Below the pieces are notes generated by a model. It saw only the letters and a list, made by a program, of their open reading frames with translations, was not told the DNA's origin and did not search any database. A program made the position numbers and the translations under genes. 64,000 bases of DNA from Candidatus Moraniibacteriota bacterium (GTDB lineage: Bacteria > Patescibacteriota > Minisyncoccia > Moranbacterales > GCA-2747515): positions 1,558-65,557 of the forward strand of contig CP175956.1 in the NCBI GenBank assembly GCA_046116545.1. Reading direction: 5' to 3'. Shown in pieces: positions 1 to 64,000 of this stretch. Positions within the stretch are counted from its first letter, which is position 1. The number at the start of each line of letters is the position of its first letter.

Positions 1-1965
1 GCATAGGTTTCCTGAGGTTGTCCATACGTTATTAAACGTATTATTTGTTGTATCTGCTTGTGGAAATTGTATTACACTGAAACCTAGACCTTTTGTTGTT
101 GGAGCGTTCCAATTTTCTGTTACTTTTGTTGATTCATTGAATTGTGTTAGGTCTGGTATTTCATCTGTATTATTTGAATGTACTAGAGTTGTATTTGATA
201 TTCCATTATCATTTATGATTGATAGGTAATAACCTTGGGTATCATTTGTTGTTACTATACAAGTTGATTGTCCTACTGCTGGAGTTCCTGCTGTTACTAG
301 ACCTGGGTTTGATGTTGTTCCTAGTATTACATCGTAATCTCCTGTTACTCCATCTTTATCGTAACAATCCATTGATAGAGTTGCATTTACTTCTACATTT
401 AGGTTTAGGTCATCTAATCCTGATATTGTTCCATCTCCGTTTACTATGTAAGTTGTTGCGTGGTCTGTTGTGAATGTACATATTCCGTTTGTTACTGTAC
501 ATGTTGTATGTAGAGCTTCTGAACCTTCTGCAGCGCCTTCTTCTCTTGAAAGTACATCCAATATCATTCCATTGTAAGCTTCGCTTACAGTTATTTCCAT
601 TGTTATATCATTAGTAAAGTCTAATGATATTCCTGGTACACCTATTCTTACTGCTCCTACTGCATTTGGTAGATTTACTTGTTCACTTGTTAATGTATTT
701 TCTGTTACAAAGCTTGAGAAATCAAAGTTTTGATTTGTTTGTTCTGTTATTACTGTATTATCTGGGAATATTGCATCTGTTGTGTTTGATTGGAAGGTTA
801 CTTGTACTTGGGTTGTTGTTTGGGTTGTATTATCTATTGTTCCGTTGTCTACTGTTATGTAACCATTATCTACTGATTGTTGCATTTCTGAATTATTTGG
901 ATCTAGGATGACTACCTCTGTAGGTAAAGTTGTAAAATTTGTTTCACTTCCATAACTTGTACCTGCTGAGTTTATCGCTTTTGCTCTCACATAATATGTT
1001 GTATCTGAAATAAGCGAAGTCATGTCACAAGAGTATGTTCCTATTCCTCCCGTTCCTGCCGTACATTCTTGGGTATATGTATTACTAGTTGTTCCCCATT
1101 CTATTAATCTTTCTGGGTTTTCCCCGCCTGTATTTGTTACATTTCCGTTTCCCATTGCTTGAGTTGTTGTTATTGATGTTGTTGCACTTGAATTTATTGA
1201 TGAAATTTGTGCATCATTCTTTATACATCGTATTGACATACCATCAGCTTTAGGATAATCACTACGCCCGACTGTAGTACGTCCTACATCCAAATAACGA
1301 TTCCAAGCATTAGTCCCAGAAACTTCAGATGCAACCCAAAAATTTGCATTACCCCCCCGACTAACAAATGTACCATTTGTTAATCGAACTCCTGCCATCA
1401 AACCTGTAAATCCACTGGAATTATTTCCATTTGACGTAAATAATGATAATTTTGAACCTTGGTCTGTTCCACGATAGCTAGTTGAATCTGCTTGCAGTTG
1501 TGTCATTCCTAAAGCAATTTCCATTGTTTTATATTCTGTATCAGTAGGAATATGCCAATCCGTTGGACAAATTCCTTGATTTTCATCAGGAACAATACAT
1601 GTTACAGTATTACATGAACTTGATAATGCATTTGCCTCTGCCCAAGTATACAATCCACCCTCAACATCACATGAAGAAGCATCATAACACCATTTTTGAA
1701 CTGAACTTGGATCATTAAGGACTGGTATAGGATCAGATGGCATTGTTGAACCATTTGCCAGAATTACACCAACATCAAGATTTTCTTTAAACCAACATTG
1801 TGTACCAATTTGGATAGTTTGATAATTATCACCTCCATAAAATACTGTGTCTGTACCACATTCAAATGCCTGCACATCATTCATTGTCCCAAAAAAAATA
1901 AAAAGTCCAGTTACTATTAAAATACCCAAACCTGCCTCTTTTTTTGAAATGCTATTTTTTTTCAT
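1..1965 (-). CDS. Large secreted surface protein with an N-terminal FISUMP-like domain. It is partial: the C-terminus runs off the window start.
   Basis: ATG at 1965. Translation gives a signal peptide MKKNSISKKEAGLGILIVTGLFIFFGT, then CGTDTVFYGGDNYQTIQIGTQCWFKENL (the Fibrobacter-succinogenes-paralogous-domain signature QxWxxENL), then Thr/Asn/Gly-rich beta-rich sequence. The 3' ~900 nt are ~90% identical to 35238-36135. Confidence 0.6.
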   Translation of the reverse strand, partial: MKKNSISKKEAGLGILIVTGLFIFFGTMNDVQAFECGTDTVFYGGDNYQTIQIGTQCWFKENLDVGVILANGSTMPSDPIPVLNDPSSVQKWCYDASSCDVEGGLYTWAEANALSSSCNTVTCIVPDENQGICPTDWHIPTDTEYKTMEIALGMTQLQADSTSYRGTDQGSKLSLFTSNGNNSSGFTGLMAGVRLTNGTFVSRGGNANFWVASEVSGTNAWNRYLDVGRTTVGRSDYPKADGMSIRCIKNDAQISSINSSATTSITTTQAMGNGNVTNTGGENPERLIEWGTTSNTYTQECTAGTGGIGTYSCDMTSLISDTTYYVRAKAINSAGTSYGSETNFTTLPTEVVILDPNNSEMQQSVDNGYITVDNGTIDNTTQTTTQVQVTFQSNTTDAIFPDNTVITEQTNQNFDFSSFVTENTLTSEQVNLPNAVGAVRIGVPGISLDFTNDITMEITVSEAYNGMILDVLSREEGAAEGSEALHTTCTVTNGICTFTTDHATTYIVNGDGTISGLDDLNLNVEVNATLSMDCYDKDGVTGDYDVILGTTSNPGLVTAGTPAVGQSTCIVTTNDTQGYYLSIINDNGISNTTLVHSNNTDEIPDLTQFNESTKVTENWNAPTTKGLGFSVIQFPQADTTNNTFNNVWTTSGNLC

Positions 1966-2103
1966 ATTTATATTTTAGCTTTTTGTTTTATAGATTTAAT
2001 TATATCATGAAAACCATTTTATGTTTAATTTTTGTTTAATAAATTTAAAAAATAATATCATTGTAAGATGTTATTTTCATAGGCTCTAACTATGTCTAGC
2101 AAA

Positions 2104-2130
2104 CTCCGCATCGTGGATGACATTAGAACC
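2104..2130. repeat. 27-bp direct repeat copy 1 (CTCCGCATCGTGGATGAYATTAGAACC)
   Basis: Identical bar one mismatch to 3303-3329. The two copies flank the ICMT-like two-gene module. Confidence 0.7.
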
Positions 2131-2300
2131 TCTTATCAAGCAAACTAAAAACCGTCCCTCAATATATTACTGATAAGACGGCTCCTTTGAAAATTTGCTC
2201 CGAATTTTGGTTAACATTAGGATTAGTCATCTAGAAACAGAAAACCCACCTAGTAGCACAGATGTGTTCTCTGTTTTCTACTGGTGGGCATTATTTAAAA

Positions 2301-2798
2301 TCAGACAACAAATGGAATCCATCTGGCCCTAACTTTTTTGAAGTATACTCTAGCTTCATCACCATGCATTTCCACCAAGTTCTTTTCTTGATAGAGACTT
2401 ATCTTGACTAAAATGAACATTAGAACAAGATAAAGCAGTTGTTGCTTTATTAGTCCAAAACTAAAAAAACCAGCTTTTACATATGGCAATACTTGGACTA
2501 CCTCATGAATATAAGCACTTATAGCCATAATGATTAGACCTCCATAGTAAGGATGTCGCACCAATTTAAATGGTCCTCCAGTCCATACGCCATCTGCTTT
2601 GTCACTGGAACCCTTCCAACCTTTCAAAAAAGTATAGTATATCTGTCCATTTAACGCTAAAGTGACCCCAAATAAGAATATACCCCACTCAATTAAAGAA
2701 AAGTTTTTCCTGTAAGCAAGGCTAATCGCATAAATATAAATGAATTGCATTACAACCGTCCAAAACCAAGTGAAAATTTGTGCTTGTTTTTTTGTCAT
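2301..2798 (-). CDS. Isoprenylcysteine carboxyl methyltransferase (ICMT)/phospholipid methyltransferase family membrane protein
   Basis: 165 aa and multi-TM. Motifs GPFKLVRHPYYGG and C-terminal E..L...G.EARVYFKKVRARWIPFV match the ICMT/PEMT family signature. Confidence 0.65.
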   Translation of the reverse strand: MTKKQAQIFTWFWTVVMQFIYIYAISLAYRKNFSLIEWGIFLFGVTLALNGQIYYTFLKGWKGSSDKADGVWTGGPFKLVRHPYYGGLIIMAISAYIHEVVQVLPYVKAGFFSFGLIKQQLLYLVLMFILVKISLYQEKNLVEMHGDEARVYFKKVRARWIPFVV

Positions 2799-2848
2799 TG
2801 GCTATTACCCCTTTTACAATTGTTCAGTTAAAAAAATTTTATATTTAA

Positions 2849-3082
2849 TTATTGAGTTACTTTCCTGGCAAATTCGAGAATGAAAAAATCAAGAATTTCT
2901 TCCTTATCACCATCAAACCGACACTTCAGCCCAGGAAAAAGAATATCACCATTAACTTTACTCGGATAGAAACTTTTTTCAATAACCTCAAATTGAACAG
3001 TAACCTGTTCACCTTTCTTATTCTGTCCATCCAATTCCAATACTTCTCCAACCTTAATTTCATCAATTTTCATTGCGATCAC
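2849..3082 (-). CDS. Hypothetical small protein, co-oriented and probably co-transcribed with the ICMT-like gene
   Basis: 77-aa ORF located 50 nt upstream of 2798. It sits downstream of a cassette-type promoter with a TATAAT at ~3150. Confidence 0.4.
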   Translation of the reverse strand: MIAMKIDEIKVGEVLELDGQNKKGEQVTVQFEVIEKSFYPSKVNGDILFPGLKCRFDGDKEEILDFFILEFARKVTQ

Positions 3083-3302
3083 CTTATTGTTTTTTCTAAT
3101 AATTTACTCAAAGAGTGATTGTCATATTTCAATAGCTGACATTAAACGCTCTTCAATTGTTAAAGAATATTATACATTTGAGATTTTTCTCAACATCATA
3201 ATATAACATATTACCCATACTTTGTCCATCGGTTCGAATATGCCAAAATTTCCGACTTGGGGTAAAGGGAAAAATCCCCATTTAAAGGGATTTTTTAAGT
3301 TG

Positions 3303-3329
3303 CTCCGCATCGTGGATGATATTAGAACC
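3303..3329. repeat. 27-bp direct repeat copy 2
   Basis: See copy 1. Confidence 0.7.
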
Positions 3330-3394
3330 AATATTTCAAAATCTTTATAAAAAACACCCCAGTATACGTAATACGTATACTGGGGTGGGTTGAA

Positions 3395-5212
3395 TTATTC
3401 TTTAGATTTTTTCATGATTTCAGATTTTTGTTCAGGCGTCATATCTTGCCACTCGGCATCAGCATTTTGACCTTCACGTTTTACAGATGCTTCTGAGCGT
3501 GCTTCTTCAACACGTTCTTCGACACCAATTTGTGCGTCAGTCTTTTGCAAATCTATCTCCAAATTATCAAAAGATGAAATATCCACAACGGAATTTCCAC
3601 CATCATCAAATGATAGCTTCACATTATCATTTGGCTGTGTAATAACAACCTCAGCTGATAAGCCAATACTGGCAGCAAATAACTTATTTTCTTGACCTTC
3701 CACAAAAAAGTAATAGGTCACGCCTGATTTAGTTGGTTCTTGTGCAATGCGTAACACTTTTCCTGTAATAGAATATTGCGTAATACTCACTCCAGGTGCA
3801 ATTGCGTTACCCTTACTTAGTAATGCACGACGATAATTACGCTGTGCTTCACGAGCAGTTGCAGCGACGCCAACAATATTATAATTTTCTACAGATACAA
3901 ATGCCGAGGCCTTTACAAGGCCAGCATCATCCTTGAGCGTCATGAAATATGTTGGACGTCCACCAATATTGTACAGAATTGGAAATGTGGCATGATAGCC
4001 TTTTTCTTGAACTTCTCCTTCAGCAGAGCCTTTCGCAGCTGTTTCAGTTGCTCCTGCCTGACGATACATCTTAGCTTTTTTTGTACGCGTATTAACAAGT
4101 ACAAAACCAACAGTTCCTTCATCAGCGCCATCAGATTGCATTCCTGTATACCAATACGAATGTCCATCATCTCCATAGACCAAAGACATTCCTTTTGTTG
4201 CGTTGAGTACATCTTGATTGGCAAATAATGAATTCCACCAACCATGTACATATTCACCCCAATCATCAAGCTGAGATGTTATAAAACTTTCAGGCTGAAT
4301 ACGATCTACCCAATCAGGTGCGTTTTCAATTGAAAATGATTTAATATCACCTGTTTGAACATCTAGTAAAACAATGCCTGTTGCATTATTTCCACAATAA
4401 CCGACTGCTTTTTCATATGTGGTCACCACATAAAATGGGCGGCCTTCATCGTTAATTTCAAAAGTCCAATCGGTCAAACCAATAGTTGAGTAGCCTCTGT
4501 TATAAATATAACGATGTGGATCGTCACTCCAAAATGCACCTTTGTTATACCGCAATTGGAGCTTCTTCCCATCAATTTTTTGAACCAACTTTACATCATT
4601 CTCATTAGTAGCTGATACTATCACGTAACCAGGCGTACCTGATTTGTGTGAAAACCAACGAAAAAACTTCGAGTGATTAAGTGGTCCAACCCAATACAAT
4701 TGACCTTTAACAGTTTGAATGGACATCTTGCCAATTTCAACACGGCTACCAAGCCCCATATCTTCACCAAGACGCTTATCTGCAAGCTTGACAGCCATAG
4801 CATGATCAACTCTACGAACATGCGACGTATCCACAGGAGCTGTATCCGTAGAGAATACACCTTGTTCAATTGTTCCAATGAGATTACGATACTCATCAGA
4901 ATGAAATCCTGCAAATGATGTGACAAATGGAAGAATAATCAAACCGCCAATTAAACTAAGTGTGCAGATACCTACACCCATACCTAATGCTGTTTTTTGT
5001 CGACCTTCCTCAGTAACCTGAGAAGTGGCTGCAATAAGTCCTCCATTCAAAACCGCAATCCACAACAAATCAACAAAACCAAAAGCAATTACGGGTAATT
5101 GCACCCAAATTACAAATACATTTAAACCAAATAAAACAATACTTGGCCATATTTTACGTGATGCAAAATATGACAAAGCGCCAAAAACTAATCCAAAAAC
5201 TAATCCAGTCAT
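3395..5212 (-). CDS. Hypothetical membrane-anchored protein (about 4 N-terminal TM helices plus a large Trp-rich extracytoplasmic domain)
   Basis: 605-aa ORF with an own promoter (TTGACA-17-TATTAT at ~5290-5320 on the minus strand) and a strong palindromic terminator at 3357-3385. Its GC is visibly higher than the neighbouring genes. Confidence 0.5.
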   Translation of the reverse strand: MTGLVFGLVFGALSYFASRKIWPSIVLFGLNVFVIWVQLPVIAFGFVDLLWIAVLNGGLIAATSQVTEEGRQKTALGMGVGICTLSLIGGLIILPFVTSFAGFHSDEYRNLIGTIEQGVFSTDTAPVDTSHVRRVDHAMAVKLADKRLGEDMGLGSRVEIGKMSIQTVKGQLYWVGPLNHSKFFRWFSHKSGTPGYVIVSATNENDVKLVQKIDGKKLQLRYNKGAFWSDDPHRYIYNRGYSTIGLTDWTFEINDEGRPFYVVTTYEKAVGYCGNNATGIVLLDVQTGDIKSFSIENAPDWVDRIQPESFITSQLDDWGEYVHGWWNSLFANQDVLNATKGMSLVYGDDGHSYWYTGMQSDGADEGTVGFVLVNTRTKKAKMYRQAGATETAAKGSAEGEVQEKGYHATFPILYNIGGRPTYFMTLKDDAGLVKASAFVSVENYNIVGVAATAREAQRNYRRALLSKGNAIAPGVSITQYSITGKVLRIAQEPTKSGVTYYFFVEGQENKLFAASIGLSAEVVITQPNDNVKLSFDDGGNSVVDISSFDNLEIDLQKTDAQIGVEERVEEARSEASVKREGQNADAEWQDMTPEQKSEIMKKSKE

Positions 5213-5396
5213 GTTTTTCTCCTATTGTAAAAGAATAATTAAATACATCATTACACAAATTGCATGATGATTGAGAATTGTCCCAACGATAAATAATAGC
5301 ACATATTATGCACTATGTCAATCGGTTCAAATGTCATAAAATTTCTAATGTCAAAATAACAGAAAACCCACCAAAGTAGATTTTCTACTGGTGGGT

Positions 5397-5897
5397 TTAT
5401 TTTTTCTTTAAGTAAAATACATCATCACATATTGATGCATCCTGTTTTTGACTAAATCCACAATTCACAAGAACATTTTTACTTCGAACATTCTTCTGAG
5501 ATGTGATGGCATAAATCAGTTGGATTTCCGTTTCATCAAAAACATATTTTATCAATCTATTTACAGATTGTTTAATATATCCTTGCCCTTGATGTCGTTG
5601 ACCAAGCCAATATCCCAGTTCAACAGACAGCTTGTCCTTGTTATTTGGTGTAATATTTATTCCTCCTACAAAAATACTTCCTTCCCAAATGCCCAATCGC
5701 AACCTTTCTGGATTATAAGGCTGAACAATACTCCTGCGAACAGTGTCTGCTGCAGGATACTTATCAGCTGTGATATCACCATATTGACTAAGATGAGCTC
5801 TGCTATCATCTATCAATTGAAATATAACATCAGCATCTTCTGCAATATATTGCTTTAATATGATTCTTGAACCAACTTCAAGAATAACTCTATTCAT
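5397..5897 (-). CDS. GNAT family N-acetyltransferase (RimJ/RimL-like)
   Basis: 166 aa. Motifs RLRLGIWEGSIFVGGINI, LGYWLGQRHQGQGY and NVRSKNVLVNCGF fit the GNAT fold motifs A/B. Confidence 0.65.
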   Translation of the reverse strand: MNRVILEVGSRIILKQYIAEDADVIFQLIDDSRAHLSQYGDITADKYPAADTVRRSIVQPYNPERLRLGIWEGSIFVGGINITPNNKDKLSVELGYWLGQRHQGQGYIKQSVNRLIKYVFDETEIQLIYAITSQKNVRSKNVLVNCGFSQKQDASICDDVFYLKKK

Positions 5898-5925
5898 TGT
5901 GTCACCTCTTTTTCACTAAGGACAT

Positions 5926-6252
5926 CTAAATATTCTTTTGTAAGGGAATATTTTGATAAAAACCAGGATCTCCAGTGTGATCCAACAGTGCCTGCACATA
6001 TTGCTCAGCATATTTATCAACAAGATCATCCCAACTGAATTCTTCAATGACGTAATTATTATCTAATTCTTTCTCCCTAAAATATTGAGCTTTTTTCTCA
6101 TTGGAAAAAATCAAAAGAGATCCATCTCCAGTTGCTACTGTTGCCGTTATCTCTGAATTAGAAATAACACAACAAGGATTAGGATGCGATATAGAAACCT
6201 TTACTTTATCTGTATCAACTAGAAGTCCTGGTCCAACCTGTTTAAAACTCAT
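5926..6252 (-). CDS. Hypothetical protein (cassette gene)
   Basis: 108-aa ORF preceded by the conserved cassette promoter and by an RBS AGGAG. Confidence 0.45.
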   Translation of the reverse strand: MSFKQVGPGLLVDTDKVKVSISHPNPCCVISNSEITATVATGDGSLLIFSNEKKAQYFREKELDNNYVIEEFSWDDLVDKYAEQYVQALLDHTGDPGFYQNIPLQKNI

Positions 6253-6385
6253 TATTATACTCCTCTTGTTAAAGAATGTTTATATATATTTGAGACCTTT
6301 CTCAACACAATAATATAACATATTATCCATACTTTGTCCATTGATTCGAATATGTCAAAATTTCTAGTTTGGAGTAAAATAAAAA

Positions 6386-6418
6386 CCACCACTCAGTCAT
6401 TTGACCAAGGGTGGCATT
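6386..6418 (-). terminator. Repeated terminator hairpin family A (GCCACC-loop-GGTGGC plus U-tract), copy 1
   Basis: A 33-nt exact repeat, CCACCACTCAGTCATTTGACCAAGGGTGGCATT, also at 7952-7984. On the minus strand it is followed by TTTTTATTTT. Confidence 0.55.
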
Positions 6419-6441
6419 TTATACTTTCGATACTTTTTATT

Positions 6442-6873
6442 CTAAGCGTGTTCCTTGAACCCCACTTTACCAATCGCATTTCCAGCAACGGCTTCATCAT
6501 CTTCCTGAGTAAGATTACTGACGCCAATACCGCCAAGGAGATGTCCCTCTTCATCATAAATAGGCACACCTCCTGCCCATGGAACAATACGTTCTATAGC
6601 AATCCCAAGAATTGCAGGAGTGATTTCACCTTCACTGAGCTGGTCTCTAGTCACACTAGTTGGTTTTCCAATCCAAGCGGCTTGCTTAGCTTTCATGCAG
6701 GCTACGTTAGTGGTAAAAAGTCTAACGCCATCCATTACGGACTTGGCAATTTCTGTACCATCACGATTCACGATGACTACTGATGCAACCTTGAACTGGG
6801 TCTTTAATGTTTGTATAGCTGCTGCCATAATCTCTTCTGCTTCATCCGAGGTTAATGAATAAATCTGTCCCAT
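6442..6873 (-). CDS. GlcG/HbpS-like (DUF336) heme-binding family protein
   Basis: 143 aa. Pattern ...AAAIQTLK...GKPTSV...GGVPIYDEEGHLLGGIGVSN..EDDEAVA is typical of the GlcG/DUF336 family. Confidence 0.55.
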   Translation of the reverse strand: MGQIYSLTSDEAEEIMAAAIQTLKTQFKVASVVIVNRDGTEIAKSVMDGVRLFTTNVACMKAKQAAWIGKPTSVTRDQLSEGEITPAILGIAIERIVPWAGGVPIYDEEGHLLGGIGVSNLTQEDDEAVAGNAIGKVGFKEHA

Positions 6874-6890
6874 TTACTTTCTCCTTTAAG

Positions 6891-7145
6891 TTATTGTTGA
6901 GATATTGTTTTTGCCAATTCAGCTAAAATTCTCAATTGATTCACATCTGATCCAAGTGCATTTGCAAACACTTCTTCAATTTCTTCATCTTGCATAATGC
7001 GTTCGGTGCTACCGCCATTGATAAATCCGTTTTGATCAGCTTCCATTTTGGCTCTATCAAGAATTCTAGCTTTAATTACCGGACTCAATGAGTTGCCCAT
7101 TCCTTTATTAGAAATGAACTGCTCTATATTTTTTAAACAATACAT
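6891..7145 (-). CDS. Hypothetical protein (operonic with the GlcG-like gene)
   Basis: 84-aa ORF with its stop only 18 nt upstream of the next start and no intervening cassette. Confidence 0.4.
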   Translation of the reverse strand: MYCLKNIEQFISNKGMGNSLSPVIKARILDRAKMEADQNGFINGGSTERIMQDEEIEEVFANALGSDVNQLRILAELAKTISQQ

Positions 7146-7187
7146 TATCCTATCCCTATAGCTAAGTTATTTTTAAATCAACTAAAA

Positions 7188-7454
7188 TTATTGCTTTAGC
7201 TGAAAAAGACCCTCAACAAATTCAGTGGGAATATCTGTGTATGATTCTGGAAGCTTTTCAGCCTGAAACAAAAGTTCCATTAAGCTCAGCAAGGCATGAT
7301 AAGGTCCCTCTGCACTGCGAAAAATATGTGGATGTTCAACGAGATGATACCTATCCATTTCATTAAAAATAGCAATCTCCCTTGTTGTAACAAAAGTCTC
7401 GCCATCAATCTCAAGTTCATAACCTGGATCTACTTTTTCAGATTTACTTCTCAT
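7188..7454 (-). CDS. Hypothetical protein
   Basis: 88-aa ORF in the cassette array. Confidence 0.4.
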   Translation of the reverse strand: MRSKSEKVDPGYELEIDGETFVTTREIAIFNEMDRYHLVEHPHIFRSAEGPYHALLSLMELLFQAEKLPESYTDIPTEFVEGLFQLKQ

Positions 7455-7494
7455 AATTATCTCTCCATAATTGATTTTAATATAATTAAACTAA

Positions 7495-7818
7495 TTATAT
7501 TTGAGTTTCACGCCACTCTATAACATAATCTTCTGGTTCATCCAAATGATGACGAACTATAATTCCCTTATCACCACTTCGCAAACAAAGCTGAGCTCCT
7601 CGTTGTATTTCAAATGATTTTTCATCATCAGGTGCTTCGTGACATGTAATTGACCCATCAATATGAACACGACAGCTTCCACTTCCCATTTCCCCTAAAT
7701 ACGGACCTTCCACCTCTTCAGATTTATTTGATTGAATTTCTACATCATTACCATAACCGATAGCGGTATCATAACAGAAAGCAATAATTGAAAAAGTAGC
7801 ATTATTGGTAACTTTCAT
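7495..7818 (-). CDS. Hypothetical protein
   Basis: 107-aa ORF preceded by a cassette promoter copy (7860-7950). Confidence 0.4.
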   Translation of the reverse strand: MKVTNNATFSIIAFCYDTAIGYGNDVEIQSNKSEEVEGPYLGEMGSGSCRVHIDGSITCHEAPDDEKSFEIQRGAQLCLRSGDKGIIVRHHLDEPEDYVIEWRETQI

Positions 7819-7951
7819 CTTTTATTCTCCTTTTGTTAAAGAATGTTATTAAAAAAATAATAATTTTCTCAATATACAAATATAGCGTATTTTTTATGTT
7901 TTGTCCATCGGTTCGAATATCACAAAATTTTCGGTTCAAGCTAAAAGAAAG

Positions 7952-7984
7952 CCACCACTCAGTCATTTGACCAAGGGTGGCATT
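7952..7984 (-). terminator. Repeated terminator hairpin family A, copy 2
   Basis: Exact copy of 6386-6418. Confidence 0.55.
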
Positions 7985-8022
7985 ATTACATACAAAAGGT
8001 TTCTTGCTATTGCAATAACTCT

Positions 8023-8400
8023 TCAGGCAGTACCTGTTCTTTCGTCCAAAATAGCAAAAGCTATTGGATATGATTCACGCAGATCTTCAAGGCATTCCAA
8101 CACCTGAGCATTATTCTCATGATCCACATCATTCATCACCTCTTTAATAGAAACAAAAGCACGAACAACAGGATCTAAATCACTTGTATTGTGAGTCTCT
8201 TCTGGTAACACTGCCAACAATACTTCCATGCTAATAAGCGTAGACATAATTACCTTACCGTTCTCTGCAAGATAATCCACTCCTGTTGCAAGAGTATCAC
8301 TATCCATGCCCATATCTTCTGCATAGTCAAAAAAACTATCAATAGCATCAGATAAACTAAGCCCCTTAGAAAGCTTTTCAAATTCTTCCCATTTATTCAC
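8023..8400 (-). CDS. Hypothetical acidic protein
   Basis: 125-aa ORF followed by a terminator hairpin copy (7952-7984). Confidence 0.4.
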   Translation of the reverse strand: MNKWEEFEKLSKGLSLSDAIDSFFDYAEDMGMDSDTLATGVDYLAENGKVIMSTLISMEVLLAVLPEETHNTSDLDPVVRAFVSIKEVMNDVDHENNAQVLECLEDLRESYPIAFAILDERTGTA

Positions 8401-8412
8401 TATAAATTCTCC

Positions 8413-8766
8413 TTATATTTGCCCAAGGGCAGTTGTCGGAATAGGTAAAATCCATACAAATCCTTTGATATCTTGAGCATGCTCACCAAGAGATCTTTGA
8501 ATACCCTGTAGAATAACATTTTTTCTTCCTTCAAGACTTTGAGTTCTGCCTTCAGTAGCTTCAACAATAATCATAATCTGCAAATCACGAGGATTTACAT
8601 CATCGTCAGAGACTTCATCAACATTGACAACTATATTTTTCTTATCAACTTTATAGCTGTCGGTAGACATAGCTGGAGCTACAATCTCTGGAAGTACCTG
8701 AGCAAGACTTCTCACAATTTCATTCATTTGACCATCATTTTTGTACCTTACTTGAACAATCGGCAT
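8413..8766 (-). CDS. Tautomerase-superfamily protein (tandem 4-OT-like beta-alpha-beta units with catalytic Pro1)
   Basis: The start was re-set to the ATG at 8766, preceded by GGAGGAGG. The protein starts MPIVQVRY. Its second half, LQIMIIVEATEGRTQSLEGRKNVILQGIQRSLGEHAQDIKGFVWIL, resembles 4-oxalocrotonate tautomerase ([32 protein letters not shown]...). Confidence 0.45.
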   Translation of the reverse strand: MPIVQVRYKNDGQMNEIVRSLAQVLPEIVAPAMSTDSYKVDKKNIVVNVDEVSDDDVNPRDLQIMIIVEATEGRTQSLEGRKNVILQGIQRSLGEHAQDIKGFVWILPIPTTALGQI

Positions 8767-8767
8767 T

Positions 8768-9112
8768 TCAACCTCCTCCATGGTGATATATTGCATTACG
8801 TCGTCCATACATTGCCATTACAGGAATTGGAAATACCTCATTAAAAGGATGATCCGCTATTTCCAATATTTCGATAATATCGTTACACATACTTTCAAGT
8901 CCTGGTCTATCAAATGTCACAAAGGACTTAGAGTACAAACGAGCCATTACATGCTCTTTAGTATCAGTTGTTTCATCTGTGATAAATGTAACTGTAGTAC
9001 TGTCCTCAGAAGTGTTCAGCTTCTTTGCAAAATATTTTTTCAGTTGTTCACGAATTACAGCTTTCATGTCAGCTTCCTCAATAGTCAATCCTGAAATATC
9101 AACGATTGGCAT
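8768..9112 (-). CDS. Tautomerase-superfamily paralogue
   Basis: The start was re-set to the ATG at 9112 (AAGGAG 8 nt upstream); the tracked start at 9118 is a TTG. The protein starts MPIVDISGLTIEEADMKAVIREQLKKYFAKKL, a 4-OT-like N-terminus with Pro1. The promoter is TTGACA-17-TATATT at 9183-9211. Confidence 0.45.
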   Translation of the reverse strand: MPIVDISGLTIEEADMKAVIREQLKKYFAKKLNTSEDSTTVTFITDETTDTKEHVMARLYSKSFVTFDRPGLESMCNDIIEILEIADHPFNEVFPIPVMAMYGRRNAIYHHGGG

Positions 9113-9294
9113 ATTCAATGCTCCTTTTAAATGTTTTTATTGACTCAAAAAATGAGCATTTATTAAAAAACTACGACGCTTAAATATACTAAAAAAGCAC
9201 TATTTTGTCAATCTAATAAAGATGTGCTAAAAACAAAAAGCCCCAATGTAAGCAGACTTCTTGTCTTTTCTTACATTGGAGCTGATACTATATA

Positions 9295-9630
9295 TCAAGT
9301 TGTGGATATTGGATTAGGGATTCTCCATTCCAATGAGCAAACCATATCATCCTCACCACAAACAGTAAAAAAACTTTGATTACCTTCATCAAGTAACTTT
9401 TCAGCAAATGGCCTGATGGGCTCCACGTCAATGAAAATATAATGATCTGTTTCAACATCACCGATAAGACTATTTCCGCCACCAGGTTTCTCACCATAAG
9501 CACCCTCAATAACTCTTCCATCCCAAATTGTCACACTTACAACTACCGGGCCAGCATCACTTGGGTCAATACAACCAGCACCCATAATATCCAGTAACTG
9601 TCCCATATTTTCTACTTTGTATGTTTTCAT
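9295..9630 (-). CDS. Hypothetical protein (operonic with the 9658-10125 gene)
   Basis: 111-aa ORF starting 28 nt after the upstream stop. Confidence 0.4.
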   Translation of the reverse strand: MKTYKVENMGQLLDIMGAGCIDPSDAGPVVVSVTIWDGRVIEGAYGEKPGGGNSLIGDVETDHYIFIDVEPIRPFAEKLLDEGNQSFFTVCGEDDMVCSLEWRIPNPISTT

Positions 9631-9657
9631 TTTTTCTCCTGTAAAAAGGTTCTCCCG

Positions 9658-10125
9658 TTACTCTTCAACTCCACAAAAAAATCCGGAGCCTGAAGATTTC
9701 ATTGATTTACTGTTAACCATTTCTATATCCAATAATGGATTCCACTGAAAATATTCCAGTGCATCGCGATCTTTCATGTTAGTAACTATCACGATACTTT
9801 TTGGCTTAACTTCTTCTTTTGCCCATCTGTGCCCGCCTATAAACTGGTTAAAACCCGCTTTTAATGCTTCACAGATTTCTTTACGAGTTTTTGTTGTGCG
9901 AGGCATATTATTATACCCTACTGTAAAGAGTTCCAAAATTTCAACAGTTACAAGTTCGCCAGAATTCTCCTGTATTATAAACCCAGGCTTATAAATACGA
10001 GGGAATACATTTTCAGGCTCAATGTCTAATGACTCAATTGAAGAAACCCACGTTTTAATTCCAGTAATTAACTTCAGATTAGTTTCATCTGTAATGACAA
10101 GTCCTTTTAAATCAAAAATTGGCAT
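9658..10125 (-). CDS. Tautomerase-superfamily paralogue (N-terminal MPIFDLKGL...)
   Basis: 155 aa. The N-terminus is paralogous to the 9112 gene. The promoter is TTGACA-17-TATATT at 10198-10226 and there is an RBS GGAGG. Confidence 0.4.
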   Translation of the reverse strand: MPIFDLKGLVITDETNLKLITGIKTWVSSIESLDIEPENVFPRIYKPGFIIQENSGELVTVEILELFTVGYNNMPRTTKTRKEICEALKAGFNQFIGGHRWAKEEVKPKSIVIVTNMKDRDALEYFQWNPLLDIEMVNSKSMKSSGSGFFCGVEE

Positions 10126-10197
10126 TTCTAATTTCCTCCTATAAAATATTTTAATTGACTCAAAAAATGAGTGTTTATTAAAAAACTACAACGTTTA

Positions 10198-10226
10198 AAT
10201 ATACCAAAAAAACATCATTTTGTCAA
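10198..10226 (-). promoter_or_regulatory. Consensus sigma-70 promoter (TTGACA-17-TATATT) of the cassette gene 9658-10125
   Basis: A near-identical promoter copy is at 9183-9211. The -35 is embedded in the conserved block ATATTCGAACCGATTGACAAA. Confidence 0.55.
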
Positions 10227-10499
10227 TCGGTTCGAATATGCCCAAATGTCCGACTTGGGGTAAAAGAAAAAATCCCCATTTAAAGGGATTTTCTTAACCG
10301 CTCCCCGACTCGAGTTAGAACTTTTAAGATCCTTACTCTGTAAGGCTTTTCCAGCTATCGATTTGCACATACTCCAACGCGTCCTGAGCAGACGCAAAAA
10401 GTTACAAAAGTGACACAATATTACACATAAAGTTACAAACCACTGTAACTTACTATCACTAATTAAGTTTTATAAAAATAGATAATAATCTTGATGTGG

Positions 10500-11414
10500 C
10501 TACTTACCTCTTTTGCATCGAGGTGTACGTTTAGCTATATCTGGGACTCCTGGACCCGGAGATATAATGCTTGTTGATTTGACATTTTTAAGCTCGTCGA
10601 CTAATTTTGCCATTGGAATGCCTGTCTTTTTGTGTTTTTCACAAAGATTCGCTATATCCTCTCCCGACATTGTTGTACCTGAATCAGCCATAACTAGTGT
10701 GGAAGTATGTAGCATGGAATCATCATAATCATCAGATCTTACCATATAATCCAGGAGCTCTTCTGGAGACAATTCGTCTAACAATCCTTGCATGCCTACA
10801 CCCTGAACATGATGAATTCCAATTTTATTTATCTTTCCTTCACCTACTGAAAAAGCGAGGTAGTCCTCATCATGAAACGGAATATGAAACCCATTATAAT
10901 TAATTCTTACATTACCATCCACTTTCATCTGAAAATGATAATGTGGTTCCTTGCCTGTTTTTCTGTCGTGGTGTCCATGATAGTCTGATTTCGCACAAGA
11001 AAATGACCATTCTATATTTTTATATTTTATGGTAGTTTCAACTTTTTTATTTGATGATTTCTCCTCAACTAAATCATTAATGTTTTTCATTGGATCTTCC
11101 GCATTTGCTACCCAACGGAGATATGCGTCTATTCTGTGAAAGCTATATTTTTCATATAGCAAAGGAAAATATTTTTTCTTAAAACCTTTTGTTTTGAGAA
11201 ACCAATGCAAACAGGGCTTTTTTACACTAAAATGAGAAAGTTTATATCCACAAATGCTACAATCTCCAGACTTAAGAGCATTCTCCAATTCCAAAAAATC
11301 CTTCTCAGCTTTTGTAATCTCTTTATCATTTTTTTCTCTAATTTCCTCATCACTCATGCTATCTAAAAAATTATTGAGTGCTGCATTTCTTCTTTCTGCT
11401 TCAATCCAATCCAT
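10500..11414 (-). CDS. Hypothetical His/Cys-rich (putative Zn-binding) protein; last gene of a five-gene operon
   Basis: 304 aa. Contains a CSICGYKLSHFSVKKPCLHWF Zn-finger-like motif and His clusters (HGHHDRK, PHYHF, IGIHHVQG). Confidence 0.45.
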   Translation of the reverse strand: MDWIEAERRNAALNNFLDSMSDEEIREKNDKEITKAEKDFLELENALKSGDCSICGYKLSHFSVKKPCLHWFLKTKGFKKKYFPLLYEKYSFHRIDAYLRWVANAEDPMKNINDLVEEKSSNKKVETTIKYKNIEWSFSCAKSDYHGHHDRKTGKEPHYHFQMKVDGNVRINYNGFHIPFHDEDYLAFSVGEGKINKIGIHHVQGVGMQGLLDELSPEELLDYMVRSDDYDDSMLHTSTLVMADSGTTMSGEDIANLCEKHKKTGIPMAKLVDELKNVKSTSIISPGPGVPDIAKRTPRCKRGK

Positions 11415-11432
11415 AAAAAATTATTTTAAAAA

Positions 11433-11984
11433 CTACTTACCAAATATTTCAAAAATGAAACAACCTAATGACAAAATAAATACTAAAACACAAATCCATG
11501 ATGAAATAGTGAAGAACATCAAACCTTTTTTATTTTGCAATTTCTCATTAATCTTTTGAATTTTTTCATCACCTTTCTTTGCACTTCCATAAACTTCAAC
11601 ACCACTCAAAATCAATGTTCCAAAAAAATCTGCAAAATTATTATTTTGCAAAAAATCTTTATTAGAAAAATTCGTCAGCACATCTAAATAAAAATCATTT
11701 TTAATATTATTTACATCTTGCGACAATTCTTTGAATAAACGAATTCTCTTTCTCTCTATTCGAATGATCAAAAACAACAATAAAAGCGATATAATAATAA
11801 CAGAAATAAATCCAATCAATCCCCATTTAACATAACCTGATACGACAAATTCTCCATTGAAAACAAAAACACCAAGTATTGCAGCAGAAATGACTGCCAT
11901 ACTTTTAAATAATTCTCTCTCCTGCTTGATGTTATCACTTTCCAAATCAAATATATGATTTAAGTTTTCTTTCTCACTTCTCAT
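11433..11984 (-). CDS. Hypothetical membrane protein
   Basis: 183 aa with 2-3 predicted TM segments. It starts 19 nt after the stop of the upstream gene. Confidence 0.45.
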   Translation of the reverse strand: MRSEKENLNHIFDLESDNIKQERELFKSMAVISAAILGVFVFNGEFVVSGYVKWGLIGFISVIIISLLLLFLIIRIERKRIRLFKELSQDVNNIKNDFYLDVLTNFSNKDFLQNNNFADFFGTLILSGVEVYGSAKKGDEKIQKINEKLQNKKGLMFFTISSWICVLVFILSLGCFIFEIFGK

Positions 11985-12004
11985 AGTTTACGATCAAATA
12001 ATTA

Positions 12005-13069
12005 TTATTTCCTTTCCCTTTTCAATAGTTCAACAACATCATCTTCACCCTCATAACCTCTTAGTCTCCCTTGTAAAATTCCCATTCTATATGTGATTCC
12101 ATCACTCATCAATCGCCAATTTGTTTTCTTGAGATCTTTCTGAATAATTTTTGTTAATTCCATTCTACTATCAAACTCTTCTCGATCTTTTTTATTGTCC
12201 TGCACTGTAAATGGAATGACTACATTCCGTCCAATCTCTGGCGAAAGAAAATTAAGGTGACCATAATTATTCTTTTTTATTATATCCTTTACCAGTTTCT
12301 CTAATTCAGATACCTTTAATCTTTGTATTTTTTCTACTGCATCATAAATGTCTTTTTGATTCTTTCTTTCCTCGATATCTTTTGATAACTCTTTCCAAGA
12401 TTCCATATCTCTCAAAAACTCTTCTCCATCAGATGCTGATACACAACATTCTGCACGGAGTCTTTCAAATTCTTTTTCCTCTTCTTTTTCTTCTTTTTTT
12501 TCTGAAAGATCTATTTCAATATTTTCCTCATGTCCACACTGTAAACATTTATGTGTTGATTTCAATAATGATTGATTACTATCATCATCTATAACAGTAA
12601 CAGCTCCATTACATTCTATGCATCTAGGATCATATTTCCACAAAGCCCCATCTTCCCAATAGGACTGTCTTTTTTTACACGCATCACACACAAGTAAAAA
12701 TAGGACGGATCTGGTGCCATCTTTTTTATTCATCAGATCTCGTGATTCTTCTTTTAAATTTCTGTTACTACAATCAATACAGGACACATTTGGGATAACG
12801 GTATTCAACAAACGATCATCGCTGTCTTTATCTTTTTCCATCCATTTTGTAATTGTATTATTTCTTCTACCAGCTCTTTCCAATTTCATAATCTCAATCA
12901 ATACCCAGTATGCACGTTTTAATTCCTTATCTTTTTTCTTATCATTTGTTTTTTTAATAGATCTGTATGTATCTGCAATCGACAAACATTCATCTATTGT
13001 TTGTTTATCATATAGTTTTTCGTAATAGGATCGATCTTGCAGATATATAATCATAATCACATTTAGCAA
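12005..13069 (-). CDS. Hypothetical protein with two CxxC...CxxC zinc-ribbon motifs and an acidic coiled-coil
   Basis: 354 aa. Zinc-ribbon motifs CIDC...CDAC and CIEC...CLQC; a KEEKEEEKE-rich helix. Overlaps the upstream gene by 7 nt. Confidence 0.45.
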   Translation of the reverse strand: MLNVIMIIYLQDRSYYEKLYDKQTIDECLSIADTYRSIKKTNDKKKDKELKRAYWVLIEIMKLERAGRRNNTITKWMEKDKDSDDRLLNTVIPNVSCIDCSNRNLKEESRDLMNKKDGTRSVLFLLVCDACKKRQSYWEDGALWKYDPRCIECNGAVTVIDDDSNQSLLKSTHKCLQCGHEENIEIDLSEKKEEKEEEKEFERLRAECCVSASDGEEFLRDMESWKELSKDIEERKNQKDIYDAVEKIQRLKVSELEKLVKDIIKKNNYGHLNFLSPEIGRNVVIPFTVQDNKKDREEFDSRMELTKIIQKDLKKTNWRLMSDGITYRMGILQGRLRGYEGEDDVVELLKRERK

Positions 13070-13983
13070 TTTGAGACAGATTCATGATTGGATGATGCTT
13101 TTTCTGTAAAAAATGTCATATTTCCATTATTATCAATTTCTACAAAAACATCACCATTACTCCTTGTTGTAAGCGTCTTCCCAAAAAAATAATCTTGACT
13201 TTTTAGAGACTTGTATTTAACTCCTTTCGAATGCTCAGCGTATCTTGTTGAAACATCTGTATCATCTTTTTCCGACTCACTCGCTTTTGATAAAATCACT
13301 ATTTCAACATCACCAGTAAGATTAAAAAGTGTCGTTGGAAAACCTGACTTATGTCCGTGGTGAGGTGCGATTAAAATATCCACACCATCCTGCATTGCAT
13401 TTATAAAATTTTGATCATTTTTTGCTAGCCATTCCCAGCCTTCTGTCTCCAAGTCGCCACCAAATAAAATCTTCTTACCACCATATTTGATAAGACGTAT
13501 CATGCTGGAGTTATTTTTCACTTTTTTTGAAAGTTCTTCATTTTTTAAAATTTCGTCTATTCCAATAGAAAACACATTTTCTGGATCAAAACCCCATAAA
13601 ATAGTTTCTGGATTTTTTCCTCTATACTTCTTATCAATAAGTTCTTTATATTCTTCATGGATATTCTCATCTCTGGGAAACTCCTCATACTCTCTCTTAC
13701 AAACAAGGTATGGCTCTAACGCTTCTTTCACTTTTTTTGCATTTCTGACATGATCATCATCAGGGTGTGTAATATGCAACAGAGACAGAGGATACTGTCT
13801 CCCAAATCTCGTCTCATATGGTTTCATCCCCAGCCAATTCTTATAAGTACCATTGATAAAATCCACAGGACATCCCTTTTCAGAATGACTGCCACAATCA
13901 ACCATCAAACCATTTCCATTAGGGCAAACAGCCAAGCTACATGCCGCATTATTAACATCAAACACTATCAATTTTGTACTCAT
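13063..13983 (-). CDS. ComEC/Rec2-like metallo-beta-lactamase-fold hydrolase (putative nuclease)
   Basis: 306 aa. Motifs LIVFDVNNAACSLAVCPNGNGLMVDCGS, LLHITHPDDDH (HxHxDH-type) and ILIAPHHGHKSG are typical of the ComEC C-terminal MBL domain. Confidence 0.65.
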   Translation of the reverse strand: MSTKLIVFDVNNAACSLAVCPNGNGLMVDCGSHSEKGCPVDFINGTYKNWLGMKPYETRFGRQYPLSLLHITHPDDDHVRNAKKVKEALEPYLVCKREYEEFPRDENIHEEYKELIDKKYRGKNPETILWGFDPENVFSIGIDEILKNEELSKKVKNNSSMIRLIKYGGKKILFGGDLETEGWEWLAKNDQNFINAMQDGVDILIAPHHGHKSGFPTTLFNLTGDVEIVILSKASESEKDDTDVSTRYAEHSKGVKYKSLKSQDYFFGKTLTTRSNGDVFVEIDNNGNMTFFTEKASSNHESVSNC

Positions 13984-13985
13984 AT

Positions 13986-14642
13986 TTATTTATTACTTTT
14001 TAAATTTAATAAAACTGTTTTAAAAACAAGTCCCCTAGCAATTCCACGAGTTCGCCACCAAAATAACAGAAAGATAGACAGATTCACTATAACAAGCACC
14101 CAACTATTACTCAAAAATGCAAAAATAGTCAAAAACAAAAATTCAATCATAATTACACGAGAGAATAAATAATTTCTATTCACCACCCTCATTTCTTCCT
14201 GATCACTTACACTCGAATATAACTTCCAAAAAATATCTTGTGATAATTTATCATCTTCTTTTTGTTTTCGAAAAAATGACAAATCAGAATATTCTTTATC
14301 AAAAATTTTCAACTGATTCTTTGGGAAATCCAAAATATGAATAATCTCACCTCTTTGATAATCACTTTTCAAAATAGGATTCTCCTTGTATAAAAAAATA
14401 TGTGATGGTCTTCTACGCTTAAAAAATATATCAACGACCCATTCAAGCGCATGTGCAACAGTCTGCAATAATTCCCCAACAATAAAAGCTGAACAGAAAA
14501 ATAAAAATGTATACAAAAAATCTAGATCTCCTGCAATATGCACTTGATAATTTTTGGCAAAAAAAAGAAAAATAGCAGCAATAAAAAATCCACCAGGCAT
14601 TACACGTATCAAGAGCTCATCAATTGTAAATTTATTAGTCAT
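13986..14642 (-). CDS. Hypothetical membrane protein (first gene of the five-gene operon)
   Basis: 218 aa with N- and C-terminal TM pairs. Its stop lies 3 nt before the MBL gene start. Confidence 0.45.
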   Translation of the reverse strand: MTNKFTIDELLIRVMPGGFFIAAIFLFFAKNYQVHIAGDLDFLYTFLFFCSAFIVGELLQTVAHALEWVVDIFFKRRRPSHIFLYKENPILKSDYQRGEIIHILDFPKNQLKIFDKEYSDLSFFRKQKEDDKLSQDIFWKLYSSVSDQEEMRVVNRNYLFSRVIMIEFLFLTIFAFLSNSWVLVIVNLSIFLLFWWRTRGIARGLVFKTVLLNLKSNK

Positions 14643-14695
14643 ATTCTGTATTAATATTTTTTATCTCGTGGTAAATGGAGATTATTTATTACTTA

Positions 14696-15316
14696 TTAAC
14701 ATAAATCCCCTGGAAGTGATGTCACTACCACCCCTTGTATCACACAATTTTCTGTTAATATAATTGGTTTATGTTTTTTCTTGCTTGACTTCGGACGAAG
14801 AATGACAACTTCATCAGTTTGTTCAAAAAACTTTACTGTTGCCTCATCATTAATCAATGCAACTACTTTGTCTCCTTTTTCCGCAGTTGACTGCTTACGT
14901 ATAAGTAGTAAATCACCTCCATTTATACCTGCAAGATTCATTGAACTTCCCTTTGCTCGCAAGAGAAAATATTCAAAGCCTTTTTTTGCAAGCTTTGTTG
15001 AAACAGGTATTTTTGCTTGAATGTTCTCTTTAGCAAATATTGGTGTCCCACAAGCAACTGAACCTACTAAAGGAATGTCTATTGTGCTTATGGATTGTAT
15101 TGGCTGTGTATTGGTAAGAATAAGACTTCTGCCATTTTTTTTAATCAAATTTGCCTTAATGAGACGATCCACAACCAAACTTGCAGAACGTGGCGATTTG
15201 CCTCCTGTTATTTCATTAATTTCTCGCAAAGAAGGACTCTCTCCATAATGAACAATCCTATTACGAATTAATGCATATGCCTTTTTGTCTTTGTCACTCA
15301 AGTTATTTTTTATCAT
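14696..15316 (-). CDS. LexA/CI-like S24-family transcriptional repressor (prophage-type repressor)
   Basis: N-terminal wHTH (SLREINEITGGKSPRSASLVVDRLIKANLIKK) and a C-terminal S24 peptidase domain (AKGSSMNLAGINGGDLLLIRKQ...GDKVVALINDEATVKFF). It is divergent from the 15400 gene. The start was set at the MIKNN Met. Confidence 0.75.
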   Translation of the reverse strand: MIKNNLSDKDKKAYALIRNRIVHYGESPSLREINEITGGKSPRSASLVVDRLIKANLIKKNGRSLILTNTQPIQSISTIDIPLVGSVACGTPIFAKENIQAKIPVSTKLAKKGFEYFLLRAKGSSMNLAGINGGDLLLIRKQSTAEKGDKVVALINDEATVKFFEQTDEVVILRPKSSKKKHKPIILTENCVIQGVVVTSLPGDLC

Positions 15317-15399
15317 AGTATAAGAAGTATACACTGCCCTATACAAAATTGCAAGCTTCTGCTAGTATGAACATGAATAAATAATCTTCAAAAAACTTT

Positions 15400-16347
15400 A
15401 TGTCAAAAAAAATTCCACAAACTATTGAAAACCAAATAAACACCTACATTCCACAAATACCAGTTGCTTTAAATTCTACATTACCTGATATCACCCTTTT
15501 CAAAGATGTTCATAAGGATATGCAACTAATGCAAACAGCATTAAAACCACAAATGGATTTGCTGCGTAATACAGCAATACAACTATCCAATACCTCAAAC
15601 ACATTTTTAAAACTTGTTGATTTTTCCTATATCACTAAACAACTTACACAACTTCAAAAAGAAAGTGATCGTATTAAAAAAAATATGCGTATTTTTATCT
15701 CTCCCACTTCTATTATCTATCCTCCCGAACCATCAATAGAATATATAGTAGCGCCTCCTCCACCAATTACACTTTCACGCGAACAAGAAGATCGCATTGC
15801 ACAAAAAACTGCAATTTTATTAAGTGAACAACTCAGCCAAGATCACTCCAAAACTGTGCACTCGCTTCCAGAGCCTTTAATTCAACTACCTGCTAATGCT
15901 GTGTGGGAGAATATAGTGATTTCTTTTGAGACTGAAGATAGTGTTGTAATACACTGTAAAAACATGTATTTAGGTAAATACACCGATCTAGATTTATCTT
16001 TCACAAAAAACAAAAGATGCTCCCAATCTTGGCTCTTACTTTATGCTCTTTCTGCGTATGAAGTCAAAGGAGTTGATAGTATAGCTACAGTAAAAACTCT
16101 TGTAGACTCAGGATTTTTTAACAATTCGGCAATAGTTCATGCTACCAGATCTAATCTTGTAAAACACTTAATGAATACTTTTGGAATTCATGACGATCCT
16201 TTTTACAACTATAAAGAATATGGTGGATATAAACCCAAATTTATTCTAAAACCCCTACCTGACCTGCGTGGAAATGGCAATATTCACACACAATCAGGAA
16301 GTCATGATCTAAGAACCGAGAATTATAATGATGACCATCTTTACTAA
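15400..16347 (+). CDS. Hypothetical protein (divergent from the repressor; first gene of the phage-like rightward module)
   Basis: 315-aa ORF followed by an intrinsic terminator at 16348-16377. Confidence 0.45.
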   Translation: MSKKIPQTIENQINTYIPQIPVALNSTLPDITLFKDVHKDMQLMQTALKPQMDLLRNTAIQLSNTSNTFLKLVDFSYITKQLTQLQKESDRIKKNMRIFISPTSIIYPPEPSIEYIVAPPPPITLSREQEDRIAQKTAILLSEQLSQDHSKTVHSLPEPLIQLPANAVWENIVISFETEDSVVIHCKNMYLGKYTDLDLSFTKNKRCSQSWLLLYALSAYEVKGVDSIATVKTLVDSGFFNNSAIVHATRSNLVKHLMNTFGIHDDPFYNYKEYGGYKPKFILKPLPDLRGNGNIHTQSGSHDLRTENYNDDHLY

Positions 16348-16377
16348 AGCTCACTAAAAATTTAGTGAGCTTTTTTA
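16348..16377 (+). terminator. Rho-independent terminator
   Basis: Hairpin AGCTCACTAAAAATTTAGTGAGCT followed by TTTTTT. Confidence 0.6.
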
Positions 16378-16477
16378 TTAGTTCAAGTCATATAAATCCC
16401 TTTATTATGGGATTTTTTTCATTTCACTAAAATTTTAGTATATAGAGTGAAGACTTATTAAATATTAAAACAACCAT

Positions 16478-17764
16478 ATGTCTCAACAACAATTGGTCTG
16501 GTGCACCACAAAGCGCCGTGTTGATGAACTTGTACCTCAAGAGATCAATCCACGTACAATTTCTGACAAGCAAATGTCAGATCTAAAAAAGTCATTGAGG
16601 AAATATAACTTGGTCGAAATTCCTGTTGTGGATTTGGATAACAAAATACTTGCAGGACACCAAAGACTCCTTGCACTAAAAATCCTAGGGCGAGGGACTG
16701 AAACAATTGATGTACGTATTCCTAATCGTGCACTTACTAAAAAAGAATCTGAGCAATATCTCATCGCTAGTAATAAACTTGGTGGCGACTGGGACTACGA
16801 CTTACTCAAACACTTTGATTTAGATATCCTATCAGATGCAGGATTTGATGATATGGAACTTGTCTCGTTTTGGGACAAAGATAATGAATCTATCGATGAT
16901 GATTTTGAAACAACAAAGGAACTAAATAAGATTCATTCCCCTGTCACAAAACGTGGTGACCTTATCATTATGGGAAAACACAAACTTCTTTGTGCAAGTG
17001 CAACTGATCCTGATGCAGTAAAAAATCTTTTTGGAAAAGATAAAGTTGCAATGTATTATAGCGACCCACCTTACAATATTGCTCTTGACTATAACAAAGG
17101 TGTTGGCAATAAAGCAAACTATGGTGGTGATGTTGATGATGATAAATCACCTAAAGACTACAAATTATTTATAAAACAAGCACTAGAAAATGCTATTTCA
17201 GTATCACAAAAAGATCTACACATTTTCATGTGGTGTGATGAAGCTTGGGTATGGGTATTTCAAACTCTCTACAATGACCTTGGTATAAGAAATCGTAGAT
17301 TGAATGTGTGGTTAAAAAATAATGCATCTCCCTGCCCTGATGTCGCATTTAATAAGGTACTTGAATATTGTTGTTATGGCACACTAGGAAAGCCATTTCT
17401 TTCAAAAAACCTTACAAATCTCAATGAAGTAATGAATAGGGATGCTGGTACAGGCAATGACCTACATGATTATGTTACAAATGTCTGGGCAGTAAAACGA
17501 CTAGCTGGTAATAAATATAGTCATCCGACAGAAAAAAATCCTGAACTTCATGAAAAAGCAATTAAACGATGTACAAAACCTGGTGATATTATTTTTGATT
17601 CCTTTTCTGGATCAGCTAGTACCATGATTTGTGCACATCAGCTTGATCGTATTGTATACGCAACAGAGACTTCCGAGGTCTTCTGTGATTTAGCGATTCA
17701 AAGATACGAGAAGCTTACAGGAGATAAAGTAAAAATTATAAAAAAATTCTATGAAGAAAAATAA
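16478..17764 (+). CDS. ParB-like nuclease domain fused to a DNA N6-adenine/N4-cytosine methyltransferase (phage-type DNA modification methylase)
   Basis: 428 aa. The N-terminal ParB/Srx-like region is KILAGHQRLLALKILG. The methyltransferase motif IV is SDPPYN and motif I is FDSFSGSAST (beta-class order IV...I). Confidence 0.75.
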   Translation: MSQQQLVWCTTKRRVDELVPQEINPRTISDKQMSDLKKSLRKYNLVEIPVVDLDNKILAGHQRLLALKILGRGTETIDVRIPNRALTKKESEQYLIASNKLGGDWDYDLLKHFDLDILSDAGFDDMELVSFWDKDNESIDDDFETTKELNKIHSPVTKRGDLIIMGKHKLLCASATDPDAVKNLFGKDKVAMYYSDPPYNIALDYNKGVGNKANYGGDVDDDKSPKDYKLFIKQALENAISVSQKDLHIFMWCDEAWVWVFQTLYNDLGIRNRRLNVWLKNNASPCPDVAFNKVLEYCCYGTLGKPFLSKNLTNLNEVMNRDAGTGNDLHDYVTNVWAVKRLAGNKYSHPTEKNPELHEKAIKRCTKPGDIIFDSFSGSASTMICAHQLDRIVYATETSEVFCDLAIQRYEKLTGDKVKIIKKFYEEK

Positions 17765-18173
17765 ATTAACAAAGCAATTTCTTGAAGAGTTGCGCAAGGT
17801 GCCAATTGTACAAGTTGCTTGTGAAAAAACTGGAATTTCACGCAATAGTGTTTATCGCTGGCGACGTGAAGATAAAAAATTTGCGACACAAATGGATGAA
17901 GCTCTCTCTGATGGTGTTGCCTTCGTAAATGATATGTCAGAAAGCCAACTACTTACCATGATCAAAGAAAAAAATTGGTCAGCAATTAGTTTTTGGTTAA
18001 GACATCGTAATGACAATTACAAAAACAAAGTAGAAATTACTACAAAGGAAGATGTTGAAGAGCTAACACCTTCTCAACAAAAGATTGTGAAGCAAGCTCT
18101 AAAACTTGCATCGCTTAATAAAACTAACTCTATAAATAATTTAAAGAAAAGATATGACAAAAAGAAAAACTAA
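17751..18173 (+). CDS. Phage terminase small subunit (HTH-containing)
   Basis: 140 aa. HTH VACEKTGISRNSVYRWRRE. It overlaps the upstream methylase gene by 14 nt and terL by 20 nt. Confidence 0.55.
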   Translation: MKKNKLTKQFLEELRKVPIVQVACEKTGISRNSVYRWRREDKKFATQMDEALSDGVAFVNDMSESQLLTMIKEKNWSAISFWLRHRNDNYKNKVEITTKEDVEELTPSQQKIVKQALKLASLNKTNSINNLKKRYDKKKN

Positions 18174-19695
18174 TTCAGTGTTACCCACAGCACTGATAAA
18201 CAAAATGATGAAAGACCGTGCAGTACGTACAAGTATTACGAAAGATAGCTTTATGTATTTCTTTCACTTTTACTATGCACATTATGTAAAATATCCAACA
18301 GCCGACTTTCAAAAAGAAATCATGCACCATCTTGAGACAAGTGCAACGGAAAATTTGTATGTGGTTGCTTTTCGTGGATCAGGTAAATCAACAGTTGTAA
18401 CAACTGCTTACCCTATTTGGGCAATACTTGGTAAACAACAAAAAAAGTTTTGTATGATCTTTACACAAACACAGGCACAAGCAAAACAGCACATGATGAA
18501 TATTCGCACGGAGCTTGAAGGTAATGAACTTCTCAAAAGAGACCTTGGACCATTTCAAGAAGAAAGTGATGAATGGGGTTCTCATTCGTTAGTTTTTAAA
18601 AAACACGGTGCACGCATTACAGTTGCTTCTACGGAGCAAAGTATTCGTGGTATCCGTCACAACGAACATCGACCTGATCTTTTTATTTGTGATGATGTTG
18701 AAGACGTACAATCAACTAAAACACGTGAGAGTCGAAATAAAACATATAACTGGTTGCGTGGCGAGGTTGTTCCTGCAGGTGATCGTAATACGAGACTTAT
18801 TATCGTTGGAAATCTACTACATGAAGATTCCCTACTAATGAGAATTAAAGATGAGGTTTCACAAGATAAGGCCGATGGCATATTTAAGTCCTATCCCCTC
18901 CTCGATGACAAGGAACATTGCATATGGCCAGGAAAGTATCCTGATGCTAAAGCATTGGAGAAAGAAAAAAAGAGTGTTGCAAGTGAATTATCTTGGCAAC
19001 GTGAATACCTCTTACGCATTATACCAAGTGATGATCAAGTTATTTATCCAGAATGGCTTCAGTACTATGATGAATTGCCTGGTGAAGATCACAAAGGTTA
19101 CCGTGCAACATATGCGGGAGTAGATCTTGCAATTTCCACAAAGGATTCTGCGGATGATACTGCCATTGTATTTGCTCACATCTATTCTCGATCAGACAAC
19201 CTAAGAATCTACATTCTACCAAATCCTATTGTAAAAAAGATTACATTTCCAGAACAAGTTGATCTTATGAAAGATATTACAAATACTCATCTTTCAGGTG
19301 AAGGTAGTAAGTTATTTGTTGAAAGTGTTGCCTACCAAGAGGCACTACCTCAAATGCTTGAGCATCAAGGAATTAATGCAACAGCCATTAAACCTAAGGG
19401 CGACAAGCGAACACGCCTTGCACTTACATCAACAGCAATAAAATCTGGGATTATTAAGTTTCCACGTAAAGGTTGTAAAAGATTAATTGAACAACTTGTT
19501 GGTTTTGGTGTAGAAAAACATGATGATCTAGCTGATGCATTTTCATTACTCATCAATGCAACAATGGACGAACATTCCAATGAAGGTACTATTCTTCTGT
19601 TTTGGTTAGGTAGTGATGATGACGACGATACACTCTACTGTAGCGACTACGTCGATATGGACAAAAATTGCGATAGAAAGGGTCGACCATTGTAA
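18154..19695 (+). CDS. Phage terminase large subunit (ATPase plus RNaseH-like nuclease)
   Basis: 513 aa. Walker A is FRGSGKST and Walker B is LFICDDVED. Acidic nuclease motifs are GVDLAIS..DDTAIV and HDDLADAF. Confidence 0.8.
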   Translation: MTKRKTNSVLPTALINKMMKDRAVRTSITKDSFMYFFHFYYAHYVKYPTADFQKEIMHHLETSATENLYVVAFRGSGKSTVVTTAYPIWAILGKQQKKFCMIFTQTQAQAKQHMMNIRTELEGNELLKRDLGPFQEESDEWGSHSLVFKKHGARITVASTEQSIRGIRHNEHRPDLFICDDVEDVQSTKTRESRNKTYNWLRGEVVPAGDRNTRLIIVGNLLHEDSLLMRIKDEVSQDKADGIFKSYPLLDDKEHCIWPGKYPDAKALEKEKKSVASELSWQREYLLRIIPSDDQVIYPEWLQYYDELPGEDHKGYRATYAGVDLAISTKDSADDTAIVFAHIYSRSDNLRIYILPNPIVKKITFPEQVDLMKDITNTHLSGEGSKLFVESVAYQEALPQMLEHQGINATAIKPKGDKRTRLALTSTAIKSGIIKFPRKGCKRLIEQLVGFGVEKHDDLADAFSLLINATMDEHSNEGTILLFWLGSDDDDDTLYCSDYVDMDKNCDRKGRPL

Positions 19696-19777
19696 CGCAG
19701 TTCATGTATTTTGCATAGACTTAGCAAAACATACATTCTCTGTCATTAATAGATATATAACAATTTATTAATGATGT

Positions 19778-21076
19778 ATGACGACACAAGAATTATCAAC
19801 AGAAAATATTCGCTATTGCCTATATGCTCGTAAGTCAACTGAATCTGATGAAAAACAAGCTTTATCGATTGAGTCACAAATTAAAGAAATGCTTGCAATT
19901 GCAGAACGTGAAAATCTTAATGTCATTGATATTAGACGTGAATCGCATTCTGCAAAAGATTCTGGGACACGTCCAGTATTTAAAGAACTTTTAGAAGATA
20001 TTCAAAGAGGTCGATATACTGGAATAATAACATGGGCACCTGATCGATTATCTCGTAATGCTGGTGACTTAGGATCTATTGTAGATCTCATGGATGAACA
20101 GAAATTAGCAGAGATTCGTACTTATGGTCAAACATTTAGAAACTCTCCAAATGAAAAATTTCTTTTGATGATTCTTTGTAGTCAAGCAAAGCTTGAAAAT
20201 GACAATAAAAGCATTAATGTCAAACGAGGCTTACGAGCAAAGGTGGAAATGGGCTTATGGCCATCTGTGGCACCTACTGGATATCTAAATATTAAAGAAA
20301 TTGATAAGAAGGGACATGTAAAAATTGATTCTGAACGTGGTCCTATTATAAAAAAAATATTTGAAAAAGTTGCCTATGAAAAGTGGTCTGGAAGGAAGGT
20401 CTATAATTGGTTAAGATTTGAACTTAACTTCAAAACAGCAGCAGGTAACAAAAATTTATCTTTAAGTAATATATATCTTGTACTTCAAAACACTTTCTAC
20501 TATGGTACTTTTGAATATCCTCGTGGAAGTGGTAACTGGTATAAAGGAAAGCATAAGCCTATCATCACCAAAGAGCTATTTGATCAAGTACAAGAGCAAG
20601 TCAAAAGCCAAGCACTTACAGCTCGAAAATCAAAAGAATTTGCATTTACCAAAATTATGATATGTGGACAATGTGGCTCAGGCATATCAGCTGATGAGAA
20701 ATTTAAAAAACTTGCAAGTGGTGATGTTAAAAGATATGTATATTACCTATGTGCAAAATCAAAAGATGTTAATTGCAAAGGGTGTTACACCGAAGAAAAA
20801 GCTCTAATTCAAGAATTTAAAAAACTTGTCGATACAATTGGCATTAATGAAAAAGTTATGCGGGAGAAAATTAAAAAAGAGGTAACTCGAATTAAAAAAT
20901 TTCAACAATCTTTACTTAATATTGAGCAAGATATAAAAATTAGTGAAATTGATATTAAGAACTATGCAAAATTTATATTAAATGACGGTGATCTTTATGA
21001 AAAACGAGAATTACTTGATTGCTTTCAGGGTAAATTAGTATTAAAAGATAAAAAATTAACATTACAAAAAATATGA
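19778..21076 (+). CDS. Large serine recombinase/integrase
   Basis: 432 aa. The resolvase catalytic domain is YARKSTESDEKQ...RLSRN, followed by a recombinase domain and a zinc ribbon (CGQCGSG...C..C). Confidence 0.8.
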   Translation: MTTQELSTENIRYCLYARKSTESDEKQALSIESQIKEMLAIAERENLNVIDIRRESHSAKDSGTRPVFKELLEDIQRGRYTGIITWAPDRLSRNAGDLGSIVDLMDEQKLAEIRTYGQTFRNSPNEKFLLMILCSQAKLENDNKSINVKRGLRAKVEMGLWPSVAPTGYLNIKEIDKKGHVKIDSERGPIIKKIFEKVAYEKWSGRKVYNWLRFELNFKTAAGNKNLSLSNIYLVLQNTFYYGTFEYPRGSGNWYKGKHKPIITKELFDQVQEQVKSQALTARKSKEFAFTKIMICGQCGSGISADEKFKKLASGDVKRYVYYLCAKSKDVNCKGCYTEEKALIQEFKKLVDTIGINEKVMREKIKKEVTRIKKFQQSLLNIEQDIKISEIDIKNYAKFILNDGDLYEKRELLDCFQGKLVLKDKKLTLQKI

Positions 21077-21334
21077 GACCACCCTAAAAATAACTGACAC
21101 ACCCGTATTGAAAAAGTTCTTTTAAAAGTGTATAGTAAAGATACAATTTGAAAAACAGGCCCAACCGCCAATTATGGTGAGTGGTCTGAAAATCCAACCA
21201 AAGCAGTAAACTCCTCGTGAGGATGCCTTTGGTTGGTCATATCTAGGAATAGATATGGAGTCAGAAATGGCTCACCTTGCGGGGAGCTTTTTGTATCTCC
21301 CGCAATTATAATTAACCTAATGCAAATAACGCGT

Positions 21335-22276
21335 ATGAAAAATATACCAAAACCAACACTAATCACTATTGTAATAGCAATATTGCTATTTGTTATCATG
21401 CCAAAAGATGACTTTTTTATGCTGTGGCTGCTTATATTCTTATTTTCATTTTTAATCAGCTGGTTGGCACCTAAAATATTTTATCCTATTTTTGCACACA
21501 AACTATCAAAAGGACTATTGAGAACGGTACTTGGCTTATTGACAGTAGCCTGTTTTGTATTATTTGGAATAACAACAAATATGATTACAGATAATGAACA
21601 AAAAATTAAAAAAGATACTGCCAATATTGCAAGTCAAAAGTCGGAGACACTAATTACAAAAGCTGAAAGTTACATCAATGATAATAATATAGAACAAGCA
21701 ACAGTTGTATTATTAGAAGCTAAAAAATTAGATCCTCGCAATAGCAATGTATCAACTCTCCAAAGAGATATTAATAGACTGCAAGATTCTGATGAAATCA
21801 AAAAAATACTAACAAAAATGTCTGATGATGATTTTAATTTACTAATAGACAACAAATTACTTACGGAATTTCTTGTCAATAAAAAATTAAATGAATTATT
21901 TATTAAAGAATTACAAAATGATGGGAATGCAAGAAAAGATTATGTAATTGAAGCTGAACAAAAAAGAAAAGAGGCTGAAAAAGAGAATCAAGAGAAGGCT
22001 GATGAGGAAGAAAGGCTAAAACGAGAATCAACCCTAGAAAGTCAATTCAGTGCATGGGATGGATCACATAGAAACCTTTCGCGTATGATTAAAGATTCCA
22101 TGAATGATCCAAAAAGTTATGATCATGTGGAAACTAGATATTTTGATATGGAAGATCATCTAGTTGTAATCACTACATTTAGAGGATCAAATGCATTTGG
22201 TGCACTTATAAAAAATACTGTCAAAGCAAAAGTGTCACTAGAAGGTGATGTACTCGAAATCATTGAACAATTTTAA
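21335..22276 (+). CDS. Hypothetical membrane-anchored coiled-coil protein
   Basis: The start was re-set to the ATG at 21335 (MKNIPKPTLITIVIAILLF...). The tracked ORF has a non-coding-looking N-terminal extension over a structured region. Confidence 0.45.
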   Translation: MKNIPKPTLITIVIAILLFVIMPKDDFFMLWLLIFLFSFLISWLAPKIFYPIFAHKLSKGLLRTVLGLLTVACFVLFGITTNMITDNEQKIKKDTANIASQKSETLITKAESYINDNNIEQATVVLLEAKKLDPRNSNVSTLQRDINRLQDSDEIKKILTKMSDDDFNLLIDNKLLTEFLVNKKLNELFIKELQNDGNARKDYVIEAEQKRKEAEKENQEKADEEERLKRESTLESQFSAWDGSHRNLSRMIKDSMNDPKSYDHVETRYFDMEDHLVVITTFRGSNAFGALIKNTVKAKVSLEGDVLEIIEQF

Positions 22277-22372
22277 AAAAATACAATCACTCTATATAAA
22301 CTATATCAAAAGAAGGCTACTCTAAAATGAGTAACCTTCTTTTTTGTTTTATATATCTATATTTAAAAAATA

Positions 22373-23488
22373 TTATACATCAATTTTTTTAACATACTTT
22401 TCAAAAACTGGTTGCATTTTTATTAAACCATCTAGTAAAAATGTAATTATCTCAGCATGATCTTCTGTACTATAAACACTTACTTCATTATTTTGTCGTT
22501 TAATTCGTGAAGTAACTTTGTCTTCCATACGTTCCCATTCCAACTCCAACCCAATCTCTCGCTCTATTTCCTCCTTATATGATTCAAATGCATCAAATAT
22601 TTTTTTATTTTCTTCCTTTTTTCCACGATTAATATAAACCTCGTAGCGTGCATATTTCCCAGACACTACAAGACTCATTGATACACCGGACTTTCCTAGT
22701 CCTACAGGAATCCACATTTCAGTTCTTGCTGTTAAATTTTCTGTTAGATGTTTAGTTTGCTCCGTTTTACTTGATGATTCCAGAAATTTTGACCAAAAAG
22801 ATTTTATTTTTTCTTGCCTAGAGCCACGAACCCTCTGACTCAATGTTTCTTTCTTTTGCTTTTCTGCAATCTTAATCATAAATTCTTCTGCATCTTCAAG
22901 TGGAATAATCTGTTTAAAGTCAATAATATAATCTTCTTTGAGTTTATATGGTGTAGCCTTAAAGCACACAATGTCTATCCCATTATTTAAAAGCCACATT
23001 ACAGTCGATGTAACTTCTTTTCTATAGCTACCTGAAACTAAAATCATTCTTTGTGAATAACCTATATTAACTTTTTCAGCATATTCTTCACCATCAAAAA
23101 ATTCTGCTAACATATCCCTTGCACTCTCTTCACAATTTATATCTTCAAGATAATCAGCATATATCATTTCGATATCCTCAATCGATAAACTTGAACAATA
23201 CGACACATATTTCAATGCTTGCCATGTAACGTCTTTTCCCGTGCTATCCAGCTTATTTTCAATAATCACTAAATTACCAGATTTATCTAAGGCTAACAAG
23301 TCCAACCTTTCTTTTGTCTCATCAAATCCTGCAAATTCTTTTTGAATAATTAAGAGTTCTTCTCCAAGGCATGATGGATTTTTTGCTATCCACTCTTGTA
23401 AATTCTTTCGTTCCTTAAATCCAGCCTCTGAAAAAGTTACTGGCGATATTTCATTTAGATCATTATTACTTTTATCTATTATGTACAT
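22373..23488 (-). CDS. PD-(D/E)xK nuclease-fold protein with a C-terminal uncharacterised domain (possibly DUF4268-like), adjacent to the R-M system
   Basis: 371 aa. The N-terminal motif is LDLLALDKSGNLVIIENKLD (D...ExK). Confidence 0.45.
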   Translation of the reverse strand: MYIIDKSNNDLNEISPVTFSEAGFKERKNLQEWIAKNPSCLGEELLIIQKEFAGFDETKERLDLLALDKSGNLVIIENKLDSTGKDVTWQALKYVSYCSSLSIEDIEMIYADYLEDINCEESARDMLAEFFDGEEYAEKVNIGYSQRMILVSGSYRKEVTSTVMWLLNNGIDIVCFKATPYKLKEDYIIDFKQIIPLEDAEEFMIKIAEKQKKETLSQRVRGSRQEKIKSFWSKFLESSSKTEQTKHLTENLTARTEMWIPVGLGKSGVSMSLVVSGKYARYEVYINRGKKEENKKIFDAFESYKEEIEREIGLELEWERMEDKVTSRIKRQNNEVSVYSTEDHAEIITFLLDGLIKMQPVFEKYVKKIDV

Positions 23489-23545
23489 ATTTTTATTTAT
23501 TATATTTTTTATTTATACTAAAAATTCTAAAATCTGATTTGTAAA

Positions 23546-24226
23546 TTAACTTAATATAGCAAATAATTGTGCCATGGTTGGGTGATTTTTATCATAAAAA
23601 TATTCCAACTGCCCTTTTCCATTATCTATTTTTCTCATTAAGAATTCTTTGCTCTCATCTGGTTTTTCTCTTAAATCACAAGTTCTGTCTAGACTTAGCA
23701 ATATATCTATATTTGAATATTCCTCTTTCCCACCGTTTTCATCTTTCAAATAATAAATAACTCCTGTAGAATTATCTATCTCCCAATGAAACCTTTTTAA
23801 AACTGTTTTATGTTTTAGATCAACTTTATATGCAAATAAAATAAATTTCATTTTATCATTCACATGCTTCATTCCTTTTATTCTTGCTATGTCTTTGTCA
23901 TATTTTTTTAAATCACCTCCCGTAGCATTGCTTTTTATTTCAATAACAAATAATACATCTCTTATATCCACTATTTCTTGATTTCCAATTTTTCTAGTTG
24001 GAGCATTGGCATCCAATAAAATACAATCACATTGAGGACTTTGCTTTCCATTTTCATCAACAATAACACCATTGATTGCTCTGTATCTCGGCAATCTTTT
24101 AATAATAACTTCTTTCAGAAAATCCTCCCTAACTTCTCCTCTTGTAAGTTTATGTTCTATAGTTTCTGAAACTTCATATTGAGCTATTAATAAATTTTGT
24201 ATATATTCATCATATTTTCTAAGCAT
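23546..24226 (-). CDS. PD-(D/E)xK restriction-endonuclease-like protein
   Basis: 226 aa. Motif QCDCILLDANAP...VLFVIEIKSNA (D...ExK). Confidence 0.45.
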   Translation of the reverse strand: MLRKYDEYIQNLLIAQYEVSETIEHKLTRGEVREDFLKEVIIKRLPRYRAINGVIVDENGKQSPQCDCILLDANAPTRKIGNQEIVDIRDVLFVIEIKSNATGGDLKKYDKDIARIKGMKHVNDKMKFILFAYKVDLKHKTVLKRFHWEIDNSTGVIYYLKDENGGKEEYSNIDILLSLDRTCDLREKPDESKEFLMRKIDNGKGQLEYFYDKNHPTMAQLFAILS

Positions 24227-24239
24227 AATAATACATAAA

Positions 24240-26717
24240 TTATTGTCCCCAAACTTCAGAGATTTTAGTTTTTAGTTTTTGTTCAAAAATTTCAATGAGT
24301 TTTTTATTTGCATCAACTATTTTTTGTTCTATTTCAATGTCTTCTATAATTTTTTCTTGTATTTTCATTGGAGCTAAAGGAAATTTTAATGTTTTTAAAA
24401 TTCTACCATTGAGCACTGGCATTGTTACACCTCCAGCTTTTTGATTAAGTTGAGAAAAAATCAAATCACTTTGAAAATATTTTTGAAAAAATATCGGCAT
24501 CATTTTTTCTTCATCTAATGTAATTTTTATTAAGCGAGGATTTATAATACCCTTCTCAAATACAGGCGGAACAATAACTATTTTTCCTATAGTTCCAACA
24601 AGGCTAATTAAGATGTCATCAGTCTTTATTTTACAGCTCTCTAATTCTCTAAATTTTTCCTCATCAATATAATAATTGCCGTATGTAAAATCATTCTTAA
24701 TTACGTGTTCTTGTCCATAAATTTTATAACCACTTTTTACATAAAATTCTTTTTTAAGAGAGGATCCAAAAGGTCCTGCTTTCATGGAATGCTTCTTATC
24801 TGATAATAATTTTTCTAGTTCCACCATTTCCCAATCTGGATCAATTTTTATATTTGGTTTCCAGTTTTCTACAACCTGTTTTGCTCCGTCGATAACTTTT
24901 TGATAACCGTCTAATTCTTTGACAATTTGTTTTTGAATTTCAAGAGGTGGAAGTGGGATTTTAATTTTTGCATATTGTGATATCCAATACCTTTTATGAG
25001 TAGAAGAGTTAAAATCTATATTTTTCATCATTAAAAATATAAAATCAATACTAGATAATGTTTTATCTTTTATTTTTAATATTTTCATGGCTGATGATTT
25101 AACCTTAAACGGAAAATCAACAAACTTTGTTGCAGTAGTAAAATCATCAAATATAATAACTGGAAGGTGATCTTCTGAGAAAATTCCATCATTTTCATCT
25201 GTATATCCAAGTAAAAAACTCTTACCAGCAGTTAAAACTGGTATTTTATAATTTTTATTATAGTTAGTTGAGCTAACTATATAATTAGTTGGTTGTTCGT
25301 AATCTAAAACATCTCCCAACTCCACCATCTCCCACTTAACATTAGAATAATCTACAACTTCCCTATATCTATCTCCTATCAGATTATAATCTCCACTTTC
25401 TACGATTTTTGTTTTTTTAATTGCAAAAGCAATAGTTTGATTTTTCTTTACTTTCTGATTCCCTTTCCATTCTCTCAAAATCTCTAAAGCTAATGGTAAA
25501 TCATTTTTATCTGGAGTTTCTCGCCTCTGCGCTCCTAAATCAAAACCATCTTGATTAATTTTTAAAAATAAAATTTCTTTATTCTTTTTTGTAATATCTT
25601 TGTCAAAAAGTAATATTGAGGTCTTTACTCCAGAATAAGGATTAAAAACCCCGGACGGCAATGACACTACTGCATAGAGCCCATCCTCTACCAAATCTTT
25701 ACGGAGTGCTTTATAAGCATTTGCTGATTGAAAAACAACTCCTTCAGGCACGATGATTCCCGCCCGACCTTTTAAACTAAGATGTTCCAAAATATAATCA
25801 ACAAAAAGAACCTCTGCTCTCTTTGCCTTTGATTTAAATTTTGAATGTGGCTCAATCCCACCTTTTGGTGTCATGAATGGCGGGTTGGCTAAAATTACAT
25901 CAAATTCCTCATCCCAATGTTCCGTTTTTGAAATCGTATCATAAACCTTAATATCTGGATTTTTGAACTTATGTAAATATGTATTTACTTTTGCAGTTTT
26001 TACCATATTTGGGTCAATATCGTACCCTGTGATATTTTTATGAATTTTTGACCTTTCTGAAGCTGTTAACGGGGTTTCTTTACCTGTTGGCTTTCCTGTT
26101 TTGTTATCAATGCCATCATGAGCTTCTATAATATGTTTATAGGCAGAAATTAAAAAACCTGCAGTCCCACAGGCTGGGTCTAAAATCCTATCATCTTTTT
26201 TAGGGTCAATAGCCCTTACAATAAAATCAATGATATGTCGTGGTGTTCTAAACTGTCCTGCATCTCCTTGCGACCCCATAATACTGAGCAGATATTCATA
26301 GGCATTTCCAAGCTCTTCCGAATTGTCGTAATCAAACTGGTTTATTTCTGACAAAAATAATCCTAAAATTCGAGGGTCATTAAACGGTAAATATGTATTC
26401 CTAAAAATTGACCTGAAGAGTTCTGGGATTTTTTCACTTTCTGATATTTTTTTAGTTGCTTCTTGATAACGATTTAATTTATCTTGATTTGTCAGTCTCG
26501 TATCCATTAAATTGTGCCAAGAATACTCTTTCAACTCACCCACGAAAAAACTACCTTTTCCATTTGGTAATCTCCTTGCTTCTTCATCCATATCATCCAT
26601 AAATTTATAAATGAGAGCAATGGTTATTTGTTCCACTTGTTGCATTGGATTTGGCAATACTCCTACCAATACTTGTCTTGCCCCATCTATCCTTCTTTTT
26701 GCTTCTGATGTTAACAT
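24240..26717 (-). CDS. hsdM: Type I restriction-modification HsdM-HsdS fusion (N6-adenine methyltransferase plus two target-recognition domains)
   Basis: 825 aa. HsdM motifs are QFRTPRHIIDFIV, DPACGTAGFL (motif I) and LANPPF (motif IV). Two target-recognition-domain repeats each start WEMVELGDVL/WEMVELEKLL, with conserved HsdS blocks PLPPLEIQKQIV and PLAPMKIQEKII. Confidence 0.8.
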   Translation of the reverse strand: MLTSEAKRRIDGARQVLVGVLPNPMQQVEQITIALIYKFMDDMDEEARRLPNGKGSFFVGELKEYSWHNLMDTRLTNQDKLNRYQEATKKISESEKIPELFRSIFRNTYLPFNDPRILGLFLSEINQFDYDNSEELGNAYEYLLSIMGSQGDAGQFRTPRHIIDFIVRAIDPKKDDRILDPACGTAGFLISAYKHIIEAHDGIDNKTGKPTGKETPLTASERSKIHKNITGYDIDPNMVKTAKVNTYLHKFKNPDIKVYDTISKTEHWDEEFDVILANPPFMTPKGGIEPHSKFKSKAKRAEVLFVDYILEHLSLKGRAGIIVPEGVVFQSANAYKALRKDLVEDGLYAVVSLPSGVFNPYSGVKTSILLFDKDITKKNKEILFLKINQDGFDLGAQRRETPDKNDLPLALEILREWKGNQKVKKNQTIAFAIKKTKIVESGDYNLIGDRYREVVDYSNVKWEMVELGDVLDYEQPTNYIVSSTNYNKNYKIPVLTAGKSFLLGYTDENDGIFSEDHLPVIIFDDFTTATKFVDFPFKVKSSAMKILKIKDKTLSSIDFIFLMMKNIDFNSSTHKRYWISQYAKIKIPLPPLEIQKQIVKELDGYQKVIDGAKQVVENWKPNIKIDPDWEMVELEKLLSDKKHSMKAGPFGSSLKKEFYVKSGYKIYGQEHVIKNDFTYGNYYIDEEKFRELESCKIKTDDILISLVGTIGKIVIVPPVFEKGIINPRLIKITLDEEKMMPIFFQKYFQSDLIFSQLNQKAGGVTMPVLNGRILKTLKFPLAPMKIQEKIIEDIEIEQKIVDANKKLIEIFEQKLKTKISEVWGQ

Positions 26718-26721
26718 AATT

Positions 26722-29244
26722 TTATCTGTAAATATTTGTATTTATATAATCTTTTATATACATTGGAATTCTTTCTCCATATTTCTCTGGGATTTCACTC
26801 ATTGAAAGTTTTGAATTTGTTTCTAAAAGTGCATATTCTCCACTATCTATAATAGTTTCTATTTCTTGATCTTCGATATATGTATTAAAGAAATATTTTG
26901 TCTTTGCATAATCTTCTGAGTCTATTTCTAATTCCATTTCTGTTGATCTAAATTTTTCAAATTCACTATCTAATAATTCTGCTTTTGTTTCAAATTTTTC
27001 TTTTTTTCCAAAAGCATAATCTAAGACTTCAGGTATCCTAACTCTTCTATCTAGTCCTAGTGCTTTTTTAATTTTATCAAGATTCATAAAATTATTTGGC
27101 TTATCAAAAACTTCTGTTCTTAAAATTTCTCCTGCTTCTGATTTCCTATTTTCTTCATATAAATCTTTTATTTCTTGATTTTCTTGTATATCCTCTTTTA
27201 TAAATTTAGAAAAAGCTTCTCTGTCTATCCTCATTCCTTCTATGCCAATTTTCACTACATCTTCACTTACAATCTCATCATCTGATTCTAAATCTATTTC
27301 ATCAATTCCTGACCTTGTTTCACCTTCACTGCCTTCTCCTGGTTGTTCTTTTGGAAGTTCCAACTGCTCACCATAATCGAAGTCTTCTTCAAAGTATTCA
27401 TAATTTGCAAAAAAATCAAAAAGGAAGAAATTATCCTTATCTATTTTTTCCACTTCTTTTGTTTCTGGATTTATGTATTTAAAGACATTTTTCCTTGTAC
27501 CACGCCCTTTTATCTGCACAAAATCAGAAGGAGAAAAGATTGGTCTCATTAAAACTACATTTAACAAATTTGGACAGTCATATCCAGTTGTCATCATTCC
27601 AACAGTAACGGCTATCCTTGTCCTACTTGTTCTGTAGCCCTCTTTAAATTTACTGATACCATTCAATCTATCATTTGAAAAATCAACTGTCATTTGCTGA
27701 GCATCTTTTACATGTGAGGTCACCTGTACAGCAAAATCTGACTCATATTTTTCTGGCCATTTCTGCATTGCCATTTTATTTAAAATATTTGTAATTTTTG
27801 CAGCATGATTTTGACTGACTGTAAAAATTATTCCTTTTCCTATTTCACCACTAACTGGATCTCTTTTTGCTCTATCTAAAAAAACCTTACAAAATTGAAT
27901 ATTAGTTTTTTCGTTAAAAAACCTCCTTTCAAAACTCCTTCCAAAAAAAGTTTCTTCTTGATGCTCACCGCTTTCATCTACTGTATGTACCGAATAACCC
28001 TCCTCCGATAAAAGTTCAGTCGTTATTTCTGTTCTAATATCCAAAAGATAGGGATTTACTAAATATTCTGGAACACCATCAGATAAACTAAACTTATATG
28101 TTGGATCACCTGACTCACATCCAAAAGTTTTATAGGTATCCAAAAGTTGCCTTCTTTCAAAAGCTCTTTGTGAATTTTTTGTTTTTTCAGAATCAATTCC
28201 TTTCAAGTAATCTTTTGGTGTAGCTGTTAACCCAAGTTTATAACCAATAAAATACTCAAAAACAGCTCTGGCATTTCCACTAATTGATCTATGTGATTCA
28301 TCTGATATTACAAACTCAAAATCAGTTGGGGAAAATTCTTTTTTATATCTATCATTTACTGCCAAGCTTTGCACAGTTGTAATAACTATTTGTGCATTTC
28401 TCCACGTTTCTTTATTTTCTTTATAAACTGCAATTTGATAATCTTTTTCAAGATATTCCTTGAAAGCTTTTTTTGCTTGATCTTCAAGCTCTAGTCTATC
28501 AACTAAAAATAAGATTCTTTTTGCATTTCCAGTTTTCAGAAATAACTTTGAAATAGCCGCAGTTGTTAGAGTCTTTCCTGTACCAGTTGCCATTTCTAAA
28601 AGGTATCTAGTTTTTCCTTCCTTCGCTGCTTTTTGAATAGCGTGAACCGACTCAATTTGATAATCTCTTAAAATCTTAATTCCTGATGCTGACAAAAGAT
28701 CTGTTTTTTCTTCTTCTGAACCATTTACCCAAACTGGATTATTATGAAAATTTGAATCTTGAGATAGAGCCACATAATCTTCTCCAACATCTTCTGAAGA
28801 TAAACTTTCAGGATTTGGATTATACTCACTAAATTCAATTAGAGAATCTTGTGTTGGAAATTTAATTATTATTTCAGGATTTCCTTTTTGTATATCCCAT
28901 AAATAATGAATATTACCATTTGATAAAATAATATATCTAGCATGATTATCTCTTGCATAATATCTAGCTTGTCCTTTAGCACTTAAAGGATTTATATTCT
29001 CTCTTTTTGCCTCTAGAACAACAAGGGCTTTACCATCTTGATCTAAGAGAAGGTAATCAATAGACCCATTTGTTACATTTTCAAAATCATCTCCTTGATT
29101 ATCAACATCTTCCTTTTTTATTTTAACGTTAGCCTCAAGCTGAATATTAGCTGGTCCATTTTCATCATCAAAAAAACGCCAACCTGCATCTTCAAGTAGC
29201 GTGTTTATCTTGATACGCGCCTGTGCTTCTTTATTATTTGCCAT
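26722..29244 (-). CDS. hsdR: Type I restriction enzyme R subunit (HsdR)
   Basis: 840 aa. The N-terminal PD-(D/E)xK is DYLLLD...VLEAKRE. SF2 helicase motifs are EMATGTGKT and DESHR. It lies 5 nt upstream of hsdM-S. Confidence 0.8.
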   Translation of the reverse strand: MANNKEAQARIKINTLLEDAGWRFFDDENGPANIQLEANVKIKKEDVDNQGDDFENVTNGSIDYLLLDQDGKALVVLEAKRENINPLSAKGQARYYARDNHARYIILSNGNIHYLWDIQKGNPEIIIKFPTQDSLIEFSEYNPNPESLSSEDVGEDYVALSQDSNFHNNPVWVNGSEEEKTDLLSASGIKILRDYQIESVHAIQKAAKEGKTRYLLEMATGTGKTLTTAAISKLFLKTGNAKRILFLVDRLELEDQAKKAFKEYLEKDYQIAVYKENKETWRNAQIVITTVQSLAVNDRYKKEFSPTDFEFVISDESHRSISGNARAVFEYFIGYKLGLTATPKDYLKGIDSEKTKNSQRAFERRQLLDTYKTFGCESGDPTYKFSLSDGVPEYLVNPYLLDIRTEITTELLSEEGYSVHTVDESGEHQEETFFGRSFERRFFNEKTNIQFCKVFLDRAKRDPVSGEIGKGIIFTVSQNHAAKITNILNKMAMQKWPEKYESDFAVQVTSHVKDAQQMTVDFSNDRLNGISKFKEGYRTSRTRIAVTVGMMTTGYDCPNLLNVVLMRPIFSPSDFVQIKGRGTRKNVFKYINPETKEVEKIDKDNFFLFDFFANYEYFEEDFDYGEQLELPKEQPGEGSEGETRSGIDEIDLESDDEIVSEDVVKIGIEGMRIDREAFSKFIKEDIQENQEIKDLYEENRKSEAGEILRTEVFDKPNNFMNLDKIKKALGLDRRVRIPEVLDYAFGKKEKFETKAELLDSEFEKFRSTEMELEIDSEDYAKTKYFFNTYIEDQEIETIIDSGEYALLETNSKLSMSEIPEKYGERIPMYIKDYINTNIYR

Positions 29245-29378
29245 ATACCACTAATTTATATCAATATTCCCATTGTACTCCTCTATTCAAAAAAATTCCA
29301 GGATTTACATGAACTTTAATACAAAAAAAACTACTTTATAAAAGTAGTCTTTCGTATGCTAGTCGTGCTAGCACAAGA

Positions 29379-29453
29379 TGGCTCCGAGAGTCGGATTCGA
29401 ACCGACGACCAATTGGTTAACAGCCAACTGCTCTACCGCTGAGCTACCTCGGA
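29379..29453 (-). tRNA. tRNA-Asn (anticodon GTT), CCA encoded
   Basis: Manual cloverleaf: acceptor TCCGAGG/TCTCGGA, D-arm GCTC-AGCGGTA-GAGC, anticodon loop CTGTTAA, T-arm GTCGG-TTCGAAT-CCGAC, 3' end GCCA. A terminator hairpin follows at 29328-29355. Confidence 0.85.
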
Positions 29454-29584
29454 ATATATTTATTCTTTAGCTACAGATATGATTATAAGGTAAAAATAAA
29501 AATTTTGCAAGCGTTTATTATTTATTATTTTTATAATTTATTTACAAATAAAAACACCTATAATTTCATTAAAATTATAGGTGT

Positions 29585-30565
29585 TTACTCTACAGTCCTC
29601 CAATCATGTTTGAGCATTTTATTTAAACTGCTCAAATGTGTTTGTAAATAATTTTGCGCGTATTGTTCCAAATCATTTGTATTCAAATTTGGTTCAATAT
29701 CTACAAAACCTCTTGAAATCTGTTTCAATAACTGCTTAGCAATAATCCAAGCGTGTTTTTCTCTCCAGATATAATGTTGTAACAATTTAGACATAACATC
29801 TGTTTCACTTTGAAAAAAGAAATTATTATTTTTCAATGAAAGAATTGCATTTTCTGATAATGCATTTTGTACGTCATTGCCTAATGTACAATCACTATAA
29901 TGAACTAATGATATTTTTGAAGAATACTTACTCAAAACATCATTGAATTCGATAATATTATTCAGTGAATTATTATTGAAATCCATATTATCAACGGCCA
30001 ACTTAATACACGAAATAGTTTGTGTTTCATGTGGCCAGATCATAGCTTGCCATACATGTACAATTTCATGCATCATGCTAAACATATTGCCTGGAATTGT
30101 GATGTCTTTATAGACTATAACTCCTGCACCATTGCTATTGGTGTGATTAGTATAAAACCTATTGCAAAATTCATTACCAATATGACAGTCATATCCTTCT
30201 AATAACTTTTCTCTCCAGGCTATAGCGATATGAGATGTTTCAATATTAGATAATATTTGTGGCAAAAAAATGTAGTTTCCCAGCAGTAGTTGTAATAAAT
30301 CCAACATCTTACCATCTCTTTCCCTCTTTATCCAAAGAAATGATACTGGTTTATTTCCAAAAAAAATATATTCAATAATTTGAAAATGACCCATATCATA
30401 CACTAAAACTTTTTCGGTTAAATCAGGTTTTTCATTACCTTTTAAAATACTGTTCACTCTATGCTTGGCGCTATTGCCCACTTCTTCATATCTAGTATTT
30501 TGACGCACTAGACATAACTTCGCATTCACCGAACTACACAATAATCTTCTCATTGCTGTAATCAT
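29585..30565 (-). CDS. Hypothetical HExxH-motif protein (putative metallopeptidase-like)
   Basis: 326-aa ORF containing HEIVHVWQ. Confidence 0.35.
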   Translation of the reverse strand: MITAMRRLLCSSVNAKLCLVRQNTRYEEVGNSAKHRVNSILKGNEKPDLTEKVLVYDMGHFQIIEYIFFGNKPVSFLWIKRERDGKMLDLLQLLLGNYIFLPQILSNIETSHIAIAWREKLLEGYDCHIGNEFCNRFYTNHTNSNGAGVIVYKDITIPGNMFSMMHEIVHVWQAMIWPHETQTISCIKLAVDNMDFNNNSLNNIIEFNDVLSKYSSKISLVHYSDCTLGNDVQNALSENAILSLKNNNFFFQSETDVMSKLLQHYIWREKHAWIIAKQLLKQISRGFVDIEPNLNTNDLEQYAQNYLQTHLSSLNKMLKHDWRTVE

Positions 30566-30759
30566 ATCCGACGCCTCCGTTAGTTATTTTTATAATTGTT
30601 AAAATACAAATAACTACTTACGATACATCAATATTACAATTTTGTCAATACCCTGGAGAATGCTGGATGATTTCAACTTAACTATTTTACTTAAATATAA
30701 CCAAAAAAAATAGACCCTTACTAAAGGTCTATTTTTATAAAAACTTTTTTAACTAAATG

Positions 30760-31296
30760 CTATTTATTATAATTTTGTAATATATACTCAATAACATTAT
30801 CTTTCTCATTTTCTCCACTTAGCATACTCTCAATTTCCACTTCATTATCTTCACAATATTTTTTCATTGCTGTAATTTGATTATGAATATCAGCTAAATT
30901 GCCTTCTTTTATAAGATTTTCACTTATTTCTATTTCAACTTTTTCGACTATGTCAGATACTAGCACACCTACTTCATTAAGATTAGTAAGATCATCTCCG
31001 ACATTTTCAACTGTATTACCTCCCAATCCTTCCACAATTTTTTGTATATTTTGTTCTTCAGATTCTACTATTTTATTAGCCTCAACTTCAGAACTATCTT
31101 CAGACAATACCACCTCTTTATTTCCATCTTCTAAATCGGCATGTCTCAATTCTGCTTGTTTTAATACTGTCTCATCTAGTGCCATATTACCCTCAGATGT
31201 TTCTGTTTTTGTAGATAAAACTTCATTTGCAAACTTATCTACATCTGCTTTAAAATTATCAGCTGATATTGTTATTGGTTCTTCTCCAATTCCCAT
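30760..31296 (-). CDS. Hypothetical highly acidic protein
   Basis: 178-aa Glu/Asp-rich ORF immediately upstream of rpoD. Confidence 0.4.
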   Translation of the reverse strand: MGIGEEPITISADNFKADVDKFANEVLSTKTETSEGNMALDETVLKQAELRHADLEDGNKEVVLSEDSSEVEANKIVESEEQNIQKIVEGLGGNTVENVGDDLTNLNEVGVLVSDIVEKVEIEISENLIKEGNLADIHNQITAMKKYCEDNEVEIESMLSGENEKDNVIEYILQNYNK

Positions 31297-31316
31297 AATT
31301 TTATTATTAATATTTA

Positions 31317-32597
31317 TTAGTAATCTCTCAATTTATTTACTCCATCATTGTCACGAATCTTTTCCAACGCTTTTGCTTCGATTTGACGAATACGTTCACG
31401 AGTAACTCCAAATTCTTGTCCCACTTCTTCAAGTGTATGAGTAACACCGTCCTCAAGTCCAAATCTTATTTGTAAAATCTTTTGTTCTCTTGGTGATAGG
31501 TCTTCCAACACTTCTCCGATATGTTCTGTAAGTAATGTTCTAGATGCTCCTTGTTGTGGCGCTATTGATTCTGTATCTTCTATGAAATCTCCTAATACAC
31601 TATCATCATCACTGTCTCCGACTGAAGTTTCCAGTGATACAGTATCTTGGGAAATTTTTTGGATATGACGAACCTTATCAATATCGAGATCCATTTCAGC
31701 TGCAACTTCCTCAGGCATTGGCTCACGACCAAGCTCCTGAACAAGACGCCTCACAATTTGCATATACTTATTAATTGTCTCAACCATGTGCACTGGTATA
31801 CGTATGGTACGAGATTGATCAGCTAATGCACGAGTGATAGCTTGTCGTATCCACCAAGTAGCATATGTAGAAAATTTATAACCTTTGTGATAATCAAATT
31901 TTTCTACTGCACGAAAAAGTCCAATATTTCCCTCTTGTATTAAATCAAGAAGTGACAAATTTGTCGAACGCCCAACATATTTTTTTGCAATAGATACCAC
32001 AAGTCTTAGATTTGCTTCTGTAAGCTGTTGTCTCGCAGCCTCATCACCTGCTTCTATAGCCTTTGCAATGGTAACCTCTTCTTCGCGTGTAAGTAGTGGA
32101 GTTCGTCCAATTTCCTTCAAATACATTTGAACCAAATCTGCTGTATTACTTTCAGCTGCAGCTGCCTCTTCAACCAAAAGAACATCTTTTTTCTTTTGGA
32201 TTTTTTTACCTTTTTTACTTCTAGTATCTTGTTGTGGTTCAACTTGCAATATATCATCAGAGTTCACAATATCAATACCAAAATCCTCCAAACTTTCATA
32301 AAATGCCTCCAATCCACCAACATCTTTTTCAATGTTTGGCATTGCATGCATCATCTCATCCTCAGTTACAAACCCTCTTTTCCTACCAAGTTCCATTAAT
32401 TTCGCCAAAGGTTCTGGCATTTTACTTTTTGTCCCATGTTTTCTTGTTGCTTTTTTCGTAGTTTTCTTAGTTACTTTCTTTGTAGTTTTCTTTACTGCTT
32501 TTTTCGTAGTTTTCTTAGTTACTTTCTTTACTGCTTTTTTCGTAGTTTTCTTAGTTACTTTCTTTACTGCTTTTTTCGTAGTTTTCTTTTTTGTCAT
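31317..32597 (-). CDS. rpoD: RNA polymerase sigma-70 factor RpoD with a Lys-rich repetitive N-terminal extension
   Basis: Regions 2-4 are present: [56 protein letters not shown] and a region 4 [27 protein letters not shown]. The N-terminus is ([13 protein letters not shown])x3 from 45-bp tandem DNA repeats at 32437-32590. Confidence 0.9.
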
Positions 32598-32606
32598 TTC
32601 TTTAAT

Positions 32607-34397
32607 TTAGTTACTTATTACTTGTTGTGACAATTTACTTATTTGCTCTAATATTTTTTTCTGAGTCTCATAATCTCCATTAGCTTCTGCTTCATCCATT
32701 TTACCTACCAACATTTCAATTTTTCGCTTATTTAAATTTTCTGTAGCAATTGAAATGTAAGTTTCTGTGTCTTCTATCGGACTTCCACCATCTTCATGTT
32801 CTATTTCATATTTTTGTTGCATCAACATCGCTGACTTATACAAGTTTTCCCTATTACTATCTTTACTAACAAATTCTCCTACAGAAAAATTACATTGGGG
32901 ACCTTCTCTCATGAGTGCATTTATATTTTTTTGATCTATTACCTGGCCGTATCTTTCTTTATTTTTATAAACATGTTCCCAAACATGTGGATAAGCCATC
33001 ATCATCAAGATTATTGACTTATAGATTCTTTGCATTTGTGATTGCTCAGCCTTAGTTAATTTTGGTTCATATTGATTTTTTACAGCATTCACAGGCTCAC
33101 TAGATTTTTCTTCCATTATTTTTTTTACAGAATTACTAACCAATCTTTTTTCAACATCAAATTCATCAGCACACTTCATTATCCATTCTTCTCTTTCAAT
33201 ATCATTTACAATACTTGCTATTATTTCTGATATATCTTCTACAGCTTCTCTTTTTCCATGTGGATCATTTATGTTATATTTTTCTTTTGCTATGTCTATA
33301 AATACATCAATTGCATTTTTTGCATTTTTTATAATATTCCTTAATTCCTCTGGACTTTCTTTTGCTATATCAGCAGCATCCTTTCCTTCGCTGAGTAATA
33401 TCATTGATAACTGCACATCAGCATCTAGACAAAATAATGCGCTTCTACGAGCTGCAACTTGTCCCGCCTCATCAGCATCAAAAAATAATATGAAATGATT
33501 TGTATATCTTTTTAAAATTTTTATATGTTCATCTGTCATGGCTGTTCCAGATACTGCGATTGTATTTTGAATACCTGACTCAAATGCCGCTATTACATCC
33601 ATATTTCCTTCTACTACCACGACAGCATTTTCTTGCTTTATAATTTGCTTTGCATGATCTATTCCATACAACACTGCACTCTTATGATACAAATATGTTT
33701 CTGGTGTATTTATATATTTTGCTTGTGATTCATCATCGCCTGGCAACACTCTAGAAGTGAATCCTATCACACGACCAAGTGCATCACTTATTGGAAATAT
33801 TATTCGTTTTCGAAATCTATCATAATATGAACCTCTATCACTCTTTATTATAGACCCTGTTTGCTCTATGATTTTATCATCAAATCCATTTTTCTTTAAA
33901 AAATCATTCAAGTAATTCCATCCATCTGGTGCAAATCCCAATCTAAACTTTTTTATCACTTCATCACTAAGTCCACGATTTTGTAAATATGGCAATGCTT
34001 TTTCATTCCCACTTCCGTCCCATAATTGTTTTTCATAAAACCTTGCCGTTAATTCCAAAGCATTAAATAATTTCTTTTTATTATCTTGATTTTCACTATT
34101 TCCTTTTGTGAAATTATTTTGCAACTCAACTCCAGATTTCTCAGCTAACAATACAAGAACCTCATGAAATCCCATACTTTCCATTTCCATCACAAAACTA
34201 AAAATATCTCCACCCTGTCCACATCCAAAACAATGGTAGAACTGTTTTTCTTCATTTACATTAAATGAAGGAGTCTTTTCTTGATGAAAAGGACAGCAAG
34301 CCTTAAAAGCACTTCCAGCCTTTGTCAATTTTACATACTCACCTACGACATCAACGATATTTGTTCGCAATTTTATTAATTCGATATCTGAATCCAT
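32607..34397 (-). CDS. dnaG: DNA primase DnaG
   Basis: The zinc-binding domain is CPFHQEKTPSFNVNEEKQFYHCFGCGQGGD and the TOPRIM domain is VVVEGNMDVIA...LFFDADEAGQ. It sits upstream of rpoD (dnaG-rpoD operon arrangement). Confidence 0.9.
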   Translation of the reverse strand: MDSDIELIKLRTNIVDVVGEYVKLTKAGSAFKACCPFHQEKTPSFNVNEEKQFYHCFGCGQGGDIFSFVMEMESMGFHEVLVLLAEKSGVELQNNFTKGNSENQDNKKKLFNALELTARFYEKQLWDGSGNEKALPYLQNRGLSDEVIKKFRLGFAPDGWNYLNDFLKKNGFDDKIIEQTGSIIKSDRGSYYDRFRKRIIFPISDALGRVIGFTSRVLPGDDESQAKYINTPETYLYHKSAVLYGIDHAKQIIKQENAVVVVEGNMDVIAAFESGIQNTIAVSGTAMTDEHIKILKRYTNHFILFFDADEAGQVAARRSALFCLDADVQLSMILLSEGKDAADIAKESPEELRNIIKNAKNAIDVFIDIAKEKYNINDPHGKREAVEDISEIIASIVNDIEREEWIMKCADEFDVEKRLVSNSVKKIMEEKSSEPVNAVKNQYEPKLTKAEQSQMQRIYKSIILMMMAYPHVWEHVYKNKERYGQVIDQKNINALMREGPQCNFSVGEFVSKDSNRENLYKSAMLMQQKYEIEHEDGGSPIEDTETYISIATENLNKRKIEMLVGKMDEAEANGDYETQKKILEQISKLSQQVISN

Positions 34398-34691
34398 ATT
34401 TTCCCCAAAAAATTATAAGCTTTAATATCAAAAATCTGTATTTACTATATACTACACTCTAACTAAGTATTTTATTTCACTTTTGTTTTATTGATCTTCT
34501 TTATTGCCAAAAATCTTTTTTCCCAATAATGTAAAATTATATATGTAATAGATAATGCTCCCACAATCATAAATAATGATATTTTTCCATTCAATATTAC
34601 AAGAAATAGCAAACTACTTAAAAAAATTATAACAATTTTCAATACTGCGTAAATTTTTTTTCTAATATCCATATGCCAGAAAACTTTACAA

Positions 34692-34716
34692 TAAAACCAC
34701 CTAAGTAGGTGGTTTT
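34692..34716 (-). terminator. Intrinsic terminator hairpin downstream of tRNA-Pro
   Basis: AAAACCACCTAAGTAGGTGGTTTTTT. Confidence 0.55.
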
Positions 34717-34725
34717 TTAATATTG

Positions 34726-34796
34726 TCGGAGTACAGAGATTTGAACTCTGACTAAAACGTCCCAAACGTCTCGTGCTACCATTACACTATACTCCG
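34726..34796 (-). tRNA. tRNA-Pro (anticodon TGG), CCA not encoded
   Basis: Manual fold: acceptor CGGAGTA/TACTCCG, D-arm GTGT-AATGGTA-GCAC, anticodon stem AGACG/CGTTT with loop TTTGGGA, T-arm CAGAG-TTCAAAT-CTCTG. The tracked ORF 34472-34765 overlapping it is spurious. Confidence 0.8.
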
Positions 34797-35038
34797 CTCT
34801 TTTATAAGCTACTGCAAGTAATATAATTACATTGCATAAATATCATAATACTACATATACTAAAAAAATCAAGGCTTATTCAAAATATTGCACTTCAACA
34901 AAAAAAACTATCCTTATGCTAGTTTTTTATTATTGGCGGGACATAACTGAACGACATTCAAACTTCTTTCATAAAAAATAGTCACTTGAGTAAATCTTAT
35001 ACAGTGACAGATTTGGTAAAAAATAACTAATCTTTGTA

Positions 35039-38011
35039 TTACTGCCAAAACCCACTAGCATCAGAAGTAGCCGTATAAGTAACAGACCCTGTATAAACTC
35101 CTGAAGGTTGTGATGGTGATACATCAACTTTGTAACATACATCAGTTGTTGATGAAGTTGAATTATATGCTGTATGAGCTGCTACCACCTGAGCTGTTTG
35201 TGGTACACCTGCGTAATCAGCGTCATCGGATGTTATTCCTTCTTCGCAAAGGTTTCCTGAGGTTGTCCATATATTATTAAACGTATTATTTGTTGTATCT
35301 GCTTGTGGGAATTGTATTACACTGAATCCTAGACCTTTTGTTGTTGGAGCGTTCCAAGATTCTGTTACTTTTGTTGTTTGATCAAATTGTGTTAGGTCTG
35401 GTATTTCATCTGTATTATTTGAATGTACTAGAGTTGTATTTGAAGCTCCATTATCATTTATCATTGACAGGTAATAACCTTGGGTATCATTTGTTGTTAC
35501 TATACAAGTTGATTGTCCTACTGCGGGAGTTCCTGCTATTACTATTCCTGGATTTGCTATTGTTCCTAGTATTACATCATAATCTCCTGTTGATCCATCT
35601 TTATCGTAACAATCCATTGATAGAGTTGCATTTACTTCTACGTTTAGGTTTAGGTCATCTAATCCTGATATTGTTCCATCTCCGTTTACAATGTAAGTTG
35701 TTGCATGGTTTGTTGTGAATGTACATATTCCGTTTGTTACTGTACATGTTGTATGGGTATTCCATGTACTACTTCCTTCTAGTTGTGAAAGGACTTCTAG
35801 TTCCATATCATTGTAAGCTTCGCTTACAGTTATTTCCATTGTTATATCATTTGAGAAGGTTAGGTTTTCATTTGGTATACCTAATCTTACTGCTCCTACT
35901 GCATTTGGATGATCTCCTCTTTCTTCATTTAATGTATTTTGGGTTATGAAGTTTTCAAAGTTGAAGTTTCCATTTAATGCTTCTGTTATCACTGTATTAT
36001 TTGGGAATATTGCATTTGTTGTATTTGATTGGAAGGTTACTTGCACTTGGGTTGTTGTTTGGGTTGTGTTATCTATTTCCGTTGTCTACTGTTATGTAAC
36101 CATTATCCACTGATTGTTGCATTTCTGAATTGTTTGGGTCATTTATTTCTACTTCTGTTAATTCTTCATATTGTATTGATACATCATTTAATATTGGAGA
36201 ATTTAATCCATCTGTTGATGATAGAATTACTTTATATTGAAAGTATTGATCATTTACTCCATCTTTTTGTGTATCATCTATTGATTCTGTTCCTGTTGGA
36301 TCTGTGAAGTATGTTGTTCCACTACAATCTGTTCCACACCAATTTGTCCATGTGCTTCCGTCACTTGAAGTTCTTAATTGGAATTTAATATCTGTATTTT
36401 GGTTTAGTGTTTCACTCCATGAAATACTATTTATTTTATTTAATGAATCCTCTGAGTTATATATACTTGATATTAATTCTTCTTCTTGATTTAACGTGTA
36501 GTTTATTTCTATATTATCTAATTCTGGAGTTACTGTATTGTCTGTTGTTGATAGGCTTGATGCAAAGTCTATTGTTCCTTGAGTGAAAACTTGAGACCAT
36601 TCACTATTTGTTAATGCTTCTATAGAAGTTTTATCCATTCCGTTTGTTTCTATATCTCCTATATTAGAAGTTATCCATGCACTACCATTCCAGTATTTCC
36701 ATGTTGTTTTATTATCAAAAGAAACTAATTGTTTTATATTTGTATTTACTGGAGTTGTTTGAGTTATTGTTACTCCTTGCATACTTTGCCACGCTGTTGT
36801 GTTTGTTTGTGAGTTTGTATCTGTTGTTACGTAGTATGGGGTTGTTGGGTATGTTGGGTTTGATGAGTATCTTACTATTACTACTCCTGAGCCTCCTGCA
36901 CCACCAACTTTTACAGCTCCTGAAGCACCGCTTCCACCACCGCCACCACCGCCAGTATTTGCCATTCCTGCTACACCTATATAAGATCCTCATCACCACC
37001 TCCACCAATTGGTGCTATACCAGGTCTAACACCATGTCCACCACCTCCACCACCACTAGCAAACCAACCATTTTCACCCACATCAATACCAAAAACACTA
37101 CTATAATCAACTCCTGTACCACCAGGCCCTCCCCAATAAGTTGAGTATGCCGCTCCACCAACACCACCCGCTCCACCACCTCCACCTGCACCAACTTCAC
37201 GAGTTCCATTATTGTACGCTCTCCCACCGTTGCTTCCAAAACCACCACTTACACTACTTGGCTGTTCGCCTACACCACCGATATTTCCATATCTAGATCC
37301 ACCTCCGCCTGATCCTCCAGCACCTCCAGCTGCTCCAAATACCGCTCTCCCGCCGCCAAGAGCAGTGCTGCCATAAAAAACACTATCAACTCCATTTACA
37401 CCATTCCAACCACCATTACCTCCATTTCCAACTGACACAAGGTGCGAGCCATTTAAAATATTTTGATTTTGTTCGTAAACTACCCCACCTGCTCCTCCAC
37501 CACCACTACCTCCACGACTATCATCTCCTGCAGCACCTCCACCACCTCCAGCAACAACTAAAAAATCGACATCACCTGGAGCTGTAACCTCAAATGTCCC
37601 AGCTGAAGAAAATTCATGAACTTTATAATCTCCTACTGTAGTTATTGTTCCACCTGTTGCAACTAATGAACTTCCATGCAATTCCACCATTCCACCATCA
37701 AAATCAGTACCATCAGTTGCATTTTCCTGAATGTAATCAGCTTCCGTATTAAAATCTATATTTGCGCTATATACATTATTCAATTGAATATCTGTTGTAT
37801 TTAATATTTTTGCATCAGAACTACTAAATTCACTCCAACCTGTTTGATTTGAAGTATTATTTGCAGTATTAACTGATTGTCCTGTTGTCCAATCTGTTTG
37901 ATTAAAAGTTGATGGAGCTGCTTGTACTATTTGAGCATTGCCAACCATACTTAGTACAAGTGTACAAACAGTCAAAAAAGACAGCATCTTTTTAAATATA
38001 TTATTTTTCAT
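35039..38011 (-). pseudogene. Paralogue of the FISUMP-type large secreted surface protein (Gly-rich then Thr/Asn-rich), split into three ORFs by two frame disruptions; either a pseudogene or assembly errors
   Basis: ORFs 36977-38011 (signal peptide MKNNIFKKMLSFLTVCTLVLSMVGNA plus GGxGG repeats), 36069-36965 (starts MANTGGGGGGGSG) and 35039-36046 are contiguous and collinear with gene 1-1965. A 2-bp deletion relative to copy 1 (ctattgttccg versus ctatttccg at ~36085) causes the 36046/36069 break. A second frame change is at ~36966-36976. Confidence 0.6.
35238..36135. repeat. Roughly 0.9-kb dispersed repeat: the 3' coding module of the surface protein gene, ~90% identical to 1-900
   Basis: Direct visual alignment, e.g. 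ggtttcctgaggttgtccata[c/t][g/a]ttattaaacgtattatttgttgtatctgcttgtgg in both copies. Confidence 0.85.
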
Positions 38012-38154
38012 TTTTTTGTTTTAATTTTTCATTTTACAATTTTCATTGTATCATACATGATTATATTTGCAAAAAATGCTTTGGCTTTTTTGCCAAATAT
38101 TGTTATTTTAAAATAATACACTTAGTTACAACATCTACATATCTAAAATATACA

Positions 38155-39141
38155 TTATTTACTTTTTTTCAAATAATATATTTTTGGCTCTTTATCCATA
38201 TTTACAGTACTGCCCCACTCTCTATTAATTTCTGATATTCTTTTGATAATATCACCGTCAAGGAATGAAGGGTCTACAATTCTAGACTTAACAATGATTT
38301 GTTCACAATTGCTTTCACCTTTTTTGCAAATATTAATCTCTGAATTATTCATATACTCCCATAATTCTGCTAATTTTTTGTCATTTGCTAAGTGTTTGTT
38401 TATTTGATTAATCACTTCTTTATCTGTAACAAATAAGTCCGTGTGTGTTATATAATTCCTCTTTGCTGCATATTTAATCCAATCACTAGTTCGTTTAAAC
38501 ATTGCCGCTGTTTCTTTATTTGAGTAATATATATCATTTAATTTTTTAAAAAGTTTTGCATATTTAAATGCTGCTTCATAACTATTAAATACCCATTCAT
38601 TATTATTAACTTTTAAATTATCCAAAAAGTAATCTATTTTATCTGTATTCATTTTGATATAATGAAAAGCGCCTCTCAAAGAATAATCAATCCTATCAGC
38701 ACATAAATCAGGTAATTCATTTTCTTGTAGTGGAAAGTTATTTTCATTTAAAATATAATCAACATCATAATTATATTTTTTTAAAATCTCTGGAATTTTT
38801 GTTTGTCTTACAAAATCTTCAAATATATCATCTTGATAATTATGATCAGCTCCTCTACCAGAATCAAAAACATAATCAGCTGTATGTGAAAAAGCACTGT
38901 GAGATATATCATGTATCAATCCAGCAATTTGCTCTTCTATTGATGCTCCAAATTTTTTAAGCAAAATATAGCAACCTACAGAGTGTTCAAATCTCGAATG
39001 TTTTGTGCCTGGGAAATACACATCAAAATAACCTGCCTGATCAATGCCTATCAACCTTTGAAAATCAGAAGATTCTATAATTTCAATAATAACTTTTTCA
39101 GTTATATTAATCTTTCCGTAAATTTTATCTGTATATTTCAT
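38155..39141 (-). CDS. HD-domain phosphohydrolase
   Basis: 328 aa. Motifs HSRFEHSVGCY and LIHDISHSAFSH (H...HD) resemble dNTP-triphosphohydrolase-like HD proteins. Confidence 0.65.
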   Translation of the reverse strand: MKYTDKIYGKINITEKVIIEIIESSDFQRLIGIDQAGYFDVYFPGTKHSRFEHSVGCYILLKKFGASIEEQIAGLIHDISHSAFSHTADYVFDSGRGADHNYQDDIFEDFVRQTKIPEILKKYNYDVDYILNENNFPLQENELPDLCADRIDYSLRGAFHYIKMNTDKIDYFLDNLKVNNNEWVFNSYEAAFKYAKLFKKLNDIYYSNKETAAMFKRTSDWIKYAAKRNYITHTDLFVTDKEVINQINKHLANDKKLAELWEYMNNSEINICKKGESNCEQIIVKSRIVDPSFLDGDIIKRISEINREWGSTVNMDKEPKIYYLKKSK

Positions 39142-39186
39142 AAAAAATAAATCCGAGCTTTCACTCGGATTTTATAAATACTCCAA

Positions 39187-39459
39187 TTATTCTACAACAG
39201 CTATTAAATCTTCATTTTTAACCATAACGTATTCTTCATTGTCAATTTTAATTTCTTCACCACCATATTTTTTAAACATCACAACCTGTCCTTTTGTTAC
39301 AGATATTTTTTCATCATTTCCAATCTCCATAACTTTGCCCTGTTGTGATTTTTCTTCTGTTACTGTGTCAGGAATATAAAGACCTGAGGCAGTTTTTGTT
39401 TCTGGAGTAACTGGTTTAACTAATACATTGTCTCCTAATGGTGTAACTTTTGTACTCAT
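39187..39459 (-). CDS. groES: Co-chaperonin GroES (no groEL adjacent)
   Basis: 90 aa. MSTKVTPLGDNVLVKPVTPETKTASGLYIPDT...GQVVMFKKYGGEEIKIDNEEYVMVKNEDLIAVVE. The promoter is TTGACC-16-TATAAT at 39494-39521. Confidence 0.85.
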   Translation of the reverse strand: MSTKVTPLGDNVLVKPVTPETKTASGLYIPDTVTEEKSQQGKVMEIGNDEKISVTKGQVVMFKKYGGEEIKIDNEEYVMVKNEDLIAVVE

Positions 39460-39575
39460 AAATATATTAAATAATACTTAATTAACTTAAATTATTATAG
39501 CAAACATCAACACTCGGTCAAGTTATATGAAAAGGTTCACATACACACTGTGTAGATGAACCTTACTTTTTGACA

Positions 39576-39821
39576 CTAAAAACATGACCCTAAAATCCGC
39601 CTATTACAAGAACAATTATCATTTGAACATCCAAAACATGCCCACACATCTTCAGTAGTCGCATTATCTATACATTTTTTAGATATATCCATGCAACTCA
39701 GTGGTACAAAAACATCACTATGTATCGGTTGTACAAATGATTCAAGTTCCTTTTCATTGATTACTGCAAATGCATCATTCATTGCAATTCTCCTCAAAAG
39801 CTTTTGGAATTTTGATATCAA
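39576..39821 (-). CDS. Hypothetical small Cys-rich protein
   Basis: 81-aa ORF 5 nt downstream of the protease gene. It is followed by the terminator IR AAGGTTCATCTACAC-AGT-GTGTATGTGAACCTTTT at ~39540-39572. Confidence 0.35.
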   Translation of the reverse strand: MISKFQKLLRRIAMNDAFAVINEKELESFVQPIHSDVFVPLSCMDISKKCIDNATTEDVWACFGCSNDNCSCNRRILGSCF

Positions 39822-39826
39822 ATTTT

Positions 39827-41092
39827 TTACTGCCCTATCTTTTCTAACATTATTTCAATAGCCTTGTCAAGTTGTGGATCTGTTTCATTCTTATAATCCT
39901 CACTTGTATATTCAATTTCTACATCTGGCTTAATCCCAATTTCATTTATCTGCTCTCCACTTGGAGTTAACCATTTAGCAACTGTTATTTTTGCTGCAGT
40001 TGATGAACTAGTTGGCACTAATTCTTGAACCGAACCTTTTCCAAATGATTGCTTGCCCACTATTGTCACATCATCACGATTATCTCTGAGTGCTCCAGCA
40101 AGAATCTCTGACGCACTAGCACTTCCTTCATTTATGAGTATCACTACAGGTGTTTTTTCAAATGGGTGTGCACCTGTTGTATATAAATTAGTTCTATTAT
40201 CTTGTGCATCTTCTTCCATTACCACAACAGCATTACTTGGTAAAAATTTACTTGCTACAACTACTGCCGTATGCAATATCCCGCCTGGATCATTTCTTAC
40301 ATCAAGTATAATTCCTTTTGATTCTTTCTGTCTTATTTGTGCAATTATCTTATTAAATTCTTTTATAGTATCTTCACCAAACTGCATCAACTTAACATGA
40401 GCTATATCATTATCTAAAAATTCAACACGTATACTATCAATATGAATAGTATCCCTTATAACAGTTATGTCTTTTGTCTCAGTATTTTCACCTTCCAATC
40501 TAAAAATCTTTAAATGCAATTCAGTTCCTTTTTCCCCTCGCATTTTCTTAACAGCCTCATCTATAGTTAGATCAGCAGTAGTTTCACCTTCAATTTCAAT
40601 AACCTTATCGCCAGCTCGTAAGCCCGCAATTTGAGCTGGTGATTCTTCTAGTGGCGTAATTATAGTTAATATATTATCCTTAATACCAACTTCAGCTCCT
40701 ATACCTTCAAAACTTCCATTCAATTCTTCATTCAATGCTGCGAATTGTTCTTCATCTAAAAAAGTGGTATATGGATCACCTGTTGCACTAAGCATTCCAT
40801 CAATTGCTCCATTTATCATGTCTTGTGCTTCCAAGGTATCATGATCAACATATTTTTCCTTCACTAAATCCCACACATCCCAAAACAATGTGAAATCGAC
40901 TTCTTCATTTCCAGCCTTATTTTCAATAACCGCCAAGTCAAAAGGCACTGGAGCTGCTTGCTGCTTTTTGCCAATGCTAAACCCTACTATAAAAAATATA
41001 GCTGAGAAAAAAATGGCTGAGAAAACTATCAGAATACGTGATGAACCTTTTTTTGTATTTTGTATATTAAAATCTTGCTCAAATTGTTTCAT
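39827..41092 (-). CDS. Carboxy-terminal processing peptidase (S41 family, CtpA-like) with a PDZ domain and an N-terminal membrane anchor
   Basis: 421 aa. S41 motifs LINEGSASASEILAGAL and GKQSFGKGSVQ; a PDZ domain is present. Confidence 0.8.
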   Translation of the reverse strand: MKQFEQDFNIQNTKKGSSRILIVFSAIFFSAIFFIVGFSIGKKQQAAPVPFDLAVIENKAGNEEVDFTLFWDVWDLVKEKYVDHDTLEAQDMINGAIDGMLSATGDPYTTFLDEEQFAALNEELNGSFEGIGAEVGIKDNILTIITPLEESPAQIAGLRAGDKVIEIEGETTADLTIDEAVKKMRGEKGTELHLKIFRLEGENTETKDITVIRDTIHIDSIRVEFLDNDIAHVKLMQFGEDTIKEFNKIIAQIRQKESKGIILDVRNDPGGILHTAVVVASKFLPSNAVVVMEEDAQDNRTNLYTTGAHPFEKTPVVILINEGSASASEILAGALRDNRDDVTIVGKQSFGKGSVQELVPTSSSTAAKITVAKWLTPSGEQINEIGIKPDVEIEYTSEDYKNETDPQLDKAIEIMLEKIGQ

Positions 41093-41101
41093 AAAAATAT
41101 A

Positions 41102-41923
41102 TTAATATAATGTTTTAGTAGTTTTTGGTGCAGGCCGGTTTTTGTATTTCTTGAAATATTTTATTCCACTTGAAATATGTACCCACGTTAATTTATTGAA
41201 TAATAATCCTTTAAGTCCACCTTTAGCACTTCCTTTTCCATAAAAATGGAACATGGTTATTTGTGGATTATAACACACGATAAATCCCTTTTCCCAAAAT
41301 CTCCTACACCAGTCCACATCTTCCATGTACATGAAAAAGATATTATCCATTTTCCCAACTTTTTCCATGGCACTTTTCCGCACAAACATCGCACTCCCAA
41401 TCACCCAATCAACTGGATATGGTTCATCTTTTCTGATATCTTCCATTTCAAAATTGGCTAAATGTTTTTTTGCAAATTCAAAATTCTTGAGAAATGTCCT
41501 GCGATACAAAATGGTTTGTGGCTCATAAAACCTAAATCTAGTATTCTCATATTTACCATTAAAGTTTTTTTGCTTCGGACCAGCAAGACCTACTTTTGGA
41601 TGAGCATCCATAAATTTTATAAAATCTCCAACTGTATCTTTTTCCAAAACTGTATCAAAGTTTATAAAAAATATATATTCACCAGTAGCTTTTTCAATAC
41701 ATGCATTAACCATTTTTCCAAAACCCACATTTTCTTCATGTGGTATAAAAATAACATCTGGAAAATCCTCTTTCATCATCATTTTTGTATCCTCACCAGT
41801 CTCTCCATCCGCAACTATTGCCTCATAGTCAAAATCAGCACAATATTTTTGCACTGATTTGAGACAAAGTGATAACATCTCAGGATTTTTATAGCTTTGT
41901 ACTGCAATAGAAACTTTTGGCAT
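41102..41923 (-). CDS. Family 2 glycosyltransferase
   Basis: 273 aa. VSIAVQSYKNPEMLSLCL...IVADGETGEDT, a GT-A DxD-type protein. Confidence 0.75.
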   Translation of the reverse strand: MPKVSIAVQSYKNPEMLSLCLKSVQKYCADFDYEAIVADGETGEDTKMMMKEDFPDVIFIPHEENVGFGKMVNACIEKATGEYIFFINFDTVLEKDTVGDFIKFMDAHPKVGLAGPKQKNFNGKYENTRFRFYEPQTILYRRTFLKNFEFAKKHLANFEMEDIRKDEPYPVDWVIGSAMFVRKSAMEKVGKMDNIFFMYMEDVDWCRRFWEKGFIVCYNPQITMFHFYGKGSAKGGLKGLLFNKLTWVHISSGIKYFKKYKNRPAPKTTKTLY

Positions 41924-41934
41924 TGTAATGCTAA

Positions 41935-43113
41935 CTAAATTATACTTGCAAACATTTCACGAATCTTATCATAGGTATCTCCTCTTGGCATAAGTATATA
42001 CCCTCTTTCATCTCCTTCATGAGAATAAAGAAGTCCTTCTTCTGAATTTTCAAGCACCTTATGCTCTACCTGCATATTAGTATCCATTTTTTGATACAAA
42101 TCAAAGAATCTTTGCATTTCCCACAATTCCATATCTGTATTCATATTCCCACTAACTGCTCCAAACAACTCTTGCACTTTCCCAAAATCAGTTAAGACAC
42201 CCATTGAAAGAGCTTTCTTTTTTATTTGACCTATAACATCCTGTTGTCTACGTGCTCTATCAAAATCACTTGATGTAGTTCTAGCTCGTACATAGCAAAG
42301 CGCTTTTTCTCCATCCAAAATTGAAATACCTGCTGGCACAGTAAATACTCCACCACACTCTTCTGTTTCATTATAACAAAGCGGATATTGAGCAACTACT
42401 TTCCCTCTATGATCTATCTTTGATTCAAAATTTCCACTCTTTACAGTAAATACTCCACCATTGGCACCATCACAAACTTTTTCTTCATGAAATTGTATTG
42501 GTTCAATAAATTGCTCTGCTAAATCAACCTCAACTCCACCTAGAGTATCCACAACCTCTTTGAATCCTGCAAAATTAACTTCTGCTCCATAATGAATTCT
42601 CTGACCAGTTATGTCTTCAAGGACTTGTTTCATTGCCTCAATTCCTTGTCCATCGCCTTTTTCTTCTCCATAGTGATATACACTATTGATTTTCATATTT
42701 GATGTTGTTCCTGGCATCGTCACATACAAGTCACGAGGCACTGAAACCATCGATGCCTTATAAGTATCATCACCTTCTGGATTTTCTTGTTTTTTGATAC
42801 TCACTACCATTATAGTATCCGCAAGAGTTCCTCCACCAGCAACGCCCTTACCACGCATTCCTAGAAACATTATATTGATACGTCCTTCTTCCTCACCATC
42901 AAGTTTATTTTCAACCATCGGCAAACTTTTTGCAATAGAACCTAATATATTACTATTTGGAGCTACTTTATCAATAACTTTCACAGCAGCAAATGCACAA
43001 CCTCCCAACAAAAAAACAACTATCACTGAGATAATAATCCATTTCTTTTTATTTCCACCATCTTTATATTTGGAACTATAATTCGTTGATGTTCCTGCCC
43101 TTTTTCTCATCAT
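41935..43113 (-). CDS. LytR-CpsA-Psr (LCP) family cell-envelope phosphotransferase
   Basis: 392 aa. N-terminal TM segment followed by the LCP domain (NIMFLGMRGKG...DTIMVVSI...VSVPRDLYV). Confidence 0.7.
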   Translation of the reverse strand: MMRKRAGTSTNYSSKYKDGGNKKKWIIISVIVVFLLGGCAFAAVKVIDKVAPNSNILGSIAKSLPMVENKLDGEEEGRINIMFLGMRGKGVAGGGTLADTIMVVSIKKQENPEGDDTYKASMVSVPRDLYVTMPGTTSNMKINSVYHYGEEKGDGQGIEAMKQVLEDITGQRIHYGAEVNFAGFKEVVDTLGGVEVDLAEQFIEPIQFHEEKVCDGANGGVFTVKSGNFESKIDHRGKVVAQYPLCYNETEECGGVFTVPAGISILDGEKALCYVRARTTSSDFDRARRQQDVIGQIKKKALSMGVLTDFGKVQELFGAVSGNMNTDMELWEMQRFFDLYQKMDTNMQVEHKVLENSEEGLLYSHEGDERGYILMPRGDTYDKIREMFASII

Positions 43114-43132
43114 ATTAATATATTACTAAAAA

Positions 43133-44260
43133 CTAAATTGATAAATAAATTTCCTTCATTTTTTCAGCTGACTTTTTCCATGAAAATTTATTTTGTTGCT
43201 CTGCCGAAGCACTTAAAGTCACTTCTCTTATATTATCATTAACCAAAGCATCATACAATGTTTTCATGCATTGGTCAATGTCACACGGATCAAAATATAA
43301 AACCCCTGCACCACCAACTTCTCTATGTGGAGCAATGTCACTTGCCACAACAAGTGTATCTGCCTTAAATGCTTCTAATATTGGCACACCAAATCCCTCG
43401 TATAATGATGGAAATGCAAATACTTGTGCATTTTCAAATATGCTGAATTTATCTATTTCGTCCACGTAACCAGTAAAAATAACCTTTTCTTTTATTTCTG
43501 GGTATTTATCAATTGACTGTTGAATCTCATTATCAAAATTATGTGATTTTTTACCGACAAGTACAAGATTTATATCTTCAATTTCTTTATCTACTAATTG
43601 TGCAAAAGCATCTACAAGAAATGGGATGTTTTTACGTGGTTGCATTGTCCCAAGTGCTAAAATATATTTTTTTGGTAAATTATACTTTTTTTGTATGATG
43701 CTATAGTCCTGTCCTGTTCTCTCAATACTAACTGCATTATGTACTACAGCAATCTTTTCTGCTGGTATTTTATAGTATTTTATAATTTCATCCTTTGTGA
43801 ATTGTGATACTGCAATAATTTTATCAGATTTATTTAGAGCTCGTGGTATAAGGTGATTAAGAAAAAAAGCATCTTTTTTTGAAATTAATTCTTTATGCAC
43901 TTTAAAAGAAATATCATGAATGTGCGTAACAATTTTTGTATCAACTGGAACAAAAAATGGAATTATATATTGTGTATGATAAATGTCTATACATTCTTGT
44001 ATACAATACCTAGACACCTTATATCCATTCCACAAAAACTTATTTCCACTACCTAGCTGAACAATCGTGAAGTTTTTCTTATTTTCTATACCAAACTTCT
44101 TTACAATTTCGGTAATTTCATCATGACTTCTATTGTCTATAAGTAATCTATAATCATTTTCATCATCGATAAGTGCAAGGCTCCGAACCAACTCAAAAAA
44201 CACTACCTCATCACCGGTGCGCCCCTTACCAATATTTCGTATATCTATTGCTATTTTCAT
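43133..44260 (-). CDS. Family 4 (GT-B) glycosyltransferase
   Basis: 375 aa. C-terminal EX7E-type motif FPSLYEGFGVPILEAF. Confidence 0.75.
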   Translation of the reverse strand: MKIAIDIRNIGKGRTGDEVVFFELVRSLALIDDENDYRLLIDNRSHDEITEIVKKFGIENKKNFTIVQLGSGNKFLWNGYKVSRYCIQECIDIYHTQYIIPFFVPVDTKIVTHIHDISFKVHKELISKKDAFFLNHLIPRALNKSDKIIAVSQFTKDEIIKYYKIPAEKIAVVHNAVSIERTGQDYSIIQKKYNLPKKYILALGTMQPRKNIPFLVDAFAQLVDKEIEDINLVLVGKKSHNFDNEIQQSIDKYPEIKEKVIFTGYVDEIDKFSIFENAQVFAFPSLYEGFGVPILEAFKADTLVVASDIAPHREVGGAGVLYFDPCDIDQCMKTLYDALVNDNIREVTLSASAEQQNKFSWKKSAEKMKEIYLSI

Positions 44261-44268
44261 AAACTTTT

Positions 44269-44829
44269 TTATTTCAAAAATTCACTAATTTTTTGATTTA
44301 ACTGTTTATAGTCTACATTATCAAAATTTGTTGTATCTACCTCAATTAATTCTCCTGGGATATCTAATGCCTTATTTTTACCTCCAGTATTTTCTACAAT
44401 TTCTAAATTTTCATTATCCATATGTCCCTTATGACGACTATTTTTTACATTTCTATTGTCCCATCTTTTTTCAAATCTCTCACGTATTATGTTTTTTTGT
44501 GCATAAAAATTAAATTGTAAAAACTCACAGTCATATTTTTCCATTTTTTTATTCAAAACATTGCTAGCAAATTCTCTATCAAAATTACCTTCAATAACAT
44601 GTGCAACATCTGTACGCATCAATTGCTCTGTGATTTCATATAATAATTCAAAACTAGCCATACCAAATTTACGACTAAGATCTCTATTTTCTACACCAAC
44701 ATAATCAAATAAAAGCTCTTTGAGTGAATCTTTTGAAAATAAAGGTAAATTGAACTTGTTCCCAACTTTTTGAGCAAATACTGTTTTACCTGAAGCTGGT
44801 ACACCTGTAACAACAATAATCTTTGACAT
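44269..44829 (-). CDS. P-loop NTPase/kinase-like protein (AAA-type small kinase)
   Basis: 186 aa. Walker A IIVVTGVPASGKT. Confidence 0.55.
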   Translation of the reverse strand: MSKIIVVTGVPASGKTVFAQKVGNKFNLPLFSKDSLKELLFDYVGVENRDLSRKFGMASFELLYEITEQLMRTDVAHVIEGNFDREFASNVLNKKMEKYDCEFLQFNFYAQKNIIRERFEKRWDNRNVKNSRHKGHMDNENLEIVENTGGKNKALDIPGELIEVDTTNFDNVDYKQLNQKISEFLK

Positions 44830-44927
44830 TCTTTTATAATTAAATATCTATTATTCACTATACCAAATTTTTTACAAAAAAGAAAAACAGGATTGCATGT
44901 TATACAATCCCGTTTATTTAAAAAGTT

Positions 44928-45230
44928 CTACCACACTCTAATCATATTAGGAACTGACCCTTTTAATCGCAACTCTTTTGCTGTTTCTGCTGTAAACTGT
45001 TGCCGTATGATTCCCGACTGTACACTACGTGCACAAAATGGACGTGAACCGCCAATGCCCGATTCGATGATGCATTGATGAATTGAGCCTCCAATAAATA
45101 CATCAACTTCCGCACCATGCAATAAACTATCTTTTGGCGTTGCTTTATCAATGCCAGATCCAACTATGCTTTGATGCACACTATTCCTGTGAAAAATAGA
45201 TTCTTGATTACATGATAATCTTCCTGACAT
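44928..45230 (-). CDS. Hypothetical beta-helix repeat protein (hexapeptide/bactofilin-like pattern); possibly a fragment
   Basis: 100 aa with a hexad periodicity: IVGSGI DKATPK DSLLHG AEVDVF IGGSIH QCIIES GIGGSR. Confidence 0.25.
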   Translation of the reverse strand: MSGRLSCNQESIFHRNSVHQSIVGSGIDKATPKDSLLHGAEVDVFIGGSIHQCIIESGIGGSRPFCARSVQSGIIRQQFTAETAKELRLKGSVPNMIRVW

Positions 45231-45279
45231 TATAACTACCTCCTTTTGTAGAGTTATATATCATTTTTTAGAATTGATA

Positions 45280-45552
45280 CTACCTAGATAACTTCATACT
45301 CAAAGCCTCACCTCCACTAAGCATTCTTGCAACTTCTTCACTAAAAAGCACAATTACTTCTCCACTCTCCAAAGATCTAACTTGAAATGCTGGTGGGTGA
45401 GTGCATTTTTTATGTTTTTGAACTCTCTCTGAGCTATTAATACCTAGCTCAATTACACATTGTTGTGAAACATTACCATTTGAAACAATAACTTCTTTAC
45501 CTACTAAATTTACACATGCAAAATCTATCATTATGACAAATCTCCTGTACAA
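45280..45552 (-). CDS. Hypothetical beta-helix repeat protein (paralogous pattern QCVIELGINSS), possibly a fragment
   Basis: 90 aa. LVGKEV IVSNGN VSQQCV IELGIN. Confidence 0.25.
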   Translation of the reverse strand: MYRRFVIMIDFACVNLVGKEVIVSNGNVSQQCVIELGINSSERVQKHKKCTHPPAFQVRSLESGEVIVLFSEEVARMLSGGEALSMKLSR

Positions 45553-45594
45553 CCTTTTTTAATAAGAACTACGTTTTTAATGTAATTAATTATG

Positions 45595-47145
45595 CTACAT
45601 TTTCCTCAAAATTGCAATGCTTCCAAAAAATACCCAAACAAATCCAAGTAATAAACCTGCATTAAATAAATTTGGCACAATTATTGCAACAACTCCGAGT
45701 AATGCAAAGATTGCAACTGATTTCTCCCTCATATTTGTAGATATTTTCAAAACTTTAATTGCGAAGATGCTAACTGTACAAAAAAACATTATTAACATTA
45801 TTACTCCCAGAATACCTATAGATAGTGTTGTTTCCAAAAATATATTACTGGCATTCAGAGGTGTACCACTCTCATCATTGCCAAGTATTTTGTTACTACT
45901 TCCCCATCCATATCCGAACCATGGCTTTAACTTAATTTTTTCTAATACCTGATTATATACATCTGTTCGGACCGATATATTTGGATCTATTCTATGTATT
46001 TTTATCACCTCATTTCCAATTGATATTTCACTATCTATTTCCTCCAAGTTTATATGTCGACAATTATATTGCGTCAACTCACTCACATCATTAATTTTTG
46101 TAGGGATAGTGCCTTGTGCCTGTCCATTAGATACACAAGAAATAGTAATTTCTTGTAATCCCGTGTTTGTACTTTGTAATCTATTTCCAAGTTCAAATGT
46201 AGTTAAGCTAAATGCAAATACGATAATTAAACCAAGTAGTGCAGTACTAAAAATCCAAAATACGTGCTTAGCAAATAACTTATACTTTTTCTGAAAAAAC
46301 AACATGATGCCATAAACTATTATGACTGCAGCTACACCAACCCAAGCACTACGAGCAACAGTAATTATAAGTGCTGTGAAAAAAATAGTCATTGTCCCAA
46401 ACAGTGCAATATCAAAAAATTTCCAAATATGTTTGTGATACGTGTTGTAATACAAATAAGCTAACGCTGTCGCAATTAAAAATACAATATAAACACCTAG
46501 CCAATCAGGTTCTGCAAATGTTGCATTTGGTCGTCCTGGCATAATTTCCATATGATTTCCACCAGATTTATACAAAATATTTTGTGCTATAGCATACAAA
46601 CTAATAACAACTCCACTAGAAATTATTATCGGAAATAATGCTAATATATCTTTTTTATTTCTTACAAAAATTCTTGTTATGTAGTACAGAAATGCAAAAG
46701 AAGCTACTACAATAGTTTGTTTTGCAGAAGCTTGCGTGTCTATAAATAAAATATTAATAAAACCAATTAAAACAAAAAGTCCTATAAACGTATCAAAAAT
46801 ATTCCAAAGCATAAATCGCTGCATGGAATTCCCAACTGCCTTACGAAGTACGACAGCAACGAAAAGAATCACCCCAATCAATTGATAAGGTCTCACCATC
46901 AAATCAATATTGTTTGTGGAGATATCTATTATTTCAAGTGGTATAACTCCCACGAAAAGTACAAAAGCAATAATAGGATTGTATAGAGCAACAGCAAATA
47001 TAACAGCAACTGCTATCGAAAATTCAATCAAAGAAATACTACTGAGAAATCCAAAATGATACAAAAAAATCAAACCTGCAACAACAATTACATTTGCAAC
47101 AGTTAATATTCTCTTGTGTGATGTTAATATATTCATTATTGACAA
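45595..47145 (-). CDS. Polytopic membrane protein, O-antigen ligase/polymerase (Wzy_C)-like
   Basis: 516 aa with >=10 TM helices and a large external loop containing PWFGYGWGSS, in a glycosylation locus. Confidence 0.5.
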   Translation of the reverse strand: MSIMNILTSHKRILTVANVIVVAGLIFLYHFGFLSSISLIEFSIAVAVIFAVALYNPIIAFVLFVGVIPLEIIDISTNNIDLMVRPYQLIGVILFVAVVLRKAVGNSMQRFMLWNIFDTFIGLFVLIGFINILFIDTQASAKQTIVVASFAFLYYITRIFVRNKKDILALFPIIISSGVVISLYAIAQNILYKSGGNHMEIMPGRPNATFAEPDWLGVYIVFLIATALAYLYYNTYHKHIWKFFDIALFGTMTIFFTALIITVARSAWVGVAAVIIVYGIMLFFQKKYKLFAKHVFWIFSTALLGLIIVFAFSLTTFELGNRLQSTNTGLQEITISCVSNGQAQGTIPTKINDVSELTQYNCRHINLEEIDSEISIGNEVIKIHRIDPNISVRTDVYNQVLEKIKLKPWFGYGWGSSNKILGNDESGTPLNASNIFLETTLSIGILGVIMLIMFFCTVSIFAIKVLKISTNMREKSVAIFALLGVVAIIVPNLFNAGLLLGFVWVFFGSIAILRKM

Positions 47146-47291
47146 ATTATTTAAAATATAGTATATTTATCTGTTAGTATTTTAACATAAACGTTCAGTA
47201 AAGAAAATCTTTACCTAAACACATACAATAACATTTATTATATATTAATCTACTATTCTAACGAATTAGAATATATCTTAAGGAGCTTGAA

Positions 47292-47654
47292 ATGAAATTG
47301 CTAACACCTACAGATTTATTTCAGAAAAAACAGGAAGAAAAGATGTTTACAATAGTGAGTGGACTTAGTTCCAGCATCAACACCGAACTTGAGATTGCAT
47401 TTGATGAAAATTCTCTTAAGAAGATTGATATGAAAGAAATTACGGCTAAAGTTGATATCAATTCACCAGTAAACGAACTGCAACCACTTAGAGAATCTAT
47501 TACTCTTACTATCAAAGCTATTTGTGAAGAAAGTGAATGGGTTATCATTCCCTACGTAGAAATCTTTATCAACCCTGGACCAAACGGCTATAAATCTTCA
47601 ACAATTACTCTGAGAGGCAATTTCAGACCGAAATCAACCACATTAGATAAATAA
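47292..47654 (+). CDS. Hypothetical protein
   Basis: 120-aa ORF with an RBS AAGGAG 6 nt upstream. Confidence 0.45.
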   Translation: MKLLTPTDLFQKKQEEKMFTIVSGLSSSINTELEIAFDENSLKKIDMKEITAKVDINSPVNELQPLRESITLTIKAICEESEWVIIPYVEIFINPGPNGYKSSTITLRGNFRPKSTTLDK

Positions 47655-47724
47655 CATAAAACCAGCACACATTACACAATAATTGTATTAATGTCCCTGC
47701 TGGTTTTTTATTTATCTTTAAGTA

Positions 47725-47758
47725 GCAACTAGGTCGCTAAACCTAGCGACCTAGTTGC
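47725..47758. repeat. Perfect 15-bp-stem hairpin (GCAACTAGGTCGCTA-aacc-TAGCGACCTAGTTGC) in a convergent intergenic region
   Basis: Seen directly in the sequence. It has no flanking U-tract on either strand. Confidence 0.6.
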
Positions 47759-47848
47759 TGTATTGCTATAATATTTCAACACGCAAAACAATCTTTATGC
47801 CATGAAGGTCGACACTGGGTTGGACCTTGTCCTAAATATCTTTAATTA

Positions 47849-47918
47849 TGTAGGGACGCCCCTTGTGGGTGTCCTAGTTGTTACAATAAAAAAGACAGGC
47901 ACAAGACCTGTCACTACA
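47849..47918. repeat. 70-bp element with 10-bp terminal inverted repeats (TGTAG[G/T]GAC[G/A]...TGTCACTACA) and two internal hairpins, copy 1 (MITE/REP-like)
   Basis: About 85% identical to 58223-58294; intergenic. Confidence 0.7.
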
Positions 47919-47943
47919 TTCTATATCACTAATAAGTTTTATC

Positions 47944-48384
47944 TTACCAACCACACTCACTATAATATTTCTTATCTTTCATGCCATCGATTGCTTGTCT
48001 TATATATGGTATAACATTCTCTGGAAGATTATCTATATCAAACCACTCTAAATCATCACATTTTGTTGGTTCTTTATTTACAATTTCACCTTGCCATTTT
48101 TTTGCAACAAAAAACACATCCACTCTTTCATTATTTCCCTGAGTACCTGAATCACGATGCATTGTGTGAACTACTTTTGCATCCTCAGGCTCTACCAATA
48201 CACCAATTTCTTCCTCTATTTCTCTCACAACACATTGTGTAAAGTTTTCTCCTAAATCTACATGTCCAGCTGGTAAAGAATAATTACCATCTTCATATCC
48301 AGTATTAAAACGTCTCAACAATAAAGTCTTATTTTCTTTTAATAACATCATATAAGATGCTGGAATATTTGAATGTCTCTTTTT
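47944..48384 (-). CDS. Nudix hydrolase
   Basis: Nudix box GHVDLGENFTQCVVREIEEEIGV. The start was set at the internal Met (MVKKRHSN) to avoid overlapping the upstream GT gene. Confidence 0.8.
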   Translation of the reverse strand, partial: KKRHSNIPASYMMLLKENKTLLLRRFNTGYEDGNYSLPAGHVDLGENFTQCVVREIEEEIGVLVEPEDAKVVHTMHRDSGTQGNNERVDVFFVAKKWQGEIVNKEPTKCDDLEWFDIDNLPENVIPYIRQAIDGMKDKKYYSECGW

Positions 48385-48394
48385 TACCATAATT

Positions 48395-49549
48395 TTATTT
48401 TCCACACATAATATCACAAATTCCAGATATAAATCCATCCCAAGAAAATTGTTTTGATCTTTCTTTTCCTGCCAGACTCATCTTCTTTAATTTTTCATCA
48501 TCCTTTAATAGTTCTTCCATTTTATCACAAAGCAACTGGTCATCATGCTCTACATATTCCACTGCATCACCACCTACCTCAGCTAATGAAGAATTATTTG
48601 CTGTTAATACTGGAGTCCCCACATTCATTGCTTCTAGTACTGGCATTCCAAATCCTTCATATTTTGATGGAAAGACAAACAGCTTTGCGCCTTTATACAA
48701 TGATGGTAAATCTTCTTGTGGTACAAATCCTAAAATTTCAACCTTATTTTCAATTCCTAAATCTTTTACGATTTTTTCAACATCTGTTACAAGTGGTGCT
48801 AGCTGTGGCATTAATTTTCCACTCACAACCAACTTAGGCATATTTTCATCTTTTTCAATCAACAATTTATATGCTCGCAAAACTCTATCAACATCCTTTC
48901 TCATTTCAAGTCCACCTCCATAATAAATATAACCTTTTTCTAATTTATATTTATCCATAGCCTTTTCTAATTTTTCATCAGATATTTCTTCTAGAAAAAT
49001 TGGATCAATAGCAATCGGCTCAACTGCTATTTTTGCAGCTTTTATGTTTAACTTTGTTTCTAAATCAGTTTTTGTATGTTCTGAAACAGTTATTATCTTA
49101 TTTGAAGAATACATTCCCTTCTCCACAAATTGCCAATACATTTTTTTACGCAAGTTATTCAAATATTCAGGAAAAATATGTGGTATCACATCATGCACGA
49201 TCATCACATGTTTCATATCAGTATATTTAATAACAGTTGCTGATTGATACATACTCAATAATACATCACAACCATCTTGCCTAGCTCTACGTGGCAACCA
49301 ATATTTTTCCCACAATAATTTACGAAATAAATCATCTCGCTTATATACTCTTGGCAAAAATTTTCTCTTATAAAAGTTCTTTGGCAAATCGATATCACAA
49401 CTATCTTCACAATAAACAAAAAATTTATGATTTTTCATCGACTTATCCTCTTCCGCTTTACGGGCAATTTCATGTAAAACATGAGTGGTAACTTGTCCAA
49501 TTCCAGTATATTGCTTACGCAAAAACGAAGCATTAATTCCTATATTCAT
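48395..49549 (-). CDS. Family 4 (GT-B) glycosyltransferase
   Basis: Motif FPSKYEGFGMPVLEAMNVGTPV. The start was re-set to the ATG at 49549 (MNIGINASFL), which is preceded by an RBS GGGGG. Confidence 0.75.
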   Translation of the reverse strand: MNIGINASFLRKQYTGIGQVTTHVLHEIARKAEEDKSMKNHKFFVYCEDSCDIDLPKNFYKRKFLPRVYKRDDLFRKLLWEKYWLPRRARQDGCDVLLSMYQSATVIKYTDMKHVMIVHDVIPHIFPEYLNNLRKKMYWQFVEKGMYSSNKIITVSEHTKTDLETKLNIKAAKIAVEPIAIDPIFLEEISDEKLEKAMDKYKLEKGYIYYGGGLEMRKDVDRVLRAYKLLIEKDENMPKLVVSGKLMPQLAPLVTDVEKIVKDLGIENKVEILGFVPQEDLPSLYKGAKLFVFPSKYEGFGMPVLEAMNVGTPVLTANNSSLAEVGGDAVEYVEHDDQLLCDKMEELLKDDEKLKKMSLAGKERSKQFSWDGFISGICDIMCGK

Positions 49550-49726
49550 ATACCCCCAATAATTAACTAATTTAATTTCACAAATACAGATACTATCATT
49601 ATATAACAATAGTAGCAAGTAAGAAAGGTATATAAAAGATTGATTGTTTTACATTTATATAGTAGTCTTATTTCAAATGTATCCTAAATAGTAACTTTAA
49701 CAATACAAAAAAGGAGTGTCCACAAC

Positions 49727-50242
49727 ATGCTAACTTTAATAAATAGTTTTAATGTTTTACGTTTGGATAATTTTTTATTACGAACCACAAAAATCATGGC
49801 TAATAAAATTACTAAACTAACTGGCTTAAATAACTTTCAGATATCATCGTTATGTATGTTATTAGCAATTCCAGTTATGTATATTGGATCAACATCCGCT
49901 TACTATATTCTTAAAATTTCAGGAGTCACGCCATTACAAGTAGCGCAGATAAACATAACATTTACAATCATTATATTATTTTTCACTTTAATGGTTGTTG
50001 CAACAAATTGGATAACTGAGAGGTCTCACAATAAAGGTGATGACTTTCTCCTTGGGTCTGCACCTATTTACCGATACATGTGGTTATTTACAAGTATCTT
50101 TGGAGCAATGATGACTATTGCTATTTGGTGTCTATGCAAAGAATTTAGCCTCGTACATTATTTCTTTACTGTACTTACAATTACTTTTGCAATAGCTATG
50201 TATTTTACACACTGCAATAACTATTTTATTGATGAAGTTTAA
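49727..50242 (+). CDS. Hypothetical membrane protein
   Basis: 171 aa with 4 TM helices and an RBS AAGGAG. Confidence 0.45.
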   Translation: MLTLINSFNVLRLDNFLLRTTKIMANKITKLTGLNNFQISSLCMLLAIPVMYIGSTSAYYILKISGVTPLQVAQINITFTIIILFFTLMVVATNWITERSHNKGDDFLLGSAPIYRYMWLFTSIFGAMMTIAIWCLCKEFSLVHYFFTVLTITFAIAMYFTHCNNYFIDEV

Positions 50243-50356
50243 ATTATGATATAACACAAAGTCCTATAGGGAACCACCTACAGGACTTTTTTTATTTGTC
50301 AAAAAAACTATATGATATATACTACTGGGTAGCTTAATAAGTTATCAAATTTAATT

Positions 50357-51631
50357 ATGAAAAAACAAACTGTAGCAGTTATTGGACTTGGTTATGTTGG
50401 ACTTCCTCTTGCTGTACGAACTCAAGAACGTGGCTATAATGTAATTGGAATTGAACTTGATGAAAAAAAAGTTGAACTTATCAATAAACAAGAGTCTCCT
50501 ATAGAAGAAGAATATTTATATGAAAATTTACCCAAATTTCCTATCAAAGCAACTAGCGATGCGAAGGAAATTAAAAAAGCAGATATTATTCTTATTTGTG
50601 TTCCCACTCCAGTGGACGCGTCTTACAGTCCCGATCTTGGACCAGTGCGAGGTGCTTGCGAAATGACTGCAAATAATTTGAAAAAAGGAGCTTTGGTTGT
50701 ACTTGAATCAACCGTAAACCCTGGTGTATCTGAAGAGGTTGTTCGTCCAATATTTGAAGCACATGGATTTAAAATTGGGACAGATGTTTTCATTGCGCAT
50801 TGCCCTGAGCGTATTAACCCAGGTGACCCTGTGTGGAATGTCACAAATATCCCTAGAGTTGTTGGAGCCTTCACAAAAAAAGGACTCACAAAAGCCACTG
50901 ATTTTTATGAATCAATAATAGATGGTGCAATTCGTCCAATGAAACATATTCGAGAAGCTGAAGCTGTTAAAGTTGTAGAAAACTCTTTCCGTGATGTAAA
51001 TATTGCTTTTGTAAACGAACTTGCAAAATCTTTTGATGCACTTGATATTGATGTAAAAGATGTAATTGATGGAGCTAGTACAAAACCATTTGCATTTATG
51101 CCTCACTACCCTTCTTGTGGTATTGGTGGTCATTGTATACCTGTTGATCCTTACTATTTAATAGAACGTGCAAAACAAGCTGGCTTTGACCATAAATTTC
51201 TAAGAACATCTCGTACAATAAATAATTCAATGCCCGAATATACAGTAGAACTATTACAAGATAAATTAAATGAGGTGAAGATGCCTCTAAATGGAACTAA
51301 TGTTGGCATACTAGGGATTGCATACAAAGCAAATGTTGATGATGACAGAGAGTCTCCTTACTATGATATTGTAAAAGCATTGGAGGGTCATGGAGCAAAA
51401 GTTCATTCATTTGATCCACACATCAAAGAAAAATCATCTGTTAAAACTCTTGCAACACTCTTGAAAAAATCAGATGCTATAATACTTGTTACAAATCACA
51501 GAGAATTTGAAGATGTGAATGGAGCACTTCTTAAAAAGAATGGTATTAAGGTAATAATTGATGGAAAGAATATCCTTGATAAGAAAGACATTGAAAAAAA
51601 TAAGGTTATTTACAAAGGAATTGGACGATAA
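50357..51631 (+). CDS. Nucleotide-sugar 6-dehydrogenase (UDP-glucose/UDP-ManNAc dehydrogenase family)
   Basis: 424 aa. N-terminal Rossmann motif VAVIGLGYVGLPLAV, a catalytic Cys region and the C-terminal UDPG_MGDP_dh domain. An intrinsic terminator lies at 51655-51684. Confidence 0.8.
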   Translation: MKKQTVAVIGLGYVGLPLAVRTQERGYNVIGIELDEKKVELINKQESPIEEEYLYENLPKFPIKATSDAKEIKKADIILICVPTPVDASYSPDLGPVRGACEMTANNLKKGALVVLESTVNPGVSEEVVRPIFEAHGFKIGTDVFIAHCPERINPGDPVWNVTNIPRVVGAFTKKGLTKATDFYESIIDGAIRPMKHIREAEAVKVVENSFRDVNIAFVNELAKSFDALDIDVKDVIDGASTKPFAFMPHYPSCGIGGHCIPVDPYYLIERAKQAGFDHKFLRTSRTINNSMPEYTVELLQDKLNEVKMPLNGTNVGILGIAYKANVDDDRESPYYDIVKALEGHGAKVHSFDPHIKEKSSVKTLATLLKKSDAIILVTNHREFEDVNGALLKKNGIKVIIDGKNILDKKDIEKNKVIYKGIGR

Positions 51632-51654
51632 TTGTAGTGCTTCCAAAAAATACT

Positions 51655-51684
51655 GGCGAACATATCATAATGTTCGCCTTTTAT
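51655..51684 (+). terminator. Rho-independent terminator
   Basis: GGCGAACATATCATAATGTTCGCC followed by TTTTATTT. Confidence 0.6.
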
Positions 51685-52095
51685 TTACTAATATCATCTT
51701 CACTTAACTACACTTCACCAAAATCAGTAGCAAAAATATATTTTAAAACTTCACACCTCCTCCCTTTTGAAGGGGAGGTACCCGACAGGGTGGAGGGGTT
51801 AGAATGATGACAATAAACTTTATTTTAGCAAAGTCCCCTCTGTCCTACGGACATCTCCCCCTTTAAAAATGGGAGAGGTTAGTTGAAAATGGTATAAAAA
51901 AGAAAAAACCAACCTTTCATAGGAAAGGTTGGTTAGGAGGGCTGATTGTCACAGACATTGCACTAAACTCTAACTAGAGATGAGACGCAAAAAATGCGAA
52001 AAAGGAGGAGACACATTTTCTGCAAGCAGAGCTTTGTGTGTGCTGTTTCCTTACGACTACCAGCTGTGAACAAAGTATATAGCAAATTAAACATT

Positions 52096-52123
52096 TTGTC
52101 AAGTGTTTATACTAGTGTATAAT
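52096..52123 (+). promoter_or_regulatory. Sigma-70-type promoter for the GT2 gene
   Basis: TTGTCA-16-TATAAT about 80 nt upstream of the ATG at 52204. Confidence 0.5.
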
Positions 52124-52203
52124 GTAGACAATGACCTATAATTGATGTATACTACATCAATTCAATACTGACTAAAAATATATCTAATTATTAGAGAAAA
52201 TTC

Positions 52204-53160
52204 ATGAAATTGATTATAAATATACCAGCATACAATGAATCTGAGGCAATTGGTAAGACTATAAAAAACTTACCTCGAGACTTCGATGGAATTGATGAAG
52301 TATTAGTTCAAGTTGTTGATGATGGCTCAAAGGATGGTACTGCTGATATTTCCAGAGAGGCTGGTGCAGATATCGTAATATCACATTCAACTAACAGACG
52401 TCTTGGTGAAGTGTTTAATACTGCTGTTGAAAGTGCTTTGGAAAATGGTGCTGATATTATGGTAAATATCGATGCTGATGGTCAATTTGATTCTGGAGAA
52501 ATTGTATCTTTACTAAAACCAATTTTTGATGGAAAAGCTGATATGACCGTTGGTGATAGATTCAAAGCTGGAAGTGCTGACGGAATACCAGTTATAAAAA
52601 ATACACTAAACAAACTTGGTGCCAAAATTGTTGGTAAGTTTCTAAATACAGAAATTGATGATTTAACTTGTGGCTTCCGAGCACATAATCGTGAAACCTT
52701 ACTTAAACTAAATAAAGTTAGTGGCTTCACGTATACTCAAGAAACTATAATTGATGCCATTGGTAAAAATCTTAAAATCACATGGGTACCTGTAACTGTA
52801 AAGTATTTTGAAGGACGGCAGTCACGTGTTGTTAAAAGTGTATGGAAATTCGTAAATAATAGTGCAAAAATTATTATAAAAGCAATGAGAGATGTACGGC
52901 CAATGAAATTCTTTGGTATTCCTGGGGTTATAATCATGACTGCTGCATTCATCACATTTACAATTTTCTTGATTTTGTATATTCCAGAGTTACACGTGAC
53001 ACCTTATAGAAATTACTTATTCACTTCAATTGCCCTACTACTCGTTGGTATGCAATTTCTAATATTTGCACTTATCGCTGATATGATCAAATCAAACAGA
53101 CAACTAACTGAAGATATGATGTATCAGATTAAAAAGCAAAAATACGAACAAAAAAAATAA
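52204..53160 (+). CDS. Family 2 glycosyltransferase (polyprenyl-phosphate sugar transferase, DPM1-like) with C-terminal TM helices
   Basis: 318 aa. Motifs INIPAYNESEAIGKT...VVDDGSKDGT...DADGQ. Confidence 0.8.
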   Translation: MKLIINIPAYNESEAIGKTIKNLPRDFDGIDEVLVQVVDDGSKDGTADISREAGADIVISHSTNRRLGEVFNTAVESALENGADIMVNIDADGQFDSGEIVSLLKPIFDGKADMTVGDRFKAGSADGIPVIKNTLNKLGAKIVGKFLNTEIDDLTCGFRAHNRETLLKLNKVSGFTYTQETIIDAIGKNLKITWVPVTVKYFEGRQSRVVKSVWKFVNNSAKIIIKAMRDVRPMKFFGIPGVIIMTAAFITFTIFLILYIPELHVTPYRNYLFTSIALLLVGMQFLIFALIADMIKSNRQLTEDMMYQIKKQKYEQKK

Positions 53161-53268
53161 CCGCAGCTACACATATGTGTTTGCTACGGTTATATACCTA
53201 ACTTATCATTCATCTCCACTACCACAATAACTAGCAACGGACTCTTTTAATTATTTAGCCTCTCGCTC

Positions 53269-53850
53269 TTAGTTTTGGTTTTCATAAAACTCATCTATAG
53301 CTTCTAATCCTTCTTTATGTGCCACATTGAATTCAAGAAGAGAATGTGTATTCAACGGAATTAAATTAGAAGTTACAGTACGCTTATGAAAGTCTTGAAA
53401 AGCTCGCAGTACACCAATTAATTTTTCCAAGTTTTCCTGAACAGCTTCATACGAGCTCTTTGCTGATTCTTTTTCTAAAGCAGGTAGATTCATGTATGCA
53501 TTAAGAAATGCTCTCAAGATCGATTTAAACTCTTCTTCTATCGAAATCAACACATCAGACTGAACGCCTTCATTCATAAAATTCAGCATGTTTTGCTCTA
53601 CAGCTCCCATATGTCGCTGAAACGACTCCATATTAGATGTAACGATATGGTCACTTCCGTCAATAGCCTTATCAAAGGTCTTTTGCAACAACGATATTGC
53701 TGCATCAACAAGCTTAACATTATGCCTCACACGAATACACTCATTGGTCTTTGCTAACATATTTACTGCACGTATTGCAATCCACGTTGATCCCACGAAA
53801 CCACCTGCCAATATTATTAGCACTATCTTATATGTATTTTCTTCAATCAT
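53269..53850 (-). CDS. Hypothetical membrane-anchored helical protein
   Basis: 193-aa ORF with an N-terminal TM helix. Confidence 0.4.
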   Translation of the reverse strand: MIEENTYKIVLIILAGGFVGSTWIAIRAVNMLAKTNECIRVRHNVKLVDAAISLLQKTFDKAIDGSDHIVTSNMESFQRHMGAVEQNMLNFMNEGVQSDVLISIEEEFKSILRAFLNAYMNLPALEKESAKSSYEAVQENLEKLIGVLRAFQDFHKRTVTSNLIPLNTHSLLEFNVAHKEGLEAIDEFYENQN

Positions 53851-53955
53851 CTCAATTTCTCCTTATTAAGATAAATTTTATAAATATATGCTACACTTAT
53901 TTATGTAACATTTTCTTAAAAGAACAACTGATTATCATAACATTAAATCTTCATT

Positions 53956-55047
53956 ATGTCAATATCTCAAAAAAATAATCTTAAAATCTTATTTATTTCT
54001 AGAGCGTATCCACCGGTAGTTGGTGGGATTGAAAATCAAAATTATGAACTTTCTCAGTGGCTACCCAAGATAACTCCAACAAAAACAATTGCCAATACAC
54101 ATGGTAAAAAGTTTTTACCTTTTTTCTTAATTCGACTATTTGCGACACTCCCCTTTACCGCATCAAAATATGATGTGATTCTTTTGGGTGATGGAGTATT
54201 AGGAATAGTTTCTTGGTGGATCAAACTTTTTAACAAGCAAACAAAGATTGCTTGTATTGTGCATGGTCTTGATTTAACTTATAAAAATACCTTCTATCAA
54301 AAATATTGGGTTAATAAATTCATACCCACTTGCGACAAATTAATTGCTGTTGGAAATCAAACAATCATAGAAGGTGTAGCTCGTGGCATTAATAAAGATA
54401 AATTCACATTCATACCTAATGGTGTTCATCCTGAAAAATTCATTCATGATGATATTGATAGAAATGAAATATTCAATATTATTGGCAATGAGTACAGGGA
54501 TAAAAAAATACTTCTAACTTTTGGAAGACTAGCTCGCAGAAAAGGTGTTGCATGGTTTATTAGAAACGTATTACCTAATTTATCTGATGATATTACTTAC
54601 ATTGTTGCTGGCACTGGACCAGATAAAGAAAATATAGAAAATGCTATACAAGAAAACCACTTGCAAAAAAGAGTTATTATGATGGGCTATGTTGATGATG
54701 CTACACGCGACAAAATCTTTGCTGGTGCAGATTTATTTATACAAGCAAATATCAAGGTTGAAGGAGATATGGAAGGTTTCGGTATTAGTGTTATTGAATC
54801 AGGTGTAAGTGGAATCCCTGTCCTAGCATCAAGGCTTGAAGGATTGAAAGATGCCATAAACGATGGTAAAAATGGTATCCAAGTTGAAGCTGAAAATCCT
54901 GATGATTGGGAAAATAAAATAACACATGCTCTTTCTGATGATTTTAATAGAAAAGAATTTGGCTTAACTGCAAGAAAATATATTGTGGAAAATTTAAGTT
55001 GGGATAAAGTTTCAAAGCTTTATTATACAATACTAAAAAGCATATAA
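53956..55047 (+). CDS. Family 4 (GT-B) glycosyltransferase
   Basis: 363 aa. Motif EGDMEGFGISVIESGVSGIPVLAS. Confidence 0.75.
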   Translation: MSISQKNNLKILFISRAYPPVVGGIENQNYELSQWLPKITPTKTIANTHGKKFLPFFLIRLFATLPFTASKYDVILLGDGVLGIVSWWIKLFNKQTKIACIVHGLDLTYKNTFYQKYWVNKFIPTCDKLIAVGNQTIIEGVARGINKDKFTFIPNGVHPEKFIHDDIDRNEIFNIIGNEYRDKKILLTFGRLARRKGVAWFIRNVLPNLSDDITYIVAGTGPDKENIENAIQENHLQKRVIMMGYVDDATRDKIFAGADLFIQANIKVEGDMEGFGISVIESGVSGIPVLASRLEGLKDAINDGKNGIQVEAENPDDWENKITHALSDDFNRKEFGLTARKYIVENLSWDKVSKLYYTILKSI

Positions 55048-55106
55048 AAAAAGGTCGATAATATTATTATCGACCTTCATCATCTAACGCTTTTTTTCAA
55101 TACTAC

Positions 55107-55505
55107 TCAATAACCTGGAGGAGCTGCTACAATGACATATCCTCCACTTGACACTGGTTGATAGTAGACACCATCGGAAACGATGTATGTCGTATTTTGC
55201 ACCACCACGGTATTGTGTCTTGGTGGCAATGTTGCAATAGCTGTTCCTATTACAATTCCTGTCGCAATACCCATTCCAACCCTTGCTACTGGATGCATGC
55301 CATGTCTATAATACCTATCGTTATGCCTGTGCCTATTACCATTCCTGTTCACATTAACATTCACATTTTTATTCACATTTCTGTTAACATTTACATTTTT
55401 ATTTCTATTGCCACGACCATCTCTGCGTGCACTTGCAAAACCAGCACTAGTAACAACAAATATAATAATAAGAACGGTTGCCACACTTTTTTTATACTTA
55501 ATCAT
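55107..55505 (-). CDS. Small secreted protein with an (NVN)n repeat and a C-terminal Gly/Ala/Ile-zipper segment
   Basis: 132 aa. The signal peptide is MIKYKKSVATVLIIIFVVTSAGFASA, followed by NRNKNVNVNRNVNKNVNVNVNRNGN and then GMGIATGIVIGTAIA. Confidence 0.45.
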   Translation of the reverse strand: MIKYKKSVATVLIIIFVVTSAGFASARRDGRGNRNKNVNVNRNVNKNVNVNVNRNGNRHRHNDRYYRHGMHPVARVGMGIATGIVIGTAIATLPPRHNTVVVQNTTYIVSDGVYYQPVSSGGYVIVAAPPGY

Positions 55506-55552
55506 CTCCTTCTCCTTTTTTTATGTAATGATTATTTTTTAAAATATAGCTT

Positions 55553-56083
55553 CTATATTATGTGAATAAAATCGAGCACACCTTTTAAACGTGGATCTTC
55601 CTTTGCTTGTTTCAAATCTGCAACATACAATTTGTCCTGCTCGTTACATTTGCCACTTATTCGGCTATGGTTAATCCAAGTGCACCCATTTGGGACGCTT
55701 AGATCATCTCCTGTATAAATGCAATTTATACCTACATCTTTGCACCACTTAGCAAATCCGTAAAAACCTTCTCTATACGTTTCAGAATCCTCAAGAACAA
55801 CTGATATTGTTGAAAATAATACTGGAAACACATGAGAGATTCCCACTTGCTTATTTCTCTCATATTTTTTCAAGGCTATACCCGTTGAACTACTTGGAAA
55901 AACCTTCAGAACATCACAAAGTACAATTGCTTGATCTGACATTAAATGACTTCTCATTAAATACAAGCTTTTGTCACCACATTCATACGACCCAATAATA
56001 TCAACCATTGGACTTTGTCCACTCATATTAATATTTCGAACAGCATCAAGAAAACAATTTTCTTGCAATACAGAGTTACTCAT
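55553..56083 (-). CDS. Hypothetical Cys-containing protein, possibly a papain-like/C39-like peptidase (weak)
   Basis: The start was re-set to MSNSVL, where AGGAGG lies 8 nt upstream. Contains GSYECGDKSLYLM. Confidence 0.3.
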   Translation of the reverse strand: MSNSVLQENCFLDAVRNINMSGQSPMVDIIGSYECGDKSLYLMRSHLMSDQAIVLCDVLKVFPSSSTGIALKKYERNKQVGISHVFPVLFSTISVVLEDSETYREGFYGFAKWCKDVGINCIYTGDDLSVPNGCTWINHSRISGKCNEQDKLYVADLKQAKEDPRLKGVLDFIHII

Positions 56084-56237
56084 AATACACACCTCCTAGT
56101 GTATTTTATTTATAAAAATGTTATACTATTTTTAAGGCACTAATTGAATAAATTAGCATATTTAACACTAAAAGTCAATCGTAATTCGCACCTAGAAGTA
56201 CCTACTAGGGTCGATTCTAGATTGTACATTACTCTGC

Positions 56238-58220
56238 ATGAACGAATTCTTATTACAACAATTACTATTTATCTCAGTTACATTTGGACTACTCATTATT
56301 CCAGGATGGTTTTTTTTAATTGCCTTTTTCAATAAAGACAAATTTGCGACTCTTGAAAAACTAATTCTAAGTGTTCCTATTAGTTTTTCTATTATAACTT
56401 TATCTGTAATTACGATAAATGCTTTCGGTATTTCTTTGACAAAGCAAAATCTATTTATAACATTTATTTCAATTATTACTCCCCTCATCTTAATATCACT
56501 TTTCAAAAAACATGCAAAATTAACCTCAAATAAGGATATATTCAACTTTTCAAAAAAACAAACTCTTCTAATAGTTGTATTGATAGTTTTTACAATTATT
56601 TCAAAGGGTATATTCCTTACTAACACCATTTTCCCAACAGCAACAGACCTTGGACATCATATGTTTTGGGTTGAAAAAATTACAGTTGATGCGCAATTGC
56701 CAACTTATGAAAAAATTAAAATTGATCCAGAAACAAATATATTTACTCCGCCAGAACATATTGCTGACTTCATAGTTGGAGAACATATTATTTTTGCGGT
56801 CATTAAAACTTTTACCAATCAGTCTATCGTAAGCACCTTTCCATCACTGGTGTTATTTATTGTAAATATATTTACAATTCTAATGATGTTTATATTGACT
56901 AGAAGATTTTTTTCTTCTTATAGATATGGGGCTGAAATAGCTATTTTAACATTACTTTTCATAGGTCCTCTTTGGGCTATTAGCGGTGCTGGTGCAAAAT
57001 TTGTAAGTGGTGGAGTTGTAGGGAATCTGCTAGGCAACCTACTTATACCAACCATACTTTATTTCATATATCGAGCACACAAAGATAATAGTTCTATGTT
57101 ACTAGTTCCAGCAATTATAACCATAACAGCTCTTGCATACACACATCACTTAAGTGCTTTTATTTTTGGTTATATTTTTATTTTTAGCGTTTTAGGACTT
57201 GCCTTTTTTAATAGAGATGGATTCACTACCTACAAAAAGATTTTTTCTTTACTAAAAAATCCATATATCATTCCACTACTAATTCTAGCTATAACTTCAC
57301 TTCTATTTTTAGCTCCTCCGTCTTATCTAGATAGAGATGCCATAAGTTCATCAATTGGAGCACCTAGTAAATCAACTCGTACAGGAGTTCCCTTCACGCA
57401 ACTCATGCATATGTTAGGTGAAGCTCGTTTTGTATTTGGATTAATTGGACTTCTTATATTCACTACTTTTTATACACTTAGACGATTTGGTTACAAAAAA
57501 CTAATCAATATTGGCAAAAAAGATAATCCAACAAATATTTATGGTGTTGCCTTTTTATTTGGTTGGGGTTGGGCATTATTACTTATGAGTTTAGTGCCAC
57601 AATTACTAAAAGTAAATATAATATCAACCAGAATTGCTACTTACGGAGCATTTCCACTTGCAATTTTCTCTGCATTTGCAATCATGTGGATTATTAATAT
57701 CATACTAAATGAAAAGAGGAAAACTGTTATTTTGCCTCAATTTTTACTTTTATCTTTCTTATTTATAATAATCACATTTACATTTGTAAGTGGTTTGCAT
57801 GATAATGCCACAAGTTTAAATGATGCTCCAAAAACAAATAAAGCACTGCAGACATTCCATTCAGGAGAATATATGAGTGAAAAGTTTAAAGAAAATATTA
57901 GTAAAAATAATTTTTGGTTAGTAAAAGATCATAACCACATAACATCTGATACATGGCTAAAAGTATTTTTTGCAGATGATTATTCATTCCCATTGTCACG
58001 TAGCTATTTCAAACGATATGAAACAAATCCAAACCGCGAAATATGTACAAGAGAAATGATATCAAATCCAGATTCAGAGTTTGCCATTACTTGTTTTCAA
58101 AATCTAAATGTCCATGCAGTTTTAGTAAATACAGATGAAGACGAAGGTCAATTCAAATCAAATGATAATTTCTACAGAATTTATCAAAATGATGAATTAA
58201 GCTTGTTTATAAAAAAATAG
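56238..58220 (+). CDS. Large polytopic membrane protein (putative GT-C-type glycosyltransferase or polysaccharide polymerase-like)
   Basis: 660 aa with about 13 TM helices and a C-terminal soluble domain, in the envelope glycosylation locus. Confidence 0.4.
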   Translation: MNEFLLQQLLFISVTFGLLIIPGWFFLIAFFNKDKFATLEKLILSVPISFSIITLSVITINAFGISLTKQNLFITFISIITPLILISLFKKHAKLTSNKDIFNFSKKQTLLIVVLIVFTIISKGIFLTNTIFPTATDLGHHMFWVEKITVDAQLPTYEKIKIDPETNIFTPPEHIADFIVGEHIIFAVIKTFTNQSIVSTFPSLVLFIVNIFTILMMFILTRRFFSSYRYGAEIAILTLLFIGPLWAISGAGAKFVSGGVVGNLLGNLLIPTILYFIYRAHKDNSSMLLVPAIITITALAYTHHLSAFIFGYIFIFSVLGLAFFNRDGFTTYKKIFSLLKNPYIIPLLILAITSLLFLAPPSYLDRDAISSSIGAPSKSTRTGVPFTQLMHMLGEARFVFGLIGLLIFTTFYTLRRFGYKKLINIGKKDNPTNIYGVAFLFGWGWALLLMSLVPQLLKVNIISTRIATYGAFPLAIFSAFAIMWIINIILNEKRKTVILPQFLLLSFLFIIITFTFVSGLHDNATSLNDAPKTNKALQTFHSGEYMSEKFKENISKNNFWLVKDHNHITSDTWLKVFFADDYSFPLSRSYFKRYETNPNREICTREMISNPDSEFAITCFQNLNVHAVLVNTDEDEGQFKSNDNFYRIYQNDELSLFIKK

Positions 58221-58222
58221 TT

Positions 58223-58294
58223 TGTAGTGACACCCCTTGTGGGTGTCATAACAGTAATTCAATAACAAAGACAGGCACAAGACCTGTCACTACA
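58223..58294. repeat. 70-bp terminal-inverted-repeat element, copy 2
   Basis: TGTAGTGACACCCCTTGTGGGTGTCA...AGACAGGCACAAGACCTGTCACTACA. Confidence 0.7.
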
Positions 58295-58299
58295 AAAAT

Positions 58300-58644
58300 A
58301 TGAAATCACAATATATAATAATCCTAACAATAATAATCGCACTAGTATCTAGCATGCTCTTGTTAGCAAAAATAGAAGAAGATCAACGTACAAACAATCA
58401 AGATTTCTGGAGTATTTATTTTGTGGATCCATTAGGAAGTTCTAATGATTTTATAATAGATAACAAATCACCTGAAACAAAAATATTTCACTACGACATA
58501 ATAATCGATGAAAATATAGTAAACTCTAATGACATAGAAATTGAAAAAAATAATATCAAAACAGTAGAAATAGATGATGAATATAAAAATATACTAATAA
58601 AAGCATCTGTAGAAACAGATAGTAAGGAAATTTATAAAAAATAA
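58300..58644 (+). CDS. Hypothetical membrane-anchored protein
   Basis: 114-aa ORF with an N-terminal TM helix. Confidence 0.35.
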   Translation: MKSQYIIILTIIIALVSSMLLLAKIEEDQRTNNQDFWSIYFVDPLGSSNDFIIDNKSPETKIFHYDIIIDENIVNSNDIEIEKNNIKTVEIDDEYKNILIKASVETDSKEIYKK

Positions 58645-58689
58645 AAAAGTGATATTGCAATTTTGCAATATCACTTCACTCAAACCTTA

Positions 58690-59154
58690 TCACTCTTTCT
58701 GACGCATTACCCATGCAGCTCCATTTAACCATTCCTCTGATGGAAAATCGTCTATTTCTTCATTAAAACACTCTGAATCGATAGATTGCTCCCAATAGGC
58801 ACGCATCAAATATAGAACTCTCCTGTCATCTTTACTCCATGGATGTTCTCCTTCACTGATAAAAACTTCATTCATTAAAGCGTTAATCCGCTCAGTCTTT
58901 GTTAATATGACATTAGGAAACTCTTCATCATCTCCCTCAAGTCTATGAAACAAGTCTTGCATAGCCACTTTACTCATATATTTAGAGGCCATTTGTTTTA
59001 TCTGACAACTATCATCTTTAGACCGTAGCAATATCTCAACTTCTGAAAGTGTAAGTAGCGTATCCTCATCTGAGCTAGCTAAACATACACCTACGGTACC
59101 ATAAATCAGCATAAACACTGCCAAAACTACTTCAAACATCCTTTTCCCACTCAT
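58690..59154 (-). CDS. Hypothetical secreted protein
   Basis: 154-aa ORF with a signal-peptide-like N-terminus. Confidence 0.4.
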   Translation of the reverse strand: MSGKRMFEVVLAVFMLIYGTVGVCLASSDEDTLLTLSEVEILLRSKDDSCQIKQMASKYMSKVAMQDLFHRLEGDDEEFPNVILTKTERINALMNEVFISEGEHPWSKDDRRVLYLMRAYWEQSIDSECFNEEIDDFPSEEWLNGAAWVMRQKE

Positions 59155-59438
59155 TCAATTTCCTCCTTTCTTTTTTTAAATTCTTTCAACCATAATTTGG
59201 GAAATAACTTTATCCACACCATCGTTAGGACAGATAGAAAACTTATAATAAAAATCCACATGTATTCCCATGGAACCTTCTTGAATGTTTTAATCGCCAA
59301 TGACCAGACAATACTCAAAATACTAATGATAATTGTAAAGCATATTATTAACACGGGTGCTAATAATATATCTAACAACCAAAATGCAGTAGTATTATCC
59401 ATGTAACCCTCCTTTTTCATTGTTAATTTACTACTCAC
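59151..59438 (-). CDS. Hypothetical small membrane protein
   Basis: 95 aa with 2 TM helices; overlaps the downstream gene by 4 nt. Confidence 0.35.
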   Translation of the reverse strand: MSSKLTMKKEGYMDNTTAFWLLDILLAPVLIICFTIIISILSIVWSLAIKTFKKVPWEYMWIFIISFLSVLTMVWIKLFPKLWLKEFKKRKEEIE

Positions 59439-59584
59439 ACTTCACTCCAAAATGGAACTCAACGATTAATACTGTCATGATTTATATCCCATGTCAAGAC
59501 ATTTATTATTAAAATTAAAAAAAAGCAATTTGATAATTTTTATCAAATTGCTTTTGCACACTAACATCTTTTGACTCTTCTTAA

Positions 59585-59794
59585 TCATTGCTTCAACTTA
59601 CCTTCGTTAGAAGTATTTTTCTCTTTAATCATACCCTCAGCAAGGCAGATAAATCCACCAATAATACAAACGAGACCTGTTACCAATAGCATATTTTCAA
59701 ACATAGTCTCATTCTGTGTAACTGCACCAACAATGAATGATCCACAAAATACAAGAAGCATTACAATAACTGCAATTTTACCAAACATAGCCAA
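59585..59794 (-). CDS. Hypothetical small membrane protein
   Basis: 69 aa with 2 TM helices. Confidence 0.3.
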   Translation of the reverse strand: MAMFGKIAVIVMLLVFCGSFIVGAVTQNETMFENMLLVTGLVCIIGGFICLAEGMIKEKNTSNEGKLKQ

Positions 59795-59811
59795 TTCTCC
59801 ATCATTTAATT

Positions 59812-60051
59812 TTAACCAAATTGCGCCAAATACATTCCGACATCTTTTGGCTCTTTAACTGTATTTTCCTCATCAAAAAATACATCGCAAAATAGTGTTA
59901 CTGCCCCATAAAGTGATACAGATATAAAACATATCATAAACATAGAAACATAATAATCCCAAAGTAAACTACTAAATAATACTATTAGCACTTTCACTCC
60001 AGCACACCACAATACATATGCAATAAAAAGTTTTATTATTTTTTCCAACAT
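59812..60051 (-). CDS. Hypothetical small membrane protein
   Basis: 79 aa with 2 TM helices. Confidence 0.3.
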   Translation of the reverse strand: MLEKIIKLFIAYVLWCAGVKVLIVLFSSLLWDYYVSMFMICFISVSLYGAVTLFCDVFFDEENTVKEPKDVGMYLAQFG

Positions 60052-60221
60052 AATACTTTCCTCTCTAGTGAATTTTTCACATCACATGAATCATTATCTC
60101 CAACTTCCTGAGAAGTTGAATCAGCTCCATCTTTCCAACAGTATTTAATTGTCAGGAGTATTCCTACAATCCATACTGCTACATATATCAAAAATTTTAT
60201 TGTAACTATTCCATCAGGCAT
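60036..60221 (-). CDS. Hypothetical small membrane protein
   Basis: 61 aa with 1 TM helix. Confidence 0.25.
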   Translation of the reverse strand: MPDGIVTIKFLIYVAVWIVGILLTIKYCWKDGADSTSQEVGDNDSCDVKNSLERKVLCWKK

Positions 60222-60300
60222 ATTCCACTCCCTTTTTTAAGGTTCCTGTGTTATTATTCTTTTAAGGTACGATGTTTAAATATAGCATATTTTACACTTT

Positions 60301-61464
60301 ATGTCAAGTATAGAAAACTCATCTCAAATACGAAAAAATATTCTTTTTGTCACACGACCTCTATCTCCTCCATGGGATGAGGCTAGTAAAAACTTTGCTT
60401 ATAATTTGGCATGTAATATTACAAATCATAACATTACAATTTTAGTTGATGAATATATTGATGATGCTCCAAAGAACATTATCCAAAAAAAGATTTATTC
60501 AAATAACCATTTTTCATTCTTACAAAAAGTGCGTCTTTTAAGATATCTCAAAAAACATACGGAAGAATTCGATGTTGTGCATTTATTATTTACTCCAACA
60601 AAACTAAATAGCTGGTTGATGAAAAAAATATTACATCGTAGAGACGCGATTAATCGCGTCTCTCCCCAGCCACAAATTGTACAGACAGTAGCTACTCTAA
60701 GAGATGACTTATATTCAAAAGAAGAATTACAAGAAATGCTATTTGGTGATACTGTTGTCACATATTCCAAATGGGCTAACAACAAACTAAATATTCTTGA
60801 CTTTACTAATGCAAAACAAATTTATCCAGGTTTCAATTTATCAAAATATATCCCGACTGAAAAAAGTACGTCTTTAATGAAAAAATGGAATATCTCAAAA
60901 GATAATTTTGTAGTTACTTACCCGGGTGAATTTGTACGACTTGGGGCTACTGATACTATAGTTGAAGCATTTATTAAACTATGGAATAACCCCTCAAATG
61001 CACATATAAAATATTTATGTGCTTGCAGAATTAAAAATGAAAAAGATGCCCGGAAAAAACAAGAAGTTATAGAAAAAATAACTGCTGCTGGATATATTGA
61101 TAAAGTTTATTTCACTGATACTTTTTCTGATATGAATGCAGTGTATAATTTATCTGATACGGTCATTTTCCCTGTTGAAAATATGAATGGAAAATTTGAT
61201 GTGCCACTTGCAATGATAGAGCCTTACGCATGTAAAAAACCAGTTATAGCATCTGATCTCGAATTATTCAAAGAGTTTTCCAGTAATGAAATAAATGTTA
61301 TAATACCTGGAGCAAATTCCGATGCACTTATTGATGCAATTTTAAAATTAGAAAAAAATCCTGAAAAAAGAAAGTTACTTGGTGAGAATGCATTTACATT
61401 TGCACATGAAACATTTAATATAGAACGAGTAGCAACTGAATATACTGAAATTTATAATAGATAA
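60301..61464 (+). CDS. GT-B fold glycosyltransferase (group 1-like)
   Basis: 387 aa. The C-terminal half has a GT1-like pattern (DTVIFPVENMNGKFDVPLAMIEPYACKKPVIASD). Confidence 0.6.
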   Translation: MSSIENSSQIRKNILFVTRPLSPPWDEASKNFAYNLACNITNHNITILVDEYIDDAPKNIIQKKIYSNNHFSFLQKVRLLRYLKKHTEEFDVVHLLFTPTKLNSWLMKKILHRRDAINRVSPQPQIVQTVATLRDDLYSKEELQEMLFGDTVVTYSKWANNKLNILDFTNAKQIYPGFNLSKYIPTEKSTSLMKKWNISKDNFVVTYPGEFVRLGATDTIVEAFIKLWNNPSNAHIKYLCACRIKNEKDARKKQEVIEKITAAGYIDKVYFTDTFSDMNAVYNLSDTVIFPVENMNGKFDVPLAMIEPYACKKPVIASDLELFKEFSSNEINVIIPGANSDALIDAILKLEKNPEKRKLLGENAFTFAHETFNIERVATEYTEIYNR

Positions 61465-61480
61465 TCAATCAACCAATATT

Positions 61481-62998
61481 ATGAGCGATTCAACAAATAA
61501 ATATAAGAAAAATACAACAAAATTATCAGAACATCAATCAGATTTCAAAACAGATAAAATGAAAGTTCCTGCAAGATATTTCATGAGTGATGATCTTCTA
61601 CCGGACGAAGAAACATTTGCAAAATCAGAAGACATCGCTTCAAATGACGGCTTATTTCGTCATACAGTTGCTATGCCTGATGTTTCATCAAAGCCAGGTC
61701 GCAAAAATGCTTCTGGTACAACAATTGTTTCTGACGAATATATATTACCTCAAGTAAATGATTCTGATCCTAACTGTGGAATGCGTTTGGTAAAAACAAA
61801 TCTTCATGAAAATAATATCACAGAAGATGAAATACAAATGCTATTTGAACAACTTGTTCCAGCAGTTCCTACAAAAGCTTATGTGGGAACCAAGGTTCCT
61901 TTTGATGTAGTTACTGATATATGTCGCAAAGGGACTAGTGCTGCAATTGACTATTTAGACATTAAGACAAAAAATGAACTAGAAAATACTCAAAATGGAG
62001 GAAACTTCTTTAGCGAAAAATTATCTCGTCAAGATATTTTTGATGTGATCCCAAAGCTTTATTTACATATCGCAAAATACCGACTTGGACTACTAGGTGC
62101 TGCGGGAAATCATTTCTTAGACCTCATGAAAGTTACAGATATAGTTGATGAAGAAAACGCTAAAAAATTAGGTGTCCAAAAAGGTCAGTATTTATTCATG
62201 ATTCATACAGGATCAGGAATTCTTGGACAATATACAATGTATACACACACAGCAAAAAAACGAGAACATTTATCTCAATCGCTAATGGTTACACTTGGTA
62301 AAATGACATTCAATTCTCGTAAAAAAGATGTGTACAATGAAATGCAAAAAGCAATCAAAAAGCATATGGCTGGTGATGATTCATTACTTAAATATGATGC
62401 TAATGGACCAGATGGAAAACTATATATGACAGCACGAGCAGCTGCAAGTAACTTTGGAACAGCAAATCGCGCAACTATTACTCATAATATAAATAAAACA
62501 ATACAAGCAACTTTAAATAGAGATCCAGACTTAGATTTAATCTATGACATGCCACACATCTCTATAACCAATGAAAATCACTTTGGTGAAGATGTATGGG
62601 TTCACCGTTCAAACACATCTAGAGCTTACGGACCAAGTAAAATGGGTCACCATCCAATTTACAAAGAAACTGGAGAACCTGCATTCATCCCTTCATCAAT
62701 GAGCACCGATGCTTTTATCTGCGTAGGAACAGACGATAATGCAGAAAGCTTTTACTCAGCACCCCATGGCACAGGAAAAGGTGTAAATAGTGATGAAAAA
62801 GAAATATCAAACAAAGAAGAATTATTCGCTAAAATGGAAGAAAAAGGAGTACATTTGTACAACGCTAAATCATCAATAGTCTTGAACCAAGACTCAGCAA
62901 GATACAAAAATATTGGAAAAGTAATTGAGGGAGTCGAAGCAAATGGAATCGCAAAAGTAGTAGCAAAAATGCAACCAGTTAGTGTTATTGTGTATTAA
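61481..62998 (+). CDS. Divergent RtcB-family RNA ligase-like protein
   Basis: 505 aa. RtcB motifs present: DPNCGMRL, AAGNHF, MIHTGSGILG, ITHNINK, SAPHGTGKG. The N-terminal PDxHxGYG metal motif is degenerate (PDVSSKPG). Confidence 0.65.
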   Translation: MSDSTNKYKKNTTKLSEHQSDFKTDKMKVPARYFMSDDLLPDEETFAKSEDIASNDGLFRHTVAMPDVSSKPGRKNASGTTIVSDEYILPQVNDSDPNCGMRLVKTNLHENNITEDEIQMLFEQLVPAVPTKAYVGTKVPFDVVTDICRKGTSAAIDYLDIKTKNELENTQNGGNFFSEKLSRQDIFDVIPKLYLHIAKYRLGLLGAAGNHFLDLMKVTDIVDEENAKKLGVQKGQYLFMIHTGSGILGQYTMYTHTAKKREHLSQSLMVTLGKMTFNSRKKDVYNEMQKAIKKHMAGDDSLLKYDANGPDGKLYMTARAAASNFGTANRATITHNINKTIQATLNRDPDLDLIYDMPHISITNENHFGEDVWVHRSNTSRAYGPSKMGHHPIYKETGEPAFIPSSMSTDAFICVGTDDNAESFYSAPHGTGKGVNSDEKEISNKEELFAKMEEKGVHLYNAKSSIVLNQDSARYKNIGKVIEGVEANGIAKVVAKMQPVSVIVY

Positions 62999-63059
62999 AA
63001 CAAAAAAAAGCTCAATGCGTATTCACACATTGAGCTTCATTCATATACATCTATAACCT

Positions 63060-63464
63060 CTATTGAAGTTGATGTATAGGAGTTTGGGGTACAAATTGTA
63101 AAGACTTCCTGATATCTTCACCAGTAATCTTTCTCACATTCAACTTGGTTGTATCCATTTTTTCAAGCTTTATACCTTTCAAGGTAGATTCCTCTTGCTG
63201 AGCATCTGGATTTATCCAATTTGACCCAGAACAATCCTGAATAAAATTTTCGATACTCTGTCCATTTATTTCACTAACTTCCAAGTTCTTAATTTTCAGA
63301 GTTCTAACCATTATTGCATCATGCACATCTTCATCATTTTTTTTAGTTGGGCTCAATATAATAGCGGTACTCACAACCCCAATAACTAAACCTAAAATAA
63401 AAGAAAGAACTAAAGCATTTTTATCCATGTCAATCTCCTTTTTTTTAAAAAAACTACTTTTCAT
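63060..63464 (-). CDS. Hypothetical membrane-anchored protein
   Basis: 134-aa ORF with an N-terminal TM helix. Confidence 0.4.
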   Translation of the reverse strand: MKSSFFKKKEIDMDKNALVLSFILGLVIGVVSTAIILSPTKKNDEDVHDAIMVRTLKIKNLEVSEINGQSIENFIQDCSGSNWINPDAQQEESTLKGIKLEKMDTTKLNVRKITGEDIRKSLQFVPQTPIHQLQ

Positions 63465-63549
63465 TGTGTTAAATACAACGGTGAATTATAACACCTTTTA
63501 TTAGTTTTGTCAATAGCAAAGAGCCCCTCAAAGTGCTATACTAGCTTAA

Positions 63550-64000
63550 TGAGAATCATATCAATTTCAGGACTCGATGGTTCTGGTAAATCAACTCAAA
63601 TACAATTATTACAAGAATACTTTGAAAATAATAACAAAAAAGTATTCTATTTTCATGCTGTTGAGTTTTCTATTGCAAATAGATTGTCATTGCGAGGAGG
63701 TACGACGAAGCAATCCCCCTCAGCTATTGATAATTCTACTGAGATTGCCACGTCGCTAAACGCTCCTCGCAATGACAATACTAATATCACAAAAGCATCT
63801 TGGTTAAAAATTCAATTGCGCAAAATTGCACTGCTAATTGATATTTTTCGATTTAAATCACTTGTTAAGAAATTAGACCAGGATAATTACAATTATATTC
63901 TTACAGATAGATATTTTTACGATATGATTGTGAATATCACATATCTTTCAAAAAAAGATTATAAGCCATTTTTTTTATCAAAAATAACTGTTCCCAATTA
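63550..64000 (+). CDS. Thymidylate-kinase-like P-loop kinase (partial; runs off the window end) containing an embedded 95-bp inverted-repeat element
   Basis: MRIISISGLDGSGKSTQ (Walker A) ... ILTDRYFYD (DRY motif). Not in the ORF track because no stop falls in the window. Confidence 0.5.

Follow-up and report, generated by a model that had tools for sequence, protein, structure and literature searches.

The region described here occupies positions 22373 to 29244 of a 64-kb window (the whole stretch of DNA that was analysed) from a Candidatus Moraniibacteriota (CPR) genome. An ORF check confirmed four open reading frames, all on the minus strand. They encode, in order, a restriction (R) subunit of 840 aa (26722..29244), a methylase-specificity (M~S) fusion of 825 aa (24240..26717), a DUF6602 protein of 226 aa (23546..24226) and a PDC-S11 protein of 371 aa (22373..23488). 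Gaps of 4, 13 and 57 nt separate the successive genes. A hairpin scan revealed a terminator-like structure, 15 pairs followed by a T tract, after the PDC-S11 stop codon (22308..22343, minus strand) and none in any of the three intergenic gaps. A tRNA-Asn(GTT) gene, also on the minus strand (29379..29453), lies immediately upstream of the R gene and possibly marks an island boundary; an att-like direct repeat was looked for and none was found. The 64-kb window contains no separate hsdM or hsdS. All motifs that the original prediction had assigned to the four frames were present at their minus-strand coordinates. The Pfam, NCBIfam and PADLOC profiles agree with these motifs. The cluster is a real bacterial anti-virus gene cluster, as had been proposed.

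Assignment of the R subunit was based on matches in these three collections and on motifs. An N-terminal PD-(D/E)xK nuclease domain is followed by an SF2 translocase and by a less conserved C-terminal region (approximately residues 621-840), with profile matches to HSDR_N_2, ResIII (2e-39) and Helicase_C. The nuclease motifs D63-x14-E78-A-K80 and Q92xxxY96 and the motor motifs GTGKT221, DESH315, TATP340 and GRGTR580 are kept in 64 homologues. The nearest NCBIfam model, the EcoAI/FtnUII type IB R family, scored 195 bits against a cut-off of 550 bits, and with all curated models for Type I R proteins the score stayed far below the respective cut-off. Its best PDB match was 3H1T, an HsdR fragment from the Vibrio vulnificus YJ016 Type I system (4e-31). 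Its sequence marks the 840-aa protein as a nuclease-translocase of the Type I kind, in keeping with the HsdR (PD-(D/E)xK plus SF2 helicase with DESH) originally predicted.

The ORF and profile analyses of the M~S protein delineated a methylase followed by a complete specificity subunit. The M part (residues 1-455; 25353..26717) consists of HsdM_N and a gamma-class N6-adenine methyltransferase, as indicated by domain matches, alignments and AF2/Foldseek, and carries the motifs FRTPR156, DPACGT180 and NPPF278 in gamma-class order. Profile searches returned HsdM_N, N6_Mtase (3e-52) and two Methylase_S stretches (1e-20), while PADLOC placed MTase_I on residues 1-457 (6e-97) and Specificity_I models on residues 459-620 and 628-822; the HsdS repeats, whose recognition by profiles had been in question, were thus detected. 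Within the S part, TRD1 (residues 457-590; 24948..25349; PDB 7bst_A, E=1.5e-37) is followed by a central conserved helix (residues 592-618; 24864..24944), PLPPLEIQKQIV... NWKP, by TRD2 (residues 628-781; 24375..24836; PADLOC Specificity_I) and by a C-terminal conserved helix (residues 784-823; 24249..24368), PLAPMKIQEKII... KKLIEIFEQK, all of them on the minus strand. The repeated WEMVEL motif is found at residues 462 and 629, the second copy opening TRD2, with PLPPLEIQKQIV at 588 and PLAPMKIQEKII at 780. TRD1 and the N-terminal TRD of EcoR124II HsdS share 73 of 147 aligned residues (~50%); because this is the level of identity to the GAA-reading TRD of EcoR124, TRD1 probably reads GAA. TRD2 gave weak matches to HsdS structures in the PDB. 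Alignments of homologues show shuffled TRDs, a highly conserved M part and conservation of both spacer helices. The AF2 model of the whole protein matched HsdM structures in Foldseek, with a pTM of 0.55 and an uncertain inter-domain geometry. These features identify the protein, at the level of sequence, as a genuine HsdM-HsdS fusion with two TRDs.

Classical hsdM and hsdS frames often overlap by one nucleotide, and an assembly or sequencing frameshift might have joined two separate genes into a single one. Such an origin was refuted by the conservation of the fused architecture in many unrelated genomes and can be regarded as next to impossible. More than 120 full-length homologues (735-1041 aa), representing as many protein clusters, carry both PF02384 and PF01420, and 76 of the best 80 loci, each from an independent species-representative genome, match M~S residues 1-82x without interruption. 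The fused loci span more than 20 phyla and include complete chromosomes and E. coli plasmids, and the M-S junction (…GDRYR…DYSN.KW.MVELG) is kept in frame across the aligned homologues. Wherever upstream DNA is available, essentially every locus has an R homologue (800-1000 bits) as the gene immediately preceding M~S on the same strand, and no separate hsdM or hsdS occurs within 10 kb of the M~S gene in the best 80 loci. In the family members carried by E. coli IncF plasmids, R shares 51% identity with the window R along its full length and M has a single TRD. Sequence comparisons thus define a conserved two-gene family, an R of ~840 aa followed by an M~S of ~820 aa. The single-chain M-S had been called unusual; it is indeed non-classical and seldom appears in textbooks, but among natural genomes it is not rare.

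This family represents a natural version of the engineered "Type IMS" systems. Their authors defined these by an in-frame fusion of HsdM with an HsdS of two TRDs, HsdR remaining a protein of its own (PMC3510504), an organisation that the window system shares. The EcoKI M-S fusion (Roberts et al. 2012, PMC3510504) and the S. aureus CC398-1 MSfus (Bower et al. 2018, PMC6158711) both restrict and modify the parental bipartite site, the former requiring extra free M in vitro. Those proteins are laboratory constructs made from three-gene systems and depend on free or clipped M, whereas the window family occurs naturally, is ancient and widespread, lacks a separate hsdM in its vicinity and possesses its own dedicated ~840-aa R family. 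Single-chain Type IIB/IIG enzymes such as AloI, CjeI and TstI likewise combine one gamma-class methyltransferase with two TRDs, an arrangement whose mode of action was termed "a mystery" in a review, since it breaks the usual ratio of one RM per TRD (PMC3874165). A PADLOC Type IIG model also matches the S part of the window protein. However, AloI, CjeI and TstI carry the nuclease in the same chain and lack an ATP-dependent motor, while in the window system the nuclease resides on a separate SF2 translocase, a Type I hallmark. The V. vulnificus YJ016 system, source of the best solved relative of R, also provided the top Foldseek match of the M~S model, the "intact MTase" (PDB 7EEW), a single 638-aa chain of modest sequence similarity (96 bits). 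We take 7EEW to be a natural fusion of M to half an S, dimerising as (M1S1/2)2. With its single TRD, 7EEW regains an M2S1-like stoichiometry on dimerising, whereas each M of the window protein comes with two TRDs. The one-TRD form exists within the window family, in the IncF plasmid members.

Together, R and M~S would constitute a complete Type I-type restriction-modification system encoded by two genes. The M~S protein, in which an HsdM-type m6A methyltransferase and a full two-TRD HsdS form a single covalent chain, would read and methylate a bipartite site. Each chain contains two TRDs but only one M, and so another M~S chain most likely contributes the missing M, giving an (M~S)2 assembly. 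The R subunit would dock on the M~S core, translocate DNA with ATP and cut unmodified DNA.

Both genes downstream of M~S encode PD-(D/E)xK-type proteins, as had been predicted. In the 371-aa protein an N-terminal NucS_C-like nuclease domain, with the motif D63-x13-E77-x-K79 (DLLALD63 ... IENK76), precedes a C-terminal DUF4268 (residues 229-365; 8e-32 in Pfam), which the original prediction had guessed. The Pfam NucS_C match was weak and that to NCBIfam NucS reached 3.6e-6. The full-length match was to PADLOC PDC-S11 (PDLC04913; 1.5e-136), a single-gene candidate in that collection. Two modification-dependent nucleases, MdgA and MdgB, also contain DUF4268; the widespread MdgA has E77 as its catalytic residue and degrades modified T4 DNA (Cell Host Microbe 2025, PMC12366544). 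The likeness of the window protein to MdgA consists of DUF4268 and the residue number E77 (IENK). PDC-S11 is an independent, one-gene candidate for defence and, by this analogy, probably a nuclease that depends on DNA modification (Type IV-like, MdgA-like). The alternative that it forms with DUF6602 one stand-alone two-gene restriction or abortive-infection system draws on the adjacency of the two genes on the same strand, 57 nt apart with no terminator between them. It is nonetheless very improbable: no PDC-S11 homologue was found in any of 169 related loci (80 R-M~S and 89 DUF6602-clade loci, L001-L169), the gene following DUF6602 differs everywhere, and PADLOC models PDC-S11 as acting singly. 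Its absence from all 169 loci therefore makes it an independent neighbour, and the gene would merely occupy a defence hotspot downstream of R-M~S modules. Thus, of the two options originally offered, a stand-alone pair or R-M-associated accessory genes, the accessory role suits DUF6602 and the stand-alone role PDC-S11, but the pairing was not upheld.

The 226-aa protein matches Pfam DUF6602 (5e-18) and PDB NucC (9e-9), as well as the NucC/CBASS effector and Cas-associated PD-DExK models of PADLOC. It contains the motifs DCILLD67 ... IEIK95, and the catalytic E/D/E-K residues (E34, D67, E96, K98) are invariant in an alignment of its clade. Its AF2 model (pLDDT 93.1) returned NucC in all of the top 14 Foldseek matches, over the full fold (TM 0.65-0.70). 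The model therefore depicts a PD-(D/E)xK-type nuclease with a full NucC fold, resembling NucC also in size and in its E…D…E-x-K active site. Sequence similarity to NucC, however, is confined to the nuclease core (residues 10-125), the C-terminal half being unalignable, and the equivalents of the cA3-binding residues of NucC are not kept in the clade, R53 corresponding to a non-conserved position and Y81 to a gap.

The clade is small, with 76 representatives found at E<=1e-30 in a set of 1.84 billion; linkage was counted in 54 non-redundant members from 89 loci. M/S genes were detected adjacent to the DUF6602 gene in 43 of the 54. Seven of the remaining 11 have <400 bp of upstream DNA, and among the other four an HsdS was visible by eye in one and an HsdR fragment in another. 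The five close homologues with usable context all follow an M~S gene. Host operons are of three architectures: R-MS-DUF; M-S-DUF-R (or M-DUF-S-R); and R-M-S-DUF. In 31 of the 43 the DUF6602 start lies within -25..+20 nt of the preceding stop, with overlap in 12. The divergence of DUF6602 tracks that of M and R (Spearman 0.73, Mantel p about 5e-4), a correlation that could in part stem from shared host phylogeny. A SIR2 or TIR gene intervenes between M~S and DUF6602 in four loci; the gene after DUF6602 varies (SMC_N-like ATPase, KAP NTPase, HNH protein, HTH/SocA and others), with no conserved downstream partner across the clade loci. The neighbourhood analysis recovered both the conserved R-M~S pair and a DUF6602 clade that is nearly confined to Type I R-M operons, is usually translationally coupled and has no cyclase partner.

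We propose that the DUF6602 nuclease is most likely a second-line effector tied to the R-M complex in the manner of PrrC. PrrC offers the precedent for an R-M-embedded back-up effector: the R-M enzyme keeps PrrC latent until a phage anti-restriction peptide sets it off. PrrC and RloC genes, too, are located within Type I R-M operons or at their ends and almost nowhere else, although they combine an ABC ATPase with a tRNA anticodon nuclease instead of being a small NucC-fold DNase. DUF6602 might, for example, be released or activated when a phage anti-restriction protein blocks the R-M enzyme, and would then degrade DNA non-specifically. It is also possible, if rather less probable, that DUF6602 is an autonomous defence nuclease hitch-hiking in Type I R-M operons for the sake of co-transfer or co-expression and coupled to the R-M enzyme neither functionally nor physically. 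As an integron cassette, the DUF6602 protein Damona provides defence by itself; Type I R-M, BREX and DISARM loci host many defence genes unrelated to them ("guilt by embedding"); and the slot downstream of M~S holds many other, unrelated defence genes in other genomes. Moreover, none of the best 80 R-M~S loci contains DUF6602, and R-M~S therefore does not need it. On the other hand, a free-living gene would be expected in many contexts, as is the case for PDC-S11, for DUF6602 proteins found on plasmids outside the clade and for the proteins of the post-M~S slot, whereas this clade is nearly exclusive to R-M operons of three architectures, abuts or overlaps the preceding gene in most of them and co-diverges with M and R.

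Two further readings appear unlikely. The full-length NucC fold and the PADLOC matches would suit an orphan effector, of CBASS or of Type III CRISPR, that responds to a cyclic oligonucleotide produced by another locus of the genome. On a Shewanella plasmid, a clade-like DUF6602 gene is flanked by a Type I R gene on one side and a DncV-like CD-NTase gene on the other, and SMODS cyclases lie downstream of M~S in two other loci. Yet no cyclase homologue was found in the window operon, among defence-model matches to the flanking window genes tested or in any of the 89 clade loci, the sequence similarity to NucC is limited to the nuclease core, and the cA3-binding residues are not kept. NucC is a CBASS and Type III CRISPR effector; DUF6602 has neither cyclase nor CRISPR partner, its conserved partners being Type I R-M genes. 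Alternatively, DUF6602 could be an auxiliary subunit recruited to shred the DNA reeled in by R: its operon position and translational coupling are typical of complex subunits, and NucC cuts DNA into pieces of about 50 bp without sequence specificity. Against this improbable role, the R motifs, including the nuclease site, are intact in all 19 DUF6602-linked systems, most R-M~S systems lack DUF6602, and in the four loci mentioned a SIR2 or TIR gene stands between it and M~S.

Linkage in genomes does not prove functional or physical coupling. Taken as a whole, the explanation that we favour, one co-oriented defence operon with three functional layers and a PrrC-like DUF6602 effector, has a probability of about 0.7. 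The R-M-locked clade of NucC-like DUF6602 proteins represents a new lead.

The four predicted ORFs are consecutive on the minus strand of the window and lie at exactly the coordinates first assigned to them. They are the gene for an 840-aa HsdR-type protein (R; 29244..26722), the gene for an 825-aa HsdM-HsdS fusion (MS, or M~S; 26717..24240), a gene for a 226-aa protein of the DUF6602 family (24226..23546) and a gene for a 371-aa protein, PDC-S11 (23488..22373), separated by 4, 13 and 57 nt, respectively. A scan for terminator-like hairpins found none in the three intergenic gaps and a strong one on the same strand directly after the PDC-S11 gene (22343-22308). Every motif quoted in the original prediction is present at a defined position, and profile searches recognised the HsdS repeats, whose failure to be recognised had been set beforehand as a possible refutation, as well as the other domains. 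The observation was thus confirmed; as to its interpretation, the M-S fusion was read correctly and the proposed nuclease pair was not.

A dnaG-rpoD pair adjoins the locus, which identifies the surrounding DNA as a bacterial chromosome. In the RpoD protein (31317-32597, minus strand), regions 1.1 to 4 are preceded at the N terminus by a lysine-rich tandem repeat present in about three copies. A tRNA-Asn(GTT) gene (29379-29453, minus strand), which has its own promoter-like site at 29510-29482, lies just upstream of the R gene; no att-like direct repeat of its 3′ end, as might mark an island boundary, was found in window positions 10000-31000. The other end of the operon is abutted by a prophage- or satellite-like element (approximately 14696-22276), in which the gene for an S24 (LexA/CI-like) repressor (14696-15346, minus strand) faces a series of plus-strand genes. 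The first of these is an unassigned gene; the others encode an N6_N4 DNA methylase (16478-17764), an HTH protein (17751-18173), a large-terminase-like protein (18154-19695) and a large serine recombinase (19778-21076). A LOOT RNA (Rfam RF03000; 21158-21273, plus strand; 67.9 bits, gathering score 46.4) is found just after the recombinase gene and overlaps the start of an ORF at 21233-22276. Farther along, the segment 37001-38000 stands out by a GC content of 0.43 (about 0.31 elsewhere) and a strongly negative GC skew; an ORF (36977-38011) occupies the same stretch, and Rfam gave no match there.

The R protein contains an HsdR-type PD-(D/E)xK nuclease with residues D63, E78 and K80 and a QxxxY motif, a complete SF2 motor with GTGKT, DESH, TATP and GRGTR (motifs I, II, III and VI), and a C-terminal third that is poorly conserved. 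Pfam resolves it into HSDR_N_2, ResIII and Helicase_C, and its nuclease and motor residues are kept in homologues. Its score against the closest curated family, NF046051 (EcoAI/FtnUII type IB HsdR), is 195 bits against a cut-off of 550, which places it outside that family; among solved structures, its best relative is 3H1T, a fragment of the HsdR of V. vulnificus. Pfam detected no EcoEI_R_C domain in the window R, whereas the classical R proteins of three related loci (L092, L095 and L158) carry one.

The 825-aa protein is a whole HsdS joined to HsdM. The M part (residues 1-455) comprises HsdM_N and a gamma-class N6-adenine methyltransferase (N6_Mtase, 3e-52; PADLOC MTase_I, 6e-97), with DPACGT ahead of the gamma-class motif NPPF, and Foldseek finds the AF2 model of MS to resemble HsdM structures. 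A low-confidence linker of three residues leads to TRD1, the first of two target-recognition parts (residues 457-590), followed by a first conserved helix of 27 residues (592-618), TRD2 (628-781) and a C-terminal helix of 40 residues (784-823), both helices being seen in the AF2 model. Pfam recognises two Methylase_S stretches in the protein, and PADLOC places Specificity_I models on residues 459-620 and 628-822. TRD1 shares about 50% identity (73/147 residues) with the N-terminal TRD of EcoR124II HsdS, which reads GAA; hence GAA is a reasonable prediction for one half-site of M~S. In the AF2 model of the full chain the domains are good and their packing is unreliable (pTM 0.55), so that no conclusion is drawn from it as to which TRD the M domain covers. 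Among solved structures, the model resembles most closely the "intact MTase" of V. vulnificus (PDB 7EEW), a natural M fused to half an S that forms dimers; a sequence search with the S part alone did not retrieve 7EEW. As a working inference, M~S would act as an (M~S)2 assembly.

Several results establish that the fusion is genuine. More than 120 clusters of proteins of 735-1041 aa, in which N6_Mtase plus Methylase_S extend over the whole query, emerged from a protein search; their alignments show the M part and the two helices to be conserved and the TRDs to be exchanged as in ordinary hsdS genes. Of the best 80 loci found in species-representative genomes, 76 match MS residues 1-82x, and these loci span more than 20 phyla and one archaeon. 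Wherever upstream DNA is present in the best 80 loci, a homologue of R of about 840 aa lies directly upstream on the same strand (800-1000 bits, mean identity 52%, all catalytic residues kept), and in none of them does a separate hsdM or hsdS occur within 10 kb of R-MS. IncF plasmids of E. coli carry the same R + M~S module, in near-identical form (99% identity or more) in 78 of 5426 complete genomes; their R shares 51% identity with that of the window over its full length, and their M has one TRD. Together, the conserved fusion in clusters and loci, the upstream R genes, the lack of separate M or S genes and the plasmid copies exclude a frameshift artefact joining hsdM and hsdS. A single-chain M-S had initially been considered unusual; the fusion defines a widespread two-gene R + M~S family, large but poorly annotated, the IncF module being labelled by PGAP only as "DEAD/DEAH helicase" and "N-6 DNA methylase". 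On one E. coli IncF plasmid (NZ_CP116482.1, 3406-10954), R and the one-TRD M~S are followed by the gene for a 951-aa TrlF-family AAA/ABC-like ATPase.

The system shares with classical Type I enzymes an R protein made of a nuclease and an SF2 translocase, a gamma-class HsdM and a two-TRD specificity module; it departs from their three separate subunits (R2M2S1) in that M and S form one polypeptide, here and in homologues. The 64-kb window contains no second M, S or R gene. [quoted passage not shown] With an in-frame M-S fusion carrying two TRDs and a separate partner R encoded 4 nt upstream, the present locus is a natural member of this engineered and named arrangement. The MSfus protein derived from S. 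aureus CC398-1 by Bower et al. was active and may form dimers; a clipped fragment containing M co-purified with it (PMC6158711). How one M serves two TRDs in AloI and CjeI has been called a mystery in a review (PMC3874165), a puzzle that the M~S of the window shares. Our literature search found no description of a natural two-TRD M-S family and encountered the name "Type IMS" in one R-M paper only; the reviews searched for natural HsdM-HsdS fusions mention only engineered fusions and single-chain Type IIB enzymes. The "hsdMS" of P. aeruginosa PAO1 was dropped as a candidate fused protein, since the literature uses this designation for two genes.

The two genes downstream of MS had been suggested to encode either a nuclease pair or accessories of the R-M system. 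The 371-aa protein matches the PADLOC model PDC-S11 (PDLC04913) at 1.5e-136, its residues 1-369 aligning to positions 1-367 of 375. Profiles bear out the architecture guessed for it, an N-terminal PD-(D/E)xK domain with a C-terminal DUF4268: the nuclease is NucS_C-like, with D63-x13-E77-x-K79 spaced as in NucS and E77 lying in IENK, and DUF4268 is matched at 8e-32. A sequence search returned no solved relative. The PDC families were put forward on the ground of "guilt by embedding" within loci of R-M, BREX and DISARM, and DUF4268 has been linked to GmrSD Type IV enzymes. MdgA and MdgB are DUF4268 nucleases that defend against modified T4 and not against T4-GT7, and the catalytic residue of MdgA is E77 (PMC12366544). 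Kinship of the 371-aa protein with MdgA is a lead, the likeness being one of domain content and of the residue number E77 rather than of compared sequences. No PDC-S11 homologue occurs in the 169 related loci (the best 80 R-MS loci and 89 loci of the DUF6602 clade), so that PDC-S11 is an independent neighbour and not a partner of DUF6602 or R-MS. The idea of a pair was consequently abandoned, and that of R-M accessories retained for DUF6602 only. The DUF6602 accessory is a new, testable lead; PDC-S11 is an already catalogued single-gene defence candidate.

The 226-aa protein matches Pfam DUF6602 (PF20247) with 65.4 bits (cut-off 27) and PADLOC models for NucC and Cas-associated PD-DExK proteins; none of the PADLOC v2 candidate models match it. 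Its AF2 model, built on a 41-sequence alignment, has a pLDDT of 93.1, and the best 14 PDB matches found by Foldseek are all NucC (full length, TM 0.65-0.70), with BbvCI far behind. The NucC-type active site is intact, reading D67-x28-E96-I-K98 (ID-x30-EAK in NucC), and E34, D67, E96 and K98 are invariant or nearly so in the clade of close relatives. This clade counts 76 representatives at E<=1e-30 among 1.84 billion entries, later matches covering the nuclease core only. Sequence similarity to NucC is likewise confined to the nuclease core. NucC has a cA3 pocket consisting of R53, Y81 and T226 and a gate-loop latch consisting of H136 and Y141. In the clade, the position equivalent to R53 is variable, Y81 aligns to a gap, and the C-terminal half is not alignable by sequence, leaving T226, H136 and Y141 unplaced. 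Genomic partners differ, being CD-NTases or Type III CRISPR for NucC and Type I R-M genes for the DUF6602 clade.

In all five close homologues with usable contigs, an MS fusion gene precedes the DUF6602 gene at a distance of 3-40 nt. Searching with a profile and scanning metagenomes added 79 loci to the clade (27-62% identity), and M/S genes were detected adjoining 43 of 54 non-redundant members. Among the 11 members without detected M/S, seven have less than 400 bp of upstream DNA; of the other four, one has an HsdS apparent on visual inspection, one a fragment of HsdR, one an IS3 insertion and one nothing recognisable. Residence in Type I hsd operons is thus near-exclusive (at least 43/54), as for PrrC and RloC. 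Pfam confirmed three types of host operon: R-MS-DUF; classical M-S-DUF-R or M-DUF-S-R with a 1100-aa EcoEI_R_C-type R; and R-M-S-DUF. Translational coupling is frequent, the DUF6602 start falling within -25 to +20 nt of the preceding stop in 31/43 cases (12 overlap). DUF6602 diverges in step with the M domain and R next to it (Spearman 0.73, Mantel p about 5e-4), and no conserved gene lies downstream of DUF6602 in the clade loci. The possibility that DUF6602 stands in for a dead R nuclease was rejected, since every linked system has an R with an intact active site.

Other genes occupy the slot after MS in the R-MS loci. These encode PDC-S06/RloC-like ATPases, SMODS cyclases, ThsB-TIR, AbiU, RadC and DUF3800 proteins and an unassigned family. 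Members of the latter, of 225-400 aa, lie directly downstream of MS in 15 of the 80 R-MS loci (L022:5345-6226, L002:12414-13622, L012:2668-3504, L024:10461-11138 and 11 more), forming another recurrent third gene of the R-MS module; two representatives (from L022 and L002) gave no Pfam match and essentially no PADLOC match. In two loci (L001:12448-14757 and L015:12459-14789) a 769-aa PDC-S06/AAA_13 ABC-ATPase with a weak PrrC match is found directly after MS, so that an RloC/PrrC-like ATPase fills the slot held by DUF6602 in the window. A gene for a SIR2_2 protein (four loci) or a TIR protein (one) is interposed between MS and DUF6602 in L143, L144, L146, L154 and L097 (for example L144:9126-9989; L097:746-1609). 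On plasmid pPZ02 of Paracoccus zhejiangensis (L171, 3444-10912), the genes for R (848 aa) and MS (858 aa) precede that for a 246-aa hypothetical protein; DUF6602 and another hypothetical gene lie on the opposite strand, adjoining a Tn7-like TniQ/TniB/transposase set.

By analogy with PrrC, we infer that DUF6602 is probably a second-line effector tied to the R-M enzyme. PrrC occurs almost only in Type I R-M loci; EcoprrI keeps it inactive, and the anti-restriction peptide Stp of T4 sets it off. The likeness would lie in the proposed way of working and not in family membership: PrrC and RloC combine an ABC ATPase with an anticodon nuclease, whereas DUF6602 has a NucC-fold DNase architecture only. 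In a more far-reaching guard model, regulation of DUF6602 by cyclic nucleotides would have given way to regulation by the R-M methyltransferase core, and DUF6602 would be inactive while bound to M~S or HsdS. A phage DNA mimic of the Ocr/ArdA type, or another anti-restriction factor, would disable the R-M enzyme and release DUF6602, which would then oligomerise and shred DNA. The two-TRD M~S would work as (M~S)2, with one S module idle or regulatory. We put the probability of this combined reading, a NucC-fold DNase under control of the M~S core plus such an (M~S)2, at roughly 0.25.

A rival view, less likely than a second-line effector tied to the R-M enzyme, is that DUF6602 is an autonomous defence gene that only hitch-hikes with the R-M system. 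It draws on Damona, a DUF6602 protein that defends alone as an integron cassette, and on the slot after MS being a general hotspot of defence genes. Control of DUF6602, as an orphan effector, by a cyclic nucleotide appears improbable. Such control is suggested by a Shewanella xiamenensis plasmid (L172; NZ_AP026733.1, 15-7665) encoding HsdS, a 1232-aa R-like helicase, DUF6602, a DncV-like CD-NTase and a hypothetical protein: its DUF6602 gene, whose product has 28% identity to the window protein and looks clade-like in a phmmer search, lies between the Type I R gene and the cyclase. This is the single exception, the only R-M-linked DUF6602 with a cyclase neighbour among the loci seen; the window operon and the 89 clade loci contain no cyclase homologue. 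We give equally little credence to DUF6602 being an auxiliary shredding subunit of the R-M complex; the gene is absent from all of the best 80 R-MS loci and is thus an optional accessory.

So far treated as an engineered intermediate of evolution, "Type IMS" is a natural family, and a successful one, with members in CPR bacteria as well as on conjugative plasmids of E. coli. Given the generic labels assigned by genome pipelines, its numbers are probably underestimated in censuses of R-M systems. The family offers a clean natural system for studying how one methyltransferase domain serves two TRDs, and its E. coli plasmid relatives make experiments straightforward. In the DUF6602 clade, an effector fold of the CBASS type is put to new use with no cyclase. 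This NucC-fold clade, locked to Type I R-M, can be tested as a candidate second abortive-infection effector that guards R-M, PrrC being the first; if the guard model is true, DUF6602 would be a DNA-targeting analogue of PrrC.
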